From IMG/VR virus record IMGVR_UViG_2606217118_000004: a DNA stretch of 35,076 nt. One strand, 5' to 3'. Within the stretch, counting starts at the first letter, position 1; each line of letters begins with the position of its first letter. The position numbers were made by a program, and so were the translations under genes. The notes beneath the pieces were generated by a model. The model saw nothing but the letters and a program-made list of their open reading frames with translations. It ran no database searches and was not told where the DNA came from. This stretch comes from a virus (taxonomy: Duplodnaviria > Heunggongvirae > Uroviricota > Caudoviricetes). Below, one piece after another: positions 1 to 35,076 of the stretch.

Positions 1-1062
1 TTCTCCCAAACCAAGGTATGCAAGAAGACCGGCAACATCCTTCCCACTCAAATTGGTAAGCGTATTGTCCAGCGGTTGTTTACCTGCCAGCGCATTAAGC
101 ATTGTCGTGGCAAAGTTCGGATCATTCCCCAGTGCCGCCGCCAGTTCGTTCAGTGTATCCAGTGCCGCGGGTGCAGAACCCACCATTGCTGCAATCGCTG
201 ATTTCACAAAAGCCGTAGTGGCAATCTGTGTATTGTTGACCGACTGTGCCGCCGTGGGGGCTGTTGGCGTTCCGGTGAGTGCCGGACTCGACAACGGTGC
301 TTTTAGTGCCAGCGCATTGTTAATGGTGGTACTGAAATTCGGATCATTGTTAATGGCTGCGGCTATTTCTTTCAGCGTGTCCAGCGTGGCTGGCGCACCA
401 TTAATAAGGGCCGTCAGTGCCGCCTGTACAAACGCAGTGGTCGCAACCTGCGTGGTATTATTCCCCGCCGCTGGCGTTGGCGCTTTGGGGGTTCCGGTAA
501 ATGTCGGGCTGGCTTTTGGCGCGTACTGTGAATGCGGGTCCGGTGCGGCAAGATGTTTTGCCATCTGATCATCCACGTACACCTTCAGCTCCAGTGCCTT
601 GTCATCCACATACTTGCGGGTTGCCAGCACTACAGCAGGGTCGATTTTCAGGGTGATATTGTCCGTGCTGCTGGTAATCAGCACCATGCGCACGGTCTGA
701 GTGCGCCCGCTACCTTCAGCCAGTTGCGGCTTATAGCTTTCCGGGCAGTTGCCCACGGCAATCAATGCCCCGGACTCATCAAACAAGCCCACTTCACGTA
801 TCCACCAACCGCCCTCGTTTTCAGGGATCACCTGTTCGGCAATAATCTGGCTGCTGTTCTGCGGGTCGATATAAAGCATATTCAGCGCAGCCCGGCGTTT
901 CTCATTTACCAGTGCCGTCTGCTTTGCGTCCGGCGTTGGTAATACTCCACCGCCATCGCCCACCGCCATATGGGTAATTTTTAGCGGCACACCGAGCGCG
1001 GCGGCGCTGGCAAGTTTCGCCGCGCCAATATCCGTCAGCAGGGTATAAAATTTTGTGCTCAT
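1..1062 (-). CDS. H: Tail fibre protein gpH, N-terminal part only (gene runs past window start)
   Basis: Minus-strand ATG at 1062-1060 overlaps the gpI stop (ATGA). Hand translation gives MSTKFYTLLTDIGAAKLASAAALGVPLKITHMAVGDGGGVLPTP, the conserved P2-family tail-fibre N-terminus. The plus-strand ORFs here are antisense artefacts. Confidence 0.8.
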   Translation of the reverse strand, partial: MSTKFYTLLTDIGAAKLASAAALGVPLKITHMAVGDGGGVLPTPDAKQTALVNEKRRAALNMLYIDPQNSSQIIAEQVIPENEGGWWIREVGLFDESGALIAVGNCPESYKPQLAEGSGRTQTVRMVLITSSTDNITLKIDPAVVLATRKYVDDKALELKVYVDDQMAKHLAAPDPHSQYAPKASPTFTGTPKAPTPAAGNNTTQVATTAFVQAALTALINGAPATLDTLKEIAAAINNDPNFSTTINNALALKAPLSSPALTGTPTAPTAAQSVNNTQIATTAFVKSAIAAMVGSAPAALDTLNELAAALGNDPNFATTMLNALAGKQPLDNTLTNLSGKDVAGLLAYLGLGE

Positions 1063-1664
1063 GGATTCACTCTCATTGTGTCAATAACATGGACCGCCCC
1101 GCCTTCATGCGCGGTGCCGCCGGAAATAATTGTTTCGTTGATATACGGATAGATCGTGATTTCTTCGCCAAGATAGCTGGCAGCCCCCACCCAATGCGGG
1201 CCGCTGGTCTGCAGATTGATGGACATGCCGATCAGATGGCGGCTACATGGTTTGGCATCGCTTATCAGCCGCTCAAGTTCCAGATAGGTATCTTCAGTGA
1301 TGCCCTGGTCCTGCACGCCGATATCCAGGCGAAACGTGCCCGGTGTTTCTCCGGTCTGCCACCACTCAATAATGCGGATCAGAAAGCCGAACGGCTCCAC
1401 CACCCGCCGCACGGCACTGGTGGTCCCTTTATGCTGATGAATATAAAAAGCATCCTTCACCACCTGGCGCTTGACGCTTTCTGTCCAGCCCTCGTCCCAG
1501 CGATCCACAGAGAACGCCCAGGCGAGATAAGGAAGGAAACTGACCGGACAGGTCGCCGGATTCCACAAGTCACGCAGCGGCACCTGCAGATCAGAAATCC
1601 CGCTACAGGTCTGCGCCAGTCGGCGCTCCAGTGAAGTTGAACCCGGTGGCAGCAGACTATTCAT
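1059..1664 (-). CDS. I: Baseplate assembly protein gpI
   Basis: ORF track 201 aa; position between J and H in P2 order; stop overlaps H start. Confidence 0.8.
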   Translation of the reverse strand: MNSLLPPGSTSLERRLAQTCSGISDLQVPLRDLWNPATCPVSFLPYLAWAFSVDRWDEGWTESVKRQVVKDAFYIHQHKGTTSAVRRVVEPFGFLIRIIEWWQTGETPGTFRLDIGVQDQGITEDTYLELERLISDAKPCSRHLIGMSINLQTSGPHWVGAASYLGEEITIYPYINETIISGGTAHEGGAVHVIDTMRVNP

Positions 1665-2565
1665 CCGTTCCTCCGTTGGTTACGCTCCACTGCGTACATG
1701 ATGCGGCCTGTGTTTTGTTCAGGACCACATCAGCCAGCGGTGAAGCCAGTTCCACACGCTGAACACCCTCAACATGCAGCGCGGCAAAAATAGCACTACG
1801 GCGAATATCCCGACCGAGCCGCGTCTGACTGGCGATGTACCTCTGCAGGCTGACTTTTGCCGCTGCCATTACCGGCTCTGCTTCCGGTCCCGGATAAAGA
1901 AAAATGGTGGCTTCCACACGGTACGGGATGATTTCTGCGCTGCGAACCGTCAGACGGTCAGCCACCGGGCGGACGTTCTCACTGTTCAGGGCTTTCTCCA
2001 CCACATCCAGCAAGTCTTTTTCTGCTGTTCCATCGCCTTCGCGGCTCAGGACAGTCAGCACCACCTCTGCAGGTGCCGGACTGGTTGCACTGGCATCCGC
2101 CACCCGACCGTCGGCGCTTCGGGCATGAAATTCATAAGCTGCAGTTGGCCCCGCAACTGAAAGTCCTTCAAATGCTGCAGGCACACGCAGGCGTAACGCT
2201 TCATCGCTTTCCATCACAGCCGCAACGGGCGGCACAGCGTCATTATCAGCAGGCGTCACCGTCAGGCGTGTCACGTTGTAGTTGGCAGCGAGCTGGTCCA
2301 GATCGCCGCCCATCGCGTAAGCCACCATCACCGCCTGCGCGGCTTCGTTAATGCGCTGGCGCAGAAGCAACTCACGGTAAGTATTCTCCTGCAGCAATTT
2401 GGTGACGGGTTCAGATTCCAGTTCCAGGGTACGCATCACAGCCTCCTGTTCATCTTTCGGATGAAGCGCCACAAATTCTGCCTTGCGTGCGGCAAGCAGC
2501 GTCTCAAAGTCCGGCACATCCACAATCTGCGGCGCAGGCAACTGCGAAAGGTCAATCACTGCCAT
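1657..2565 (-). CDS. J: Baseplate assembly protein gpJ
   Basis: ORF track 1657..2604 (315 aa). The internal Met (MAVIDLSQ...) at 2565 gives ~302 aa, the size I recall for P2 J, and abuts the W stop. Confidence 0.8.
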   Translation of the reverse strand: MAVIDLSQLPAPQIVDVPDFETLLAARKAEFVALHPKDEQEAVMRTLELESEPVTKLLQENTYRELLLRQRINEAAQAVMVAYAMGGDLDQLAANYNVTRLTVTPADNDAVPPVAAVMESDEALRLRVPAAFEGLSVAGPTAAYEFHARSADGRVADASATSPAPAEVVLTVLSREGDGTAEKDLLDVVEKALNSENVRPVADRLTVRSAEIIPYRVEATIFLYPGPEAEPVMAAAKVSLQRYIASQTRLGRDIRRSAIFAALHVEGVQRVELASPLADVVLNKTQAASCTQWSVTNGGTDE

Positions 2566-2911
2566 TCTCTGCTCCTGTTGATACTGAAAGGGACACAGGC
2601 ACACCGTTATTCCGCCGCCCGGTCAGCTCCACCACCATTGAACCGTCAAAATTGCTGTTAATAGTGATGGAATCCAGCGTCAGCCGTGGCTCCCAGCGAC
2701 TCAGTGCCACATACACAGCCGACATAACCTGCAGGCGTAACGCCGGATTTTGTGGCTGATCTATCAGTGCCGACAGCAGGGAACCATATTCCCGACGGGC
2801 AATGCGGCTACCCTGCGGCGTCAGCAGAATGTCCCGCACCGACTGGCGCAGATGGTCAATATCAGTAATGGCTTTACCGCTGGTATTGTTCATCCCGCTA
2901 TAAAGCGTCAT
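2552..2911 (-). CDS. W: Baseplate wedge protein gpW (gp25-like)
   Basis: 119-aa ORF between V and J; size and order match P2 W. Confidence 0.8.
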   Translation of the reverse strand: MTLYSGMNNTSGKAITDIDHLRQSVRDILLTPQGSRIARREYGSLLSALIDQPQNPALRLQVMSAVYVALSRWEPRLTLDSITINSNFDGSMVVELTGRRNNGVPVSLSVSTGAENGSD

Positions 2912-3486
2912 ACCGGGCCTCCGGTTGTGTCGCCGCCTTTCAGGACGCCAGTATGCTGATGCGCATCAACCACGATCCCGTTAGAACTCATCGCTCCGCC
3001 GCCCTGGGTAACGCCACCATTGATCACCACTTCGCTGTTAATGCGCGTGCGGTCAGCCTCCAGTACAAACTCACTGGTTTTCAGGGTGATGTTGTCAGCG
3101 GCCTCAATGACCATTGATTTGATGCCCCTGACATACCAGCGCCCGGTGGCGGGTTCGTATTCAAACCAGCCACCGTCAGGATGTTCTGTCACGCAGGCGT
3201 CCGCCGACGTCGACGGTGGTGCGAACTGATTCGAATACACAGCGGGCAGCGCAAAGGCGGTTTCCAGATTGCCGCCCAGACTCAGCAGCACCACCTGCTC
3301 ACCTTCCGATGGTTTCCACCATGTGCGGGCATTACCCGCGCGCAGCGTCAGCCAGTTAATCCAGTTGGTTTCAAGGTCGCCCGTTTTCACCCGACAAAGC
3401 CAGTTTTCCCGGTCCACTTCGGTGACTACCCCAGTGCGGATCAGGTTGGTGATAAGGCGCATGATTTCGGTTAATTGTGCGTTCAT
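2908..3486 (-). CDS. V: Baseplate spike/hub protein gpV
   Basis: 192-aa ORF with ATGA overlap to W; P2 order. Confidence 0.8.
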   Translation of the reverse strand: MNAQLTEIMRLITNLIRTGVVTEVDRENWLCRVKTGDLETNWINWLTLRAGNARTWWKPSEGEQVVLLSLGGNLETAFALPAVYSNQFAPPSTSADACVTEHPDGGWFEYEPATGRWYVRGIKSMVIEAADNITLKTSEFVLEADRTRINSEVVINGGVTQGGGAMSSNGIVVDAHQHTGVLKGGDTTGGPV

Positions 3487-3532
3487 AGGGAAAGGTTGCC
3501 ATCAGGGGAAGAAAGGCGGCAGTGCTGCAACT

Positions 3533-3550
3533 TGTATCAGTGCTGATACA
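3533..3550. promoter_or_regulatory. TGT-N12-ACA dyad (TGTATCAGTGCTGATACA), candidate Ogr/B-dependent late promoter element upstream of V
   Basis: Perfect 8-bp inverted arms in the S-V intergenic gap; P2-family late promoters carry a TGT-N12-ACA activator site near -55. Confidence 0.4.
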
Positions 3551-3554
3551 AAGA

Positions 3555-4001
3555 TCACCCCGCCAGCCATTGCAGAATCATGTCGCGGGTCATTGCCTCA
3601 ACATCATCATTTACGCCCAGAAGACGACGCTCTGCGTAACGGACCTCAGGTCCTTTGCGACTGACGCGATCACGCAGGCCGTAATGGTGAACGCGGGCAA
3701 TACGCTGCACCTTGCCTTCAAACTGCACGCTGGCAGAATCCGTGCTGGCGGCGGTTTTCAGGTATTTTTTGGTGCGAAGTTTTGTAAACATCTGCCGTTT
3801 GATGCGGCCTTTTTTACTACGTGCTGTTACTCGCCTCGGTTCATAGCTGCTGCCATCAGGATTGCGTTGCATCCTGATGTTCTGCTGCTGTGCCCGGCGC
3901 AGTTCCTGCGCCAGCTGGCGCATCATGCGGCTTCTGGCGGCTGGCTCCAGATTCGCCAGCAAGGCACTCAGCCAGTCGTCCACTTTCTGCAGTTCAGCCA
4001 C
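3555..4001 (-). CDS. S: Tail completion protein gpS
   Basis: 148-aa ORF; P2 order after R. Confidence 0.75.
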   Translation of the reverse strand: MAELQKVDDWLSALLANLEPAARSRMMRQLAQELRRAQQQNIRMQRNPDGSSYEPRRVTARSKKGRIKRQMFTKLRTKKYLKTAASTDSASVQFEGKVQRIARVHHYGLRDRVSRKGPEVRYAERRLLGVNDDVEAMTRDMILQWLAG

Positions 4002-4446
4002 GTTTCACCGTCCACATTTCTTCAGGTTCATCAGGTTCCGCTATAGCTTCAACGCTCGACACACTACCGTCAGTGCTGACCAGCACACGCTCCGTCAGTT
4101 GCAGGTTCAGGCTGATATCACAGACATCGTTGCGCAGAATATCCACCTCAAAGGTGAATAGTTTTTCCCGTAACGCCGGGTTATTGATGGCATCGGGCTG
4201 GTTATCCCGCAGCCACAGCAAAACCGGGGCCATCAGCAGATTCTGGTCGCCGCTGAAATCCTCAATCACCGCGTTCAGGGTGTAACGGTACTCCCATGAC
4301 ATGGAGCTGGCCCCCGTGGCAACCAGCGAACCGTTATCCACAAACAGATGCAGTTTGTCCGGGTTATTGCGGACATAAGGCACCGCTTTATTGAGGGCGT
4401 GGCGCAGGGATTGTGGTTTGTTCACTGTTTCGCTCCTGACACGCAA
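3994..4446 (-). CDS. R: Tail completion protein gpR
   Basis: 150-aa ORF; P2 order after the lysis genes. Confidence 0.75.
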   Translation of the reverse strand: MRVRSETVNKPQSLRHALNKAVPYVRNNPDKLHLFVDNGSLVATGASSMSWEYRYTLNAVIEDFSGDQNLLMAPVLLWLRDNQPDAINNPALREKLFTFEVDILRNDVCDISLNLQLTERVLVSTDGSVSSVEAIAEPDEPEEMWTVKRG

Positions 4447-4678
4447 TAATCATGTCCACTTTGTCTGCACAGACCGCCCAGGCGGCCTCCGTTTCATCCA
4501 GCAACGCGTTCAGATCACCGTTAGTGCGCGGCGCTGCCTGATCCAGCCGACACGGCGTCACTCGCGGACAACCACTGACGGTAAGCTGCACCTCCGGTGA
4601 GTGCCGGACGTTCCCGCAGCCGGATAATGTCAACAGGCAAAGGAGTATCAGCCCAGTGGCGTAAATCCTCGTTCTCAC
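4388..4678 (-). CDS. lysC: LysC, Rz1-like outer-membrane spanin lipoprotein, embedded out of frame in lysB and R
   Basis: 96-aa ORF with signal peptide and lipobox (LTLSGC), Pro-rich C-terminus; overlaps lysB 3' end in a different frame. Confidence 0.6.
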   Translation of the reverse strand: MRTRIYATGLILLCLLTLSGCGNVRHSPEVQLTVSGCPRVTPCRLDQAAPRTNGDLNALLDETEAAWAVCADKVDMIIACQERNSEQTTIPAPRPQ

Positions 4679-4949
4679 GTTTCAGTTCCTCAATCCGGCG
4701 TTGTCGTTGTCTCAGCAGTGCGCTGGTCTGTTCTGCTTCGGCATAGAGCCGCGCCTGCTCCCGGTTATTGGTTTCAGTCAGAATGGACAGGCTGATAAGC
4801 TGGCTGTTGCTCTTTGCCAGTGCCTGGCTTTTGCTCTGCAGCTCGTCCGCCTGCGTGCTGATGATCCGGCTGGCATCAGCCAGCCGCCACGTCTGCCAGC
4901 CCAGCGCCACCAGTAATAACGCCAGCACAACCAGCAGCAACCGGTTCAT
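4521..4949 (-). CDS. lysB: LysB, Rz-like inner-membrane spanin
   Basis: 142-aa ORF with N-terminal transmembrane helix followed by a charged coiled-coil-like region (RQRQRRIEELKRENEDLR). Confidence 0.7.
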   Translation of the reverse strand: MNRLLLVVLALLLVALGWQTWRLADASRIISTQADELQSKSQALAKSNSQLISLSILTETNNREQARLYAEAEQTSALLRQRQRRIEELKRENEDLRHWADTPLPVDIIRLRERPALTGGAAYRQWLSASDAVSAGSGSAAH

Positions 4950-5323
4950 GCTGCTACCTGTTGCGCCATCTGGTTACGGGTGATCCAGAAGGCAATAACG
5001 GTCAGCAGATAAAGGACCAGGGTAATGGTCCACCCCGTCCAGGCGAGACTGACAACAATCAGCAATCGCATCACCCAGCTGATAAATACGTTTTCTTTTC
5101 GGGTAATGGTCTTCAGCAAAGATGCCCTCAACTCCTGCCAGAGCGGGCCGTTCTTAATTAACGCAGCCAGTGCTACCGGAATTGCCACCCATGTCAGCAG
5201 ACAGGCTACCCAGACACCGGACGCTGCCAGTACCGGAAAAATCCCCTGCGGATACACCATTGCTGCGATCAACAGCGCCATCCATAACATCAGAAACAGC
5301 CCGCTGATTAATTTCTTTTTCAT
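4946..5323 (-). CDS. lysA: LysA-like lysis-timing membrane protein
   Basis: Multi-transmembrane ORF (track 4946..5365). Start placed at the Met of MKKKLISG, which has an AGGGAG RBS and abuts the K stop. Confidence 0.6.
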   Translation of the reverse strand: MKKKLISGLFLMLWMALLIAAMVYPQGIFPVLAASGVWVACLLTWVAIPVALAALIKNGPLWQELRASLLKTITRKENVFISWVMRLLIVVSLAWTGWTITLVLYLLTVIAFWITRNQMAQQVAA

Positions 5324-5324
5324 T

Positions 5325-5837
5325 TCAGTTTGCTCCCTGTAAGCACCAGGCCATCTCCCGCGCACGGCGGTTATCCAGCCCCTGATTAAAAATACCTTTC
5401 ACATAAACCCAGCGCGGCAACTGTCGGCACGCATCCGCCCAGCGCCGCTGGTTGAGTAATTTCACCAGCGTGGAACTGCAGGCATTGCCCGTTCCCACGT
5501 TGAAGGCAAACGACACCGCAGCGTCATACACCTTCTGCGGCGGCTGTTGCTTCACACACCTTTCCAGCGCCCGCTCCACACGCAGCACGTTAGAGATCAG
5601 CCCTTCCGCTGCCTGTCGTTCCGTAATGGTTTTGCCGGGAATGACGCCAGACGTATTACCAATGCCGTCGGTCCAGACACCCGCGCTGCACTGATACGGC
5701 TGCAGACGACAGCCTTCGTAATCGGCAATCAGTTTCAGCCCCTCCACGGAGGTGTGAAGCTGCTGAAAACCCGGCAGCGTGGCAGCAATAGCCAGCACGG
5801 CCCCGACAAGGCAGCGTTTAACGATTGATGGATTCAT
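5325..5837 (-). CDS. K: Endolysin gpK (lysozyme with N-terminal signal-anchor-release-like segment)
   Basis: 170-aa ORF; hydrophobic N-terminus then a lysozyme-like region (LIADYEGCRLQPYQC...GVWTDGIGNT); P2 order. Confidence 0.8.
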   Translation of the reverse strand: MNPSIVKRCLVGAVLAIAATLPGFQQLHTSVEGLKLIADYEGCRLQPYQCSAGVWTDGIGNTSGVIPGKTITERQAAEGLISNVLRVERALERCVKQQPPQKVYDAAVSFAFNVGTGNACSSTLVKLLNQRRWADACRQLPRWVYVKGIFNQGLDNRRAREMAWCLQGAN

Positions 5838-6033
5838 AGTCCTCCCGCGAGATCTGCCCGTCGCGCAGAAGCTGGTAGGCTTTGTGTTTGTAGTACCAGT
5901 TGATAGCCAGCATCAGCACACCGATCATCAGGCCGCCCAGCGTTGAGGCATCCTTGATGGACAAATCGCCCAGCCAGGCCAGCACGACGGCGATGCAATA
6001 CGTGATAAAGGCGCTGATTCGCTCAAGCGTCAT
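5818..6033 (-). CDS. Y: Holin
   Basis: 71-aa ORF with two hydrophobic helices and a charged C-terminus, immediately upstream of the endolysin. Confidence 0.6.
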   Translation of the reverse strand: MTLERISAFITYCIAVVLAWLGDLSIKDASTLGGLMIGVLMLAINWYYKHKAYQLLRDGQISREDYESINR

Positions 6034-6036
6034 AAT

Positions 6037-6240
6037 TCAGTCCCATAGCTGGACGGTCTGCACGGTGGTGGTTGTCGGAATGTCCGGCAGCTCCACCTGC
6101 AGCCCGTGAGGTAAAAAGGGGCCGTATTCGGCAAGCCCCGGATTTGCCTTCAGTACCTGCTCCGTGACACCCTGCGTGCGCCCGTAATGACGCCAGCAAA
6201 GTGCGTCCACCGTGTCATACTGATGCGCACGCACTTTCAT
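6037..6240 (-). CDS. X: Tail protein gpX
   Basis: 67-aa ORF, the size I recall for P2 X; sits between L and the holin. Confidence 0.7.
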   Translation of the reverse strand: MKVRAHQYDTVDALCWRHYGRTQGVTEQVLKANPGLAEYGPFLPHGLQVELPDIPTTTTVQTVQLWD

Positions 6241-6767
6241 CAGATAAGCTCCACTGTGCAGTGCGGCGCATCCTGCACCCGGCTGATGGCCCAGCGGGCG
6301 TCACGCCATAAATCACCGCTTGCTTCCGCCAGTTCCTCGCCTCGCTTCGCACCGGATGCCGTGGCGTCATAGTCCTGGTAACGTTCGTTGAGCATGGCGC
6401 GTGCCCAGCAGTAAACCGCGTTGAAATAGTGCTGAATGCGCTCGCTTTTGCCGTCCAGTTGTTCCGCCGGGACTTCTGCCAGCGAGGCATACCCCAGCAT
6501 CTGCTGGCGTCTGCGAAACTCATACAGCTCTGCGTTGACCTCCGAAATTGCCGACAGGGCAACCTGTTTTAAACGCGGCTGCGTCACCGTGCCGTCAGTG
6601 CGCATCACACTGCGAAACTCCGACAGGTCCACATCAGGCCAGAACGGCGTATTCCTGATGATTTCCGCCTGTTCCGGTGCCTGTTCTGGCGCAACAAACT
6701 TCATGCTGCTTTCTCCTGAAATAGAGGGCGGTGGACGGGGTTTTGATGTGGCAGTGCCTTTCGCCAC
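6240..6767 (-). CDS. L: Head completion/stabilisation protein gpL
   Basis: 175-aa ORF; P2 order after M. Confidence 0.75.
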   Translation of the reverse strand: MAKGTATSKPRPPPSISGESSMKFVAPEQAPEQAEIIRNTPFWPDVDLSEFRSVMRTDGTVTQPRLKQVALSAISEVNAELYEFRRRQQMLGYASLAEVPAEQLDGKSERIQHYFNAVYCWARAMLNERYQDYDATASGAKRGEELAEASGDLWRDARWAISRVQDAPHCTVELI

Positions 6768-6799
6768 CCCGTGCCGCCCGTGCGCGGGGGCACGTTCTG

Positions 6800-7450
6800 T
6801 CAGCGGCTGTCATTGCGCAGTCTGCGCTCCAGCTGCTGTTTGTCTTTTTTCACGCCACAGCGGGGATCGAGCTGTAACGCATGGTTGAGATGATTAAGGG
6901 CAGACGCCGGATTTCTTTCACTCAGGACAGCGCCAATCGCTTTATGCAGACGCGCCCGTGACTGGTCCGGCATATCCATACCGTCTGTCAGCTCCAGGGT
7001 CTGCAGCAACAGATCGGCATCAAAGCCGGTGGCGGCAAGCATTGCGCTCTGGGCTGCATCTGCCATTTCCTCTGCCAGCACGGTCTGCACGTTGCGGTTA
7101 CCTAACGGCATCACCCAGCCATGACGCAGGGCGTGACGCCCGATCTCCAGCGCCCCGGCATAATCTCCGGCATCAATGCGCCACAGCATCACGTACATCA
7201 GCACGTCATCCTGTTGAGCGCCTCCGGCAGCCAGGACACCCTCCGCCCAGGCGGCGTACTTCGGCAGCAGCTCCACCTTGATTTCCGCTTTTTTGACCGT
7301 GGACTGAACGCCCTTGAGACGGCGGCGGTCTTCCGCCAGTTGCAGCAGCATCAGGTCATAGCCCGACGCGTGGCGAACGCTGCCGCCCTCGCGGGCGGCC
7401 TGTTCAGCCTGAACGCGCAGGCGATGCTGCCGTGCGGGACTCAGGCTCAT
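6800..7450 (-). CDS. M: Terminase small (endonuclease) subunit gpM
   Basis: 216-aa ORF directly downstream of the capsid gene N. Confidence 0.8.
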   Translation of the reverse strand: MSLSPARQHRLRVQAEQAAREGGSVRHASGYDLMLLQLAEDRRRLKGVQSTVKKAEIKVELLPKYAAWAEGVLAAGGAQQDDVLMYVMLWRIDAGDYAGALEIGRHALRHGWVMPLGNRNVQTVLAEEMADAAQSAMLAATGFDADLLLQTLELTDGMDMPDQSRARLHKAIGAVLSERNPASALNHLNHALQLDPRCGVKKDKQQLERRLRNDSR

Positions 7451-7453
7451 GAA

Positions 7454-8512
7454 TTACGCTCCGGTTTCTGCTGCTGCGGCGCTGAAGTCGCCAATCTGGA
7501 TGTTTTCCACCAGTGCGGCGCAGCGGTAGTCCTCAACCACATAGGCTTCGTTAACGGATTCAAAGTTTTCAATCCGGTCACGTTTCGGGTTGTCGATAAC
7601 TGAGCGGCGGCGGGTGTCTTCCTGCCAGTAGATGGACAGGTTATCCAGACGGGTGATCAGCAGTGCATTCGGCGGGAAGAACGGCGCACGCACGGCCTGC
7701 AGGCCACCCATGCGTTTCTGACTGATGATCATATCGGCAGCCAGTTTTTCACTGTTTTCCTGCTCTTTGTTGACCAGCGGGAAATACTTGTCAGACAGCA
7801 GTTCACGACCGCAAATCACCACCAGATCGTCATCGTCCTGGTAGACCACATCGATAAGCTCATTGACGGCATCCATCACCACGGCGTCCAGGTTGGCATA
7901 TTCGCCACCTTTCCCGACTTTCACCGCACCCGGTGTGGTTTCACCGCCCGTGGTGGTGCTGCCCATGACGTGATCCGGTGCATCTTCACGGATTTTCTGC
8001 AGCCAGCCTTTGTTCACATCCTGCAGCAGCGGGTTTTCGCTACGGTTGGAGGTTTTCGCACGCTTCACGCCGTTAAAGCCGATCATGATGCGGTCCAGAG
8101 CCTGACGTTTCACGATGGCGTCACGGATGCGCACCTGGAAATCCTGAAACTTCGCCCACAGGTCCAGCTTCGCGTAGGTCAGCACCGTGTCAAAGTTGGT
8201 CTGCTCGCATTTATATTCCACATCGACCATCAGCGTCGGATCGACAGGTTCACGCTCTTTCGCGGTGGTGTCAGTGGTTCCGGCAATGGTGCTGCCAACT
8301 CCCAGCCCCAGCAGCTGACCGGACTGCTCAGTCACTGGCGTGACGTTAATCAGCGTCAGGAAAGCGGCGGACTGCTGGATCTGGTCTTCCAGCGTCTGCT
8401 GCACAGACGGCTCCACGGTGAACTTGCTGGACAGTTCTTCAACTGCCACACCGTTCAGACGCGCCAGCTGCTGCAGGTAAGCGTTAAAAGCAAAGCGGGT
8501 ATTCTTCTTCAT
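7454..8512 (-). CDS. N: Major capsid protein gpN
   Basis: 352-aa ORF; size and position match P2 N. Confidence 0.85.
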   Translation of the reverse strand: MKKNTRFAFNAYLQQLARLNGVAVEELSSKFTVEPSVQQTLEDQIQQSAAFLTLINVTPVTEQSGQLLGLGVGSTIAGTTDTTAKEREPVDPTLMVDVEYKCEQTNFDTVLTYAKLDLWAKFQDFQVRIRDAIVKRQALDRIMIGFNGVKRAKTSNRSENPLLQDVNKGWLQKIREDAPDHVMGSTTTGGETTPGAVKVGKGGEYANLDAVVMDAVNELIDVVYQDDDDLVVICGRELLSDKYFPLVNKEQENSEKLAADMIISQKRMGGLQAVRAPFFPPNALLITRLDNLSIYWQEDTRRRSVIDNPKRDRIENFESVNEAYVVEDYRCAALVENIQIGDFSAAAAETGA

Positions 8513-8528
8513 CGGGTTTTGTGCTCCA

Positions 8529-9362
8529 TCAGCAATTGGTCAGAGTGTCAGCGGGGGCGTTACCGCCTGTTGCACGCTGGCGGTAGTCCTGGCGACTGTC
8601 TTCATGACTCAGCTTGTCCACCAGTTCGTTAAAGGCGGTTTGCTGTGCCTGCAGGGCAGTCTCCAGCTCAGACAGGCGTTCTTCCTGCTCAGACAGGGAT
8701 TTTTCGGTGCGTGCGCTCAGGTTCTGCTGCTCAGTGGCGACCAGCTCCACGGCCTTATGCACATCAGAGAACCGGGCGTCATCGGACTGCTCTTTTTTGG
8801 TAAACAGCGCCGTGACGCGGGCAAACAGGGACGGTTTGTCGTCCTGGATTTCTTCCAGTTCGATCACCGTTTCCTCTGCAGCGGTAAAGAGATTGGCAGG
8901 ATTCTGCTTGCGGTTTGCCAACGGGTTATGGGCTGCACTGGCGCTGAATGTCAGCATTTCCGTACCCAGACTGGCAGGGTCATCAGTGGCAGCCAGGCCG
9001 ACCAGATAGGCTTTGCCCGTATCAGCGAACTTCGGGCTGACTTCCATAGAGGTGAATAATTTCTGGCCTTTTTTCACCAGTTCCACCAGGGACTCCGTTG
9101 GCTCAACGTCGGCATACAGCGCCATCTTGCCTGCCAGCGGACCTTCCGTGATTTCTTCAGCAAACAGCGCCGTCACCTTGCCGTAGCGGTTAAAGGTGCT
9201 GTCCGGCAGATAAGACTTGATGTGCTCAAGGTTAATCAGCGCGGTATACACCGCCGGGTTGTAGCTGGCTGCCATCTGTTCCAGCCATTCACGCTGGATT
9301 TCGCGTCCGTCGGTGGTGGCACCTTCCACCCCGATGCGAAAACGCTTTGCTTTCACTGTCAT
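8529..9362 (-). CDS. O: Capsid scaffolding protein gpO
   Basis: 277-aa ORF divergent from P; coiled-coil-rich N-terminal half. Confidence 0.8.
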   Translation of the reverse strand: MTVKAKRFRIGVEGATTDGREIQREWLEQMAASYNPAVYTALINLEHIKSYLPDSTFNRYGKVTALFAEEITEGPLAGKMALYADVEPTESLVELVKKGQKLFTSMEVSPKFADTGKAYLVGLAATDDPASLGTEMLTFSASAAHNPLANRKQNPANLFTAAEETVIELEEIQDDKPSLFARVTALFTKKEQSDDARFSDVHKAVELVATEQQNLSARTEKSLSEQEERLSELETALQAQQTAFNELVDKLSHEDSRQDYRQRATGGNAPADTLTNC

Positions 9363-9440
9363 GAGCCGTGCTCCGTTAGAAAAAACTTACTGGAGCCTTA
9401 TGGTTGCGGTGATGGGGGCAGTGAAACAATGCGCGGTATT

Positions 9441-9458
9441 TGTACCGACAACCACACA
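9441..9458. promoter_or_regulatory. TGT-N12-ACA dyad in the O/P divergent late promoter region
   Basis: TGTACCGACAACCACACA in the 142-bp O-P intergenic region. Confidence 0.4.
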
Positions 9459-9504
9459 AACCGCAGGCGGGGAAAGCCTTCATTCAAGGCTGTAGGTTTG
9501 TGCC

Positions 9505-11271
9505 ATGAACACCACACTGACACCCGCAGATCTCGATCCCCGTCGGCAGGCCATGCTGCTGTACTTTCAGGGATACCGCGTAGCCCGCATTGCTGAAATG
9601 CTGGGCGAGAAAGTTGCAACCGTTCACAGCTGGAAAAAACGCGACAAGTGGGGTGACTATGGGCCGCTGGATCAGATGCAGCTCACCACCGCCGCACGCT
9701 ACTGCCAGCTCATTATGAAGGAGCACAAAGAAGGGAAAGATTTCAAAGAGATTGATCTGCTGGCGCGCCAGTCGGAGCGCCATGCGCGGATCGGCAAGTT
9801 TAACAATGGCGGCAACGAAGCCGACTTAAACCCTAACGTCGCCAACCGCAACAAAGGCCCGCGTCGTCAGCCGGAAAAGAACGTTTTCACCGATGAACAG
9901 ATTGAGAAGCTGGAAGAAATCTTCCATTCCTCCATGTTCAACTATCAGCGCCACTGGTGGGAAGCCGGAAAAACCAACCGCATCCGCAACCTGCTGAAGT
10001 CACGCCAGATCGGTGCGACCTTTTACTTTGCCCGTGAAGCCCTGATTGACGCCCTGCTTACCGGACGTAACCAGATTTTCCTTTCTGCCAGTAAGGCACA
10101 GGCTCACGTCTTTAAGCAGTACATCATCGACTTCGCCAAAGAAGTGGAGGTGGAGCTGAAAGGCGATCCGATGGTGCTTCCCAACGGGGCCACACTGTAT
10201 TTCCTCGGCACCAATGCCCGCACGGCTCAGAGTTACCACGGCAACCTGTATCTGGATGAATATTTCTGGATACCGAAATTCCAGGAGCTGCGCAAAGTGG
10301 CTTCCGGTATGGCTATTCACAAGAAATGGCGACAGACCTATTTTTCCACGCCATCCAGCCTGACACACAGTGCTTATCCGTTCTGGTCCGGTGCGCTGTT
10401 CAACCGTGGGCGCAACAAAGCCGATAAGGTGGACATCGACCTGTCCCACAGCAATCTGGCCCCCGGCCTGCTGTGCGCAGACGGGCAATACCGCCAGATA
10501 GTCACCGTGGAAGATGCGGTACGCGGCGGCTGTAACCTGTTCGACCTCGACCAGTTGCGCATGGAGTACAGCCCGGACGAATACCAGAACCTGCTGATGT
10601 GCGAGTTCGTTGACGATCTCGCATCTGTGTTCCCGCTCAGCGAATTGCAGGCGTGCATGGTGGACAGCTGGGAAGTCTGGACCGACTTTCATGCACTGGC
10701 CCTGCGCCCGTTTGGCTGGCGCGAAGTGTGGATCGGTTATGACCCGGCAAAAGGTACGCAGAACGGCGACAGCGCCGGATGCGTGGTGGTGGCACCGCCA
10801 GCCGTGCCGGGTGGTAAGTTCCGCATTCTTGAGCGTCACCAGTGGCGCGGGATGGACTTCCGCGCCCAGGCTGACGCCATCAAAAAACTCACCGAACAGT
10901 ACAACGTTACGTATATCGGTATCGACTCGACCGGCGTTGGTCACGGGGTTTATGAGAACGTGAAAGCGTTCTTTCCTGCCGTCCGGGAGTTTGTCTATAA
11001 CCCCAATGTTAAAAATGCCCTGGTACTCAAGGCCTACGACATTATCAGCCACCGCCGTCTGGAGTTTGACGCCGGACACACCGACATTGCGCAGTCATTC
11101 ATGGCAATCCGTCGCGCAACCACCGCCAGTGGCAACCGCCCGACCTACGAAGCCAGCCGCAGCGAAGAAGCCAGCCATGCCGATCTGGCATGGGCAACCA
11201 TGCACGCACTGTTTAACGAACCGCTGCAGGGCGAGTCCGCCAATACCAGCAATATTGTGGAGATTTTTTGA
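9505..11271 (+). CDS. P: Terminase large (ATPase) subunit gpP
   Basis: 588-aa ORF with ATGA overlap to Q; size and divergent arrangement with O match P2. Confidence 0.85.
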   Translation: MNTTLTPADLDPRRQAMLLYFQGYRVARIAEMLGEKVATVHSWKKRDKWGDYGPLDQMQLTTAARYCQLIMKEHKEGKDFKEIDLLARQSERHARIGKFNNGGNEADLNPNVANRNKGPRRQPEKNVFTDEQIEKLEEIFHSSMFNYQRHWWEAGKTNRIRNLLKSRQIGATFYFAREALIDALLTGRNQIFLSASKAQAHVFKQYIIDFAKEVEVELKGDPMVLPNGATLYFLGTNARTAQSYHGNLYLDEYFWIPKFQELRKVASGMAIHKKWRQTYFSTPSSLTHSAYPFWSGALFNRGRNKADKVDIDLSHSNLAPGLLCADGQYRQIVTVEDAVRGGCNLFDLDQLRMEYSPDEYQNLLMCEFVDDLASVFPLSELQACMVDSWEVWTDFHALALRPFGWREVWIGYDPAKGTQNGDSAGCVVVAPPAVPGGKFRILERHQWRGMDFRAQADAIKKLTEQYNVTYIGIDSTGVGHGVYENVKAFFPAVREFVYNPNVKNALVLKAYDIISHRRLEFDAGHTDIAQSFMAIRRATTASGNRPTYEASRSEEASHADLAWATMHALFNEPLQGESANTSNIVEIF

Positions 11272-12311
11272 TGAAAGAACATATCGCGCCAGGCGAAACC
11301 GTAACTGCAGAAGAAACTAAAAAACCCGTTGCGGAGGCTTTCAGCTTTGGTGATCCCATTCCTGTACTGGACCGCCGCGAACTGCTGGACTATGTGGAAT
11401 GCGTACAGATGGATCGCTGGTATGAGCCGCCCGTCAGCTTTGACGGACTGGCGCGCACCTTCCGCGCCGCCGTGCACCACAGCTCCCCGATCAGTGTTAA
11501 GCGTGACATTATCAGCAGTACCTATATTCCACATCGCCTTCTCAGCCAGCAGGCATTTACCCGTTTTGTGCAGGACTATCTGGTTTTTGGTAACGCCTAC
11601 CTGGAGAAACGCACGAACCGCTTTGGTGAAGTTATTTCGCTGGAGCCTGCACTGGCAAAATACACCCGACGCGGGCTTGACCTTGAAACATACTGGTTTG
11701 TGCAATACAGCCTGACGACACAGCCGTATCAGTTCACAAAAGGTAACGTCTTCCACCTGATGGAGCCGGATATCAACCAGGAGATTTATGGTCTGCCGGG
11801 TTACCTTTCTGCCATTCCGTCAGCTCTGCTCAACGAATCCGCCACGCTGTTCCGCCGCAAGTATTACATTAACGGCAGCCACGCAGGCTTCATCATGTAC
11901 ATGACCGACGCCGCACAGAACCAGGAGGATGTGAACAACATCCGCAAGGCAATGAAAAGTGCTAAAGGACCGGGCAACTTCCGCAACCTGTTTATGTACT
12001 CGCCTAACGGCAAAAAAGATGGCATTCAGATTATCCCGTTGTCGGAAGTCGCGGCGAAGGATGAATTTCTGAACATCAAGAACGTCAGCCGCGATGACAT
12101 GATGGCGGCTCACCGCGTACCGCCGCAAATGATGGGCATCATTCCCAACAACACTGGCGGCTTTGGGGATGTGGAAAAAGCGAGCCGTGTCTTCGTCCGC
12201 AATGAACTGATGCCCCTGCAAAAGCGACTGCAGGAGCTGAATGACTGGCTGGATGAAGAGGTTATCCGTTTTGAAGCCTATGACTTAGGACTTAAGGGCA
12301 AACGAAGCTGA
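11268..12311 (+). CDS. Q: Portal protein gpQ
   Basis: 347-aa ORF, last gene before cos as in P2. Confidence 0.85.
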   Translation: MMKEHIAPGETVTAEETKKPVAEAFSFGDPIPVLDRRELLDYVECVQMDRWYEPPVSFDGLARTFRAAVHHSSPISVKRDIISSTYIPHRLLSQQAFTRFVQDYLVFGNAYLEKRTNRFGEVISLEPALAKYTRRGLDLETYWFVQYSLTTQPYQFTKGNVFHLMEPDINQEIYGLPGYLSAIPSALLNESATLFRRKYYINGSHAGFIMYMTDAAQNQEDVNNIRKAMKSAKGPGNFRNLFMYSPNGKKDGIQIIPLSEVAAKDEFLNIKNVSRDDMMAAHRVPPQMMGIIPNNTGGFGDVEKASRVFVRNELMPLQKRLQELNDWLDEEVIRFEAYDLGLKGKRS

Positions 12312-12348
12312 CATACTCATAACATCAATAACCGACCAACTCTCACAA

Positions 12349-12382
12349 CGCCTCAGCAGCATTCTGCGGGGCGTTTCTTTTT
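12349..12382 (+). terminator. Candidate intrinsic terminator after Q
   Basis: Imperfect GC-rich hairpin (CGCCTCAGCAG...CTGCGGGGCG) followed by TTTCTTTTT. Confidence 0.3.
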
Positions 12383-12471
12383 GCCCTGACATCTCCCCCC
12401 CTCCACTAAATGAGGCCGCCAGCGGGCCAGAGGCTGTGCCGGATTTTGGCCATTTTACCCCGTTGCGCGCG

Positions 12472-12490
12472 CTCGTATCCCCGCCACGCC
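12472..12490. other. cos-like site of the 186-like prophage (reverse complement GGCGTGGCGGGGATACGAG)
   Basis: First 13 nt GGCGTGGCGGGGA match the 186-type cohesive end as I recall it; located ~160 bp past the Q stop, where P2-family cos lies. Confidence 0.4.
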
Positions 12491-12696
12491 TGCCCGCTTT
12501 ATGTAGTGGTTTTCATGCGCCTGCATGACATAAGCAAAAGCCCGCCATTCCTGGCGGGCCTCAGCTAAAACGATCCTCAAACGATCATGCGGATTCATGC
12601 GGCATAGTCATGCAGCACAATTCCTTTGCCCCACTATATCCTTTGTGGCAGAAATTGAGGAAAATGATTCATAAATACTCATATTTCGGAGGATAT

Positions 12697-13596
12697 ATGG
12701 CAGTTCTATTTTTATTTGGCGCAGGTGCGAGTTTTGGCAGCGGTCCATGTAGTCCATCCAATCCACCTCTTGGTAAAGATCTGCTTATCCGCATGCGTGA
12801 AAAAGGTGGAGTTGCTTCAACTATTGATGGCGCTCTATTGGAGAGTTTCATTGCAGATCCTGAACAAGGAATGATTAATTTTTTCAATGAACGAAATTGC
12901 GAGACAACTCACCTCCTAAAGCAGATGTGCGCCTATCTTGCACAATTTCGGGTCGAGAAAGAAAACACCTACATAAAACTGTTTAACCTATTAAAAAAAA
13001 GAAAAAACATATGTATGGCAACAACTAATTACGACCTATTAATTGAACAAGCTATATGCTCTGTTGGCTGTCTTGTTCAATATCACTCATCGAAGCGCAA
13101 TAGAAATAACATACCGGTATTAAAAATACATGGCTCAGTAAACTTCATACCAGTTGCAAATATCGTTAATATCGATTTCGAATTACCTGATTGCGAGAAC
13201 TCTGCAATATTCGATGGTCCAATTGATATTTACAACGATGAGCAAGACGTGATTGCATACTGCGAAAGTGATTCTGCCCTCTCACCCGCAGTTGCATTAT
13301 ATCATCCCAAAAAAAGCGTATTGCACTGCCCCTCATTTGTTAAGTATCAGCAGGAAGAGTTTCGTTCTGAGGTTGAACGTTCATCCAAGATATTCATTAT
13401 TGGACTTAAAATAAATCCAAATGATGAGCATATTTGGTCTGAAATTGAAAAAACTTCAGCCGACGTCTACATAGTAGACAAGGATAAAGAATCTACTATC
13501 ACCTGGGTTAATAGCTTGAGCAAAAAGAACATTTACCACATAGCTGATACTTTTGATGAATCGATTGTGAGAATTAAAAACATTCTGCAATTATAG
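12697..13596 (+). CDS. Standalone SIR2-like (ThsA-type) NADase-domain protein; candidate anti-phage cargo in the cos-A hotspot
   Basis: ORF track 12610..13596; start placed at the Met with a GGAGG RBS (MAVLFLFGAGAS...). Ordered motifs GAGAS, TTNYDLLIE, KIHGS and IFIIGLKINPNDEHI follow the SIR2_2/ThsA pattern. Visibly AT-rich; opposite strand to flanking phage genes. Confidence 0.6.
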   Translation: MAVLFLFGAGASFGSGPCSPSNPPLGKDLLIRMREKGGVASTIDGALLESFIADPEQGMINFFNERNCETTHLLKQMCAYLAQFRVEKENTYIKLFNLLKKRKNICMATTNYDLLIEQAICSVGCLVQYHSSKRNRNNIPVLKIHGSVNFIPVANIVNIDFELPDCENSAIFDGPIDIYNDEQDVIAYCESDSALSPAVALYHPKKSVLHCPSFVKYQQEEFRSEVERSSKIFIIGLKINPNDEHIWSEIEKTSADVYIVDKDKESTITWVNSLSKKNIYHIADTFDESIVRIKNILQL

Positions 13597-13700
13597 ATAA
13601 CAAAACCATTATAAAGTACCAATGATGGGCTAACGCCTCGCCCCGCTCGTTGTTCAACCTTGCTGGCGTCAGTATCAAGTCCTGCCGCCAGCAACGTTCC

Positions 13701-13934
13701 TCAGTGCAGCCAGCTGTCGTCTTCCCAAACCTGCTGCATAATTTCCATTACCCGCTTTTTGTCTTCATCAAGCTTTAAGCCACTCAGCTCAACGCCGTTT
13801 GCCGACCCTTTACGGATGCGAATAGCTGTCTTTGGATAGATGGGCTGCAGGTTGCGGTAAAGCTCGGACTCCAGAGCGTCCAGGGTTACCTGGCTAATCT
13901 TTTGCTCTTTATCGATCATTATCTCAATTCGCAT
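13701..13934 (-). CDS. DinI-family protein
   Basis: 77 aa beginning MRIEIMIDKEQ... with ...KRVMEIMQQVWEDDSW near the C-terminus, resembling E. coli DinI; downstream of a LexA box. Confidence 0.7.
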   Translation of the reverse strand: MRIEIMIDKEQKISQVTLDALESELYRNLQPIYPKTAIRIRKGSANGVELSGLKLDEDKKRVMEIMQQVWEDDSWLH

Positions 13935-13942
13935 AGGGACCC

Positions 13943-14131
13943 CTAACTGGAAATATCCATTGATCGGCTGTATTCATGGCTACGAATTTTCGCCATCAGC
14001 TCATCGGTCAACTCAGAAGCCCACTGAAGAGCCAGCTGCTTTTCTGCATCATCACACTCGCTAGCCGCTACAAGCTTGATAAAAAAATCAATGCGCTGGA
14101 GCTTCAAAGACTCCAAAAGGTAATCCTGCAT
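13943..14131 (-). CDS. Small hypothetical protein, first gene of the LexA-box operon (possible Tum-like antirepressor component)
   Basis: ORF track 13943..14146 begins at a GTG; the ATG at 14131 (MQDYLL...) has a GGAGGG RBS. Sits ~50 bp downstream of the LexA box and is closely followed by the DinI-like gene. Confidence 0.45.
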   Translation of the reverse strand: MQDYLLESLKLQRIDFFIKLVAASECDDAEKQLALQWASELTDELMAKIRSHEYSRSMDISS

Positions 14132-14180
14132 TTTCCCTCCTATCACTACTACTGGACAAACATAACTGTATGTATATCCA

Positions 14181-14196
14181 CTGTTTATATATACAG
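14181..14196. promoter_or_regulatory. LexA (SOS) box CTGTTTATATATACAG
   Basis: Exact CTGT-N8-ACAG with an AT-only spacer, embedded in ACTGTTTATATATACAGTAT; a CTGT half-site lies just upstream at 14166-14169. Confidence 0.6.
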
Positions 14197-14287
14197 TATA
14201 GAAGAGATTTCTATTTGTAAAACCCTTTTTTCAATTTCAATCAGATACCTCTGATGGGATCACCAAACAGGAATATTCAGACGATAC

Positions 14288-16675
14288 TCACGAATACCAC
14301 TGCCGCCATTTATCATCTTCCTGTAGCCGCTGGTTGCGGTAGAAAATGCGCAGCCCGGCCCCGGACGGAATGCTGCCGCCACGTAAAAGCAGATCCACCT
14401 CTGTTTCACTCGCTTCAAACCCTCTGGACCTCAACTCAGCGTCGAGCTGCTGGCGCTGCTGCTCGTTAACTTCCTGTTTGTACCCTTTCCGCCGTTTCGG
14501 TTTTACCAGCCTCAGCCTGGCTGTCAGCTCCCGCCGTTCCTTCGCACTCAGATCGTGAAGGTCGGGCAGCGCGTCAGTTTCTTCGGTTTCTGGTAATTCG
14601 CCCCCTGATTGGTTCAAAATTTCAACAGGGGGACAGTTATTGCCACGAGTCCAAGGGGCGCAAGCGCCCTGGTCGGCAGCCGCCTCCTGAACGTCAACGG
14701 CCTTACGAACCATTTTCCACTTCACTGCATGAGTGCAGATCTTGCCCTCTGCAATGGGTGACCAGATGCCATAAATACGAATACCGTGATCGCCATAGGC
14801 GGTTGGCTCTTCGTTGATTTCATAAGCGGTTCTGATGAGGTGATATTTGCGGGGAACCAGTACGCCGCCCTGCTTCATGATGTAGGTGGCAAAACAACCA
14901 GCATCAGCAGCAGCCAGGATGGCATCAAGGCGCGGGTTATCCAGTACCGGCGCACCTGCTTTTTTGTCACCCTGTTGCCTTGCCGCCTGACCAGCCAGCA
15001 ATCGCAGTTCACGGTAAGCCTGACGCCCCGGAATGCCAAAGAAGCGGAATTGCTGAACACGATGCAGAGACGCCCAGGCATTAACGTATTCAGCGTTATC
15101 ACGCAGGGATTTACCCGTTTCCTTACTGATCTCGCCAGCCAGACCACGCCCGTCAATATTCTTACTGATATATTTCGCAATGTAGCTTGTCGGCGTTCCT
15201 TTGCGCGGGTTTATCAGCTCAGACTTAAAGCGTGGCCCCGTGTTATTGCCCAGCTCCTCGCGGTCTTCTCGGATGGCAAACTTACGCAACAATGCAGTAA
15301 TGGCGCGGCGGTCTTTTTTGCGCATGAAACACAACAGGTGCCAGTGAACTGTGCCGTCATGATGCGGCTCAGCCACCCGCACGCCATACCAGCGCAACCC
15401 GGCTTTGTGCATAGCCTTACGAAATGCAGCAAACATGCCGACCAGATAATCGCTGCTTTGTCTTACTGTCGCGTTGGTCCAGGTCGGGTTTGGCCTGCCG
15501 TTATTTAGCGTGGAATGGAAACGTGACGGACAGGTGATGGTGTAGAAAACGGCGCAGTCACCACGCATTTCCGCGATAAGCTCCAGGCCTTTAACACAGG
15601 CCATCATCTCGTTGCGGCGATGCGCCGGGTTGCTGCTGCTGGCGTTTACCACATCCTCCATGTTCAGCGTGTCGCCGTCTTCGTTCACCAGTTCATGAGA
15701 ACGGAAAAACTCCAGCGACTTACGGCGCTGCTCACGTTTATGCATCACGGCTTCATAGCTGACATAGGGAGATGCTTTTTTGCTGACCAGGCAGACAGCA
15801 CGCAACTGCTCTTCCCGCCATTCGCAACGCATCTTCCATAATTTCCGATACCACCAGTCGGCGCACAGCATACGCGCCAGCGAACCCGGAATGAGTTCAT
15901 AAGGCACAGGTTTGCGGCGGTTTCTTTTCCGGCGGAGTTGCTCAAACGCAGGCGGTATGACATCCAGTCGCAGGGTTTCTGCAGCCACCTTTTCCCATGT
16001 CTTGCGGATTTCTTCTGGCTTAACATCATCGGAGGCGTACAAATCACCACAAGCGGCATCAAGACACATGCTCATATGCGCAGCGACAAGGGTAGACAGG
16101 CGTTTCACCTGATCCTGACTCATTTCAGGCAGGATCAGCAGACCGTCCAGCCCTTCATGGCTTGCCATAAAACGAAAAGATGCAGATAGCTGGCTGTCGC
16201 GTATATGCTCCAGTCGTTCCAGACATGGCTTAATCGTCTCACGCAAATAGCGGGAATAAGCCTTTGGCCTGCCCAGGCTGCTGAAATATTCAATACGTTG
16301 CATCAGCGGCTTGCTGATATGGGAAGGCTGGGCGTTGACGTCAGCCAGAATGACCATGTCTGGATTAAAACGCTGCTGCTCATGCGCCATCTTTGCCCGG
16401 CTAATGAGCTTATCCTGCTCCATTTCGCGTTGGACAGGATCACGGGATTCATTAAAGAAATAACGCTCCCAGACCTGATCACTCAGTGCCTCGCGGCGCA
16501 GTTGTTCCTGCTCGTTATCGGTAGCGTACAGAGTGATCAGGTTTGAAAGCGCAGAAACCGGCGCAACTTCCGCCGGGTCCAGATAAGGGTTAATGGCCTT
16601 TTTCGGGCTGTTCCATGAGAATGCTGCGGCGACCTTGTTAAAGCCGCTGCAGTTGTTCATATCAGCATGGCTCAT
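14288..16675 (-). CDS. A: Replication initiation endonuclease gpA (HUH rolling-circle initiator)
   Basis: 795-aa ORF with HUH-like motif (TVHWHLL) and paired tyrosines (YIAKYISK); P2-family position. Confidence 0.85.
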
Positions 16676-17529
16676 GCACGCACTCCGTACACGGCAGAAC
16701 TATCCACGCCACGCGAAGGATCAAATCCCACCCAGCAGCGCGGCCCGGAAACAGCGATGATTTCTGTTGCAGATTTACTCTCACCAGCTGCTACACCGAT
16801 GCTGCGTTTTGCCTTGATGTAGTGGTGAGTAAAATTGCGATACAGCGAACGGATCAGGGATGTATCACTGTTAGAAACAATGACCGGATGTCCTTCTGAT
16901 GACCGATGTTCAAGAACGGATGCCAGGTGATACTGGTCATCTTCAGTGAAACCATCAGTGTGATAGCCGGAAAACGTACCGTCATACGGCGGATCGCAAT
17001 ACACCACATCCCCCACCTGCAGCATCGCCAGCGTTTCATCAAAGCTTGCGCAGATAAACGTTGCACGCTGGGCTTTCTCTGCAAATGCGCGAATTTCTTT
17101 TTCAGGGAAATACGGATTTTTATAATTACCGTAGGGAATGTTGAAATGTCCGCTCTTGTTATAGCGACATAAACCACGGTAACCGTGACGATTGAGATAC
17201 AGGAAATATACCGCTTTCATGAAATCAGTAATTTCAGTGGAGTAATTAAACTCCTGCCTTATGTTGTAATAAGCCACCTCCCTGTTTGCGATCTCAAATA
17301 AAACTCTGGCGCGAGATATAAACGATTCACAATCAGAGGCAACCTTTTTATAGAGGTTGATTAAATCAGGATTAATATCCGCAACCAGATAGCTGGGGTA
17401 ATCCGTCTCCATCATCACAGCACAGGAACCCGCGAAAGGTTCAACCAGTCGCGGGCCAGCAGGAAGGTGTTTTTTCAGTTCGGACATAATGACGGTTTTA
17501 TTTCCCGCCCATTTCAGGATGGTGCTCAT
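16672..17529 (-). CDS. DNA N6-adenine methyltransferase (Dam family)
   Basis: Track 16672..17589; start placed at [11 protein letters not shown] (ATGA overlap with the upstream gene). Contains the DPPY catalytic motif (VYCDPPYDG) and an FAGSCAV S-adenosylmethionine-binding-like motif. Confidence 0.8.
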
Positions 17530-17753
17530 ACAGCACCTCCGTTGTAATGTTTGCCTTTCAGCTCTGCGATTTCCTGACAGGTAATGCAAAGCTGCACACC
17601 CGGAATGGCACGGCGGCGTGCTGGCGGAATTGGCGCTTCACACTCAACGCAAAGCACGCGGGACACGCCCGGCGTTTTGGCACGGGCAGCACGGATATGA
17701 CGTTGGCGTTCTTCTTCAACTCGCTGCTGTACGAGATCCATTGCATCAGCCAT
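17526..17753 (-). CDS. TraR/DksA-family C4 zinc-finger protein
   Basis: 75 aa with CVECEAPI...CITCQE (CxxC-N17-CxxC). Confidence 0.7.
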   Translation of the reverse strand: MADAMDLVQQRVEEERQRHIRAARAKTPGVSRVLCVECEAPIPPARRRAIPGVQLCITCQEIAELKGKHYNGGAV

Positions 17754-17992
17754 CAGTGGATCTCCTGCGCTTCGTTCTGGATTGCTTCAGCAGTCACACG
17801 CAGCAGTTCTGCCGCTTCGACGTGGTTTAGTTGGCGGGATGTGATATGACACGCCAGGCTATCAAGGCGAGCTGCCATTGCTTCAGCCCTTGCCCGGCGT
17901 TCTTCCAGACGAGCCTCTGTCAGTAAAATATTAAGCCCTGCATTATCCGGTCCGGTTTTAGTCGTGATGGTTTCAATATTACGCATAATCAA
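17753..17992 (-). CDS. Hypothetical early-operon protein
   Basis: 79-aa ORF in the early operon, abutting the TraR-like gene. Confidence 0.4.
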   Translation of the reverse strand: MIMRNIETITTKTGPDNAGLNILLTEARLEERRARAEAMAARLDSLACHITSRQLNHVEAAELLRVTAEAIQNEAQEIH

Positions 17993-18053
17993 TTCTCCTG
18001 GATTTAGATAAAGGGATGCCCGGCGGGTTTACGCCATTAATTTCATTAGTTGG

Positions 18054-18395
18054 TTAATTCGGCATGGTTAGCCGTCTGGGAAATAAGCTCACCACTGCAC
18101 GAAAATGATTCATTGCTTTAATCAGCTCCCGCTTTTCGTCAGTGGTCAGCTCATTAATGCTGATGCTATGACGTTCAGCTGGAATTTTTGCCATAAAGAA
18201 TATGGCAGCCAGTGCCCGTTTATTTTGTTCATTATTGATATCCCGTGGATCACGCATATCTTTAATAAACCGCTCAAGCTCTGACTCAATATTCAGGCCA
18301 AAAACTTTCGCCCTTAACTCCGCAATGTGATTAAGTCCATTCAGGCGTTCACCGGGGCTTAATGGAACAGTTGCTGCAGCGCCATTAATTGCCAT
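18054..18395 (-). CDS. Hypothetical early-operon protein
   Basis: 113-aa ORF co-oriented with cII. Confidence 0.5.
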   Translation of the reverse strand: MAINGAAATVPLSPGERLNGLNHIAELRAKVFGLNIESELERFIKDMRDPRDINNEQNKRALAAIFFMAKIPAERHSISINELTTDEKRELIKAMNHFRAVVSLFPRRLTMPN

Positions 18396-18417
18396 ACTTC
18401 ATATCCCCCAAACGCAG

Positions 18418-18642
18418 CTATCGTTTTTTGTTCTTACGGTAACGCTCAAGAGGAGATACATTTTTTCGTATCGTCTCTTTAACCTGCTCTCCCCGTAAAA
18501 ACGTCCCATCCTTTAACGTGAAAAAGTAACTGCCATCGCCCGACAATGACGGATAGCAACAGAGCAAATCATCTTCAGGTACTGAATAACTCTCCCCTCT
18601 GTAACGAAACTGATAAACCACTTCACTTTCTGCCACATACAT
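18418..18642 (-). CDS. Hypothetical small early protein
   Basis: 74-aa ORF with a GGAG RBS 9 nt upstream of its ATG. Confidence 0.45.
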   Translation of the reverse strand: MYVAESEVVYQFRYRGESYSVPEDDLLCCYPSLSGDGSYFFTLKDGTFLRGEQVKETIRKNVSPLERYRKNKKR

Positions 18643-18809
18643 TTGGACTTTCTCCGTTTCCTCGTGGTCAATTCAGACAGCAATTCATCTTGTGAATGAC
18701 ATGGATGCCAGCGTTTTCCATCCTCACCCGTGATCCAGCCGTGACCGTAGTGCATTGCCGGGCTTTGTTTTACCAGCAGCGATGCAAATGATGGTTCTTT
18801 CGTCAGCAT
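18513..18809 (-). CDS. Hypothetical small early protein; 3' portion overlaps the previous ORF in another frame
   Basis: ATG at 18809 lies 7 nt after the cII stop with a TGAGG RBS; the reading frame stays open to 18513. The two overlapping ORFs cannot both be resolved by eye. Confidence 0.3.
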   Translation of the reverse strand: MLTKEPSFASLLVKQSPAMHYGHGWITGEDGKRWHPCHSQDELLSELTTRKRRKSKCMWQKVKWFISFVTEGRVIQYLKMICSVAIRHCRAMAVTFSR

Positions 18810-18816
18810 AAACACC

Positions 18817-19326
18817 TCACAGCAAACCGAATGAAGCACCAAGGCCAGTCATGGTATCAACTGCACTCGCCATCGCCGGGTTAGCCTGTAAACGGGCCTG
18901 CAATGAAACAGCAGCCAGCGCCATCAGTCGTGTTACAGAGTTAATGCTGCTGATAGCATCACGACGACCTGCACTGGTTTTTACATTGCCAGATACCGCA
19001 CCTGCAGCAATACGCCCGATCTCTGCGGTTGCACTCATGACGTAATGCGGCAGTTTCTCTTTTGCTACCTCATTAATCGGTACACATGGCAGGCAGTGAA
19101 TCTGTGCCAGAAAACCATCTATCAGCGTTGAATCTTCAGTCAGATCGGTAAGCAGCCAGATTTCTGGCGCATTGAGCTGATGCGGTTGATCTGGGTTGAG
19201 TTTGTTTCGCAGAGTCTGGACATTCATTCCTGCACGTTCTGCCAGCTTCGCCATATTATGACGAAGTGCAAAAGCTCTACAGGCTTCATCAAAATGCGGG
19301 TGTTTGGAAATCTTATAATCAAACAT
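18817..19326 (-). CDS. cII: CII-like lysogeny establishment activator (phage 186 type)
   Basis: 169 aa, the length I recall for 186 CII; sits immediately downstream of the Apl-like gene in the lytic operon. Confidence 0.7.
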   Translation of the reverse strand: MFDYKISKHPHFDEACRAFALRHNMAKLAERAGMNVQTLRNKLNPDQPHQLNAPEIWLLTDLTEDSTLIDGFLAQIHCLPCVPINEVAKEKLPHYVMSATAEIGRIAAGAVSGNVKTSAGRRDAISSINSVTRLMALAAVSLQARLQANPAMASAVDTMTGLGASFGLL

Positions 19327-19358
19327 GCTACCCCCTTAGAAAGTTCTCATAATTGAAC

Positions 19359-19601
19359 TTACTTACCAACAATGACGCGGAAGTTGGAATGACCGAGGGA
19401 TTCACGGACCTGATCTGTTTTGTACATTAAATAACGCAGGCTTACGCGGCCTTTGTTTTTTTCTTTCTTGACCATGTATTTAGCAAGCTGACCATGGTGA
19501 ATTTTTTGATACACGGAGCCGCGGGAGATACCTTCCCATTCCGCGAACTCAGCAGGCGTTGCCATCTCTTTTGGTACACGAATTGAAATATCAGTACTCA
19601 T
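19359..19601 (-). CDS. apl: Apl/Cox-like helix-turn-helix excisionase and switch regulator
   Basis: 80 aa; first gene of the lytic operon, divergent from cI; helix-turn-helix-like segment PAEFAEWEGISRGSVYQKIHHGQL. Confidence 0.6.
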   Translation of the reverse strand: MSTDISIRVPKEMATPAEFAEWEGISRGSVYQKIHHGQLAKYMVKKEKNKGRVSLRYLMYKTDQVRESLGHSNFRVIVGK

Positions 19602-19711
19602 AGTGCAGTATCTCTTAGTTTGGTTTCGTTTTATCTTGTTTTATGTGGTTTGGTTTTGCTTTTCAAACCATGAATGGATATTAAGATCACTTTTTATATA
19701 CGTCAAGAGGT
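19602..19711. promoter_or_regulatory. Lysis-lysogeny switch region (divergent promoters and operators)
   Basis: 110-bp AT-rich gap between divergent apl and cI with repeated GTTTGGTTT-type motifs and an inverted AAACCA element. Confidence 0.5.
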
Positions 19712-20350
19712 TTGATTATGAGTTTAATCAAGGCGGGGAATGATAGTGGTGGGCGCGATGCGATTAATAGGCTTATTAAGGCTTACAACTTCAGCTCACG
19801 ACAGCAGCTCTGCGAACATCTGGAAGTATCAAAAAGCACTATGGCTAACAGATACTTAAGGGATAGCTTTCCTGCCGAATGGGTAATCCAATGTGCCCTT
19901 GAAACAGGAGCTTCCCTTCTATGGCTGGCTACTGGTCAAGGAGATATGTATGCGTGTGAGAACGAAGAAATAAATCTCAAAAATGAACCTCCCGTCACTG
20001 TAAGACCACTTTCTAAGATCGTTGCTCCTAGCATCAAACGTGTTGAACTGAAGAACGGCGAACTGCAGCCAAGTGATGAAATTCTTCTTGATAGCAGCCT
20101 GCTCGATGGTGACTCATCCAACGCTTTATTTGTTAAAACAGCTAATGATAGCTTTGTAGTGGATACGTCTGTTAAACAAGTCAGTAATGGCTTCTGGTTA
20201 GTCGATATGGACGGAGTTAAAAGCATCGTCAAAATTGCGCGCATACCCGGAAACAAAATAGTAGTTAACCAAGATGACACTTCATTTGAATGTTCTGTAG
20301 ATGATGTGGAAGTCGTAGGACGTGCAGTCAAAGTAATCAAGAACCTCTAA
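19712..20350 (+). CDS. cI: CI-like immunity repressor (186 type, N-terminal helix-turn-helix)
   Basis: 212-aa ORF divergent from apl and directly upstream of int. Confidence 0.65.
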   Translation: MIMSLIKAGNDSGGRDAINRLIKAYNFSSRQQLCEHLEVSKSTMANRYLRDSFPAEWVIQCALETGASLLWLATGQGDMYACENEEINLKNEPPVTVRPLSKIVAPSIKRVELKNGELQPSDEILLDSSLLDGDSSNALFVKTANDSFVVDTSVKQVSNGFWLVDMDGVKSIVKIARIPGNKIVVNQDDTSFECSVDDVEVVGRAVKVIKNL

Positions 20351-20353
20351 CTT

Positions 20354-21394
20354 ATGACCATCAGAAAACAGCCGAACGGAAAATGGTTGTGTGAGTGCTA
20401 TCCCAATGGACGCAATGGTAAGCGCGTGCGTAAGCAATTTGCTACCAAAGGCGAAGCCATTGCGTTTGAAAGCTTCACAATGGAAGAAGTGAACAAAAAA
20501 CCATGGCTAGGGGAAAAGGAAGATCGGCGACATCTATCAGAATTAATTGAGCTGTGGTATTCCCTGTATGGTCAAACACTCGCAGACCCCAAGCGCCTCA
20601 TGGCGAAACTTAGAATTATCTGTAATGGTCTAGGCGATCCCATCGCCTCAGAACTGACAGCTGGTGAGTTTACGAAATACCGCGAAGCACGGTTAAAAGG
20701 TGAAGTACGAAATGAAGATGGCACGCTTATGTCGCCCGTTAAGCCCCGCACGGTAAATCTTGAACAGCGCAACCTATCATCTGTTTTTGGTACACTGAAA
20801 AAGCTGGGCCACTGGTCAGCCCCCAACCCGCTTGCTGGGCTGCCAACATTTAAAATTGCTGAGGGTGAATTGGCGTTCCTGACCCCGGAAGAAATTAAAC
20901 GTCTGCTGGATGCCTGTGCTGATTCTCAAAGCCCCAGTCTGCTGATGATTGCAAAAATATGCTTGGCCACCGGCGCACGCTGGAGCGAAGCCGAAAACTT
21001 ACAGAGTCATCAGGTATCAAAATACCGTATCACTTATACCAAGACTAAAGGAAAGAAAAACCGAACAGTGCCTATTTCAAAGGATTTATATGAAGAACTG
21101 CCTAAGAATAGGGGAAAATTATTTACACCTTGTAGGAAAGCTTTTGAACGTGCGGTTAAACGAGCTGGTATCGAGCTACCAGAAGGGCAATGCACACACG
21201 TATTACGACATACATTTGCAAGTCACTTTATGATGAATGGCGGAAACATACTGGTGCTGCGCGATATTCTGGGCCATGTCGATATAAAAATGACAATGAT
21301 TTACGCCCACTTCGCTCCCGACCATCTGGAAGATGCTGTAACCAAAAATCCTCTTGCTAACCTTGGATGGAGAAAATTAGAAAGTGCTTGTTAA
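20354..21394 (+). CDS. int: Tyrosine integrase (P2/186 type)
   Basis: 346 aa; C-terminal catalytic signature HVLRHTFAS ... LGH ... MIYAH. Confidence 0.85.
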   Translation: MTIRKQPNGKWLCECYPNGRNGKRVRKQFATKGEAIAFESFTMEEVNKKPWLGEKEDRRHLSELIELWYSLYGQTLADPKRLMAKLRIICNGLGDPIASELTAGEFTKYREARLKGEVRNEDGTLMSPVKPRTVNLEQRNLSSVFGTLKKLGHWSAPNPLAGLPTFKIAEGELAFLTPEEIKRLLDACADSQSPSLLMIAKICLATGARWSEAENLQSHQVSKYRITYTKTKGKKNRTVPISKDLYEELPKNRGKLFTPCRKAFERAVKRAGIELPEGQCTHVLRHTFASHFMMNGGNILVLRDILGHVDIKMTMIYAHFAPDHLEDAVTKNPLANLGWRKLESAC

Positions 21395-21500
21395 TAACTA
21401 TATCCAACAATACCCATGGATATCGTACTTACTTATCATAATATATTTTATATATATATGCCTTGAATTATATCTATGCGTATCAAAAAAAGGCTTTAAC

Positions 21501-22430
21501 ATGGATGAAAGGCCATTAACAAGTCAATACTTATTTAAACAATCACTTAGGATTCCTGTATTTTCAGCGATATACTTTGGTATATTTTCCTGGCTTGGAC
21601 ATTCCCCTCAATTTGATAGTGAGGGCTTTAATAATTTCATTGCAATTAGCAAGCTTCCTATCGCCTTACTTTCTTTGTCCATACCATTTGTTGCTGTCGT
21701 AGCAAACATACACCGCACAGTTCAAACAAACCGACAAATTGAGGAAACCAAGCAAAAGAATCTATCTGATAGCTACTATAGCCATCTAAAGTTCGTTACT
21801 GATTATTTCACCAATTTACCTAACAAAACCATTAAACGCGAACGTCATTATGGTACTAAAGAGATAAGTTATAAAATTAACTACCCAATACATCTATATA
21901 GATATATTTTCATAAATAGCTCACCAGAGAAGGGACGGCCTAAAAATACAGATAAAGAATACATACGTGAAGTAAATAATCACTGGGTTGATATACTAAA
22001 AAACCTAGAGAAGATAAATTCATCTAATCGTGGCTCTCAGTTTGACGAAGTTTTAATCCGTCAAATGCAATCTCTTCATTCAATAGAAAAACACTTATCC
22101 GAACTTAATCGAATGCTTTGCCTAACTCCCATGGAGTTAAATGAACATGCAACTTTATACTTTGATGGATATGAAATGATTACTAACTTCATGTCCAGCA
22201 TTGAACTTGGCGATACAATTGAAACCTACTTCAAATTTACCATTGATATTCTTGATATTACCGATAATTTCCTTTCATTCAAGGATGATGGCTCGTCTGG
22301 GCAAATCATTATACTAGCAAGATTACTGAAAGATAATAATCCAGCTATCTTTGATGAAATTGTAACAAACAAAGGGAAGGCTCAACCTTCGTTGACCTAC
22401 AATGGCGACAGATTGGCGACAGAGCATTAA
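21501..22430 (+). CDS. AT-rich hypothetical membrane-anchored protein; cargo gene between int and attR
   Basis: Track 21384..22430; the first 39 codons overlap int, so start placed at MDERPLTSQ. Two predicted transmembrane helices then a ~240-aa soluble domain; composition visibly AT-rich. Confidence 0.5.
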   Translation: MDERPLTSQYLFKQSLRIPVFSAIYFGIFSWLGHSPQFDSEGFNNFIAISKLPIALLSLSIPFVAVVANIHRTVQTNRQIEETKQKNLSDSYYSHLKFVTDYFTNLPNKTIKRERHYGTKEISYKINYPIHLYRYIFINSSPEKGRPKNTDKEYIREVNNHWVDILKNLEKINSSNRGSQFDEVLIRQMQSLHSIEKHLSELNRMLCLTPMELNEHATLYFDGYEMITNFMSSIELGDTIETYFKFTIDILDITDNFLSFKDDGSSGQIIILARLLKDNNPAIFDEIVTNKGKAQPSLTYNGDRLATEH

Positions 22431-22515
22431 AAATGAGTAAAACGGACAAACACAAGATAATACTAACTTGCTGATTTTAAACGCAAGTTAATGTTTTTGC
22501 TATAGTGAAAATGGT

Positions 22516-22560
22516 ATGTAGGAATTTCGGACGCGGGTTCAACTCCCGCCAGCTCCACCA
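22516..22560 (+). other. ssrA: 45-nt copy of the tmRNA (ssrA) 3' end ending in CCA; att core at the prophage/satellite junction
   Basis: ATGTAGGAATTTCGGACGCGGGTTCAACTCCCGCCAGCTCCACCA matches the E. coli ssrA 3' terminus as I recall it; sequence upstream of 22516 is not ssrA-like, so this is only the core fragment. Confidence 0.7.
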
Positions 22561-22595
22561 CTTGCTCTTCCGGATACGTCCGGAGAAATCCTGAA

Positions 22596-22629
22596 AGCCC
22601 GCATGGCACAAGCTTTGCGGGCTTTTTTG
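22596..22629 (+). terminator. Intrinsic terminator just downstream of the ssrA core copy
   Basis: AGCCCGCA...TGCGGGCT hairpin followed by TTTTTT. Confidence 0.45.
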
Positions 22630-22672
22630 TGTCTACCGTTGTCCGAGGATATCCAGCTAAATCCAGTGATTA

Positions 22673-22724
22673 TTGGTATACGTTTAGGTATACGGTAGGA
22701 TATATACCTAAACGCGTATACCAA
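22673..22724. repeat. Inverted repeat TTGGTATACGTTTAGGTATAC / ATACCTAAACGCGTATACCAA upstream of the satellite int; candidate integrase arm-type sites
   Basis: Near-perfect ~21-bp inverted arms between the att core and int; a third copy lies at 33323-33344 at the other end of the element. Confidence 0.35.
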
Positions 22725-22744
22725 TTCATGAAGGAGCGGCCAAA

Positions 22745-23938
22745 GTGGCAAGAACGACACGCCCCCTGACCAACACAGAGGTTCTGCGCGCTAAAGCGTT
22801 AGAAAAGGATCTAACGTTGCATGATGGCGATGGTCTTTTTCTGCTCGTTAAAACGAACGGTAAGAAGTTATGGCGTTTCCGTTATCAACGTCCAGCAACA
22901 AAGCAGCGAACAATGATGGGGCTAGGTGCCTTCCCCACCCTTTCACTTGCTGACGCCCGACGGTTAAGAGCGAATTACCTTTCCTTGTTAGCCAACGGAA
23001 TTGACCCGCAAATTCAAGCTGAAATTGCAGAGGAACAGCAGCAAATCGCACTGGACAGTATTTTTTCAACCGTCGCCGCTAACTGGTTCCAGCTTAAAAG
23101 CAAAAGCGTTACCCCTGATTACGCGAAAGACATTTGGCGTTCACTAGAAAAAGATGTATTCCCTGCCATCGGTGAGATCCCAGTTCAGCAAATCAAAGCC
23201 CGAATGCTTGTTGAAGCCCTAGAGCCTATCAAAGCACGTGGGGCGCTAGAGACGGTACGTCGTCTGGTGCAGCGTATTAATGAGATAATGATTTACGCCG
23301 TAAACACAGGTCTGATTGATGCCAATCCAGCATCAGGTATTGGGATGGCCTTTGAGAAACCTAAAAAGCAAAACATGCCTACGCTCCGGCCAGAAGAATT
23401 ACCGAAGCTGATGCGTTCTTTGATTATATCTAATCTGTCTGTTCCGACACGTTGTCTTATTGAGTGGCAACTACTGACCCTTGTACGCCCTTCTGAAGCC
23501 TCTGGTACTCGGTGGGCAGAGATCAATCTCGATGCAAAGCTCTGGACGATTCCAGCCGAACGGATGAAGGCCAAACGTGAGCACATTGTTCCTCTATCTC
23601 CTCAGGCATTAGAAATTCTGGAAGTGATGAAACCAATCAGTGCTCATCGTGAACATGTTTTTCCGAGCAGAAATGACCCTAAACTGCCAATGAATAGCCA
23701 GACTGCTAATGCAGCATTAAAACGTATTGGATATGGTGGAAAACTTGTCGCACATGGTATGCGTTCAATTGCCAGTACAGCGATGAACGAGGCAGGTTTA
23801 AATCCAGATGTGATTGAATCAGCATTGGCACATACCGATAGAAATGAAGTAAGAAAAGCATACAATCGCACCACCTATCTGCCACAGCGAATAACACTTA
23901 TGAATTGGTGGGGAGATTTTGTAAGGAACCTTAAATAA
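22745..23938 (+). CDS. int: P4/CP4-57-type tyrosine integrase
   Basis: 397 aa; located ~185 bp downstream of the ssrA 3' end, the arrangement I recall for intA of CP4-57. Confidence 0.85.
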   Translation: MARTTRPLTNTEVLRAKALEKDLTLHDGDGLFLLVKTNGKKLWRFRYQRPATKQRTMMGLGAFPTLSLADARRLRANYLSLLANGIDPQIQAEIAEEQQQIALDSIFSTVAANWFQLKSKSVTPDYAKDIWRSLEKDVFPAIGEIPVQQIKARMLVEALEPIKARGALETVRRLVQRINEIMIYAVNTGLIDANPASGIGMAFEKPKKQNMPTLRPEELPKLMRSLIISNLSVPTRCLIEWQLLTLVRPSEASGTRWAEINLDAKLWTIPAERMKAKREHIVPLSPQALEILEVMKPISAHREHVFPSRNDPKLPMNSQTANAALKRIGYGGKLVAHGMRSIASTAMNEAGLNPDVIESALAHTDRNEVRKAYNRTTYLPQRITLMNWWGDFVRNLK

Positions 23939-23986
23939 TATATATTCATCTAATTAGCGCCCTTATCAAGTTAGGGCGCGATTAAC

Positions 23987-24490
23987 TTAAAGAAGTTTCA
24001 TTGTTTTCATTGTATCTTTAAAATCCTTAAATCCATCAAATAAAATGATGAAATTTGCTAGCGTCACCGATGGAGCATCAATAGTCATACTAGTACCTTT
24101 TATAAAGGTATGAGCGGCAGCATTTCTTGGGGTCTTGAGTGATGTCAAAGTGGCTTTTAATGTAAAAAGTTTTTGTTGTGTTGCTTGTTTTTCAATTTTT
24201 TCAATTGAGCTCAATCCTATAACTTGGGCTAACATTTTTTTAAAATTGTCCTCATAATGGAAATTATAATTCCGTTTTATTTCATTTTGGATTTTTTTTA
24301 TGTGTTCAGGGTTAGTTATATTTTTTTTACAAACTCCTTCAATTATGTTATCCATGGTTACCTCTATCCATCCGCACAACTCCATAAGAGCAAGCTTAGA
24401 ATAAAACAACTGTTTTTTAGGATCGGTTTCCTTAGTAAAGAGGCGATCTAACTCTTTCAATGTTTTATGAATTGTCCCCTTAACTATCAT
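23987..24490 (-). CDS. HEPN-domain protein (predicted RNase), second gene of the hotspot operon
   Basis: Track 23987..24502 begins at a TTG; the ATG at 24490 lies 4 nt after the DUF262 stop. Candidate Rx4H HEPN motif in ...TPRNAAAHTF...; AT-rich. Confidence 0.55.
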   Translation of the reverse strand: MIVKGTIHKTLKELDRLFTKETDPKKQLFYSKLALMELCGWIEVTMDNIIEGVCKKNITNPEHIKKIQNEIKRNYNFHYEDNFKKMLAQVIGLSSIEKIEKQATQQKLFTLKATLTSLKTPRNAAAHTFIKGTSMTIDAPSVTLANFIILFDGFKDFKDTMKTMKLL

Positions 24491-24494
24491 GATT

Positions 24495-25589
24495 TCACCC
24501 AAATATTCTTAGAGCGGCATCTAACCTTGCGTCAACTTTTTCCTTACTGGCTACACCACCGCTCAGAAAAGCCGTTGATAATGAATTATCTGCCCTTAAA
24601 TCATCAAAACGCTGGCTTAAACTAGCGCTAGTTTCTTGCTCTAAAAGATCAATATTTTTTGCTACACCATATAAAAGGGCTTCCATTAAAGAACTACCAA
24701 GTCTCATTGGATTGGGTTGTAATATTTTATTCCACACCAGACCTACGGTCCTCTTAAATAAATCCTCTTTTAGAGCTATATCTGACTTTCCTAAATGACG
24801 GTTTTTCTTCATATAGCCATTGAGAAATTTAGATAAAGTGCCTTTATACTTATCTTTGTTATCGTAAAATGAGAAAAATCGCAAGATAAGTTCGATATAC
24901 TTAAACCTATTCGAATTCTTGGTATTCAAGCCAGCTATTTTTTGCCACTCATCAATTTCATTCATTTCTTTGAGGGCATTATTAAACTCACCGCTAAAAA
25001 TACAATTCCTAATTTCTTGGTTATTAAGTCTTGTGCCTCCAGAATTCAACCGATGAAATATAGTAAACAAATACTCCATATGTGATAGTTTAGAATGATC
25101 ACATCTAAGCACAGTGACTGGAATTGTTAAGTTTTGCACTCTCTTATAAAAATTATTCAATTCAGTCTTTTGTTTATGAAACTCTGATACACGAACACCA
25201 GATATTTTACTATCAATATCATCGAGCTTAGACAGTTGCCAGCTTGGGTCAGATAAAAATCTGATTATTGACGTCATTCGCTGCAACCCATCAATTACCT
25301 GCCATTCCTGACTATTATAATCAAAACTAAAACACATGCTAGGAATAGGAAGCTGTTTAATTAAGGAGTCAATAAATCGTGTTTGAGCTGATGAATTCCA
25401 TACAATGTCTCTTTGAAAATCTGGTTGAATATTCAAAGTTCCTTCATTGTACATGCGAACTAAATCAGAGCAGGATCTCAACTCATTATAGGCAATCACA
25501 TCACTTGGCGGATGTTGCTCACTATCATCTTCATAATAAGATTCATCTTCTAAATTCTCAATATCTTCAAGAGTAATGTCAGCAGTCAT
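24495..25589 (-). CDS. DUF262 (ParB-like NTPase domain) protein, first gene of the hotspot operon
   Basis: Track 24495..25622; start placed at MTADITLEDIE (GGAG RBS with 5-nt spacer). DUF262 signature motifs QPDFQRDIVW, VIDGLQR and FHRLNSGG; no HNH/DUF1524-like nuclease motif seen. Confidence 0.65.
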   Translation of the reverse strand: MTADITLEDIENLEDESYYEDDSEQHPPSDVIAYNELRSCSDLVRMYNEGTLNIQPDFQRDIVWNSSAQTRFIDSLIKQLPIPSMCFSFDYNSQEWQVIDGLQRMTSIIRFLSDPSWQLSKLDDIDSKISGVRVSEFHKQKTELNNFYKRVQNLTIPVTVLRCDHSKLSHMEYLFTIFHRLNSGGTRLNNQEIRNCIFSGEFNNALKEMNEIDEWQKIAGLNTKNSNRFKYIELILRFFSFYDNKDKYKGTLSKFLNGYMKKNRHLGKSDIALKEDLFKRTVGLVWNKILQPNPMRLGSSLMEALLYGVAKNIDLLEQETSASLSQRFDDLRADNSLSTAFLSGGVASKEKVDARLDAALRIFG

Positions 25590-25906
25590 ATAATCTCCAA
25601 TATGAAATTTAAAAAAGCTCATCTATCCTTTAGATGAGCAAATAGAACTTCCTTTCATCTGCAACTCGATAATATTTAACTATCGCCTTGCAAACTCCCA
25701 CTAATTTTAGCGGCATTGTTACCCTGGTTCAATTAATTATTTCCCCCCCCATTTGCTGCACTTTCACTGAGCATCGCCCCCAACACAAAAAGCCCAAACA
25801 AAAGCGTATGAAAAAATGAGGCTTTCAAGCAAAATTATAGCTTGAGTTTGTTCATCCAAAAGCGACTTCGCATGTATTAGAAAATTCAGCATATACATTG
25901 CGCGCA

Positions 25907-25925
25907 GTGCTTTCCCCGCCTCGCC
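25907..25925. other. Satellite cos site (reverse complement GGCGAGGCGGGGAAAGCAC)
   Basis: Exact 19-nt match to the P2/P4 cohesive-end sequence as I recall it; lies between the hotspot cargo and psu. Confidence 0.7.
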
Positions 25926-26089
25926 CGCCCGCTTTGCGGGGCGGGTTTAATGCAGTTTCACTGACACGCTCAGGCCGCGCCGGGAATGGCGCGGTCTGCA
26001 GAAAATGAGGCAGGAAAACGCATGCAAAGCCATGCACCTTATCGATGCATGGCTTTTTTCAGTAAAAACGGGCGGATTTTCGGGGAGTT

Positions 26090-26662
26090 TTACACAGACT
26101 GATGTGATGCCAGTTGCGCACTTTTACGCGAAAAAATCATGTTCTGCGCAGGAGTGAATTTTTCACGGCTGTCATCCACCGAAGCCGCGTCAGGCCTGAA
26201 TCCGATGGCCGTTAAAATGTCGCTATCCTGTGCGGAATAATTAATTTTTTCCCCCTTCGCAAGCCAGGACAGAAGGGCTTCACGCAGGGCATCTGTGGCA
26301 CACTGTATGGCACAGTTTCGGGCAATGGCCGTCAGTTCACTGTAGCCCATCAGCTCCGGTGCCAGTGCGGCCGCCAGTACTGTGCCGTGCTGCTGCATAA
26401 AATCATTCAGCCGGTCGCGGATGCTGATGTGCTGAACGGCTTCATGCGAACGAATATAACGACCGGCGGCCTGATTCACCTGCCATTTTCTGACTTCGAT
26501 AATATTGCGTAATTCGTCCAGGCGACTGACGTTTCTGCCTTCTCCTGACAGAAGCCGCAGATATTCCTGTTCGGCCGCAGCCAGCTCATTTTTGCGTTGC
26601 AGCCATGCTGCTTTGTTATTCTGACAGGTGTCAAAGGCCTGCTGTAAGGCAGTGCTTTCCAT
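26090..26662 (-). CDS. psu: Polarity suppression protein Psu
   Basis: 190 aa, the P4 Psu size; last gene of the psu-delta-sid operon, adjacent to cos. Confidence 0.8.
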   Translation of the reverse strand: MESTALQQAFDTCQNNKAAWLQRKNELAAAEQEYLRLLSGEGRNVSRLDELRNIIEVRKWQVNQAAGRYIRSHEAVQHISIRDRLNDFMQQHGTVLAAALAPELMGYSELTAIARNCAIQCATDALREALLSWLAKGEKINYSAQDSDILTAIGFRPDAASVDDSREKFTPAQNMIFSRKSAQLASHQSV

Positions 26663-26735
26663 CGTTATCTCTTTCTCATCATGCTGAAGAATAAAAATAC
26701 GGTGTGCGGCGACGGCCGGGGTTAACCGGCAGCCC

Positions 26736-27236
26736 TCATTCCAGACGCAGCGAATATGATTGTGTTTTTAAGCGTACTGGCGGCAGTTCCTGTTTTTCAT
26801 GCAGGCTTTCTGCCAGTTCGTCCGGCGTGACCGGGCGGACAATAAAACGGTTGATGGTCTGAAGCGTTTTAAACACCAGACCACAGCCCGGATCCGTGCA
26901 CACATAAAAACGCTCGGTGACTTCCTGAGACAGACGCCGCGATGTTCTTGACAGTGCAAGGCCTTTACATCTCCGACAACAATATCCGGTAACAAGCATT
27001 CTTTTCTGGCGTTTCATACTGCCGGAGGCTGACGTCAGTGAATCGCGGTATCTCTGTTTGCCTGAAATGTATTCCATTCCTGAATCTTTACAGTCAGAGA
27101 AAAAGCTTTCACTCGCTTCAAATGTCGCAGAGCAATAAATATTCCGGCACTGTGCAATCATTATCTTGGTGCCATCGTCCATGAAATGTGCGCGACGGGT
27201 GTGAGCAACATGTCCACACGACGGGCAGTAAATCAT
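26736..27236 (-). CDS. delta: Delta late transcription activator (tandem Ogr-type zinc fingers)
   Basis: 166 aa; two Ogr-like cysteine clusters (MIYCPSCGH...QCRNIYC and YCCRRCKG...CTDPGCG). Confidence 0.8.
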   Translation of the reverse strand: MIYCPSCGHVAHTRRAHFMDDGTKIMIAQCRNIYCSATFEASESFFSDCKDSGMEYISGKQRYRDSLTSASGSMKRQKRMLVTGYCCRRCKGLALSRTSRRLSQEVTERFYVCTDPGCGLVFKTLQTINRFIVRPVTPDELAESLHEKQELPPVRLKTQSYSLRLE

Positions 27237-27967
27237 GACAGCAGTCCTCTGGCCTTAAGCTCTGCACCCTGCTGGTCTATTTTGTCCTGCCACACCTTGC
27301 GCTGTGCCGGTGTGCCTGCCACCTCATAATCCATGTGCGGGAGTGTTGCCGCTGACAGTCCGGTCAGCCGGAGAACCGGCTCGCCGGTGAGGCTGATTTG
27401 CATCTGTTTAATTTTCTGTTCCAGCGATGATTTCACCTGCTGCATGACAGCCTTTTCCGGTGCGACGTAGCCCTGATGGCCGGTGGTGTTGGCGAGCGGA
27501 TTTTCCTGTACCAGAATGCTCAGATGCATTGCCCGGACAAGCGCCTCACAGGTTTCATTCAGGGCGTGTTCCAGCTCATGCTCTGCATACAGACTCAGAA
27601 GGTGATAATGTGCCTTCCGGTAGGCGGTGGCCGTGCTGTCACACGCCCCTTTCAGGCGTTCACGTTCGAAATTCAGCACCACGGCCAGATTGTCATATTC
27701 CTGTACCAGCTCCCGGCGTGCCACGCGCTCAATGTGGCGCTGTTTCAGCTCGTCGCTCAGGACACCACCGGCTGCACGAAAGGCCGTGCGCCAGTCGTCA
27801 GCGTCGTTTCCGTCGGCCTGCGTCAGCGCATTTTTTTCCTGCTCTGCCCGTTCAATGGCCGTGACGGTCTCATCCATCAGGCGGGCGTTCTCAAGGTGGG
27901 CGGCTCTGGCCTTTTCCAGTTGTGCCAGTGCGGGTTGCAGATATTCAGGGATGGTGTTGTCAGACAT
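27233..27967 (-). CDS. sid: Capsid size determination protein Sid
   Basis: Track 27233..28033; the internal ATG at 27967 (MSDNTIPEY...) has a GAGGAG RBS and gives 244 aa, the P4 Sid size. Confidence 0.75.
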   Translation of the reverse strand: MSDNTIPEYLQPALAQLEKARAAHLENARLMDETVTAIERAEQEKNALTQADGNDADDWRTAFRAAGGVLSDELKQRHIERVARRELVQEYDNLAVVLNFERERLKGACDSTATAYRKAHYHLLSLYAEHELEHALNETCEALVRAMHLSILVQENPLANTTGHQGYVAPEKAVMQQVKSSLEQKIKQMQISLTGEPVLRLTGLSAATLPHMDYEVAGTPAQRKVWQDKIDQQGAELKARGLLS

Positions 27968-28039
27968 TTTCCGGCTCCTCGTCACTTCAGGTTGAGAAAA
28001 TTGTGACGTACACCGGACAGCAACACGACGCATTGCAGA

Positions 28040-28057
28040 TGTGCCAGCCCTGACACA
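28040..28057. promoter_or_regulatory. TGT-N12-ACA dyad (TGTGCCAGCCCTGACACA), candidate Delta/Ogr site of the sid late promoter
   Basis: Dyad lies ~80 bp upstream of the sid start, consistent with a -55 activator site. Confidence 0.45.
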
Positions 28058-28136
28058 GGAGACTCATCCTCAGACCGGCAAGCCAGGAAAAGGTCGCAGG
28101 AAAAACCGGCTTACTGTTTGTTTTTTTATATTTTAC

Positions 28137-28240
28137 TGTTCACCTCTGTTCACCTTAAGAAAAAAGATAAGTAATACAGTAAGTTAAAGGGTGAACAATC
28201 GCAGTAATGACTGTTCACCGTCTGTTCACCACTGTTCACC
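28137..28240. repeat. Cluster of six TGTTCACC octamer iterons (one inverted); candidate satellite ori
   Basis: Octamers at about 28137, 28147, 28190 (inverted), 28212, 28223 and 28233; the same octamer recurs in the crr repeats after alpha. Confidence 0.55.
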
Positions 28241-28566
28241 CGTTGATGGGCTTTTTGTGCTGTTTATTACTTTTTATTTTTATTAATTCACTGAAATAAA
28301 TAAGAAAAAACAATTTGTATTTCACTATAATTTTTTCCAGCTCCTTCCAGAGCGTTTTAAAGCTATCTGGCGCTAATGTACAAAAAATACACAGCCATTG
28401 TAAGGCTGCCGGAACAAATCCCCCCTGTTGCGTCTGCTGAAAATATTCACAAAATAAAGCGCTACCCGAAGCCGGACGGACTTATCCGGTGCTGTATGGA
28501 CATTAACGAGGTAGCCCGATGCAAGCTGTTTTTTCTTCCCCGTCTCCCGCCCCTGTGACGCCACTG

Positions 28567-28785
28567 ATGCCGCTGCCGGACATCACACAGGAGCGTTTTT
28601 TACGTCTTCCGGAAGTGATGCACCTGTGCGGCCTGTCACGCTCGACCATCTATGAACTCATCCGTAAGGGGGAATTTCCGCCGCAGGTGAGTCTTGGCGG
28701 TAAAAATGTGGCCTGGCTGCACTCTGAAGTCACTGCATGGATGGCCGGGCGCATTGCCGGACGCAAACGGGGGTACGACGCATGA
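28567..28785 (+). CDS. alpA: AlpA-family helix-turn-helix regulator (excisionase-like)
   Basis: Track 28519..28785; ...[51 protein letters not shown] is typical of AlpA-type proteins. Confidence 0.7.
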
Positions 28786-28878
28786 TGATGCCCGCTCTGC
28801 AAAAACTCCCTTTTTCTGGCTTGCCTTTTTCCGGCATTTGCGGATATAGTTTTTCCGCTGCCGCAAAATCGGCAGCCG

Positions 28879-29173
28879 GGCGTGAGAACCCGAGCAATCT
28901 AACGGCGACATATGACGCGCCATGCGTCTTTTTTTGTGTCGCAATCAACGCCACAGAGCGCCAGATTATGGTGTGGTGTGTGGTCAGTCGTGCAGATGGC
29001 ATTCCGTGCATCCTGCCCGCGTCCGCTCATTATGCCGCAGAGTCAATGGTAGCTCAGGCGGGGCAGCCTCCGGGCTGGCCGGTATCCGTTAGAGCCGGTA
29101 TTCTCACCCCCGTCTGGGCTATCGCCATCGAGCGTGAGAACTCCGGCGATAGCGTAACCTGCTATCTAACGGA
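28879..29173 (+). ncRNA. Candidate P4-type RNA immunity region: direct repeats (seqA/seqC-like) flanking a complementary segment (seqB/CI-RNA-like)
   Basis: GCGTGAGAAC...ATCTAACGG occurs at ~28879-28904 and ~29133-29173, and CCGTTAGAG...TTCTCAC at ~29086-29108 is largely complementary to them. The long ORF over this region looks spurious. Confidence 0.3.
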
Positions 29174-29183
29174 GGCTGCCATC

Positions 29184-29381
29184 ATGGCTACAACCCTTAC
29201 CCCCTCACACCCTGAATTTGTCTTTGTGTTTGCGGCTGTCCGTCGCGCAGACCGTCATCCCCGTATCTGTATGCTTCGCACCGTCGCCGGTGATGAACGC
29301 AGCGCCCGCCGTTCCCTTGTCCGTGACTATGTGCTCTCCCTTGCTGCCCGTCTGCCGGTGGTGGAGGTGTCCCGTGCGTAA
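29184..29381 (+). CDS. Small hypothetical protein of the satellite early operon (65 aa)
   Basis: ATG with a GGAGG RBS ([12 protein letters not shown]...). The ORF track extends this frame to 28737, but that upstream part has no start signal and covers the RNA-repeat region. Confidence 0.45.
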
Positions 29382-29661
29382 TAAAAAAGCCCCTCAGACC
29401 GTCTCAGCGCGTCATGACGCCCGTGAACACCTCAGCATTGAGGCTTACCATAAGCTCAACCGCGCCAGCGCCGTATCCCAGTTTGTTGGGGGTGATTTGA
29501 TTCACCGTGAACTCTCCGGCCTGCATCAGCTCTACATTCCGCATATTTTCAGCTACCTGAATGAAGATATTGATTTTGTGCTGAATGAGCTGAAAGCCAA
29601 AGGCCTGTGCCGCGATTTTCTCGCCCAGCAGAAAGACCGGGGAGACAGGACGCATGTTTGA
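29374..29661 (+). CDS. Small hypothetical early protein (~95 aa), possibly the epsilon-position gene
   Basis: GTG start with GGAGG 6 nt upstream, overlapping the previous stop; the track lists a longer version from 29218. Epsilon assignment is by position only. Confidence 0.35.
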
Positions 29662-30109
29662 TTTTCCCCAGCCCGGTGAGATTTACCGTTCTGCCGGTTT
29701 TCCCGATGTGGCCGTGGTCGGCATTCTGGAAGACGGTATTCCGTGGGAAATGCCGTACCGCTGTCCGGAAATTGTCTGGAACCCGTACCGCCGAAAATTC
29801 AGTATCCTTGTGCGTATCCTCACTGACGGGCGCACCACAGACATCCCGCTGGGGCGTTTTCTGCGGGAATTTACCTGTGACCGTCCTGACCTGTTCAGAC
29901 GCAGCCCCGTAAACCGGCATGCGGTACTGAAAGAAATGGCCGGAGACCCGGAATTACAGAAATGGCGGGAGAAATATCTGGATATTTACCCGCAGGACAC
30001 TGTTCCGGCCAGCCGGGCGGCACCGGTGGCGCGGGAATGGCGGGAAATTCCCCGCACGGAGCCTGACCCGGAAATCACCCCGGATAACAGTTACCGCAAT
30101 TATCTGTAA
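29654..30109 (+). CDS. Hypothetical early protein (151 aa)
   Basis: Overlaps the preceding ORF end by 8 nt; length matches the orf151 I recall in P4 upstream of alpha. Confidence 0.5.
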   Translation: MFDFPQPGEIYRSAGFPDVAVVGILEDGIPWEMPYRCPEIVWNPYRRKFSILVRILTDGRTTDIPLGRFLREFTCDRPDLFRRSPVNRHAVLKEMAGDPELQKWREKYLDIYPQDTVPASRAAPVAREWREIPRTEPDPEITPDNSYRNYL

Positions 30110-30244
30110 TTAAAAAACGACACCCGAAAAATTAAATGTGCGTATTCGCGCAGGGATACGCACGTCTTCAGGAGACGCAGATATGCCTTATCAGTTAATG
30201 CAACCGGCACGGAATGCAGTCATCTGTCACAGGGAGGAAAACAA

Positions 30245-30565
30245 ATGAAAACACCCTTACCGCCCGTCTTACGCGCTGCCCTTTACCGTCGCGCTGTCGC
30301 CTGTGCCTGGCTGACCGTGTGCGAACGTCAGCACCGCTACCCGCATCTCACCCTTGAATCACTGGAGGCGGCCATCGCCGCTGAGCTGGAGGGCTTTTAT
30401 CTGCGCCAGCACGGTGAGGAAAAAGGGCGTCAGATAGCCTGTGCCCTGCTGGAAGATTTAATGGAATCCGGCCCCCTGAAGGCCGCGCCGTCGCTGTCCT
30501 TTCTCGGGCTGGTTGTGATGGATGAACTCTGTGCCCGTCACATAAAAGCGCCGGTACTGCACTGA
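30245..30565 (+). CDS. Hypothetical early protein (106 aa)
   Basis: ORF immediately upstream of alpha. Confidence 0.5.
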
Positions 30566-30579
30566 AGGAGAACAACACC

Positions 30580-32913
30580 ATGAAAATGAACGTAACCGCC
30601 ACCGTCAGCCATGCGCTCGGCCACTGGCCGCGTATTCTCCCGGCGCTGGGGATTCAGGTGCTGAAGAACCGTCATCAGCCCTGTCCGGTCTGTGGCGGGA
30701 GTGACCGTTTCCGTTTTGATGACAGGGAGGGGCGCGGCACCTGGTACTGCAATCAGTGTGGTGCCGGTGACGGCCTGAAACTGGTTGAAAAGGTGTTTGG
30801 TGTTTCCCCGTCCGACGCGGCCACAAAGGTGGCAGCCGTGACCGGCAGCCTGCCCCCGGCTGACCCGGTAGTGACGGCTGCCGCCGGTGCTGAAACAGAC
30901 GCTGCCCGGAAGAACGCCGCCGCACTGGCACAAACCCTGATGGCGAAAACCCGTCCCGGAACCGGTAACGCCTACCTGACCCGCAAGGGCTTTCCCGGCC
31001 GGGAATGCCGGATGCTGACCGGCACACACAGAGCCGGTGGCGTGAGCTGGCGTGCCGGTGACCTTGTGGTGCCACTGTATGACGACAGCGGCGAACTGGT
31101 TAACCTTCAGTTAATCAGTGCTGACGGCCGTAAGCGCACCCTGAAAGGCGGACAGGTCAGGGGCACCTGTCACACCCTTGAAGGACAGAATCAGGCCGGG
31201 AAACGTCTGTGGATAGCGGAGGGATACGCGACCGCACTTACCGTGCATCACCTGACCGGTGAAACGGTGATGGTGGCGCTTTCTTCCGTGAATCTCCTTT
31301 CTCTGGCCAGCCTTGCCCGGCAGAAGCATCCGGCCTGTCAGATTGTCCTTGCTGCTGACCGTGACCTCAGCGGTGACGGCCAGAAAAAAGCCGCCGCAGC
31401 CGCAGATGCGTGTGAAGGTGTTGTTGCCCTGCCGCCGGTCTTCGGTGACTGGAATGATGCCTTCACGCAGTACGGCGGGGAAGCCACCCGTAAGGCCATT
31501 TATGATGCCATCCGGCCACCGGCTGAAAGCCCGTTCGACACCATGAGCGAAGCGGAGTTTTCCGCCATGAGTACCAGCGAAAAGGCCATGCGTATCTATG
31601 AGCATTACGGCGAGGCGCTCGCGGTCGATGCCAACGGCCAGCTTCTGTCCCGCTATGAAAATGGTGTCTGGAAGGTGCTGCCGCCACAGGACTTTGCCCG
31701 GGATGTGGCCGGGCTGTTTCAGCGTCTGCGCGCGCCGTTCTCCTCCGGGAAGGTGGCCTCCGTGGTGGACACCCTGAAGCTGATTATTCCGCAGCAGGAA
31801 GCCCCCTCCCGCCGCCTGATTGGCTTTCGTAACGGCGTGCTCGACACGCAGAACGGCACGTTCCACCCGCACAGTCCGTCACACTGGATGCGCACCCTGT
31901 GCGATGTGGATTTCACCCCGCCGGTGGACGGTGAAACGCTGGAGACCCACGCCCCCGCGTTCTGGCGCTGGCTTGACCGTGCCGCCGGTGGCCGTGCGGA
32001 AAAACGCGACGTGATTCTGGCCGCACTGTTTATGGTGCTGGCAAACCGCTACGACTGGCAGCTCTTTCTGGAGGTGACCGGTCCCGGCGGCAGCGGCAAA
32101 AGTATCATGGCCGAAATAGCCACCCTGCTGGCCGGGGAGGATAACGCCACGTCGGCCACCATCGAGACGCTGGAATCCCCGCGTGAACGTGCCGCGTTAA
32201 CTGGCTTCTCACTGATACGCCTGCCGGACCAGGAAAAATGGAGCGGCGACGGTGCCGGACTCAAGGCCATCACCGGCGGCGATGCGGTGTCCGTTGACCC
32301 GAAATACCGGGATGCATACTCCACGCATATCCCGGCGGTGATTCTGGCCGTGAACAATAACCCGATGCGCTTCACCGACCGCAGCGGCGGCGTGTCACGC
32401 CGGCGGGGGATTATTCACTTCCCGGAACAGATAGCCCCGCAGGAGCGCGACCCGCAGCTTAAGGACAAAATCACCCGCGAGCTGGCGGTCATCGTGCGTC
32501 ACCTGATGCAGAAGTTCAGCGACCCGATGCTCGCCCGGTCACTGCTTCAGTCCCAGCAGAACTCAGACGAGGCGCTGAACATCAAACGGGATGCCGACCC
32601 GACGTTTGATTTTATCGGCTATCTGGAAACCCTGCCGCAGACCAGCGGCATGTATATGGGGAACGCCAGTATCATCCCGCGTAATTACCGTAAATACCTC
32701 TATCACGCCTATCTGGCCTACATGGAGGCAAACGGCTACCGGAATGTACTCAGTCTGAAAATGTTCGGGCTGGGGCTGCCGGTGATGCTGAAGGAATACG
32801 GACTGAATTACGAGAAGCGCCATACCAAACAGGGGATACAGACCAACCTGACACTGAAAGAGGAAAGCTACGGCGACTGGCTGCCAAAATGTGACGACCC
32901 TGCAACAGCCTGA
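30580..32913 (+). CDS. alpha: Alpha primase-helicase (replication protein)
   Basis: 777 aa, the P4 alpha size; N-terminal zinc-binding motif CPVCGG...CNQCG, Walker A GPGGSGKS in the C-terminal half. Confidence 0.9.
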   Translation: MKMNVTATVSHALGHWPRILPALGIQVLKNRHQPCPVCGGSDRFRFDDREGRGTWYCNQCGAGDGLKLVEKVFGVSPSDAATKVAAVTGSLPPADPVVTAAAGAETDAARKNAAALAQTLMAKTRPGTGNAYLTRKGFPGRECRMLTGTHRAGGVSWRAGDLVVPLYDDSGELVNLQLISADGRKRTLKGGQVRGTCHTLEGQNQAGKRLWIAEGYATALTVHHLTGETVMVALSSVNLLSLASLARQKHPACQIVLAADRDLSGDGQKKAAAAADACEGVVALPPVFGDWNDAFTQYGGEATRKAIYDAIRPPAESPFDTMSEAEFSAMSTSEKAMRIYEHYGEALAVDANGQLLSRYENGVWKVLPPQDFARDVAGLFQRLRAPFSSGKVASVVDTLKLIIPQQEAPSRRLIGFRNGVLDTQNGTFHPHSPSHWMRTLCDVDFTPPVDGETLETHAPAFWRWLDRAAGGRAEKRDVILAALFMVLANRYDWQLFLEVTGPGGSGKSIMAEIATLLAGEDNATSATIETLESPRERAALTGFSLIRLPDQEKWSGDGAGLKAITGGDAVSVDPKYRDAYSTHIPAVILAVNNNPMRFTDRSGGVSRRRGIIHFPEQIAPQERDPQLKDKITRELAVIVRHLMQKFSDPMLARSLLQSQQNSDEALNIKRDADPTFDFIGYLETLPQTSGMYMGNASIIPRNYRKYLYHAYLAYMEANGYRNVLSLKMFGLGLPVMLKEYGLNYEKRHTKQGIQTNLTLKEESYGDWLPKCDDPATA

Positions 32914-32920
32914 CCCACCT

Positions 32921-32946
32921 GACCGGCATCTGCCGGTCTTTTTTTA
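32921..32946 (+). terminator. Intrinsic terminator after alpha
   Basis: GACCGGCA-TC-TGCCGGTC hairpin followed by seven T residues. Confidence 0.5.
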
Positions 32947-32960
32947 TCCCTGAATTCCCC

Positions 32961-33264
32961 GAAGGTGAACAATCCACTGTTCACCCTTCACCGTATATTC
33001 ACCCGTTATCACACTGAAATTAAAAGAGAAAAACGAAAGGTGAACAGTGTGAACAATCAAATCAAAAAAAACTTTTTTCTCCCTGTGTGATTTCAGCACG
33101 GGGGATTAATCACCGGTATGAGTCACACCGGCAGAATGCCGGAGGTGAAGAATCGAATGTTCACCCTTCACCCATTATTCACCACCTATCCAACTGAAAT
33201 AAAAGGAGAAAACAGAAAGGTGAACAGTGTGAACAGTTCTTTCGAAAAAAAATTTTTTTCCTGT
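32961..33264. repeat. crr-like cis replication region: two ~125-bp direct repeats carrying TGTTCACC/GGTGAACA octamers
   Basis: Repeat 1 ~32961-33086 and repeat 2 ~33141-33264 share long blocks (GGTGAA..TGTTCACCCTTCACC..ACTGAAAT.AAAAG.GAAAA..GAAAGGTGAACAGTGTGAACA) and lie directly after alpha as in P4. Confidence 0.7.
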
Positions 33265-33322
33265 ACGATATAGCATCAATCCAAGTAAAAATGCGCTTTC
33301 ATTTCACATTAACTTACAGCTA

Positions 33323-33344
33323 TTGGTATACGATTAGGTATACG
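33323..33344. repeat. Third copy of the TTGGTATACG-N-TTAGGTATACG motif; candidate integrase arm-type site at the right end of the satellite
   Basis: TTGGTATACGATTAGGTATACG closely resembles the repeat at 22673-22694. Confidence 0.3.
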
Positions 33345-33397
33345 TACAAAAACTGAATTAAACAAAATCATTAAAAATCAAAGCAATACAATATTTA

Positions 33398-33420
33398 TTC
33401 AAACTCCGCCAGCCCAATCA
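33398..33420 (+). other. Degenerate att-core-like sequence; tentative right boundary of the satellite
   Basis: TTCAAACTCCGCCAGCCCAATCA matches 17 of 23 ungapped positions of the ssrA core 3' end and lies just past crr and the arm-type repeat. Confidence 0.3.
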
Positions 33421-33546
33421 TGATTGGACGGTGTAAGGACTACACCAACAAAAACAGGAAGTTATAAGTCTCAGCAGGACACCGACCAGACGGTGAGGAG
33501 ACAAAAAAGGATACGCAACGGAGTCGCGACTCCCTATGACATTAAA

Positions 33547-33568
33547 GCCCGCTGATGCGGGCTTTTTT
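33547..33568 (+). terminator. Intrinsic terminator in host flank
   Basis: GCCCGC-TGAT-GCGGGC hairpin followed by TTTTTT, preceded by AAA (could act in both directions). Confidence 0.5.
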
Positions 33569-33999
33569 ATTGGTCCTGACCCGCCCTGAATAGAATTCAT
33601 CCAATTACAGTCCAGACATATACAGTATCCCTCAGCTCAGTATCAGCTTCTCGACAAATGGTCACTGTTATTTACCCGTTGCCAGAAAGAGAATAATTTG
33701 CCCCCATAGCCAGCCTTCCCGGAATCTGTATATTCATTAATATTGTTATCGATTCCATCAAGTAACATAGGTTGGATGCGATTGATCTTACTCACATTAG
33801 TCGACACGGAACTCAGTAAGTTGAACTCTGGAAAAGCAGTTTAAATAGCATTTAAACAAATGCCACCAGTTCGAAAAAGAGTATAAGCACACTTAATATA
33901 TTGTTTTAATTATTCATTTCCTTTCAACCCAATTCTTATCCCTCACATTATTTGTTATTAATTTGTTGTTTTTGATCGCAATAAGAAAACAATATGTAA

Positions 34000-35076
<1,077 letters not shown>

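Follow-up and report, generated by a model that had tools for sequence, protein, structure and literature searches.

Gene content and cassette structure of the locus

The window analysed here is a 35,076-nucleotide stretch of viral DNA (IMG/VR record IMGVR_UViG_2606217118_000004; Caudoviricetes), and all positions given below refer to this stretch. The element which hosts the locus is a 186-type prophage of E. coli, as seen from its CI repressor, CII/CP76, Fil, DinI-like gene and Dam. Along the locus, terminase P (+) and portal Q (+) are followed by a cos-like sequence, a SIR2-like gene (+), a DinI-family gene (-), a gene for a hypothetical protein of 62 residues (-) and the replication gene A (-). 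The SIR2-like gene sits between portal/cos and A, and the flanks on both sides are common to related prophages while the cargo between them differs. This gpQ-gpA slot is a hotspot of the P2 family and the home of old/tin and other validated systems; a SIR2 domain has been recorded among its cargo, alongside non-defence cargo such as partition systems and a cytolethal distending toxin (Rousset et al., 2022; PMC9122126). The original prediction, made from the sequence, had placed a stand-alone SIR2-fold gene in the variable slot between cos/portal and A of a 186-like prophage and had equated this slot with the P2-like hotspot. Gene order and the fold model described below bear out the former, and the published hotspot the latter. 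The gene had also been called AT-rich, which fits with a GC content of 0.378 for the gene and 0.390 for its cassette as compared to 0.527 for the remaining prophage. The further statement that the gene lies on the opposite strand to all of its neighbours is correct for the DinI-like gene, the 62-residue hypothetical gene and A, but not for terminase and portal, which are encoded on the same (+) strand.

The cos-like sequence, GGCGTGGCGGGGATACGAG (12472..12490, - strand), is part of the conserved phage flank. It resembles the P2 cos region and matches without any difference the flank of a second P2-like hotspot clone, both of which are printed in Table S2 of Rousset et al., and it is a putative cos by this similarity.

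The list of raw open reading frames contains a frame of 328 residues on the + strand (12610-13596). This longer version was dropped, as its ATG at 12610 sits in a phage flank which is common to prophages with other cargo. The true start is the ATG at 12697, so that the gene extends from 12697 to 13596 (+ strand) and encodes 299 amino acids followed by a stop codon, the whole product being one SIR2 fold. PGAP starts the identical protein from E. coli 22AR0750 (WP_148996919.1) at this same ATG, and a Shine-Dalgarno sequence GGAGG can be read from the sequence 4 nt 5′ of it (12688..12692, + strand). The ATG is kept in all six aligned alleles and the GGAGG in five of them, the allele L014 having GGGGG instead. 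The 299-codon frame is unbroken in all alleles. A promoter scan yielded no sigma-70 consensus promoter 5′ of the gene, so that its expression in the lysogen can only be presumed.

A mobile cassette (12611..13700) is made up of the gene and its own flanking sequence, 86 bp 5′ and 104 bp 3′ of it. The cassette is 99.8–100% identical to that of E. coli A38, whereas identity between the two prophages drops to 74–96% in the flanking phage genes (portal end, DinI-like gene, hypothetical gene and A). Furthermore, in prophages with other alleles or other cargo the homology is lost at ~12603-12614 and regained at ~13686. It follows that the gene moves by itself, in a module of 1.09 kb. Of the interval 12491-13700, for which the gene had been predicted, the part from 12611 onwards corresponds to this cassette, while 12491-12610 is conserved cos-proximal phage flank lying outside of it. 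A second gene would not fit into the cassette; neither a conserved ORF of antitoxin size nor an Rfam RNA element was found in it. The allele group is present in four of 5,426 complete E. coli genomes.

More distant alleles are found in comparable places. Those sharing 71%, 51% and 42% identity occupy the same Q-to-DinI slot in 186-like prophages of Enterobacter and E. coli, mostly with no other cargo beside them. In Vibrio, a relative lies behind the integrase at the end of a P2-like prophage, in Pseudomonas another one behind the integrase of a P4-like element, and 30 IMG/VR viral contigs encode relatives as well. The neighbours of distant relatives include lysis genes, Nu1/small terminase, UmuDC-like genes, integrases and a protein with an Acb2/Tad1 hairpin, some of these relatives lying between the lysis genes and Nu1/small terminase of other temperate phages. 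All relatives found come from prophage-derived and metagenomic viral contigs. Across ~40 loci in P2-like, P4-like and lambdoid elements, drawn from E. coli, Enterobacter, Vibrio, Pseudomonas and metagenomic phages, no conserved neighbour gene was found. Clustering of 133 neighbour ORFs from 25 loci unveiled no family that occurs in more than six related loci, no DUF87/HerA gene lies beside the SIR2-like gene or its relatives, and the 25 Pfam families met most often in 111 neighbour ORFs do not include a TIR family. To all appearances, the SIR2-like gene stands alone and has no conserved partner gene, in agreement with the original prediction.

Fold, conserved motifs and family of the protein

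The AF2 model of the protein (pLDDT 95.2, pTM 0.92) exhibits one compact domain, with the SIR2 fold spanning residues 3-299 and no further domain. In this model 247 of the 299 residues superpose on PsSIR2, and a Foldseek comparison to the SIR2 protein of E. coli SIR2-HerA (8sub) gave an E-value of 2e-10. The layout is that of the SIR2 superfamily, with a Rossmann-type large domain, an inserted small domain (residues ~26-100 and ~150-210) and the GAGxS loop, Asn/Asp and His in canonical order. This confirms the prediction of a protein of ~300 residues which lacks a sensor domain.

All four motifs that had been pointed out from the sequence are present, in order and conserved. GAGAS (residues 8-12; 12718..12732, + strand) forms the Rossmann dinucleotide-binding loop after strand beta-1, which is modelled as E3-7, and its residues G8, G10, A11 and S12 are invariant in an alignment of 114 sequences. 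TTNYD (residues 109-113; 13021..13035, + strand) contains the putative catalytic Asn111 and Asp113. Here, N111 is retained in 113, Y112 in 114 and D113 in 112 of the 114 homologues. The putative catalytic His145 is found in 113 of 114 homologues and lies within KIHGS (residues 143-147; 13123..13137, + strand), of which K143 and S147 are invariant. The loss of the Asn and His in a proper alignment, considered possible beforehand, did thus not occur. The last motif, IGLKINPNDEHIW (residues 235-247; 13399..13437, + strand), is a C-terminal Rossmann strand-loop motif with invariant G236, D243, H245 and W247 and with I246 in 97% of the sequences. Judged from the SIR2 fold, it would bind the adenosine side of NAD. 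In total the alignment has 18 invariant columns, and with residues being invariant or nearly so across 114 homologues the motifs are not chance matches.

In a profile-to-PDB alignment, TTNYDLLiEqa of the protein matches TTNYDLLMEQA of PsSIR2 and KIHGS matches KLHGS. PsSIR2 has N163/D165/H212 as its putative catalytic residues (PMC11472057), and it is with these that N111/D113/H145 of the protein align. Conserved cysteines are restricted to positions 18 and 189, position 148 being a valine in this protein, and a four-Cys zinc module is absent. Variability among homologues is spread over the blocks 121-140, 161-180, 221-230 and 271-299, with no single hypervariable patch, so no one sensor patch can be claimed. 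From the fold alone, NAD+ hydrolysis cannot be told apart from ADP-ribosyl transfer or deacylation.

The protein belongs to a large family. A word-indexed search returned 187 homologues, essentially all of ~300 residues among those listed, and an exhaustive profile search yielded 3,677 proteins at E ≤ 1e-3, 1,255 at E ≤ 1e-10 and 674 clusters at E ≤ 1e-30. The best 150 family representatives are nearly all 290–330 residues long and match from end to end. Comparisons with unsaturated synonymous sites gave a dN/dS of about 0.12 (0.11–0.14), showing that the gene is under purifying selection.

Profile searches place the family with SIR2, as had been predicted. For the single protein, Pfam SIR2_2 (PF13289) scored 23.8 bits (E 5e-5; residues 107-149 only), missing the gathering threshold (24.5 bits) by 0.7 bits. 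SIR2_2 matches 103 of the 114 homologues at E ≤ 0.01, and many family members have a precomputed PF13289 match. Pfam SIR2 (PF02146), on the other hand, matches neither the protein nor the family. All documented bacterial antiphage SIR2 proteins were assigned to the “sirim” clade and not to the sirtuin clade (bioRxiv 10.1101/2024.09.18.613514). The protein is best explained as a member of this defence-type SIR2_2/“SIRim” branch.

Comparison with the defence models of PADLOC gave weak and partial matches. The best E-values were 3e-9 for the family (candidate model PDC-S25) and 1.2e-5 for this protein. The models named “SIR2” weakly match 70 of the 114 members, with best E-values of 8e-8 for the family and 1.3e-5 for this protein, all matches being partial. 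These models probably represent the SIR2/HerA subunit of GAO_19, judging in part from PADLOC output as reported in PMC11514479. Among PDB sequences, a search with the single sequence returned nothing significant, the SIR2 relatives being found by profile (best match E 9e-4) and structure searches only. NCBIfam had no match, PHROGs only a weak one to the unannotated phrog_2695, and a plasmid search gave two weak matches. A tblastn search against 50,697 phage records yielded no relative, and a BFVD fold search returned only canonical viral sirtuins (TM ~0.5). Searching the literature for SIR2 systems that are small, single or stand alone, and also for PDC-S21/S25, led to sole-Sir2 only and to no paper or experiment on any member of this family. 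The family is large, unnamed, carried by temperate phages and covered neither by PADLOC v2 nor by NCBIfam or annotated PHROGs, so current defence annotators pass over it. Sequence similarity to validated defence SIR2 proteins is weak, which we count against a reading as NAD+-depleting protein.

Comparison with known SIR2 systems and possible function

In structure, the protein comes closest to the SIR2 subunits of SIR2-HerA (GAO_19/Nezha; PDB 8w9l, 8yhx, 8j4u, 8sub). At 360–428 residues these subunits are ~60–130 residues longer than the 299-residue protein, with which they share 14–18% identity, and sequence offsets suggest that ~50 or more of the extra residues lie before the Asn motif. These might include the HerA-binding helix, which together with a dodecameric ring assembly is characteristic of SIR2-HerA. 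In addition, SIR2-HerA has an adjoining, usually overlapping HerA (DUF87) gene, which the cassette described here does not have. With E-values of just 1e-5 to 8e-8 to the PADLOC models the protein is not of the same family as the SIR2 of SIR2-HerA. When alone, the latter is autoinhibited by its small domain and it requires HerA (PMC11472057).

A parallel to ThsA of type I Thoeris (PDB 6lhx, 7uxt, 8bto), as drawn in the original prediction, was not supported in that form, and ThsA is not the closest relative of the protein. Only one to two of the 114 members match ThsA models, this protein with an E-value of 0.0056 and over the SIR2 part only. ThsA has a C-terminal SLOG/STALD (or Macro) domain, whereas residue 299, the last one of this protein, still belongs to the SIR2 fold, which leaves no SLOG/STALD. 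The gene for ThsB/TIR adjoins that of ThsA in Thoeris, while the neighbours here are portal/cos and the DinI-like gene, ThsB being absent.

With DSR1/DSR2 and sole-Sir2 the protein shares its organization as one gene with a SIR2 effector and no operon partner. DSR proteins, however, carry a large C-terminal sensor, amounting to ~1,000 residues in total, and in sole-Sir2 (~440 residues) a DSR2-like SIR2 domain at the C-terminus is preceded by an additional N-terminal substructure, in contrast to the bare fold found here. NADase activity has been described for the single-protein sole-Sir2, along with protection against T2 and T4 by a homologue (bioRxiv 10.1101/2024.12.27.630466). KomC of Kongming (PDB 8zsf, 9v0g) and FAM118B (9r0p) are small SIR2 enzymes which form filaments, both being bare SIR2 domains regulated via filament assembly; KomC, however, acts with KomA/KomB, which are encoded alongside, and FAM118B is a vertebrate (human) protein. 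Canonical sirtuin deacylases such as CobB and Sir2Tm have PF02146 and a four-Cys zinc module, neither of which is present in the protein.

Regarding its position, the gene resembles the P2-hotspot cargo (old, tin, DUF4238, DprA-PRTase; PMC9122126), with which it shares the cos-adjacent slot and the compact, low-GC, exchangeable cassette. Eight additional systems of the P2 hotspot are described there, and the three of them that were reported as protective are not SIR2 genes (PMC9122126). In the accessible part of the tables of Rousset et al. the accessions of this protein and of the 70%-identical E. coli allele were not found. The sole SIR2 gene cloned there, pFR88, is from the P4 hotspot and encodes a longer, unrelated protein; it appears only with the additional tested systems, outside the list of those that were validated (Rousset et al., 2022; PMC9122126). 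The kind of gene is thus known, both as SIR2-domain immunity and as P2-hotspot cargo. What is new is a SIR2 fold with nothing else attached, which differs from every characterised SIR2 defence protein. The sensing parts in the characterised cases are SLOG, HerA, pAgo, STAND, the C-terminal domain of DSR and KomAB. To our knowledge, none of the SIR2 defence proteins characterised so far lacks both a sensor domain and a partner, and we know of no direct precedent for a 299-residue domain that both senses and kills.

Our preferred reading, to which we give an even chance of being correct, is that of an autonomous, autoinhibited, NAD+-depleting abortive-infection protein which defends the lysogen against superinfection. 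The lysogen would make the protein in an inactive state, its own small domain shutting the NAD+ pocket in the manner reported for SIR2 from SIR2-HerA. On infection, a product of the phage would bind to the protein or alter its oligomeric state, whereupon the pocket made up of GAGAS, N111/D113 and H145 would hydrolyse NAD+ to ADP-ribose and nicotinamide. The loss of NAD+ would in turn halt the replication of the phage. An NAD-depleting abortive-infection effector, as put forward in the original prediction, is plausible by analogy. Our data show the fold, the conserved putative catalytic residues, the single domain without a conserved partner gene, the place in a defence hotspot, purifying selection and horizontal exchange of the cassette, whereas NADase chemistry, silent state and trigger are extrapolated from SIR2-HerA, KomC, FAM118B and sole-Sir2, and the defence phenotype is a prediction. 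Against this reading we count, besides the weak similarity to validated defence SIR2 proteins, the missing sigma-70 consensus promoter, the listing of pFR88 outside the validated systems, the ambiguity of the fold as to the reaction and the lack of a precedent for a bare domain that senses and kills. Slightly less probable than not appears the idea that 299 residues of bare SIR2 domain suffice as a complete immune system, in which the small domain would serve as lock and as phage sensor, possibly by means of a trigger-induced assembly.

Rather than depleting NAD+, the protein might be a SIR2 enzyme which modifies a target, that is an ADP-ribosyltransferase or deacylase acting on a protein or nucleic acid of phage or host origin without bulk loss of NAD+, with defence or lysogenic conversion as the outcome. 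SirTM sets a precedent for an ADP-ribosyltransferase within SIR2. As the protein is recognized by SIR2_2 only and not by PF02146, has the motif TTNYD and no four-Cys zinc module, and is structurally nearest to SIR2-HerA subunits that are described as NADases, such a role appears unlikely. The likeness to these subunits, which are structurally closest and are also hit most often in PADLOC, could also mean that the protein is an orphan effector subunit that is switched on by a partner encoded elsewhere, for example a HerA-like ATPase or a conserved protein of the host or a helper phage, all the more as the SIR2 of SIR2-HerA needs HerA for its release from autoinhibition (PMC11472057). Yet neither DUF87/HerA nor any other family recurs beside the gene at ~40 loci, the 1.09-kb cassette moves between prophages by itself, and the ~50 or more additional residues before the Asn motif of SIR2-HerA subunits seem, from the offsets, to be missing here. 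We therefore regard a dependence on a distant partner as very improbable.

The protein could furthermore have a role other than one against phages, either as an addiction toxin which stabilises the prophage or as a tool of the phage directed at the NAD+ metabolism or immunity of the host. The presence of partition systems and a cytolethal distending toxin in the P2 hotspot (PMC9122126) would be in line with this idea, and so would the protein with an Acb2/Tad1 hairpin, belonging to an anti-defence sponge family, that adjoins the gene in three distant phage loci. These neighbours indicate that accessory slots mix defence with counter-defence genes. However, an addiction module would be difficult to reconcile with a cassette that holds neither a conserved antitoxin-sized ORF nor an Rfam RNA. 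The SIR2_2-type branch is moreover strongly tied to immunity (bioRxiv 10.1101/2024.09.18.613514), and relatives were found in none of 50,697 sequenced phage records but only in prophage-derived and metagenomic viral contigs, making a non-defence role quite improbable. Finally, the rarity of the allele group (4 of 5,426 genomes) and the Pfam gathering score missed by 0.7 bits might be seen as signs of a decaying remnant, in which the motifs persist by chance. The 18 invariant columns among 114 sequences, the 674 clusters at E ≤ 1e-30 with conserved length and the dN/dS of 0.11–0.14 effectively refute this reading, and the intact frame in all alleles and a structure model of very high confidence also speak against it.

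If the preferred reading of an autoinhibited NAD+-depleting defence protein is taken as a basis, the biological question is how one domain stays safely silent in the lysogen and yet responds to infection. SIR2 NADases are a recurrent effector in bacterial immunity, for which sensing is elsewhere carried out by a separate domain or a partner. The answer would reveal the smallest regulatory unit that SIR2 immunity can run on and would also be of relevance for small eukaryotic “sirim” proteins like, for example, FAM118. Should immunity by the bare domain be true, the protein would be the smallest known NAD+-depleting defence protein and would represent an uncatalogued family of several hundred sequence clusters in cos- or att-adjacent slots of P2-like, P4-like and lambdoid elements. 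A new principle would only follow if the single domain itself senses the phage; without defence activity, the gene would merely be another uncharacterised accessory gene in a known hotspot. Its small size makes the protein an easy experimental system.

Flanking hairpins and the co-resident satellite

Two hairpins frame the gene. A strong one (13659..13697) lies between the convergent SIR2-like and DinI-like genes, with a folding energy of -31.2 kcal/mol and z-scores of -3.9 (+ strand) and -2.9 (- strand). It has no U-tract and was not called by a consensus terminator scan. The other is a terminator-like hairpin on the - strand (12537..12566; GCCCGCCAGGAAUGGCGGGC then UUUUGCUU) in the conserved flank beyond the cassette, with a folding energy of -26.5 kcal/mol and a z-score of -3.6. 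If this hairpin is functional, - strand readthrough past the DinI-like gene would cross the SIR2-like gene in antisense direction before it reaches the hairpin. SOS-driven transcription from the LexA-box promoter at 14181-14196 may be one source of such antisense transcripts.

The window is colinear with E. coli 22AR0750 up to position 21352 only, and by composition and BLAST 21353-33397 is extra DNA. This part includes the co-resident satellite that the original prediction had assumed, which is P4-like, extends over ~22.5-33.4 kb and encodes an integrase, psu, delta, sid and a primase-helicase. From ~22.5 kb onwards the satellite DNA is 100% identical to the P4-like satellite of other E. coli strains.

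LexA box and transcription toward the SIR2-like gene

A perfect match to the LexA-box consensus, CTGTTTATATATACAG, is located in intergenic DNA at 14181-14196, upstream of the operon formed by the 62-aa hypothetical gene and the DinI-like gene. This is the sole copy within the window; as at least one copy was found in 36 of 100 shuffled sequences, however, its occurrence might on count alone be due to chance. The operon is convergent with the SIR2-like gene, toward whose 3' end it reads, and no clear intrinsic terminator was found between the two. The next terminator-like hairpin on the minus strand is located at 12537-12566, past the SIR2-like gene. Given the LexA box, the convergent orientation of the operon and the position of this hairpin beyond the gene, one may speculate that SOS-driven antisense transcription could silence the SIR2-like gene while its own prophage is induced.

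The P4-like satellite and further variable slots

In tandem with the 186-like prophage, the window contains a complete P4-like satellite (22516-33400), which is 100% identical to elements of E. coli E7, APEC17 and further strains. It encodes an integrase (22745-23938, plus strand), psu (26090-26662, minus strand), delta (26736-27236, minus strand), sid (27233-28033, minus strand) and a primase-helicase (30580-32913, plus strand), alongside Icd-like and derepression genes. In E. coli strain 22AR0750, which encodes an identical SIR2-like protein, the same prophage is present and the satellite is absent.

The int-psu hotspot of the satellite carries a two-gene cargo of low GC content (0.33-0.38) on the minus strand (23987-25622). 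A gene for a DUF262/GmrSD_N protein (24495-25622; Pfam E-value 4e-25) is accompanied by one for a RiboL-PSP HEPN protein (23987-24502; Pfam E-value 2.5e-7), and together they may constitute the window's second candidate defence module.

The prophage integrase and the satellite flank a third variable slot. There, a 348-aa ORF of low GC content (approximately 0.33-0.36) occupies 21384-22430 on the plus strand. It had no match in a Pfam search and yielded only a weak PADLOC match to '2TM effector' (E-value 8.7e-5), seen with its first 222 aa. Strain 2020N21-246 carries an annotated anti-phage dCTP deaminase in this slot, and 22AR0750 a 222-aa hypothetical protein.

Cargo and additional ORFs in related phages

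In two Enterobacter prophages the hotspot (L004:3276-5885 and L005:172-2544) contains other cargo beside a SIR2-family gene, namely a DUF4325 protein together with a protein of 355 aa and an insertion sequence (DDE_Tnp_1) in one of them and three unannotated genes in the other. This mixed cargo demonstrates that the slot can stack several cassettes.

Some related 186-like prophages contain an extra ORF of approximately 235-241 aa between the large terminase and portal genes (L003:3840-4565 and L010:3950-4657), which matches Terminase_6N and shares approximately 32% identity with part of the terminase. The window lacks an ORF of this kind.

In three metagenomic phage contigs, a distant SIR2-family relative is directly followed by a gene for an 85-aa protein (L035:7072-7326, L036:6364-6618 and L040:7006-7260). 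All three proteins fall into one cluster of neighbouring ORFs, and the one from L035 matches the Acb2/Tad1 hairpin domain (E-value 1.3e-10), which belongs to the anti-CBASS/anti-Thoeris sponge families. In the aggregate scan, three neighbouring ORFs matched this Pfam family.

What the first reader, a model, noticed from the sequence alone, without database searches (positions are those of the whole stretch)
13701..14200. Consensus LexA box driving a small operon that ends in a DinI-like gene (Tum-like SOS induction module)
CTGTTTATATATACAG at 14181-14196 is a textbook CTGT-N8-ACAG SOS box. It lies ~50 bp upstream of a 62-67 aa ORF followed closely by a DinI-family gene, between replication gene A and cos. 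Phage 186 has a LexA-controlled tum antirepressor operon in the corresponding place, and as far as I recall 186 Tum has a DinI-like C-terminal half, so here the module may be split into two genes. This would couple prophage induction to DNA damage.
Basis: partly seen in the sequence, partly recalled or inferred. Interest (0 to 1): 0.5.

Follow-up and report, generated by a model that had tools for sequence, protein, structure and literature searches.

The report
LexA-controlled split Tum antirepressor operon
This is the DNA-damage switch of a Fels-2/186-like prophage of E. coli: a promoter shut off by the SOS repressor LexA drives a small anti-repressor gene and a DinI-like gene. The arrangement is already described for phages PSP3 and Fels-2, so it is an ordinary though usually unannotated module.

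Summary

- **Operon.** On the minus strand, a promoter (TTTACA, 17 nt, TACTGT) overlaps a near-consensus LexA box. It drives a 62-aa gene (14131 to 13943) and, 8 nt later, a 77-aa DinI-family gene (13934 to 13701). The operon lies between replication gene A and cos.
- **Homology.** Pairwise BLAST finds no similarity between the 62-aa protein and 186 Tum. Profile methods do: hhalign gives 96% probability (E = 2e-9) against the N-terminal antirepressor half of Tum and PSP3 TumA. The protein is 85% identical to Fels-2 STM2728.
- **Target.** The same prophage has a 186-type CI/Apl/CII switch. Its CI is 93% identical to Fels-2 CI.
- **Prior description.** The literature already states that Fels-2 and PSP3 have tum split into an antirepressor gene and a dinI-like gene.
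The operator is double. A second box (14166-14181) shares one base pair with the first, as in colicin promoters. It is present in 57 of 68 distinct relatives.
- **Conservation.** Distant family members without dinI still keep a LexA box.
- **Frequency.** About 20% of complete E. coli genomes carry a similar module, where the first gene is annotated "hypothetical protein".

The parts
14216..14221 (-). -35 hexamer TTTACA of the p95-like promoter
   Evidence: Read from the sequence. It lies 17 nt upstream of TACTGT and is almost invariant in 56 distinct relatives (about 2 bits per column). It corresponds in position to the annotated -35 of 186 p95.
14193..14198 (-). -10 hexamer TACTGT, which is also the left arm of LexA box 1
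   Evidence: It is the same hexamer as the annotated -10 of 186 p95. The consensus promoter scan misses it because it matches TATAAT at only 3 of 6 positions.
14181..14196 (-). LexA box 1, CTGTATATATAAACAG (the 20-mer is 14179-14198)
   Evidence: It is the only CTGT-N8-ACAG in the window. The 20-mer has 2 mismatches to the consensus, and no shuffle came within 3 mismatches of it. A box is present in 66 of 68 distinct upstream regions of relatives and in all 6 distant relatives examined.
14166..14181 (-). LexA box 2, GTGGATATACATACAG, sharing one G:C pair (14181) with box 1
   Evidence: The double pattern CTG-N10-CAG-N12-CAG occurs in 57 of 68 distinct relatives, including Fels-2. The TGG that starts box 2 is conserved at 1.7-2.0 bits. 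The 35-bp operator aligns with the operators upstream of colicin N and a colicin-like pore-forming (E1-type) gene on Col plasmids.
14136..14140 (-). Shine-Dalgarno sequence GGAGG of the first gene
   Evidence: Read from the sequence. AGGAGGG is conserved in all relatives.
13943..14131 (-). tumA-like gene (62 aa plus stop): predicted antirepressor of the prophage CI
   Evidence: phrog_698 E = 5e-34. It is 85% identical to Fels-2 STM2728. hhalign against the 186 Tum N-half / PSP3 TumA family gives 96.2% probability, E = 2.3e-9. AlphaFold2 predicts a two-helix hairpin, pLDDT 89.
13701..13934 (-). tumB/dinI-like gene (77 aa plus stop)
   Evidence: Pfam DinI E = 9e-24. It is 43% identical to 186 Tum residues 71-145. 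It matches PDB 1GHH, DinI, at E = 5e-9. It starts 8 nt after the tumA-like stop codon.
13660..13694 (-). GC-rich hairpin 7 nt after the dinI-like stop codon; a possible end of the operon, uncertain
   Evidence: The fold shows a 9-bp stem plus an inner 3-bp stem. No U-tract follows, so it is not a canonical intrinsic terminator.
19712..20350 (+). 186-type CI immunity repressor, the presumed target of the antirepressor
   Evidence: Pfam Phage_CI_repr E = 8e-33 and Phage_CI_C E = 1e-40, with no Peptidase_S24. It is 93% identical to Fels-2 CI and 32% to 186 CI. It matches PDB 2FJR, 186 CI, at E = 3e-28.
14288..16675 (-). Replication gene A (context; upstream neighbour of the operon)
   Evidence: A 795-aa ORF. 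RefSeq annotates it 'replication endonuclease'. Fels-2 has the same order, gpA-like protein then STM2728.
12472..12490 (-). cos cohesive-end sequence of this prophage (context)
   Evidence: GGCGTGGCGGGGA is an exact match to the start of the 186 cos.

Best explanation
This is the SOS induction operon of a Fels-2/186-type temperate phage integrated in an E. coli chromosome.

In an undamaged lysogen, LexA occupies a 31-bp double operator. The operator covers the -10 hexamer and the transcription start of a sigma-70 promoter (TTTACA-17-TACTGT), so the operon is silent. DNA damage activates RecA and LexA cleaves itself. The promoter then fires and makes two small proteins.

The first is a 62-aa helical hairpin homologous to the N-terminal half of 186 Tum and to PSP3 TumA. 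It is predicted to bind the prophage's 186-type CI repressor, which has no self-cleaving protease domain, and to keep it off its operators. That would let the early lytic promoter, Apl and the lytic cycle start.

The second is a DinI-family protein corresponding to the C-terminal half of 186 Tum and to PSP3 TumB. It probably binds RecA filaments and tunes the SOS signal rather than being needed for induction.

Shown here: the sequence anatomy, the homologies, the conservation of the operator, and the co-residence of a 186-type CI. Inferred: LexA binding, the TumA-CI interaction, the role of the DinI-like protein, and the idea that two overlapping boxes give tighter, later-released repression than the single box of 186.
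For: **Operator and promoter**
- The box is a near-consensus 20-mer that no shuffle came close to. It overlaps the same -10 hexamer, TACTGT, that is annotated for 186 p95.
- Of 68 distinct upstream regions from IMG/VR relatives, 57 carry the double operator, 9 a single box and 2 none.
- Operator columns carry 1.6-1.7 bits, against 0.64 bits just downstream.
- Six independent distant family members (26-45% identical) each keep one near-consensus box 33-47 nt before the ATG, although they have no dinI gene.
- The double operator aligns with the operators upstream of colicin N and a colicin-like pore-forming (E1-type) gene. Colicin operators are reported to bind two LexA dimers (PMC2994835).

**First gene**
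- hhalign against the Tum N-half/TumA family gives 96.2% probability, E = 2.3e-9 over 44 columns.
- PHROG cross-hits link the two families.
- It is 85% identical to Fels-2 STM2728, at the same map position.

**Second gene**
- DinI family.

**Target**
- CI has the two 186-CI Pfam domains and matches the 186 CI structure 2FJR. It is 93% identical to Fels-2 CI.

**Literature**
- 186 induction works through LexA-controlled p95 and the anti-CI factor Tum (PMC7708051).
- Fels-2 and PSP3 have tum split. [quoted passage not shown] PSP3 is annotated tumA, 'UV induction of prophage'.
Against: - There is no experimental data for this element or for its closest characterised relative at the protein level. 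The statement that the upstream half is the antirepressor rests on a personal communication about PSP3 quoted second-hand.
- PSP3 TumA is only about 19% identical to the window protein, and pairwise BLAST against 186 Tum finds nothing.
- The promoter is weak by consensus: the -10 matches at 3 of 6 positions, and the scan found no promoter.
- Box 2 departs from the consensus at the key first position (GTG instead of CTG) and would probably need cooperative binding.
- Deletions of dinI homologues in Gifsy prophages had no effect on induction, so the DinI-like gene's contribution is unclear.
- I could not read Bunny et al. 2002, the primary Fels-2 paper.
Confidence: 0.85

Rival explanations
1. 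The operon is SOS-regulated, but the 62-aa protein is not the antirepressor of this prophage's CI. It might act on another target, such as a different prophage or the adjacent P4-like satellite. Or the operon might serve mainly to modulate the host SOS response through the DinI-like protein.
For: Function has not been shown for this subfamily. RefSeq calls the protein 'hypothetical protein'. Identity to 186 Tum and PSP3 TumA is only about 20%. Antirepressors can act in trans on other prophages (PMC3121763). A P4-like satellite lies next door.
Against: In every relative examined, the gene keeps the same position after gene A in P2/186-like phages. The window and Fels-2 both carry it together with a 186-type CI. 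Homology to the antirepressor half of Tum is significant at profile level. Distant relatives keep the LexA box and this gene but drop dinI, so the small gene is the conserved SOS output, not DinI.
Confidence: 0.1
2. The LexA-box match is fortuitous AT-rich sequence, and the two small ORFs are expressed constitutively or by read-through from gene A.
For: CTGT-N8-ACAG alone is expected 0.44 times per window, and the loose double pattern 0.35 times. No strong terminator was found between A and the promoter, and the promoter scan found nothing.
Against: The 20-mer match was never approached in shuffles. The boxes are the best-conserved columns of the intergenic region across 56 distinct relatives. 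They recur upstream of 26-45% identical homologues whose flanks are otherwise unrelated. The layout copies the annotated 186 p95 promoter and LexA site.
Confidence: 0.03
3. The module is a relic. The prophage is defective, or the operon is no longer connected to the switch, so the sequence features are conserved by descent only.
For: Nothing in the sequence shows that this particular prophage is inducible. Two IMG/VR relatives have lost box 1 and the promoter.
Against: Both ORFs are intact with good ribosome-binding sites. CI, Apl, CII, Int, A, P and Q are all full length. The exact protein occurs on 132 contigs, and a similar module is found in 1060 of 5426 complete E. coli genomes.
Confidence: 0.05

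Closest known systems
Salmonella phage Fels-2, STM2728 plus STM2726.1 (DinI family)
   Same: Same gene order: gpA, LexA operator, 62-aa gene, 77-aa dinI-like gene. The first protein is 85% identical and CI is 93% identical. Fels-2 has the same double overlapping operator, CTGTAAATATAAACAGTGGTTATATGTACAG. The literature describes Fels-2 as having tum split by a stop codon and as regulated by an antirepressor mechanism (PMC3121763).
   Different: The host is E. coli rather than Salmonella. The gene after dinI differs: Fels-2 has STM2726 on the same strand, whereas the window has a convergent SIR2-like ORF.
Phage PSP3 tumA / tumB
   Same: A split operon at the same map position behind a LexA box. 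It is annotated tumA ('similar to 5' end 186 tum; UV induction of prophage') and tumB (DinI-like). The two families are homologous at profile level.
   Different: PSP3 TumA belongs to a different subfamily (phrog_1993 rather than phrog_698) and is about 19% identical. PSP3 has a single LexA box.
Coliphage 186 SOS operon (p95-tum-orf97)
   Same: A LexA-repressed promoter with -10 TACTGT inside the box, located between A and cos. An antirepressor acts on a 186-type CI, and there is a DinI-like moiety.
   Different: In 186 the two moieties are fused into one 146-aa protein. There is a single LexA box. An orf97 follows that has no counterpart here.
Colicin operon SOS operators (for example colicin N, colicin E1 type)
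   Same: Two 16-bp LexA boxes share one base pair, with near-identical sequence: TACTGTATATAAAACCAGTGGTTATATGTACAGT in the colicin plasmids against TACTGTATATATAAACAGTGGATATACATACAGT here. Colicin operators are reported to bind two LexA dimers and give very tight repression (PMC2994835).
   Different: They control a toxin/lysis operon on plasmids, not a prophage switch. No coding similarity was found or expected.
Gifsy-prophage dinI-gfoA/gftA operons and the N15 AntC antirepressor
   Same: [quoted passage not shown]
   Different: In the Gifsy prophages the gene order is reversed (dinI first). They are lambdoid phages with different repressor families. Homology to the window protein was not tested.

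Membership tests
186-type SOS induction operon (Tum / TumA-TumB) | A LexA operator overlaps the promoter of the operon | tested here: met
   Box 1 overlaps -10 TACTGT exactly as in the annotated 186 p95. It is conserved in 66 of 68 distinct relatives and in 6 of 6 distant ones.
186-type SOS induction operon (Tum / TumA-TumB) | Location between replication gene A and cos of a P2/186-like phage | tested here: met
   Gene A is at 14288-16675, the operon at 13701-14221 and the cos core at 12478-12490.
186-type SOS induction operon (Tum / TumA-TumB) | The first product is homologous to the N-terminal (antirepressor) half of 186 Tum | tested here: met
   BLASTP is negative. hhalign gives 96.2% probability, E = 2.3e-9. 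The 186 Tum N-half hits phrog_698 at 6e-6, and the window ORF hits phrog_8554 at 1e-8 and phrog_1993 at 5e-3.
186-type SOS induction operon (Tum / TumA-TumB) | A DinI-like moiety follows, either fused or as a separate gene | tested here: met
   Pfam DinI scores 84 bits against a cut-off of 24.2. It is 43% identical to Tum residues 71-145.
186-type SOS induction operon (Tum / TumA-TumB) | A cognate 186-type CI repressor without an autocleavage domain in the same phage | tested here: met
   Phage_CI_repr plus Phage_CI_C, with no Peptidase_S24 at E <= 0.01. It matches 186 CI structure 2FJR at E = 3e-28.
186-type SOS induction operon (Tum / TumA-TumB) | The product binds CI and prevents operator binding; the prophage is induced by DNA damage in a lexA- and recA-dependent way | not testable with these tools
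   This needs reporter, binding and induction experiments. It is known for 186 (PMC7708051) and asserted for PSP3 and Fels-2 (PMC3121763).
DinI family (Pfam PF06183) | Full-length match to the DinI profile above the gathering score, with the acidic C-terminal helix | tested here: met
   Pfam E = 9e-24 over residues 15-76. Alignment to DinI 1GHH covers residues 1-75 and includes EIMQQVWEDDSW against EILQETWESADDW.
Chromosomal DinI equivalog (NCBIfam NF007893) | Score above the curated equivalog cut-off (111 bits) | tested here: not met
   It scores 52.7 bits. It is therefore a phage DinI-family paralogue, not the host dinI orthologue.
Colicin-type double SOS operator | Two 16-bp LexA boxes overlapping by one base pair | tested here: met
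   CTGTATATATAAACAG and GTGGATATACATACAG share the G at 14181. The operator aligns with colicin N and colicin E1-type operators.
Colicin-type double SOS operator | Cooperative binding of two LexA dimers, giving tight repression and delayed induction | not testable with these tools
   This is inferred by analogy with colicin operators (PMC2994835).

The most novel reading that the evidence does not exclude
Fels-2-type tum promoters, including this one, use a colicin-type operator that binds two LexA dimers, where phage 186 and PSP3 use a single box. Prophage induction in this lineage would then be a high-threshold, late SOS function with very low spontaneous firing. The near-identity of the 35-bp operator to Col-plasmid operators hints at exchange or convergent selection of a ready-made tight SOS switch. 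Independently, the LexA box plus the small helical-hairpin gene, not dinI, is the conserved core of the module across P2-like phages.
Probability: 0.55. Interest if true: 0.3.

Novelty: new member of a known kind. Interest (0 to 1): 0.2.

Why it matters
The module tells us how this E. coli prophage, and similar modules in about one fifth of complete E. coli genomes, are likely to respond to DNA-damaging antibiotics. A LexA-controlled antirepressor would act, not repressor cleavage.

In practice, the 62-aa gene is labelled "hypothetical protein" (or wrongly "levan regulatory protein") in public annotation. It could be renamed TumA-like antirepressor.

The double colicin-like operator suggests that this lineage sets a higher induction threshold than phage 186. 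That bears on spontaneous induction rates and on phage-mediated gene transfer. None of this changes the current understanding of how such switches work.

Tried and rejected
- **BLASTP.** The 62-aa ORF against 186 Tum gave no alignment even at E <= 100. Profile methods overturned it.
- **Promoter and terminator scan.** It found no promoter in 13500-14400. Its single terminator-like hit (13880-13893, plus strand) lies inside the dinI-like gene and was ignored.
- **Pfam, NCBIfam and PADLOC.** None has a model for the 62-aa protein.
- **Sequence search of the PDB.** The family profile found nothing.
- **Structure search.** Foldseek of the AlphaFold model against the PDB gave only generic helical hairpins with E > 1.
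- **Search of 1.84 billion representative proteins.** I looked for fused TumA-DinI proteins in this subfamily. All 86 clusters are short stand-alone proteins, apart from mis-called or chimeric ORFs (P0145, P0156) and a spurious HEAT-repeat protein (P0171).
- **The search for related loci.** I used the look-up of encoding contigs instead.
- **Bunny et al. 2002 (the Fels-2 / lexA paper).** It could not be read by DOI or PMC id. A literature search for 'TumA/TumB/PSP3' returned nothing.
- **CI as a LexA-like self-cleaving repressor.** A weak PHROG 'UmuD-like' hit (E = 0.018) suggested this. I rejected it because Pfam assigns the region to the 186 CI C-terminal domain (E = 1e-40) and finds no Peptidase_S24.
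- **186 orf97 and Fels-2 STM2726.** They are not similar to each other, and neither has a counterpart in the window.

Full report
**What is in the sequence**

The window carries a P2/186-like prophage whose conventional rightward direction is the window's minus strand. The layout is as follows:

| Feature | Coordinates (strand) |
|---|---|
| Terminase P | 9505-11271 (+) |
| Portal Q | 11268-12311 (+) |
| SIR2-like ORF | 12610-13596 (+) |
| DinI-like gene | 13934 to 13701 (-) |
| 62-aa gene | 14131 to 13943 (-) |
| Replication gene A | 16675 to 14288 (-) |
| Dam methylase | 17589 to 16672 (-) |
| cII | 19326 to 18817 (-) |
| apl | 19601 to 19359 (-) |
| cI | 19712-20350 (+) |
| int | 20354-21394 (+) |

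A 186-like cos core, GGCGTGGCGGGGA, lies at 12478-12490. The 701 bp around the finding are 100% identical to the chromosome of E. coli strain 22AR0750.

**Checking the observation**

- CTGTTTATATATACAG is at 14181-14196 and is the only CTGT-N8-ACAG in the window. That loose pattern is expected 0.44 times by chance, so it proves nothing alone.
- The 20-mer differs from the LexA consensus TACTGTATATATATACAGTA at only two positions. No dinucleotide-preserving shuffle produced a match within three mismatches.
- Read on the minus strand, the region is TTTACA, 17 nt, TACTGTATATATAAACAGTGGATATACATACAG, about 25 nt, AGGAGGGAAA, ATG.
- The -10 hexamer TACTGT is the left arm of the box. It is the same hexamer annotated as the -10 of the SOS promoter p95 in phage 186, where the LexA site likewise starts at the -10.
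- The generic promoter scanner misses it because TACTGT matches TATAAT at only 3 of 6 positions.
- The ORF begins at the ATG at 14131 (62 aa), as in all homologues.
- The DinI-family gene starts 8 nt after its stop codon.

**A second box**

Immediately after box 1, and sharing its last G (14181), lies GTGGATATACATACAG (14181 to 14166). I collected 80 related loci from IMG/VR, where at least 591 related stretches exist. They give 68 distinct upstream regions:

| Operator type | Distinct upstream regions |
|---|---|
| Double (CTG-N10-CAG-N12-CAG) | 57 |
| Single palindromic box | 9 |
| Promoter-proximal part lost | 2 |

Fels-2 itself has the double form. Phage 186 and PSP3 have one box.

Anchored on the operator, the two boxes average 1.6-1.7 bits per column, against 0.64 bits for the 25 nt downstream. 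The -35 TTTACA is nearly invariant. The CTG and CAG triplets are fixed by the anchoring, but the TGG of box 2 and the spacers are not.

A BLAST search with the Fels-2 operator hit more than 1100 plasmid records, mostly small mobilisable plasmids. In the two I opened, the match lies about 40 nt upstream of colicin N and of a colicin-like pore-forming (E1-type) gene. The alignment shows essentially the same 35-bp double operator. Colicin operators of this design are reported to bind two LexA dimers and to give very tight repression (PMC2994835).

**The first gene**

- Pfam, NCBIfam and PADLOC have no model for it.
- BLASTP against 186 Tum finds nothing.
- It is, however, 85% identical to Fels-2 STM2728 and 87% to the SopEPhi homologue, at the same map position.
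- In PHROGs it belongs to phrog_698 (E = 5e-34). It also hits phrog_8554 (E = 1e-8) and phrog_1993 (E = 5e-3).
- PSP3 TumA defines phrog_1993. The N-terminal 70 residues of 186 Tum hit phrog_1993 (E = 1.5e-23), phrog_8554 (E = 3e-12) and phrog_698 (E = 6e-6).
- A profile of 33 diverse relatives of the window protein was compared with a profile of 23 Tum-N/TumA proteins. hhalign gave 96.2% probability, E = 2.3e-9 over 44 columns. The shared pattern runs E..(I/L).(R)(I/V)(E/D)...(R/K)L.......C...(D/E)(K/R)..A(L/I)...(A/S)E(L/I).
- AlphaFold2 predicts two long helices, residues 2-23 and 28-61, with pLDDT 89. No informative structural neighbour was found.

**The second gene and the target**

- The 77-aa protein is a DinI-family member (Pfam E = 9e-24). 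It is 43% identical to 186 Tum residues 71-145 and aligns end to end with E. coli DinI 1GHH. It scores below the NCBIfam cut-off for the chromosomal DinI orthologue.
- The prophage's repressor has both Pfam domains that match phage 186 CI and no S24 peptidase domain. It matches the 186 CI structure 2FJR. It is 93% identical to Fels-2 CI and 32% to 186 CI.
- Apl and CII homologues complete a 186-type switch.

**Conservation of the logic**

I located six independent distant relatives of the small protein (26-45% identical). They all sit between gene A and the ogr/portal genes of P2-like elements, mostly without any dinI gene. Each has one near-consensus LexA box (TACTGTAT....ATACAGT) 33-47 nt upstream of its start codon, although the surrounding DNA is unrelated. 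The conserved core is therefore LexA box plus small helical protein. DinI is an accessory that is separate in the Fels-2 and PSP3 types and fused in 186. In the search of 1.84 billion cluster representatives, no fused form turned up in this subfamily.

**Mechanism**

By homology with 186, the operon is silent while LexA is bound and is expressed when LexA is cleaved. In 186, SOS derepression of p95 yields the anti-CI factor Tum, which sequesters CI and derepresses pR (PMC7708051; annotation). Here the TumA-like protein would inactivate CI and the lytic programme would start. The DinI-like protein probably modulates RecA filaments. Deleting dinI homologues in Gifsy prophages had no measurable effect on induction (PMC3121763). 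The double operator plausibly makes induction tighter and later than in 186.

All binding and induction steps are inferences. Only the anatomy, the homology and the conservation are shown here.

**Comparison with what is known, and novelty**

Lemire et al. 2011 state that Tum looks like a fusion of an antirepressor and DinI. [quoted passage not shown] The PSP3 record annotates tumA and tumB. The title of Bunny et al. 2002 attributes a lethal lexA-null phenotype to the Fels-2 prophage; I could not read the paper itself.

The window therefore holds an E. coli orthologue of a described module, which makes it a new member of a known kind. Three modest additions come from this work:
- The operator is of the double, colicin type in most of this lineage.
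- LexA control is conserved across the whole TumA family, even where dinI is absent.
- The gene is annotated "hypothetical protein". A similar module occurs in 1060 of 5426 complete E. coli genomes, and the exact protein is found on 132 contigs.

**Verdict**

Novelty and interest are low.

Noticed in passing
window 22745-33000: A P4-like satellite prophage lies directly beside the Fels-2-like prophage. It has an integrase (22745-23938, +), an exact P2-type cos GGCGAGGCGGGGAAAGCAC (25907-25925, -), psu (26090-26662, -), delta (26736-27236, -), sid (27233-28033, -) and an alpha-type primase (30580-32913, +). Its cos differs at 5 of 19 positions from the cos of the neighbouring prophage (12472-12490), so it may be matched to a P2-type helper rather than to its neighbour.
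   Followed up: partly
window 12610-13596 (+): A 328-aa ORF has weak SIR2-like matches (Pfam SIR2_2 E = 6e-5; PADLOC SIR2 E = 1e-5). It sits between cos and the dinI-like gene, convergent with the tum operon. 186 has orf97 and Fels-2 has STM2726 in that position. It is a candidate anti-phage defence cargo gene in the variable cos-proximal spot.
   Followed up: partly
window 23987-25622 (-): Two ORFs (171 aa and 375 aa; the second is phrog_2598, unknown function) lie between the integrase and cos of the P4-like satellite. They look like variable cargo and have no assigned function.
   Followed up: no
window 21384-22430 (+): A 348-aa ORF overlaps the end of the prophage integrase gene. It matches phrog_17460 (unknown function, E = 1e-156) and has a weak PADLOC '2TM effector' hit (E = 2e-4). 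It is probably a moron at the attachment-site end of the prophage.
   Followed up: no
L088-L097 (distant TumA relatives): In distant P2-like elements the TumA-like gene stands alone between gpA and ogr/portal, without any dinI gene. One element has a putative AbiC gene after it. Each keeps a single near-consensus LexA box 33-47 nt upstream.
   Followed up: yes
L008 and L016 (IMG/VR relatives), about 1100-1200: Two relatives keep only the right part of box 2. The sequence upstream, where box 1 and the -35/-10 should be, is replaced by unrelated GC-rich DNA. This suggests a rearrangement or insertion that disconnects the operon from its SOS promoter.
   Followed up: no
window 13660-13694: A GC-rich hairpin (9-bp stem) lies between the convergent dinI-like and SIR2-like genes. 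It has no U/T tract on either strand, so it is not a canonical intrinsic terminator.
   Followed up: partly
P0171 (1205-aa protein from the representative search): A NACHT/HEAT-repeat protein matches the TumA profile nine times. Its repeat 'AIDALVKLIADSNVDD' resembles 'RIDFFIKLVAASECDD'. I judged this a spurious helical-repeat similarity.
   Followed up: partly

Follow-up and report, generated by a model that had tools for sequence, protein, structure and literature searches.

The locus between the integrase gene and the attachment core

The DNA analysed here, hereafter the window, is a stretch of 35,076 nucleotides from a virus of the class Caudoviricetes (IMG/VR record IMGVR_UViG_2606217118_000004). 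The locus of interest comprises, in order on one strand, the genes for a 186-type CI immunity repressor and a tyrosine integrase (int), one further gene, which we call the cargo gene, and the 3'-end fragment of ssrA, the tmRNA gene (Table 1). The repressor is annotated by PGAP as "phage repressor protein CI" in an identical E. coli locus, and the integrase shares 92–94% amino acid identity with the integrases of Fels-2, RE-2010, Cartapus and SopEPhi. The prophage is a Fels-2/186-like member of the P2 family.

Table 1. Features of the repressor-integrase-attachment region. Positions refer to the window; residue numbers refer to the 348-residue form of the cargo protein, and those of the membrane helices are approximate.
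Feature	Position	Strand	Basis and remarks
CI immunity repressor, 186-type	19712..20350	+	Pfam Phage_CI_repr 8e-33, Phage_CI_C 1e-40; first gene of the lysogenic operon
Tyrosine integrase, Fels-2/186-type	20354..21394	+	Pfam Int_N 4e-29, Phage_integrase 3e-25
Exchangeable cargo cassette, about 1.05 kb	21353..22399	+	Alignment of six int-att intervals; cargo differs, flanks conserved
Cargo gene, favoured long form	21384..22430	+	348 aa; GTG start lies 11 nt inside int (translational coupling)
Cargo gene, short form	21501..22430	+	309 aa (ATG = Met40), 930 bp; PGAP call WP_231539624.1 at an identical locus
TM helix 0, aa 13-32 (long form only)	21420..21479	+	Kyte-Doolittle peak 2.38; AlphaFold2 helix 12-34
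TM helix 1, aa 57-72	21552..21599	+	AlphaFold2 helix 49-69
TM helix 2, aa 88-107	21645..21704	+	Kyte-Doolittle 2.17; mean column entropy 1.22 bits
Juxtamembrane collar and stalk helix, aa 108-143	21705..21812	+	AlphaFold2: one continuous helix 90-143
Predicted cytoplasmic alpha/beta domain, fast-evolving, aa 144-348	21813..22427	+	
Two direct Int arm-type repeats, CAATGGCGACA / GATTGGCGACA	22400..22421	+	TGGCGAC at 22403 and 22414
Conserved phage attP arm	22400..22515	+	Alignment columns 1770-1890 conserved across loci with different cargo
ssrA (tmRNA) 3'-end fragment, att core and prophage right end	22516..22560	+	Rfam RF00023; 25-mer
Native ssrA terminator, hairpin and U-run	22594..22629	+	Sequence; MFE and centroid folds of 22425-22640, z = -5.0

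The plus-strand interval between int and att is filled by a single open reading frame, which begins at GTG 21384 or at ATG 21501 and ends with the stop codon at 22428–22430. A reading of the locus from sequence alone had described an AT-rich gene wedged between int and the ssrA core, and the composition bears this out: the GC content is 33.8% (GC3 31%), compared with 45.8% (GC3 42%) in int and 53% in the prophage to its left. A gene of this composition could be subject to silencing by H-NS. Given the base composition of the ORF itself, 348 open codons would arise by chance with P ~8e-12, and the longest open run in 2000 shuffles reached 169 codons.

At the prophage right end, the alignment to Rfam RF00023 reaches position 374 of the 374-position model and ends at 22560, with high posterior support over the last ~40 nt, and the 25-mer GGTTCAACTCCCGCCAGCTCCACCA occurs once in the window, at 22536–22560. 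ARAGORN found no complete tmRNA gene in the window, nor is there a second att copy in the window, which does not reach the left end of the prophage. Each of the two direct repeats to the left of the core matches 9 of the 11 positions of the reverse complement of the phage 186 arm consensus YAYCGCCAYTY by our own count. The repeats also encode the final residues of the ORF (N-G-D-R-L-A-T...), and the conserved attP arm in which they lie includes its last nine codons and the stop codon. They are kept in relatives with other cargo. The earlier premise that int abuts attP in P2 and 186 holds for P2, as it does for Fels-2, but not for 186, where Orf69 occupies this place.

The cargo gene is probably expressed from the lysogenic operon

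The cargo gene has the same orientation as cI and int and begins just before int ends, and neither a promoter nor a terminator separates the two. We detected no convincing sigma-70 site upstream of it. A consensus scan returned no plus-strand terminator-like site between cI and position 22800, although the same scan also missed the ssrA hairpin, the first strong terminator that a cI-int-cargo transcript would meet in the integrated state. Because of the shared strand, the overlapping start, the lack of a detectable promoter of its own and the position of this first strong terminator, the gene is most likely expressed in the lysogen, as the third member of a lysogenic cI-int operon. In the database record of phage 186 the corresponding arrangement, from pL/pE through cI and int to Orf69, is annotated as a single lysogenic operon that terminates beyond attP. 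Transcription of repressor and integrase was seen under all conditions in a P2-like Salmonella prophage (PMC7067206).

The gene start and the N-terminal extension

The extent of 930 bp and 309 residues first assigned to the ORF is probably too short. The upstream GTG at 21384 would add 39 residues, which form a hydrophobic helix and are kept in 27 of 29 homologues, with length and character preserved down to 25–40% identity. The GTG stands at the identical position in all five close homologues, distant homologues have an ATG that overlaps the int stop or lies a few nucleotides past it, and the alignment to the family profile phrog_17460 begins at residue 4 of the long form. With dN/dS values of 0.2–0.3 in diverged pairs and 0.66 in the closest pair, the extension is, as judged from its substitution pattern, under purifying selection. 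We therefore consider GTG 21384 most likely to be the real start, giving 348 rather than 309 residues. The RefSeq gene model, which lacks the 39 N-terminal residues, thus appears to have lost one membrane helix, and the short form reflects either a wrongly annotated start or, possibly, initiation at an internal codon. Met40 is at least 90% conserved in the close family (A1) and not conserved in the wide family (A2); we had considered a dual start of the kind found in holins on account of the former and dropped it on account of the latter.

An exchangeable slot between int and att

Alignment of the int-att intervals delimits a cassette bounded on the left by the conserved int body and on the right by the conserved attP arm. 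The final ~35–40 nt of int (from about 21353) already fall within the variable part, and megablast matches of relatives end at query positions 1641–1648, corresponding to 21352–21359 of the window. Since one boundary falls within int and the other within the Int arm sites, the cargo could be swapped by homologous recombination with integration left undamaged.

The occupants of the slot differ widely. Prophages with integrases 80–97% identical carry unrelated genes there, and in Fels-2 the slot is empty, with 117 bp from the int stop to the annotated att core. Among 14 sampled E. coli loci with this int, five contain the cargo family, two each a 222-residue protein, GapS1 and a dCTP deaminase, and one each a RES-like protein, IS5 and no cargo, so that the cargo family is the commonest occupant in this small sample. 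The anti-phage dCTP deaminase and GapS1 are annotated anti-phage genes. The RES-like protein, of 401 residues, is also found in phages RE-2010 and Cartapus, and the slot gene of SopEPhi is orfY. The 222-residue occupant is an unrelated membrane protein without homology to the cargo protein. Alleles of the cargo family in this same slot are just 25–40% identical to one another, whereas their integrases are 90–97% identical. The allele of the window occurs in 14–16 of 5426 complete E. coli genomes, and at one Cronobacter locus a GapS1-like gene has been added beside the cargo gene.

The comparison across relatives thus bears out the earlier suggestion of a moron-type insertion in a variable slot: the ORF is not a core gene, being absent from Fels-2 and many other relatives. 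Measured against the definition of Hendrix, the gene is an extra one missing in relatives and deviates in composition, but no promoter of its own was detected, and no terminator lies ahead of that of ssrA. The ORF is a genuine, horizontally acquired accessory gene of a P2-family prophage.

Published work already counts the interval between int and att among the minor defence hotspots in P2-like prophages (PMC13586616). The cargo of this hotspot (de Sousa/Rocha group, NAR 2026, gkag898, building on Rousset et al. 2022) resembles the situation described here, with different genes in close relatives and several known defence systems. That hotspot was, however, defined by DefenseFinder and PADLOC matches, and the present cargo gene is not meaningfully recognised by PADLOC 2.0. 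For unknown genes chosen at random from P4 hotspots, six of eight were phage-protective (PMC13586616).

A conserved membrane module joined to a fast-evolving, predicted cytoplasmic domain

The protein most likely has three membrane helices and a cytoplasmic C-terminal domain, as judged from hydropathy and an AlphaFold2 model (pLDDT 81.6). Two N-terminal helices had been expected from the shorter ORF; the additional one lies in the long-form extension, and three hydrophobic segments precede the HRTxQT motif in 42 of 60 family members. Predicted exposure to the periplasm amounts to no more than about 12 + 15 residues, and G81 and F85 of a small loop there are conserved.

Conservation is concentrated in and around the membrane. 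A cytoplasmic loop N-terminal to TM helix 1 carries the conserved sequence PLTxQxLF (residues 44–51); across this loop and the helix, L45 and P58 are invariant and Q48, L50 and F51 nearly so. TM helix 1 has one conserved face, with a conservation moment reached by none of 2000 shuffles, and in TM helix 2, where conservation within the protein is highest, it extends to every face. The collar and stalk that follow bear the family signature N-I-H-R-T-x-Q-T-x-x-Q-I ... K-N-x-x-D ... H-x-K, in which H110 and Q114 are invariant among 60 diverse members, and R111, T112, T115, Q118, I119, K125, N126, D129, H134 and K136 are at least 90% conserved in the same set.

The cytoplasmic domain has neither conserved polar or catalytic residues nor a recognisable fold, and the 60-member alignment contains no invariant polar residue beyond residue 146. 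This argues against an enzymatic nature of the variable domain and leaves the conserved membrane part as the plausible effector. Overall dN/dS is 0.08–0.18 and that of the core 0.02–0.05, while dN of the C-terminal domain is 4–8 times higher, at a dN/dS well below 1; dS is saturated for several pairs, and the region-wise values derive mainly from three comparisons (window–L020, window–L028 and L020–L028, the latter two being homologous loci). With dN/dS well below 1 and thus no demonstrated positive selection, the rapid evolution of this domain could reflect relaxed constraint.

A family found at phage and prophage loci

Neither Pfam nor NCBIfam matched the full protein, in whose soluble domain the sequence-only reading had recognised no motif, and searches of PDB and viral structures likewise gave no informative match. 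Pfam searches at E ≤ 10 with 60 diverse members and the core segments yielded scattered, inconsistent sub-threshold matches (DctQ, DUF3099 and others), and the SLATT and Abi families did not appear even at this threshold (core segments; eight members for SLATT). A profile search of PDB sequences returned designed coiled coils and low-complexity helices only. With the AlphaFold2 model as query, the best Foldseek hit in the PDB had an E-value of 0.37, a match to CorA with a probability of 0.57 was not significant, and the best hit in BFVD (E 0.066) was uninformative. Literature searches by accession (WP_231539624, WP_001676483, phrog_17460) returned no paper that mentions the protein.

The protein does belong to a large family. 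It matches phrog_17460, a PHROGs entry without functional annotation, over residues 4–332 against profile positions 2–343 of 343 (E 1.2e-156). The family comprises about 960 clusters at 50% identity, hundreds of which contain intact full-length homologues, and a scan of genome contigs for the family motif retrieved seven loci. At every locus inspected, the context was a phage or prophage. In tailless Vibrio prophages, homologues of the conserved module come directly after a LexA/S24-type repressor, and an inovirus, a filamentous phage, also has one; these matches reach 97.4–97.5% in hhalign (E about 1e-11) and 1e-13 to 1e-18 in hmmsearch. The accessory locus of the tailless Vibrio prophages is enriched in defence (PMC11630473).

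Comparison with known prophage membrane proteins and defence effectors

The positional counterpart in phage 186 is Orf69 (CP69), which is encoded in the same slot and orientation, where it closes the lysogenic operon and separates int from attP. Orf69 is, however, a repeat-rich soluble protein of 83 residues without similarity to the cargo protein.

RexA and RexB of phage lambda offer a possible functional parallel, including a membrane protein expressed by the prophage from the operon of the immunity repressor, which for the cargo gene is suggested by the gene arrangement. In lambda, the sensor is cytoplasmic and acts on a membrane effector, which collapses the membrane potential once activated; for the cargo protein the same logic is only proposed. 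RexA and RexB are two polypeptides, whereas the cargo protein is one, with three TM helices and a large cytoplasmic domain. RexB has 144 residues and four TM helices. Aligned with hhalign, the family profile shows no sequence relationship to either protein (probability 0.2% for RexB and 0.1% for RexA).

SieA of phage P22 is a prophage inner-membrane protein with three TM helices, the topology predicted here. It comprises only 162–164 residues without a large soluble domain and has its own promoter, whereas the cargo protein is twice as long, with a cytoplasmic domain of 200–240 residues. The mechanism of SieA, blocking of the conduit formed by ejection proteins, has been shown experimentally.

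The "2TM" effectors of CBASS and retron systems (PADLOC PDLC00691 and PDLC02912; SLATT-like) share the succession of two adjacent TM helices and a helical extension, and the window protein gave a weak PADLOC match to the PDLC00691 "2TM effector" over residues 55–163 (E 2e-4). We rejected membership in this group, as just 1 of 60 family members matches each of the two models and no Pfam SLATT match was obtained. The cargo family is set apart by its own HRTxQT signature and the extra N-terminal TM helix. A signalling partner (cyclase/CD-NTase or retron RT) was absent from every Fels-2/186-type prophage locus examined, the neighbours always being int and attP.

A possible role in defence and its alternatives

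As a tentative reading, one that is possible rather than probable, we propose that the cargo protein is a sensor-effector in a single chain, expressed in the lysogen, that aborts infection by dissipating the membrane potential. It would guard the lysogen against other phages, its variable cytoplasmic domain detecting a phage product or an infection cue. The conserved membrane module would then be switched, through oligomerisation or opening, and dissipate the membrane potential, so that infection is aborted before progeny are released. The outcome would resemble RexA and RexB of lambda fused as one protein.

Several lines of evidence speak for an anti-phage function in the wider sense, and the protein probably does shield the lysogen from other phages by one route or another. 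One is the position in an exchangeable slot, with defence genes as alternates and a published hotspot at the same place; location in a hotspot is no more than suggestive, and such slots also hold non-defence cargo. Another is the probable placement in the lysogenic operon together with the homologues that follow repressors in unrelated viruses, and a third is the combination of a conserved membrane core, a fast cytoplasmic domain and same-slot alleles just 25–40% identical. PADLOC, Pfam and hhalign against RexA, RexB and SieA revealed no homology to validated defence or exclusion proteins.

The main rival to this sensor-effector reading is superinfection exclusion, which the sequence-only reading had named, along with lysogenic conversion, as a frequent role of genes in such positions. 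Here an inner-membrane protein would block the DNA-delivery conduit of incoming phages, as P22 SieA and T4 Imm do, without cell death. The predicted three-TM topology and expression from the lysogenic operon would suit such a role, and the small periplasmic loop with G81 and F85, together with the TM helices, could touch the conduit or a host membrane factor. SieA has this topology, and its extremely divergent sequence types (PMC10883804) echo the allelic divergence observed here. Nevertheless, hhalign gives a probability of 0.3% for homology to SieA, the predicted periplasmic exposure is small, and the large variable cytoplasmic domain, which makes up two thirds of the protein, is not obviously needed to block entry. 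The dCTP deaminase and GapS1 found in the same slot are cytoplasmic defences and do not act by blocking entry. Taken together, we regard exclusion as rather unlikely.

An accessory benefit other than defence, such as stress or envelope adaptation, plasmid or interbacterial competition or another kind of lysogenic conversion, is to our judgement also on the unlikely side. Morons at prophage ends are of mixed function, SopEPhi and phiCTX carrying virulence cargo, and no defence model matches consistently across the family. Most genes in the variable loci of the Vibrio prophages are unannotated (PMC11630473). However, the cargo protein has no signal peptide, enzyme motif or exported domain, and its variable domain is predicted to be cytoplasmic; the family was encountered solely in phage and prophage contexts, and the identifiable alternates in the slot are anti-phage genes.

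A role in the phage's own life cycle, as a membrane-tethered modulator of Int, excision or the lysis-lysogeny decision, or as a holin-like timing or addiction factor, seems improbable. It would fit the translational coupling to int, the overlap of the 3' end with the Int arm-binding sites and the homologues that immediately follow the repressor in tailless prophages of Vibrio, and Met40, conserved in close relatives, could yield two isoforms as in dual-start holins. Yet this residue is not conserved in the wider family, and the gene is dispensable: the slot is empty in some E. coli relatives as in Fels-2, and the functional phages RE-2010, Cartapus and SopEPhi hold unrelated genes there. The lysis genes of P2 are located elsewhere in the genome.

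Finally, a remnant that is silent or in decay, its frame kept open by chance or only lately inactivated, might be suspected from AT-rich foreign DNA without its own promoter, of which PGAP calls a shortened version only, but this reading is effectively refuted by the selection and conservation data, namely purifying selection on every part of the protein and intact homologues in hundreds of clusters, to which the improbability of such a long open frame adds.

Implications for lysogeny operons

A broader proposal, more speculative still than the sensor-effector role and in our view doubtful, is that the family constitutes hitherto unrecognised, widespread single-protein membrane immune devices, each a conserved three-helix effector fused to a rapidly diversifying cytoplasmic sensor, residing in the lysogeny operons or accessory slots of three unrelated kinds of temperate virus, P2-like tailed, tailless tectivirus-like and filamentous. 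It would be a counterpart of lambda Rex that consists of one protein and spans realms, and no other native cargo would be as common in the Fels-2/186-type int-att slot.

Should the proposed function hold, the family would represent a new and abundant single-gene system of defence or exclusion, with NIHRTxQTxxQI as a clear and mutable signature. The divergent alleles in an identical genetic context would then offer a natural series for how a variable sensor sets phage specificity, and part of the unannotated content of P2/P4 hotspots would be filled. The same protective module would be common to tailed, tailless and filamentous temperate phages by way of their lysogeny operons.

The cargo gene between int and the ssrA core

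The interval between the prophage integrase gene (int) and the ssrA attachment core is filled by a single ORF ending at 22430, referred to here as the cargo gene. Its GC content of 33.8% is lower than that of int (45.8%) or of the prophage on the left side (53%). For a sequence of this base composition, the chance of 348 open codons is ~8e-12, and the longest open run among 2000 shuffles was 169 codons. Purifying selection acts on all parts of the cargo gene (overall dN/dS 0.08-0.18). It is a real gene, and the AT-rich ORF that the sequence-only reading had placed at this position is borne out by its composition, its length, and the selection acting on it.

Both PGAP and the sequence-only reading started the gene at ATG 21501, giving 309 aa. 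We favour instead the GTG at 21384, 11 nt inside int, giving 348 aa, on the basis of homologue extensions, start positions, dN/dS, and the PHROG profile alignment, which begins at residue 4 of the long form. Of the 29 homologues from the word search, 27 have an N-terminal extension that is equally long and contains a conserved Glu28 in addition to a hydrophobic helix, and a GTG occupies the same position in all five close homologues with DNA available for comparison. In more distant homologues (25-45% identity) the start is an ATG, either with a 4- or 11-nt overlap with the int stop or at most a few nucleotides beyond it. The dN/dS of the extension is 0.2-0.3 for diverged pairs and 0.66 for the closest pair.

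The prophage, its attachment site, and neighbouring elements

A P2-family prophage with control genes of the phage-186 type occupies the window's left two thirds. Its integrase shares 92-94% identity with those of Fels-2, RE-2010, Cartapus, SEN8, and SopEPhi, all five being ssrA-integrating P2 relatives. The 25-mer GGTTCAACTCCCGCCAGCTCCACCA at the ssrA 3' end occurs once in the window, where ARAGORN detected no complete tmRNA gene. Together with the alignment of the Rfam tmRNA 3' end, this identifies the ssrA 3' fragment as the right-hand att site, in agreement with the earlier assignment.

Features of the window by position
Feature	Position	Strand	Remark
Terminase	9505-11271		
Portal (gpQ)	11268-12311		
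Replication gene A	14288-16675		
CII	18817-19326		
CI	19712-20350		
Tyrosine integrase (int)	20354-21394		
ssrA 3' end	~22516-22560		last positions of Rfam tmRNA align here
P4-like satellite integrase	22745-23938		
PD-T4-2 defence system, complete	23987-25622	-	int-psu hotspot of satellite
PD-T4-2 B subunit (HEPN)	23987-24502	-	PADLOC 9e-64
PD-T4-2 A subunit (GmrSD_N/ParB-like)	24495-25622	-	PADLOC 2e-162
Psu	26090-26662		satellite
Delta	26736-27236		satellite
Probable Sid	27233-28033		satellite
C4/CI-type antisense RNA and isrK	28844-29129		satellite
Alpha primase	30580-32913		satellite
csiD/glaH	34099		host gene, past satellite

Directly past the ssrA core, a P4-like satellite (22745-33000) is integrated in tandem with the P2-family prophage, its potential helper, and the two have one attachment site in common. 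The PD-T4-2 region of the satellite is likewise AT-rich (31-39% GC). E. coli 503440 (NZ_CP025881.1; comparison locus L001, 7289-13121) has the identical cassette and att site, next to which the satellite of the window is replaced by ogr, D, and tail genes from another P2-like prophage, a tandem poly-lysogeny at ssrA. A second cargo gene is probable in the window prophage at 12610-13596 (+), as the 328-aa product gives weak SIR2-like matches (Pfam SIR2_2, 6e-5, slightly under the gathering score; PADLOC SIR2 and PDC-S25, ~1e-5) and the gene sits between the portal gene and replication gene A, the canonical P2 tin/old defence hotspot.

An exchangeable slot with conserved boundaries

The int-att slot itself is already known, being listed as a minor P2 defence hotspot in 2026 (PMC13586616). 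Alignment of int-att intervals revealed conserved sequence bounding the cargo at both sides. On the left, similarity to relatives ends ~35-40 nt before the int end (21352-21359), so that the final few residues of Int, together with its stop codon, come with each cassette. The right-hand boundary is a conserved block of ~115 bp that begins at 22400 with the direct repeats CAATGGCGACA and GATTGGCGACA, which match the consensus given for Int arm sites in the 186 annotation (YAYCGCCAYTY on the opposite strand). The last nine codons and the stop of the cargo ORF fall within this block, and many homologues consequently terminate in G-D-x-L-A-A-E-H. The two arm-type repeats of attP, at 22400-22430, are thereby also coding sequence for the C-terminal residues N-G-D-R-L-A-T-E-H of the cargo protein, whose stop codon comes from the conserved phage backbone.

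The slot is empty in Fels-2, where 117 bp separate the int stop from the core, and in P2, where the P' arm is overlapped by the 3' end of int. The sequence-only reading had int abutting attP in both P2 and 186; this holds for P2 and is inaccurate for 186, in which Orf69, an 83-aa repeat protein, lies in between. A 401-aa RES-like protein occupies the slot in RE-2010 and Cartapus, and orfY that of SopEPhi. We also surveyed 14 E. coli loci with the window integrase type, a non-random set comprising the top matches and even steps down the similarity ranking. The family of the window protein was the commonest occupant in this small sample (5/14), followed by an unrelated 222-aa three-TM protein, GapS1, and an anti-phage dCTP deaminase (two loci each); a RES-like protein, IS5, and an empty slot were each found once. 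Differing cargo between conserved flanks, and the empty Fels-2 slot, support the earlier suggestion of a moron-like insertion into a variable slot. The position of the cargo and its exchangeability between prophages are observed in, or directly predicted from, sequence and annotation.

Among 5426 complete E. coli genomes, 14-16 contain the window allele, and an unverified record of a Klebsiella prophage has it at 99.6% identity. A Cronobacter sakazakii locus (L011, 7121-8650) holds two cargo genes in the slot, a family member followed by a 509-aa protein with 56% identity to the GapS1 of comparison locus L003. The 222-aa cargo (WP_001083625.1; L002, 4670-5338, and L037, 3819-4487) likewise has three hydrophobic segments, lacks any Pfam match, and is a second uncharacterised membrane protein of this hotspot.

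A constrained membrane module and a variable domain

The long form contains three hydrophobic helices (~aa 13-32, 57-72, and 88-107). The 33-56 loop contains five Lys/Arg residues and the 73-87 loop contains none, with five more directly past TM2, a distribution that by the positive-inside rule predicts a membrane protein with its N-terminus outside and a large, variable C-terminal domain in the cytoplasm. Among 60 diverse family members, 42 have three hydrophobic segments ahead of the juxtamembrane signature NIHRTxQTxxQI. L45, P58, H110, and Q114 are invariant, and Q48, L50, F51, W70, G81, F85, P92, L96, R111, T112, T115, Q118, I119, K125, N126, D129, H134, K136, and Y172 are at least 90% conserved. 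Mean column entropy is 1.2-2.2 bits over aa 40-143 and 2.8-3.2 bits in the N-terminal extension and aa 144-348. The core dN/dS of 0.02-0.05 is similar to that of int; in the C-domain, dN is 4-8 times higher than in the core and dN/dS is 0.12-0.21. Strong constraint on the membrane and juxtamembrane module is directly predicted by these values. In the same 60 members no invariant polar residue was found past residue 146, which makes the C-domain very unlikely to be an enzyme.

The AlphaFold2 model (mean pLDDT 81.6) shows TM2 running on as one 54-residue helix (90-143) into a mixed alpha/beta domain. TM2 is conserved on all faces, and one face is conserved in helix 49-69 (0/2000 shuffles reach the observed moment) and in the stalk (35/2000), a pattern that fits helices packed in a bundle or meeting at an oligomer interface.

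A large family in unrelated temperate viruses

The protein family is large and uncharacterised. The word-based search yielded 29 clusters, all from Enterobacterales and every named one "hypothetical". An exhaustive profile search with a cut-off of E <= 1e-3 yielded 962 representatives clustered at 50% identity (433 at E <= 1e-10), the named members again all "hypothetical" (Klebsiella, Proteus, Providencia). No consistent Pfam family match emerged across the 60 diverse members or, at E <= 10, for the core segments of eight members. The window protein weakly matches the PADLOC model of the CBASS "2TM effector" (E 2e-4); we rejected this assignment, as 1/60 family members match and no cyclase is adjacent.

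Slot members of the family in prophages with 90-97% identical integrases share just 25-44% identity with the window protein and diverge equally among themselves. Further members occupy other prophage edges, in Xenorhabdus and Budvicia, or, in Pseudomonas chlororaphis, adjoin umuDC-like genes. A tblastn search of phage genomes also placed the conserved module in tailless Vinavirales prophages of Vibrio cyclitrophicus (~14-15 kb) and in the filamentous phage VALG_phi6 (gp02), and profile comparison confirmed these matches (hhalign 97.4-97.5%, E ~1e-11; hmmsearch 1e-13 to 1e-18). By these sequence comparisons, the module is present in viruses of other realms and the family is common to three viral groups. 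In two Vibrio Vinavirales prophages (L033, 3230-4957; L035, 3350-5023) the family gene directly abuts a LexA/S24-type repressor right at the terminus of the element, an adjacency mirroring the cI-int-cargo order of the P2-like prophage. A defence-enriched accessory locus is reported for these tailless Vibrio prophages (PMC11630473). A recurrent position in lysogeny operons of unrelated temperate viruses is directly predicted from these gene orders.

Expression and proposed function

The cargo gene lies on the cI-int strand with its start overlapping the int stop. Consensus scans revealed no convincing promoter ahead of it and no terminator from cI to the att site; the native ssrA terminator hairpin follows downstream (22594-22629). 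The 186 record annotates pL and pE as driving a single lysogenic operon, cI-int-Orf69, with a predicted terminator past attP, and in a P2-like Salmonella prophage the repressor and integrase were transcribed under all tested conditions (PMC7067206). Taken together, these features suggest constitutive low-level expression in the lysogen, presumably by translational coupling to int.

The identifiable alternates in the slot are anti-phage genes, and a non-defence accessory role for the cargo protein seems unlikely. Our main rival explanation, a SieA-like block of DNA entry, we consider rather unlikely. P22 SieA, too, is an inner-membrane protein with three TM helices, and its types differ greatly from one another (PMC10883804), but it is half the size of the cargo protein, has no cytoplasmic domain, and shows no homology to the family in profile comparison. 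A role in the phage's own cycle is improbable, being weakened by the dispensability and replaceability of the gene, and a dead gene is effectively excluded.

Our tentative reading is a one-chain sensor-effector causing abortive infection. The variable cytoplasmic domain would sense a phage product, the conserved membrane module would then oligomerise or open, and the membrane potential would collapse. The operating logic would be similar to that of lambda RexA/RexB, also co-transcribed with cI, although profile comparison revealed no homology between them and the cargo family. We infer that the cargo protein shields the lysogen from other phages, and its general kind is already familiar, that of membrane-bound and probably protective prophage cargo.

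Follow-up and report, generated by a model that had tools for sequence, protein, structure and literature searches.

A Fels-2-type prophage and a P4-like satellite in tandem at an internal copy of the ssrA 3' end

In the stretch of viral DNA analysed here (the window, 35,076 nt in full), a 45-nt copy of the 3' end of ssrA at 22516-22560 joins a P2-family prophage on its left to a P4-type satellite on its right, and this 45-mer is very probably the inner attachment site in a tandem array of two elements at the tmRNA gene, the two integrases sharing one target. The 45-mer, ATGTAGGAATTTCGGACGCGGGTTCAACTCCCGCCAGCTCCACCA, occurs once in the window and had no match in 100 shuffles. In the alignment it matches the final 45 nt of the annotated intact ssrA of E. 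coli 2020N21-246 without a difference and the identity ends exactly at 45 nt, and the annotated 47-nt attP core of Fels-2 consists of the same 45-mer followed by AA. Because neither ARAGORN nor Rfam found a tmRNA or tRNA gene in the 35,076-nt window, the 45-mer is a 3' fragment and not the gene. An earlier sequence-only reading of this DNA had taken the 45-mer to be an attachment-site duplicate of the ssrA 3' end, and this is confirmed by a copy that is exact, unique and the same as the Fels-2 att core. Its central claim, that a helper-type prophage and a P4-like satellite stand in tandem at ssrA, is also supported, as the P2-family prophage ends to the left of the 45-mer and the P4-type satellite starts to the right of it. 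The ssrA-related attachment sites in the window are this internal copy and a distal one at 33398-33420, and they and the features around them are as follows.

22516-22560, plus strand: 45-nt ssrA 3'-end copy; prophage attR core, with the crossover block of the satellite attL, CCGCCAGC (22546-22553), in its 3' part
22593-22631, plus strand: intrinsic terminator (-22.9 kcal/mol, z = -4.75, then a T-run); a homologue follows ssrA in K-12 CP4-57
22671-22694, plus strand: arm-type repeat TATTGGTATACGTTTAGGTATACG in the satellite left arm
22745-23938, plus strand: satellite integrase of the P4 family, IntA/CP4-57 type (Pfam Arm-DNA-bind_3, Phage_int_M and Phage_integrase)
33321-33344, plus strand: arm-type repeat in the satellite right arm, 96% identical to the left-arm copy
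33398-33420, plus strand: satellite attR, a degenerate ssrA 3' copy TTCAAACTCCGCCAGCCCAATCA, aligned with K-12 CP4-57 attR/psaA and with the ssrA 3' end
33421-33570, plus strand: ancestral DNA downstream of ssrA, 88.5% identical to the K-12 DNA immediately right of CP4-57
33544-33570, plus strand: second terminator, in the ancestral ssrA-downstream DNA
34099-35076, plus strand: chromosomal flank glaH (csiD), 94% identical to K-12 glaH; the same flank is found in strain 2020N21-246

The window starts inside the tail-fibre gene of the prophage, and thus an ssrA beyond the far end of the prophage falls outside it. The intact ssrA of such an array was seen only in the related genome NZ_CM125675.1, and by analogy with that genome, which has the same architecture, the prediction that the intact gene lies beyond the left end of the window is well supported. 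The parts of the prophage that lie within the window are listed next.

1-22515, no strand assigned: right-hand ~22.5 kb of a Fels-2-type (P2-family) prophage
1-1062, minus strand: tail-fibre gene H, first 354 aa, 99% identical to a relative's fibre and cut by the left end of the window
6800-7450, minus strand: M, head/packaging gene
7454-8512, minus strand: N, capsid, head gene
8529-9362, minus strand: O, scaffold, head gene
9505-11271, plus strand: P, terminase, packaging gene
11268-12311, plus strand: Q, portal, packaging gene
12472-12490, minus strand: predicted helper cos overhang GGCGTGGCGGGGATACGAG, aligned with the P4 and 186 cos regions
12610-13596, plus strand: prophage cargo 1, a 328-aa protein in the portal/gpA (cos-proximal) hotspot; GC 0.41
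13701-14196, minus strand: Tum-like SOS operon with a LexA box (14181-14196), a 67-aa ORF (13943-14146) and a DinI-like ORF (13701-13934; Pfam DinI)
18817-19326, minus strand: CII (Pfam Phage_CP76)
19359-19601, minus strand: Apl (PHROG Cox-like excisionase)
19712-20350, plus strand: CI (Pfam Phage_CI_repr and Phage_CI_C)
20354-21394, plus strand: Int (Pfam Int_N and Phage_integrase)
21384-22430, plus strand: prophage cargo 2, an ORF of up to 348 aa between Int and att (phrog_17460, unknown function); GC 0.36

When the prophage was compared with Fels-2, 19 of its proteins were 74-100% identical and in the same order, and 19.4 of its 22.5 kb (86%) aligned at the DNA level with 83.5% identity. 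Identity to Fels-2 was 100% for Apl, 97.4% for terminase P, 92.9% for CI and 92.7% for Int, and the phage arm beside the att core is homologous in the two. M, N, O, P and Q were 85-97% identical in amino acid sequence to Fels-2 and 45-63% identical to their 186 homologues. After H come the baseplate, lysis and head/packaging genes, the cos region and a cargo gene, followed by the DinI-like/Tum-like pair, gpA, Dam methylase, small early genes, CII, Apl, CI and Int. Under the published model of a P2-like prophage, which consists of the gpQ-L operon, an integrase and gpA (PMC13586616), it is P2-like, since Q, P, O, N, M, L, the integrase and gpA are all present in the order found in Fels-2. The sequence-only reading had called the prophage 186-like. 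This is right for the regulatory layout, with its 186-type CI, Apl, CII, Fil and tum-type operon, but not for the type of phage, which is that of Fels-2. Membership with 186 in Eganvirus was rejected, as the amino acid identity to 186 was 30-70%, only 6.0 of the 22.5 kb (27%) of DNA aligned and the attB of 186 is in ileY. Amino acid identity of 74-100%, synteny and the identical ssrA att core place the prophage in Felsduovirus, an assignment made by these features and not by the ICTV genus threshold. The same reading had the integrase end of the prophage on the left of the 45-mer; a prophage end with an integrase is indeed there, and one cargo ORF (21384-22430) stands between Int and the 45-mer.

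No frameshift or IS was found in the visible prophage genes, the ORF lengths being those of annotated relatives. In these relatives tail genes and an ogr-type activator are present which here would fall to the left of the window. A related phage is known as a separate record of 37.4 kb, which suggests that this phage type is active. The pattern CTGT-N8-ACAG is found at a single place in the window, 14181-14196, a short way upstream of the 67-aa/DinI-like operon, and the operon occupies the position of the LexA-controlled p95/tum operon in 186 and of STM2726.1/2728 in Fels-2. Tum-type antirepressors are a described route of SOS induction in several Salmonella prophages, for which Fels-2/Gifsy repressor-antirepressor cross-regulation is also listed (PMC7380047). 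Because the LexA box and the Tum-like operon sit as they do in 186, and because the Tum route is known from Salmonella prophages, it is reasonable to infer that the prophage is SOS-inducible through this predicted LexA-controlled operon.

To the right of the 45-mer, the sequence-only reading had expected a P4-type integrase with a full satellite, and this is what was found: the integrase at 22745-23938 is followed by all the P4 core genes, cos, ori and crr, as listed here.

23987-24502, minus strand: PD-T4-2_B (HEPN), PADLOC E = 8.6e-64 and Pfam match
24495-25622, minus strand: PD-T4-2_A (DUF262/GmrSD_N), PADLOC E = 2.3e-162 and Pfam match
25907-25925, minus strand: satellite cos, the exact P4/P2 19-nt cohesive end GGCGAGGCGGGGAAAGCAC with 0 mismatches; the flanks align with both P4 ends
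25926-33258, no strand assigned: P4 backbone, 97.8% nucleotide identity in one piece to 4291-11624 of P4 (X51522), within which lie the following
26090-26662, minus strand: psu
26736-27236, minus strand: delta
27233-27967, minus strand: sid
~27741-28464: ori
28519-28785, plus strand: vis/orf88
29042-29129, plus strand: CI RNA (Rfam C4 family)
29374-29661, plus strand: epsilon
29654-30109, plus strand: orf151
30245-30565, plus strand: orf106
30580-32913, plus strand: alpha
32959-33258: crr, two 120-nt repeats

Psu, Delta, Sid, Vis, Epsilon, ORF151, ORF106 and Alpha have kept their P4 lengths and are 97-100% identical to P4, and the Rfam matches in the satellite (C4, c4-a1b1 and isrK) cover the CI RNA and its target region. 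P4-like satellites have been defined as SatelliteFinder type A (PMC8628076), and here the integrase, psu, delta, sid, alpA/vis, epsilon and alpha are co-localised within 22745-32913 in the P4 order, which makes this element a P4-like satellite by gene content. It is one also by its cos, the exact P4 19-mer, of the kind shared with P2-type helpers, and by its size of 10,860 bp from att to att, within the ~10-12 kb that suit a small capsid.

The satellite integrase scored 581 bits against NCBIfam PRK09692, above the cut-off, and has an identity of 59.6% to K-12 IntA and of 36.6% to P4 Int. Both arms of the satellite carry a 24-nt arm-type repeat, TATTGGTATACG(T/A)TTAGGTATACG, and the block CCGCCAGC is common to the satellite attL (22546-22553) and attR (33406-33413). 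The excised circle computed from this shared block is 10,860 bp and would therefore fit a P4-sized capsid. Compared to ssrA, 4 nt are missing from attR (GCCAGC----CCA), and among them is the U of the G3-U pair. From 33397 on, the window matches the K-12 DNA from the right end of CP4-57, including the pseudo-ssrA psaA and the terminator downstream of it. It has been tabulated that P4-type integrases at ssrA leave damaged copies while P2-type ones such as those of Fels-2 and SopE-phi leave perfect copies (PMC10107115, Table 1); the window has both, a perfect copy made with a P2-type integrase beside a damaged copy made with a P4-type one, and the damage agrees with that table. Each of the two copies is followed by a terminator. 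The one at 22593-22631 belongs to the satellite and comes straight after the ssrA 3' end, and the one at 33544-33570 is presumably the native ssrA terminator; Fels-2-type phages carry a terminator of their own at their left end. Because the satellite terminator stands between the plus-strand cI-int-cargo genes of the helper and the satellite int, it should insulate the latter from helper transcription.

The sequence-only reading was also right that each element carries its own hotspot cargo, namely a weakly SIR2-like gene and the int-att ORF in the prophage and PD-T4-2 in the satellite, all in published hotspots. The portal/gpA hotspot and the psu-int hotspot next to cos have been described (PMC9122126), and the int-att slot of P2-like phages is a minor defence hotspot (PMC13586616), which in relatives holds a dCTP deaminase or GapS1. 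The 328-aa protein had a Pfam SIR2_2 match of 23.6 bits, below the cut-off, and PADLOC matches to SIR2 and PDC-S25 with E about 1e-5, by which it may be weakly SIR2-like. For the 348-aa ORF there was no Pfam or NCBIfam match, and searches of NCBIfam and of PDB sequences gave nothing for the prophage cargo genes. In the satellite, PD-T4-2 A and B are adjacent with an overlap of 8 nt, the arrangement of a PD-T4-2 system, and are thus a predicted defence pair in the psu-int hotspot.

The neighbourhood of the two elements leads to the question whether the prophage could serve the satellite as helper. As judged from genes and sites, a working helper-satellite relationship is fairly probable, and from the biology of P2, P4 and 186 it would proceed as follows. 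DNA damage would induce the prophage through the LexA-controlled Tum-like operon, and its ogr-type activator, encoded outside the window, would turn on the satellite promoters Psid and PLL. In return, the satellite Delta would activate the late promoters of the helper, Sid would make capsid protein N assemble into small capsids, and packaging of the satellite from the satellite cos would fall to the helper terminase. Both 186 and PSP3, which are 186/Fels-2-like phages, have been reported as helpers of P4, and this argues for such a relationship here. The cos flanks of the prophage and of the satellite are clearly homologous, and every helper gene that is visible is intact. Late-promoter-like motifs of the form TGT-N12-ACA are rightly placed in both elements, that is, in the O/P intergenic region (9441-9458) and upstream of V, of sid and of the P4 left operon, but the pattern is not enriched in the window (9 found against 8.55 expected) and lends weak support by its positions only. 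The separate 37.4-kb record of a related phage, with the activity that it suggests, points the same way.

The alternative is that the two are incidental neighbours with nothing but an integration site in common, the prophage being no working helper because of a mismatch of terminase and cos, of capsid and Sid or of the activator, or because of a defect in its unseen part. We hold this to be rather unlikely; the following speaks in its favour. The predicted helper cos overhang differs from the 19-mer of P4 and the satellite at 5 of 19 positions, compared to 2 of 19 between 186 and P4, and capsid N is only 60% identical to the capsid protein of 186. The left third of the prophage lies outside the window, as do the helper attL, the tail genes and the ogr-type activator, and the same satellite is found also behind a lambdoid, non-helper prophage. 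The epsilon protein of P4 is documented as an antirepressor that binds the C repressor of P2, and since the repressor of this prophage is an unrelated CI of the 186 type, derepression of the prophage by the satellite is doubtful. It is also assumed that the P4 Vis is compatible with the foreign integrase module with which it is paired here. Taken with the intact genes, the homologous cos flanks and the placing of the motifs, however, a working relationship is what we favour.

Other genomes show how the two elements occur together and apart. The order in E. coli 2020N21-246 is smpB, intact ssrA, a related Fels-2-type prophage (ogr ... int, cargo), the 45-mer, the identical satellite and glaH, and in strain HS4 a complete P4-like satellite comes after the same prophage integrase and cargo gene. 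The satellite with its flank (22516-33600; 11,085 nt) recurs at 100% identity in 17 complete genomes of E. coli, for the most part poultry isolates, and in most of the 17 it lies directly at an annotated intact ssrA. A Fels-2-type prophage stands between ssrA and the satellite in 3 of the 17, two of which are assemblies of one strain, and in GPEC1035 a lambdoid prophage stands between ssrA and the same satellite, where the ssrA copy is 36 nt. The right end of the prophage (19000-22563) is likewise 100% identical in strains in which another island comes next, and strain 503440 has two such prophages in tandem. The satellite type was found in about 270 genomes and the prophage type in about 200, and the two were joined in at least 9-10 of 5,426 complete genomes, a lower bound because pieces were joined only within a limited distance. 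In species-representative genomes the exact 60-nt junction of helper arm, core and satellite arm had no match, and a shorter pattern of helper arm and core was found at 5 loci, in Enterobacter, Citrobacter, Klebsiella and Photorhabdus. At two of these five loci P4-related sequence follows right after the core, a partial match to a P4-family integrase in Klebsiella and a Psu-like fragment in Citrobacter.

The prophage and the satellite are very probably neighbours because both integrases target the 3' end of ssrA. In the course of events that we propose, the P2-type tyrosine integrase of the prophage would have recombined ssrA with a block of 45-47 nt that matches the ssrA 3' end exactly, and this integration would have rebuilt an intact ssrA at the far junction, to the left of the window, and moved the displaced 45 nt to the right junction of the prophage, where they are observed. 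The other element, a 10.86-kb variant of P4 with a swapped int/att/hotspot module, would have been inserted at ssrA by its IntA/CP4-57-type integrase, with its left junction inside the same 45 nt and the degenerate copy at 33398-33420 as its right junction. Most likely the satellite was the resident and the prophage came later. This is argued from population data, as the order of arrival leaves no trace in the sequence. A Fels-2-type phage needs the full 45-nt core, which is present only in a complete ssrA, and it would therefore land between ssrA and an element that is already resident. From the biology of P2, P4 and 186, each element would be expected to excise independently: the Int and Apl of the helper would act on two perfect 45-nt cores, and the Int and Vis of the satellite on CCGCCAGC at 22546-22553 and 33406-33413.

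In the reverse order, the prophage would have arrived first and the satellite would later have gone into the 45-nt remnant, a secondary target, and not into the intact gene. The 45-mer does hold the whole block common to the satellite attL and attR, and either sequence of arrivals gives the same DNA. Against this, the satellite and its right flank are 100% identical in 17 genomes, most of which are without the prophage, and this speaks for a satellite already in place and passed on vertically and for a prophage that arrived afterwards. Moreover, the order ssrA-satellite-prophage was seen in none of the four genomes inspected. We consider the reverse order improbable.

It could also be supposed that the adjacency itself was selected, the satellite gaining an advantage in cis, for example from co-induction, co-excision or co-transfer, as do satellites embedded in their helpers. 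That physical linkage can be turned to use is known from helper-embedded PICIs (PMC10111431), and the tandem recurs, in about 9-10 of 5,426 genomes as a lower bound. That frequency is low, however, given 270 genomes with the satellite type and about 200 with the prophage type, and a lambdoid phage takes the same position in GPEC1035. The satellite terminator at 22593-22631 should cut the satellite off from helper transcription, P2/P4 cross-talk works in trans, and with att sites and integrases that differ there is no obvious mechanism of joint excision. Selection for the adjacency is therefore very unlikely. Last, the idea of one composite element moving as a unit, which the two contiguous halves with only 45 nt between them might suggest, was rejected as extremely unlikely, since each half is found alone at 100% identity in other genomes and comes with an integrase, directionality factor, cos and att pair of its own, and since the joint size of about 45 kb exceeds the 30.6-33.7 kb of the 186 and Fels-2 genomes.

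With the satellite resident and the prophage inserted between it and ssrA, the consequences of satellite excision for tmRNA would depend on the neighbour. Excision of CP4-57 deletes T357 and inactivates tmRNA (PMC10107115). Because the satellite attR, with 4 nt missing, is even more damaged than that of CP4-57, excision of a satellite that stands alone at ssrA is predicted to inactivate tmRNA too. In the tandem, the left junction of the satellite is the 45-nt remnant and the intact ssrA is predicted to lie about 33 kb upstream, and for this reason excision would damage only the remnant. The predicted chromosomal scar, GCCAGCCCAATCA, would accordingly be left in the remnant in the tandem and in ssrA itself when the satellite is alone, as in strain APEC17. 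By analogy with CP4-57 we tentatively suggest that the prophage, by its insertion, may protect the tmRNA gene against damage by satellite excision. If this is true, later excision of the prophage could restore or damage ssrA, depending on the crossover point of the Fels-2-type integrase.

Much of this was known before. The tmRNA locus is a hotspot of several integrase subfamilies, with prophages and P4-like satellites (PMC10121019), co-occurrence of P2 and P4 has been described (PMC13586616), and P4-like elements beside large prophages were seen in a census of P4 (PMC8628076). Tandem arrays at ssrA and both hotspots are thus already known along with that co-occurrence, RefSeq genomes contain near-identical arrangements, and the window reveals no new kind of element or mechanism. 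What it provides is one clean case, delimited in full, of mobile elements gathering at the tmRNA gene, where the latest comer with a full-length core stands beside the gene and its predecessors are pushed outward, and of a true P4 backbone with a swapped integrase/att/defence module. A candidate SOS-inducible helper beside a satellite in one strain is also a convenient natural system in which to study helper range (cos, Sid/capsid and activator cross-talk) and to ask whether satellite excision damages tmRNA.

When the two elements are set beside the systems they most resemble, the satellite is like P4 (X51522 / NC_001609) in its 97.8% nucleotide identity over 4291-11624, its exact cos and its crr, ori and CI RNA. 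It is unlike P4 in that an IntA-type integrase, PD-T4-2 and an ssrA-type att take the place of the leftmost 4.3 kb of P4, where gop, beta, cII, int and the leuX attP lie, and in that its arm repeats differ from those of P4. CP4-57, a cryptic prophage of E. coli K-12 with a P4-type integrase, shares with it the chromosomal site, the homologous attL terminator and attR (psaA), and a damaged attR; however, CP4-57 is a degenerate 22-kb island without psu, delta, sid and alpha, whereas the satellite here is a complete P4-type one by its genes, and its attR is short by 4 nt where that of CP4-57 is short by 1. The prophage is like Fels-2 (NC_010463; Felsduovirus, in Salmonella at ssrA) in gene order, in its proteins (74-100%) and in an identical att core, but its host is E. 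coli, its portal/gpA cargo is another one and it has an extra int-att gene where Fels-2 has none. With 186 (NC_001317; Eganvirus) it shares the CI/Apl/CII/Fil switch layout, the LexA-controlled tum-type operon and the P2-type late genes, but 186 integrates at ileY and not at ssrA. Tandem arrays at the tmRNA gene were reportedly described by Williams in 2003 (J Bacteriol 185:1059), with several integrase subfamilies targeting ssrA and with prophages and P4-like satellites among the elements found there, and the P4-type integrases are said in that work to leave damaged copies and the P2-type ones perfect copies. From those arrays the present one shows no difference in kind, and the window is one more combination of elements at the same gene.

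The ssrA locus of E. coli strain 503440 (NZ_CP025881.1) is a three-element array, in which two Fels-2-type prophages, one of them carrying IS100 in its gpA gene, stand in tandem at ssrA and are followed by an island with a CP4-57-like integrase. In E. coli GPEC1035 (NZ_CM142796.1) a satellite identical to that of the window is separated from ssrA by a lambdoid prophage that encodes a LexA-family repressor, Cro, YmfL, and an integrase. The identity between GPEC1035 and the window begins at 22525 and, therefore, the ssrA copy left by the lambdoid phage is 36 nt long. Arrays of the same kind seem to be present beyond E. coli as well, since P4-related sequence directly follows a Fels-2-type attR in two other genera, a Psu-like fragment in Citrobacter pasteurii and a P4-family integrase (45% identical) in a 'plasmid' of Klebsiella sp. 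WOUb02.

A related Fels-2-type phage of E. coli 13P477T was deposited as a separate replicon (NZ_CP019275.1, 37,446 nt), and this strain also carries a chromosomal copy. Its deposition as a replicon of its own points to a form that excises and replicates, and so to a phage type that is active. The best match to the helper in the phage database was OK490418.1, with 95.4% nucleotide identity and an integrase that is 100% identical. As this record is labelled 'Klebsiella phage Kp4865-2', either the helper phage type crosses genera or the host label of the record needs checking.

The predicted cos overhang of the helper (12472-12490) is GGCGTGGCGGGGATACGAG, and it differs from the satellite/P4 overhang (25907-25925) at 5 of 19 positions while the flanks are conserved. 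This mismatch is relevant to whether the helper terminase would be able to cut the satellite cos. The helper has two cargo genes of note:

12610-13596, + strand, 328-aa cargo protein at the cos-proximal hotspot, with weak SIR2-like signals
21384-22430, + strand, low-GC ORF between the helper integrase and att, phrog_17460, function unknown

The product of the first scored slightly under the cut-off for SIR2_2 in Pfam and matched SIR2 and PDC-S25 in PADLOC (both E ~1e-5), and NCBIfam and PDB sequence searches gave no match. Possibly this is a defence gene that has yet to be characterised. The second ORF encodes at most 348 aa and is annotated at about 310 aa in relatives. Its slot holds an anti-phage dCTP deaminase or GapS1 in related prophages, and the ORF may therefore likewise be a defence gene of the int-att hotspot, as yet unrecognised.

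In the P4 immunity region, the Rfam matches to isrK (28844-28934) and c4-a1b1 (28737-29381) overlap, and because both fall on one stretch the 'isrK' match here is the P4-type target/leader element. The 'Icd-like protein' CDS that PGAP places over the CI RNA gene in relatives is probably an artefact of annotation.

To the right of the satellite, 33568-33900 has no match in K-12. ileY, the 186 attachment gene, is absent from 33421-34098, as follows from the distance to glaH, which is only about 680 nt from the right end of the satellite (33421-34098), whereas in K-12 the right end of CP4-57 lies about 10.6 kb from glaH (ypjA ... ileY ... ygaQ).

Follow-up and report, generated by a model that had tools for sequence, protein, structure and literature searches.

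PD-T4-2 was one of the 21 systems to emerge from a functional selection carried out by Vassallo, Doering, Littlehale, Teodoro and Laub (Vassallo et al., 2022, Nat Microbiol; PMC9519451). Tables S1 and S2 of that study list PD-T4-2 as 'DUF262, HEPN' from E. coli ECOR65, cloned as an 1824-bp segment (338141–339964 of contig QOYX01000002). The paper describes how each system, when cloned in a low-copy plasmid under its native promoter, reduced plaquing (in the case of PD-T4-2, that of T4), and how the systems selected with T4 were generally protective against T2 and T6 as well. In ECOR65, deletion of PD-T4-2 'dramatically increased' plaquing by T4, and the four site-directed mutants that are described there, all at residues essential to protection, include an H127A substitution in the HEPN protein, PD-T4-2B (Table S7). 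Later papers place PD-T4-2 among the HEPN systems and also among the DUF262 systems without DUF1524 that 'remain largely uncharacterized', and the system is named in the list of a DefenseFinder-based survey and carried by PADLOC. The literature that we searched contained the discovery paper, reviews and catalogues, and no mechanistic or structural study of PD-T4-2.

Several described systems resemble PD-T4-2 in one of its two parts. Menshen (NsnABC; Millman et al., 2022) combines the ABC-ATPase transducer NsnB and the inPIN-nuclease effector NsnC with NsnA, which has been proposed to act as a DNA sensor by means of a ParB-DUF262 domain and a DNA-binding C-terminal domain (PMC12065111). In the type IV restriction proteins GmrSD, BrxU and SspE, the DUF262 domain is fused to a DUF1524 HNH domain. 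On the HEPN side, DARNA/PD-T7-3, ApeA, HepS and the HepT toxins have an Rx4H core and either carry fused sensor domains within a single protein or have an MNT antitoxin as partner; DARNA, ApeA and HepS cleave tRNA upon activation. The int–cos interval of P4 is a hotspot with swappable defense cargo (Rousset et al., 2022; PMC9122126), and Table S1 of that study includes DUF262-containing cargos. The supplementary tables also catalogue related but distinct DUF262–HEPN combinations, such as one in a Vibrio parahaemolyticus strain given as 'DUF262 + DUF262/DndB + HEPN_MAE_28990' and labelled type IV restriction (Rousset et al., 2022), and the DUF262–HEPN pairing therefore recurs beyond PD-T4-2.

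We analyzed a stretch of 35,076 nucleotides of Caudoviricetes DNA (IMG/VR record IMGVR_UViG_2606217118_000004; hereafter, the window), in which an earlier note, made from the letters alone, had singled out two minus-strand genes as a DUF262–HEPN operon and a candidate for an undescribed anti-phage system. The operon and its anti-phage role were borne out, in that both proteins matched the PD-T4-2 profiles of PADLOC and protection against T4 has been reported for the type locus (Vassallo et al., 2022), which also means that the suggestion of an undescribed system has to be withdrawn: the pair is a characterized system of identical architecture, as indicated by PADLOC, the published primers and the amplicon, and it is not new. 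Profile PD-T4-2_A matched the upstream gene with an E-value of 2.3e-162 (residues 12–374, in the numbering of a 375-amino-acid ORF, against positions 1–361 of 363 of the profile), and profile PD-T4-2_B matched the downstream gene with an E-value of 8.6e-64 (profile positions 1–167 of 168). As the test of identity, we placed the five primers (203 nt) of Table S8 of Vassallo et al. (2022) on the window. No mismatches were found in the two cloning primers or in the two lambda-red homology arms of 50 nt each, the forward arm corresponding exactly to window positions 25540–25589, and the only mismatches of the 63-nt H127A mutagenesis primer were its three engineered bases. The amplicon delimited on the window (23959–25782) is 1824 bp, the same length as the published clone, the distance from the start codon of the first gene to the clone end is 193 bp in both, and H127 of the published PD-T4-2B is the histidine of the RNAAAH motif in the window. 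Thus, in gene order, full-length profile matches, primer sites, amplicon length and H127, no difference was detected between the window and the type locus. Judged by primer sites and amplicon length, the copy in the window is the same system as that of ECOR65 and is probably also the same allele. Of 5426 complete E. coli genomes, 17 carried the locus at an identity of at least 99.9%, and E. coli genome annotations describe the pair as a 'DUF262 domain-containing protein' and a 'HEPN domain-containing protein'.

The first gene, PD-T4-2A (24495–25589, minus strand), encodes 364 amino acids comprising a DUF262 (ParB-like NTPase) domain and a helical C-terminal domain, and the second, PD-T4-2B (23987–24490, minus strand), encodes a HEPN protein of 167 amino acids whose RNAAAH (Rx4H) motif contains R122 and H127. 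Each could be read as a longer ORF: 375 amino acids for PD-T4-2A (24495–25622, minus strand), from the alternative start at 25622 that RefSeq annotates, and 171 amino acids for PD-T4-2B (23987–24502, minus strand), from a TTG start at 24502 that was called mechanically. The start of PD-T4-2A is most likely ATG 25589, with ATG 25622 the less likely choice, because a GGAG lies 7 nt upstream of the former, because the PADLOC profile starts at residue 12 of the 375-amino-acid ORF, and because a published deletion primer (a lambda-red arm) begins exactly at this ATG. In addition, ATG 25622 falls within a terminator-like hairpin of the leader (25639–25617, minus strand; GCTCATCTAAAGGATAGATGAGC followed by T6), 28 nt upstream of ATG 25589, which suggests that the 375-amino-acid annotation is too long. 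For PD-T4-2B, ATG 24490 is the better-supported start because it is that of the RefSeq CDS, because its methionine (Met1) is invariant in homologues, and because of the H127 numbering, no other start giving the HEPN histidine its published number of 127. The two genes, which had been described as overlapping, are indeed neighbors on the minus strand with PD-T4-2A upstream, as in the PD-T4-2 layout, but the stop codon of the first and ATG 24490 are separated by a 4-nt spacer, and an 8-nt overlap arises only with TTG 24502.

The leader and promoter region (25590–25782, minus strand) lies inside the published native-promoter clone, which was functional and reaches position 25782 of the window (cloning primer PD-T4-2-F, 25765–25782), and contains the GGAG ribosome-binding site, the hairpin and a candidate −35/−10 pair. 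A promoter had been proposed within 25590–25700; our scan for promoters and terminators found the terminator-like hairpin in that interval and the best −35/−10 match upstream of it, at 25732–25704, so that the promoter region stood and its limits did not. The hairpin might serve to insulate the pair from transcription arriving from upstream, or to attenuate it. As had been noted, the pair is AT-rich relative to its flanks, with a GC fraction of 0.333, compared with 0.464 for the neighboring integrase gene and 0.535 for the psu–sid segment on the other side.

With its surroundings considered, the locus is very probably a copy of PD-T4-2 that a P4-like satellite prophage, integrated at ssrA, carries as cargo in its int–cos hotspot. 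Searches of Pfam, PHROG and Rfam, together with an exact cos match and a pair of direct repeats, recovered the parts of such a satellite (int, cos, psu, delta, sid, the CI/C4 RNA region, alpha and the crr repeats) in P4 order. The left anchor of the hotspot is a P4-type tyrosine integrase (22745–23938, plus strand; Pfam Arm-DNA-bind_3, Phage_int_M and Phage_integrase), and its right edge is the cos core GGCGAGGCGGGGAAAGCAC (25907–25925, minus strand), an exact 19-nt match, of which none was expected by chance (100 shuffles), to what we take to be the sequence of the P2/P4 cohesive ends. Beyond cos follow psu (26090–26662, minus strand; Pfam Psu, E 1.4e-87), delta (26736–27236, minus strand; Pfam Ogr_Delta, E 6.6e-22), a sid-like gene (27233–28033, minus strand; phrog_6165), the P4 CI-RNA immunity region (28844–29129, plus strand; Rfam C4 antisense RNA, isrK and a1b1 targets) and, after the alpha primase-helicase gene, a set of crr-like direct repeats (32959–33258; two 120-nt copies, 81% identical and 180 nt apart). 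The immunity-RNA region and the crr-like repeats fit a satellite that is intact and possibly functional. These coordinates agree with the position given in the earlier note, between the satellite integrase and cos/psu.

The same note had taken the pair for hotspot cargo, and comparison with a sister satellite in E. coli HS4 supported this. In a blastn comparison, similarity to the HS4 satellite breaks off at 23914 and picks up again at 25900, and in the same slot HS4 has other cargo, a 2.7-kb gene for an 'ATP-binding protein'. Because the two satellites are collinear up to 23914 and again from 25900, we assigned the 1985 bp between (23915–25899) as the swappable cargo of the int–cos hotspot. 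This segment did not differ from the P4 psu–int hotspot of Rousset et al. (2022) in its slot or in holding a short (~2 kb), AT-rich cargo; the listed rows of Table S1 of that study (PMC9122126) did not include the accessions of this pair. The satellite portion of the window (22516–35076) shares 99.94% identity with a satellite that E. coli MDR_56 carries at ssrA. No intact tmRNA or tRNA was detected in the window by ARAGORN or Rfam, and the attachment gene itself therefore lies outside it.

Profile searches found both of the domains that had been read from motifs. GmrSD_N/DUF262 (PF03235, E 4e-25) was the sole Pfam domain of PD-T4-2A, and PD-T4-2B matched HEPN_RiboL-PSP (PF18735) at 31.1 bits, above the gathering score of 28.4; DUF1524 had no match in either protein at E≤1, in agreement with the description of the first gene as a DUF262 protein without an attached DUF1524/HNH nuclease. 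The motifs that had been quoted (QPDFQRDIVW, VIDGLQR, FHRLNSGG and the candidate HEPN motif RNAAAH) were all present in the translations of the pair. NCBIfam contained no meaningful family, and a sequence search of the PDB no relative, for either protein. In structure prediction followed by fold search, as had been suggested, the structures nearest to the AlphaFold model of PD-T4-2A (pLDDT 84) were BrxU and SspE, and those nearest to the predicted model of PD-T4-2B (pLDDT 86) were the HEPN RNase toxins 5yep, 7ae2 and HepS (9oik).

The residues expected to matter were conserved in both proteins. Within DGLQR of PD-T4-2A, D100, G101, Q103 and R104 were invariant among 40 homologues, and R122 and H127 of PD-T4-2B were invariant among 31, as was an N-terminal motif of the latter, SK(L)AxxExCGWxE. 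The partners were unequally conserved, PD-T4-2A far more than PD-T4-2B: the search with PD-T4-2A returned 3394 homologues at E<1e-5, with 52–60% identity across phyla and about a quarter of the columns invariant, and that with PD-T4-2B returned only 33, with 30–60% identity. Contigs of Cyanobacteria, Chloroflexota and Acidobacteriota had a 167-amino-acid homologue of PD-T4-2B directly after that of PD-T4-2A, with a spacer of 1–10 nt. In Chloroflexota and Acidobacteriota these pairs sat amid housekeeping genes (guanylate kinase, remA and gyrA; a sigma factor and tex), with no obvious mobile element around them.

Set against the described systems, PD-T4-2A resembles NsnA of Menshen, with which it aligned over its full length (PADLOC, E 1e-58) and shares both the ParB-DUF262 domain and a helical C-terminal 'ParBDB' domain. 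However, in place of NsnB and NsnC the window has a single small HEPN gene right after PD-T4-2A, and we rejected Menshen itself, as the cargo at 23915–25899 consists of two genes with no ATPase and contributes only the NsnA-like component. The DUF262 NTPase fold and the DGxQR motif are likewise common to PD-T4-2A and GmrSD, BrxU and SspE, but PD-T4-2 has no DUF1524 DNase and, with a separate RNase as its predicted effector, probably targets RNA and not modified DNA. GmrSD and a split GmrSD were both rejected, DUF1524 being absent from either protein. PD-T4-2B has the same Rx4H HEPN core as DARNA, ApeA, HepS and HepT; unlike in those systems, sensing would presumably be done in trans, by the DUF262 protein. 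An HEPN-MNT (HepT/MntA) toxin–antitoxin module was also rejected, given that the partner is a DUF262 protein and has no nucleotidyltransferase domain.

The most economical model, to which we would give an even chance, is that PD-T4-2A senses phage DNA and, via NTP binding or hydrolysis, licenses PD-T4-2B to cleave RNA. The sensor would be PD-T4-2A, a ParB/DUF262 NTPase in which the nucleotide-binding motif DGLQR is intact and the helical C-terminal domain is NsnA-like. Like the DUF262 domains of GmrSD and SspE, it would bind phage DNA, possibly that of T-even phages, which is hypermodified. An NTP-dependent conformational change in PD-T4-2A would then activate or release PD-T4-2B, which as a minimal HEPN protein would dimerize to form a composite Rx4H site and cleave RNA (tRNA or mRNA), bringing translation to a stop and thereby blocking phage production. 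More tentatively, we propose a sharper form of this model, in which PD-T4-2A works as an NTP switch that reads DNA, possibly its modifications, and turns on a separate minimal HEPN RNase in trans, the strong constraint on PD-T4-2A pointing to a universal feature of nucleic acid, and not a phage protein, as what is read. The basis for this proposal is that PD-T4-2A keeps an identity above 50% among Proteobacteria, Cyanobacteria, Chloroflexota and Acidobacteriota while that of PD-T4-2B falls to 30–45%. If it is correct, PD-T4-2 would be a sensor in the style of type IV restriction that is wired to RNA cleavage in place of DNA cleavage.

The main rival to the sensor model is an arrangement resembling a toxin–antitoxin pair, in which PD-T4-2B is an intrinsically toxic HEPN RNase kept inactive by PD-T4-2A until infection, through host shut-off or through degradation or titration of PD-T4-2A, frees it and causes abortive infection. 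The nearest structural matches to PD-T4-2B would suit such a role, 5yep and 7ae2 both being HEPN toxins with a neutralizing partner, as would the tight juxtaposition of the genes, with spacers of 1–10 nt across phyla, and the TA-like behavior reported for four or five other systems of the same selection (Vassallo et al., 2022). Nevertheless, we consider this arrangement rather unlikely: the TA-like systems named in that paper are PD-T4-5, -7, -9 and -10 and PD-lambda-2, a list from which PD-T4-2 is absent, and PD-T4-2A is a 364-amino-acid NTPase with an invariant catalytic motif that is far more conserved than PD-T4-2B, which would be unusual in a simple antitoxin. Less probable by far is that PD-T4-2A is the true effector, acting as a ParB-like nuclease or by nucleotide depletion, with PD-T4-2B as an accessory or regulatory protein. 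That reading sits poorly with the invariance of R122 and H127 of PD-T4-2B, with the requirement for its HEPN His127 in protection that is reported in PMC9519451, and with the use of DUF262 as a sensor or NTPase, and not as a nuclease, in the characterized systems that contain it. Finally, the pair might be taken for an undescribed system, or for a form of Menshen or split GmrSD distinct enough to merit its own name, since PD-T4-2A also matched the NsnA and, weakly, the GmrSD-like HEC-05 profiles of PADLOC, but with PD-T4-2_A scoring 538 bits against 197 for NsnA, the published primers matching exactly and the 1985-bp cargo lacking the NsnB ATPase, NsnC and DUF1524, we regard this as extremely improbable.

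The locus consequently has no value as a discovery, PD-T4-2 having been discovered, cloned, knocked out and mutagenized in 2022 and being included in standard defense-annotation tools. Most of the experiments that had been suggested for the pair, namely a native-promoter clone challenged with a phage panel, removal of the system from its native strain and mutation of the HEPN histidine, are already published for PD-T4-2 (Vassallo et al., 2022). The exercise serves instead as a calibration: a reading of raw sequence recovered the architecture and the role of a real defense system, although one PADLOC scan would have sufficed to name it. What remains of interest is how the DUF262 sensor is linked to the HEPN effector, a question that the window alone does not make easier.

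Directly adjoining the satellite is a P2-like prophage, which occupies positions 1–22450 of the window and includes the terminase and portal genes (9505–12311), gpA (14288–16675), a Dam-type methyltransferase (16672–17589), a CI-like repressor (19712–20350) and a P2-type integrase (20354–21394). At the junction (22431–22745), the prophage and the satellite are separated by just the final 45 nt of ssrA, and a helper-type phage and a satellite thus appear to be in tandem at one attachment site. This junction was found in one of the 5426 complete E. coli genomes, that of HS4, with different cargo in the hotspot. With a satellite-borne PD-T4-2 beside a P2-like prophage of the helper type, the window offers a setting in which to examine whether a satellite's cargo leaves its helper unharmed, a trend suggested by Rousset et al. 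(2022) on the basis, as they state, of only a handful of interactions.

Two other ORFs of the prophage drew our attention. The first (21384–22430, plus strand; 348 amino acids, GC ~0.33) overlaps the stop codon of the P2-type integrase gene by 11 nt and lies just before the attachment-site remnant. Its product has a hydrophobic N terminus, a full-length match to phrog_17460 (function unknown; E 1e-156), a weak match to the '2TM effector' profile of PADLOC (E 2e-4) and no match in Pfam, and it may be an uncharacterized prophage accessory gene (moron) or a defense gene. The second (12610–13596, plus strand; 328 amino acids) occupies the P2 hotspot between portal and gpA (the old/tin position), a slot in which HS4 has other genes. 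Its product matched SIR2_2 just below threshold (23.6 bits, against a gathering score of 24.5) and, weakly, the SIR2 and PDC-S25 profiles of PADLOC, making it a candidate for a divergent SIR2-type defense gene.

Follow-up and report, generated by a model that had tools for sequence, protein, structure and literature searches.

From position 22516 or so onwards, the window (the whole stretch of DNA analysed here, 35,076 nucleotides) carries the core gene set of a P4-like satellite in P4 order, namely int, psu, delta, sid, vis/alpA, eta/kil, epsilon and alpha. The genes sid, delta and psu lie on the minus strand of the satellite, while int, vis, a long ORF, epsilon, orf151, orf106 (DUF5375) and alpha, the latter encoding a primase homologue of 777 aa, lie on the plus strand. 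The region between vis and epsilon is the subject of this analysis (Table 1). The vis gene is the first gene on the late (PLL) transcript, and its stop codon TGA at 28783-28785 overlaps the first eta ATG in the string ATGA. The first gene past kil/eta that stands under control of the switch is epsilon, followed by the homologues of orf151, orf106 and the alpha primase. Compared with phage P4 (X51522, X02534, NC_001609), positions 28500-29700 are 97.6% identical over the full 1201 nt; a 100% identical stretch occurs in many complete E. coli chromosomes, and a relative is present in 1057 of 5426 genomes. An Rfam scan of the whole window returned exactly three matches above the gathering score, all of them on the plus strand, in this region and in P4 order. 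With high confidence, this part of an E. coli chromosome can be identified as the immunity control region of a P4-like satellite prophage, consisting of a PLE leader with seqA, the CI RNA and seqC. The switch is the textbook, well-studied P4 RNA immunity system and as a system already known.

The satellite adjoins a P2-like prophage near glaH, while in an otherwise identical strain it sits at ssrA. Positions 1-22515 of the window belong to that P2-like prophage and encode a terminase, a portal protein, a gpA-type replication endonuclease, a CII-like protein, a CI repressor and an integrase (20354-21394). The junction of the P2-like and P4-like parts lies at about 22516 and the satellite int at 22745-23938, which places a potential helper and a satellite in tandem. 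In strain 2009C-3133 the satellite is 99.98% identical from 22516 on and lies beside ssrA without the P2-like element, and in strain HS4 a second integrase comes after a similar P2-like prophage. Between int and psu of the satellite lies a cargo hotspot (23987-25622, minus strand) with the two-gene defence system PD-T4-2, with a component A containing a GmrSD_N/DUF262 domain (PADLOC 2.3e-162) and a HEPN protein as component B (8.6e-64). In the P2-like prophage, just past the portal gene, an ORF at 12610-13596 (plus strand) matches Pfam SIR2_2 with 23.6 bits, barely under the cut-off, and PADLOC SIR2 with 1e-5, and may be a defence gene in a P2 hotspot.

Promoter, RNA elements and kil in the early leader

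Table 1. Features of the immunity region, with window positions and the evidence for each.
Feature	Position	Strand	Evidence
vis / alpA homologue (88 aa)	28519-28785	+	Pfam Phage_AlpA 7.3e-21; corresponds to P4 ORF88
eta ORF (199 aa)	28782-29381	+	PGAP 199-aa CDS in identical genomes; frame open in relatives
PLE-type constitutive promoter (TTGCCT, 18-nt spacer, TATAGT)	28821-28850	+	promoter scan
c4-a1b1 (C4 upstream targets), RF03163	28844-28896	+	49.5 bits (gathering score 46.7)
seqA RNA (IsrK homologue)	28857-28934	+	Rfam isrK RF01394, 72 bits (gathering score 50), full-length match including terminator
CI RNA, C4-family antisense RNA, RF01695	29042-29129	+	74.5 bits (gathering score 45), E 5.8e-13, model positions 1-87 of 87
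seqC, downstream target	29134-29172	+	repeat scan, composite pattern, covariation with CI
kil ribosome-binding site (Shine-Dalgarno GGAGG 29171-75, AUG 29184)	29171-29186	+	read from sequence
kil, Icd-like cell-division inhibitor (65 aa)	29184-29381	+	NCBIfam phage_ICD_like NF033153, 1.6e-21, 76 bits (cut-off 25)
C-rich, G-poor tract (15 C and 2 G in 30 nt)	29187-29216	+	base counts
epsilon, helper derepression protein	29374-29661	+	Pfam Derepression 7.7e-51; P4 and PGAP annotation

The PLE-type promoter is the sole sigma-70-like site on the plus strand within 28200-29800, and its -10 hexamer coincides with the '-10' annotated in the P4 record X02534. From its position a transcript start at about 28857 is expected, the same nucleotide at which the Rfam isrK model starts. 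In the predicted fold, the seqA RNA forms two hairpins (28857-63/28870-76 and 28877-80/28889-92), of which the second displays target element a (GUGAGAA, 28882-88) in its loop, while target element b (UCUAACGG, 28898-28905) falls in a single-stranded linker. The RNA is ended by an intrinsic terminator, seen both in a terminator scan and in the fold, that comprises a stem at 28914-19/28923-28 and a U7 run at 28929-35. CI lies downstream of this terminator (28914-28935), so that some read-through is required, and the terminator is proposed to be leaky. In P4 terms, the homologues of IsrK and C4 in P4-like prophages are seqA and CI RNA (PMC3632133; PMC4825925).

The CI RNA between 29047 and 29124 folds with -48.1 kcal/mol (z = -4.72); no shuffled sequence folds as well, and the minimum-free-energy and centroid structures are the same. 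A closing stem of 17 bp (29047-63/29108-24) is predicted to enclose two hairpins (I, 29064-77; II, 29078-99) and an 8-nt unpaired junction, exposing the antisense element b' (CCGUUAGA, 29086-93) in the loop of hairpin II and a' (UUCUCAC, 29101-07) in the junction. Across 36 relatives 99.9% of cells in this structure are paired, with 3 compensatory pairs in the closing stem, while the invariance of hairpins I and II in the sample is partly due to the search pattern demanding them. CI shows the sequence features of the C4 family: the score, a long closing stem with two hairpins and a junction, two antisense elements, and one upstream and one downstream target on the same transcript, the downstream one overlapping the ribosome-binding site of an Icd/Kil-type gene. 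Directly after the closing stem, the string G-CCA (29124-27) resembles a tRNA end, and C29125 and C29126 are invariant in 36 sequences. The CI RNA of P4 and the C4 RNA of P1/P7 are substrates of RNase P, with recognition of the 3' end of the substrate involved (PMC5499578), and the G-CCA tail with its invariant C pair fits this reported processing. By analogy with P4, a stable CI of about 80 nt would be released, its 5' end cut by RNase P.

The downstream target seqC holds a second copy of element a (GUGAGAA, 29134-40) and of element b (UCUAACGG, 29165-72), together with a small hairpin (29148-66) and an extension, CCGGC at 29143-47, that is complementary to 29094-98 in CI. The last two G of its element b are at the same time the first two G of the kil Shine-Dalgarno sequence. 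The Kil product, which constitutes the C-terminal part (last third) of eta, is identical in sequence to that of P4, and kil is the first gene translated from PLE transcripts. Right after the kil AUG, the C-rich tract (GC skew -0.43 and -0.36 at 29170-29239) is, judged by its base composition, a candidate Rho-loading (rut) region and could form part of an immunity-specific terminator.

Matched changes at the three pairing sites

The earlier note had described two direct copies of a sequence flanking a segment complementary to them, had placed them in a satellite early leader and had read them as P4-type seqA, CI RNA and seqC elements, all of which is borne out. A repeat finder returned direct repeats at 28877-28898 and 29129-29150 (77% identical) and at 28894-28905 and 29161-29172 (92% identical), as well as inverted repeats at 29087-29112 versus 29129-29154 and at 28873-28888 versus 29101-29116. 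The composite pattern GTGAGAA-N(5-30)-TCTAACGG occurs in exactly 3 copies in the 35 kb window, at 28882-28905 and 29134-29172 on the plus strand and at 29086-29107 on the minus strand, the last being the complementary middle segment; 0 copies are expected, and 0 of 100 dinucleotide-preserving shuffles matched. The positions given here were read back from the sequence itself. The 7-nt and 8-nt matches between CI and its targets are exact at both seqA and seqC. The placement in the early leader is correct in view of the gene order, which is that of P4, and of the identity to the P4 immunity region given above; the P4-type assignment agrees with the three Rfam families, with identity and synteny to P4 and with the three-way co-variation set out below. 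The span of the earlier note, 28879-29173, runs from the first target through the end of the last target, while the functional unit is somewhat larger and reaches from the promoter to the kil start codon (approximately 28821-29186).

Between 28780 and 29400 the window is 98% identical to P4, and nearly all of the differences fall in four places. The b sites of seqA and seqC contain TCTAAC in the window versus TTCACA in P4, the CI loop contains GTTAGA versus TGTGAA, and the fourth difference concerns the loop of the small hairpin within seqC. At each of the three sites, 4 of the 8 positions of element b thereby depart from P4 (TCTAACGG/CCGTTAGA here, TTCACAGG/CCTGTGAA in P4), whereas element a and the 5-bp seqC extension are those of P4, as are the promoter, the seqA hairpins and terminator, the CI fold, the layout of seqC, the Kil product and the flanking genes. 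The matched differences at seqA, CI and seqC mean that the three pairing sites have changed together and are still complementary.

This pattern extends to relatives of the locus. A sample of leaders was assembled from 33 IMG/VR loci, 44 metagenome loci, the window, one E. coli genome and the P4 records, with a search pattern that fixed hairpin I and the loop flanks of hairpin II only; it comprises 79 usable leaders, 37 of them distinct, and 36 distinct leaders entered the covariation alignment. In these 36, the seqA:CI pairs are paired in 96.5% of cases compared to 82.9% in shuffles, and 10 of the 15 pairs have changed on both sides. The covariation score for seqA:CI is 0.450 versus 0.188 in shuffles, a value of 0.450 being reached by 0 of 500 shuffles, and registers slid against each other are at most 50% paired. 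For CI:seqC, 97.5% are paired and 10 of 20 pairs have changed on both sides.

Elements a and b are perfectly matched at all three sites in 71 of the 79 leaders, which fall into eight a/b combinations. Element a GAGAA occurs together with b TCTAACGG, the type of the window, in 17 leaders, with b TTCACAGG, the type of P4, in another 17, and with b GTTATCGG in 5; a GGAAA is combined with b TCTAACGG in 14 leaders and with b TTCACAGG in 12; a AGGAA is found with b CTCAATGG in 4 leaders; and the combinations of a TTTGCAG with b CTCAATGG and of a GTAGCAG with b CCAACAGG are represented by 1 leader each. The small sample, in which all four pairings of the two commonest a and b types are frequent, contains no fewer than 5 a types and 5 b types that match fully; the decayed CI loop of the leaders L135 and L142 represents a sixth. 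The leader with b CCAACAGG (L167, positions 43-390, from the metagenome contig RCNG010056541.1) belongs to a distant relative that has the same CI hairpins and a new a and b matched at seqA, CI and seqC; its first downstream ORF encodes a 46-aa protein unrelated to Kil/Icd.

Matching is not absolute, since mismatched sites occur in 8 of the 79 leaders. Two of these, L135 and L142, look decayed, while in the other six (L136, L165, L170, L177, L179 and L185) a seqA, CI or seqC is of another immunity type than the remaining sites. The six may be natural recombinants, defective elements or, in the case of metagenome contigs, assembly chimeras; the source of L136 is an isolate-genome UViG. In the IMG/VR genome 2529293142, two leaders (L148 and L150) are of the same immunity type, GGAAA / TTCACAGG, by which a rule that co-resident satellites must differ in immunity type is ruled out.

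Duplex energies were computed per element, as prediction for the whole-CI duplex unfolds CI and gives unrealistic energies and cofolding cannot represent loop-to-target (kissing) pairing. Calculated in this way, predicted b duplexes come out at -11 to -12 kcal/mol between cognate partners and at -1 to -7 kcal/mol between non-cognate partners. Between the window and P4 alleles, predicted b pairing falls from about -11 to about -2 kcal/mol: the cross duplexes reach -2.1 (window CI on P4 target) or -2.9 kcal/mol, versus -11.3 or -11.8 kcal/mol for the cognate ones. The co-variation is strong comparative evidence that the pairings are a selected function. Homoimmunity with P4 would take the same a and the same b, and here a is identical and b different. 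On this comparison the window allele, a common one, is probably heteroimmune to P4, given the same a element and a different b at all three sites, while the a element shared with P4, along with the seqC extension, makes some cross-immunity possible.

The likeness of seqA to IsrK of Salmonella Gifsy-1 raises another reading, in which the 28857-28934 transcript would serve mainly as a trans-acting small RNA that opens the read-through isoform for translation, and not as a passive target of CI. At 72 bits and with the terminator included, 28857-28934 fits the isrK covariance model over its full length, and the paper on IsrK describes a dual small-RNA/mRNA mode, names P4 seqA as a structural homologue of IsrK and suggests that STnc1160 may act like P4 CI (PMC4825925). 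IsrK itself is a trans-activator of translation of its own read-through isoform, with AntQ-type effects and Hfq binding, whereas the window RNA is assigned by its match to the model. Since seqA a and b co-vary with CI, which argues that CI pairing is the selected function, and since in the repeat scan the short RNA was complementary to the downstream leader through CI only, we consider an IsrK-like main role very unlikely, although the two roles can hold together. Very unlikely, too, is that the locus belongs to a decayed, cryptic prophage in which the RNA switch survives without function. Defects are frequent among P4-like elements, and a few relatives are decayed or mismatched, for example L135 and L142; in the window, however, all three sites match perfectly, promoter, terminator and CI fold are intact, as are kil, epsilon, alpha (777 aa), int, psu, delta and sid, and identical copies are found in many complete genomes.

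The long reading frame through the leader

The RNA elements are embedded in an open reading frame that passes through seqA, CI and seqC and ends with kil. Its version starting at 28737 (214 aa) is the longest-ORF rendering of the eta frame and had been set aside in the earlier note as probably not a gene, with no start signal. This judgement did not hold: the frame is that of P4 eta, it is kept open in relatives, and it likely starts with ATGATGATG at 28782, overlapping the vis stop codon, where three consecutive ATGs (28782/28785/28788) are found. Forti et al. in 1999 reportedly gave Kil as 65 aa and Eta as 197-199 aa, and this length of Eta fits the three ATGs. In P4 the constitutive promoter lies inside eta, and eta is translated from late-promoter transcripts, preventing termination (PMC10111431, summarising Forti et al. 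1999).

In nearly all relatives the frame upstream of the kil AUG is open for 345-456 nt while the other two frames are closed, and in the divergent L132 and L146 types every indel (9 nt in one, 6 + 39 nt in the other) has a length divisible by three. Among relatives the peptide in the spacer between the RNA elements varies and the frame alone is kept, which fits a role for translation as such. Over the 28737-29381 ORF, Pfam PF10554 Phage_ASH matches aa 37-161 (28845-29220) with 94.9 bits, spanning exactly the stretch that encodes the seqA, CI and seqC RNAs, whereas the NCBIfam Icd-like model matches aa 161-208 only. Because the peptide between the RNA elements varies among relatives, the Phage_ASH family signal is probably RNA conservation read in the eta frame. 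In RefSeq, records of the identical locus list a 199-aa 'Icd-like' CDS only, without an RNA gene.

Such records would agree with a region that is protein-coding only (Eta, alias 'Ash' or Icd-like), with repeats that are incidental to the coding sequence, as would the Phage_ASH and Icd-like matches and a frame of 199-214 codons that is kept open in relatives. This account is nevertheless extremely improbable in the face of three RNA covariance models above threshold, of three sites that change together with complementarity preserved and of a spacer in which the frame but not the peptide is kept, and coding and RNA functions do coexist in P4 (PMC10111431). Equally hard to credit is the idea that a satellite protein binds the three co-varying copies as DNA sites (operators or iterons): co-varying repeats in both orientations would also be expected of protein sites with changing specificity, but Kil, the candidate protein next to them to which the comparison was confined, has the same sequence in the different immunity types, the copies occupy loops and junctions in a family of structured RNAs with antisense action, and P4 genetics point to an RNA as the immunity factor (PMC4825925; PMC3632133).

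RNA immunity in P4-like satellites and related phages

Under the RNA immunity reading, the mechanism at this locus would follow P4, for which the logic of eta, kil, CI and seqA has been summarised (PMC10111431) and genetics identify the immunity factor as an RNA (PMC4825925; PMC3632133). It would build on what is observed here, that is, the promoter, seqA with its terminator, seqC at the kil ribosome-binding site, their homology to P4, the CI fold, the complementarity and the co-variation, and would take over from the P4 literature the processing of CI, early termination upon seqA and seqC pairing and the role of eta. PLE would constitutively transcribe the leader, running through seqA and its leaky terminator, CI and seqC over the kil ribosome-binding site and then into epsilon, orf151, orf106 and alpha. 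Processing of the leader would free the stable CI RNA, which would present b' in its hairpin loop and a' in its unpaired junction to nascent transcripts and pair with a and b of both seqA and seqC. On seqC, CI would mask the kil Shine-Dalgarno sequence, leaving kil untranslated and presumably the C-rich RNA at 29187-29216 bare, so that Rho might halt transcription before epsilon and alpha; Rho-dependent premature termination giving immunity is carried over from P4, and the C-rich tract is compatible with it. The prophage would thereby stay quiescent, and a superinfecting satellite of the same type would be blocked. Transcripts from the late promoter would escape because ribosomes translate eta through the leader.

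Outside the P4 group, a close parallel is the immI region of P1/P7, in which c4 acts on two targets, a1b1 and a2b2, that lie upstream of icd and ant. The Rfam families are shared (C4 RF01695, c4-a1b1 RF03163), and so is the logic of an antisense RNA cut from the leader of its own operon, with two antisense elements and a downstream target at an Icd-like ribosome-binding site (PMC8198154). The controlled genes differ, being an antirepressor in P1/P7 and the satellite replication and derepression genes in the window. Nucleotide similarity of D6 and RCS47, which we take to be P1-like phages, to the window amounts to only about 72-74% over approximately 180 nt. Citron and Schuster are said to have found in 1990 that the immunity of P1 and P7 differs through matched changes in these very elements. 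Likewise, the P4-like retronphage phiR73 was reportedly described by Sabbattini et al. in 1996 (Virology 216:389) as heteroimmune to P4, the chief difference lying in seqB, with seqA and seqC changed to match. The difference between phiR73 and P4 is hence of the same kind as that of the window allele, whereas the cargo is a retron in phiR73 and PD-T4-2 in the hotspot of the window. No phiR73 record was found among the phage matches to 28500-29700, and a search of the collected loci for retron reverse transcriptases yielded a single candidate, an RT-like ORF of L129 whose length is too great for Ec73. This locus (IMG/VR UViG 2534681663_000021) carries at about 9443 on the plus strand a long cargo ORF with the retron-type reverse-transcriptase motifs YADD and VTG, and its leader is identical to that of the window, which means that the same immunity allele travels with different cargo.

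We tentatively suggest, with a confidence somewhat short of even, that P4-like satellites carry a modular two-element RNA 'immunity barcode' that is held in register at three sites, of which the window bears a heteroimmune allele, that may diversify under satellite-satellite competition and whose new alleles may arise by copying between the repeats. Such copying, by template switching or short-patch conversion from one inverted or direct copy to another, would take the place of three independent mutations. Were this reading true, the combinatorial breadth and the generation of alleles would be its new part, while specificity by matched changes is an old idea.

The natural combinatorial a-by-b code and the gap in RNA annotation are modest additions to a known system. 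With regard to annotation, the Phage_ASH family on a stretch of RNA genes may lead to the locus being misread as protein only or, as in the earlier note, as RNA only. The survey of relatives provides a clean natural example of three-way compensatory evolution defining immunity types, and the a/b types could serve to type P4-like satellites and to predict their mutual exclusion.
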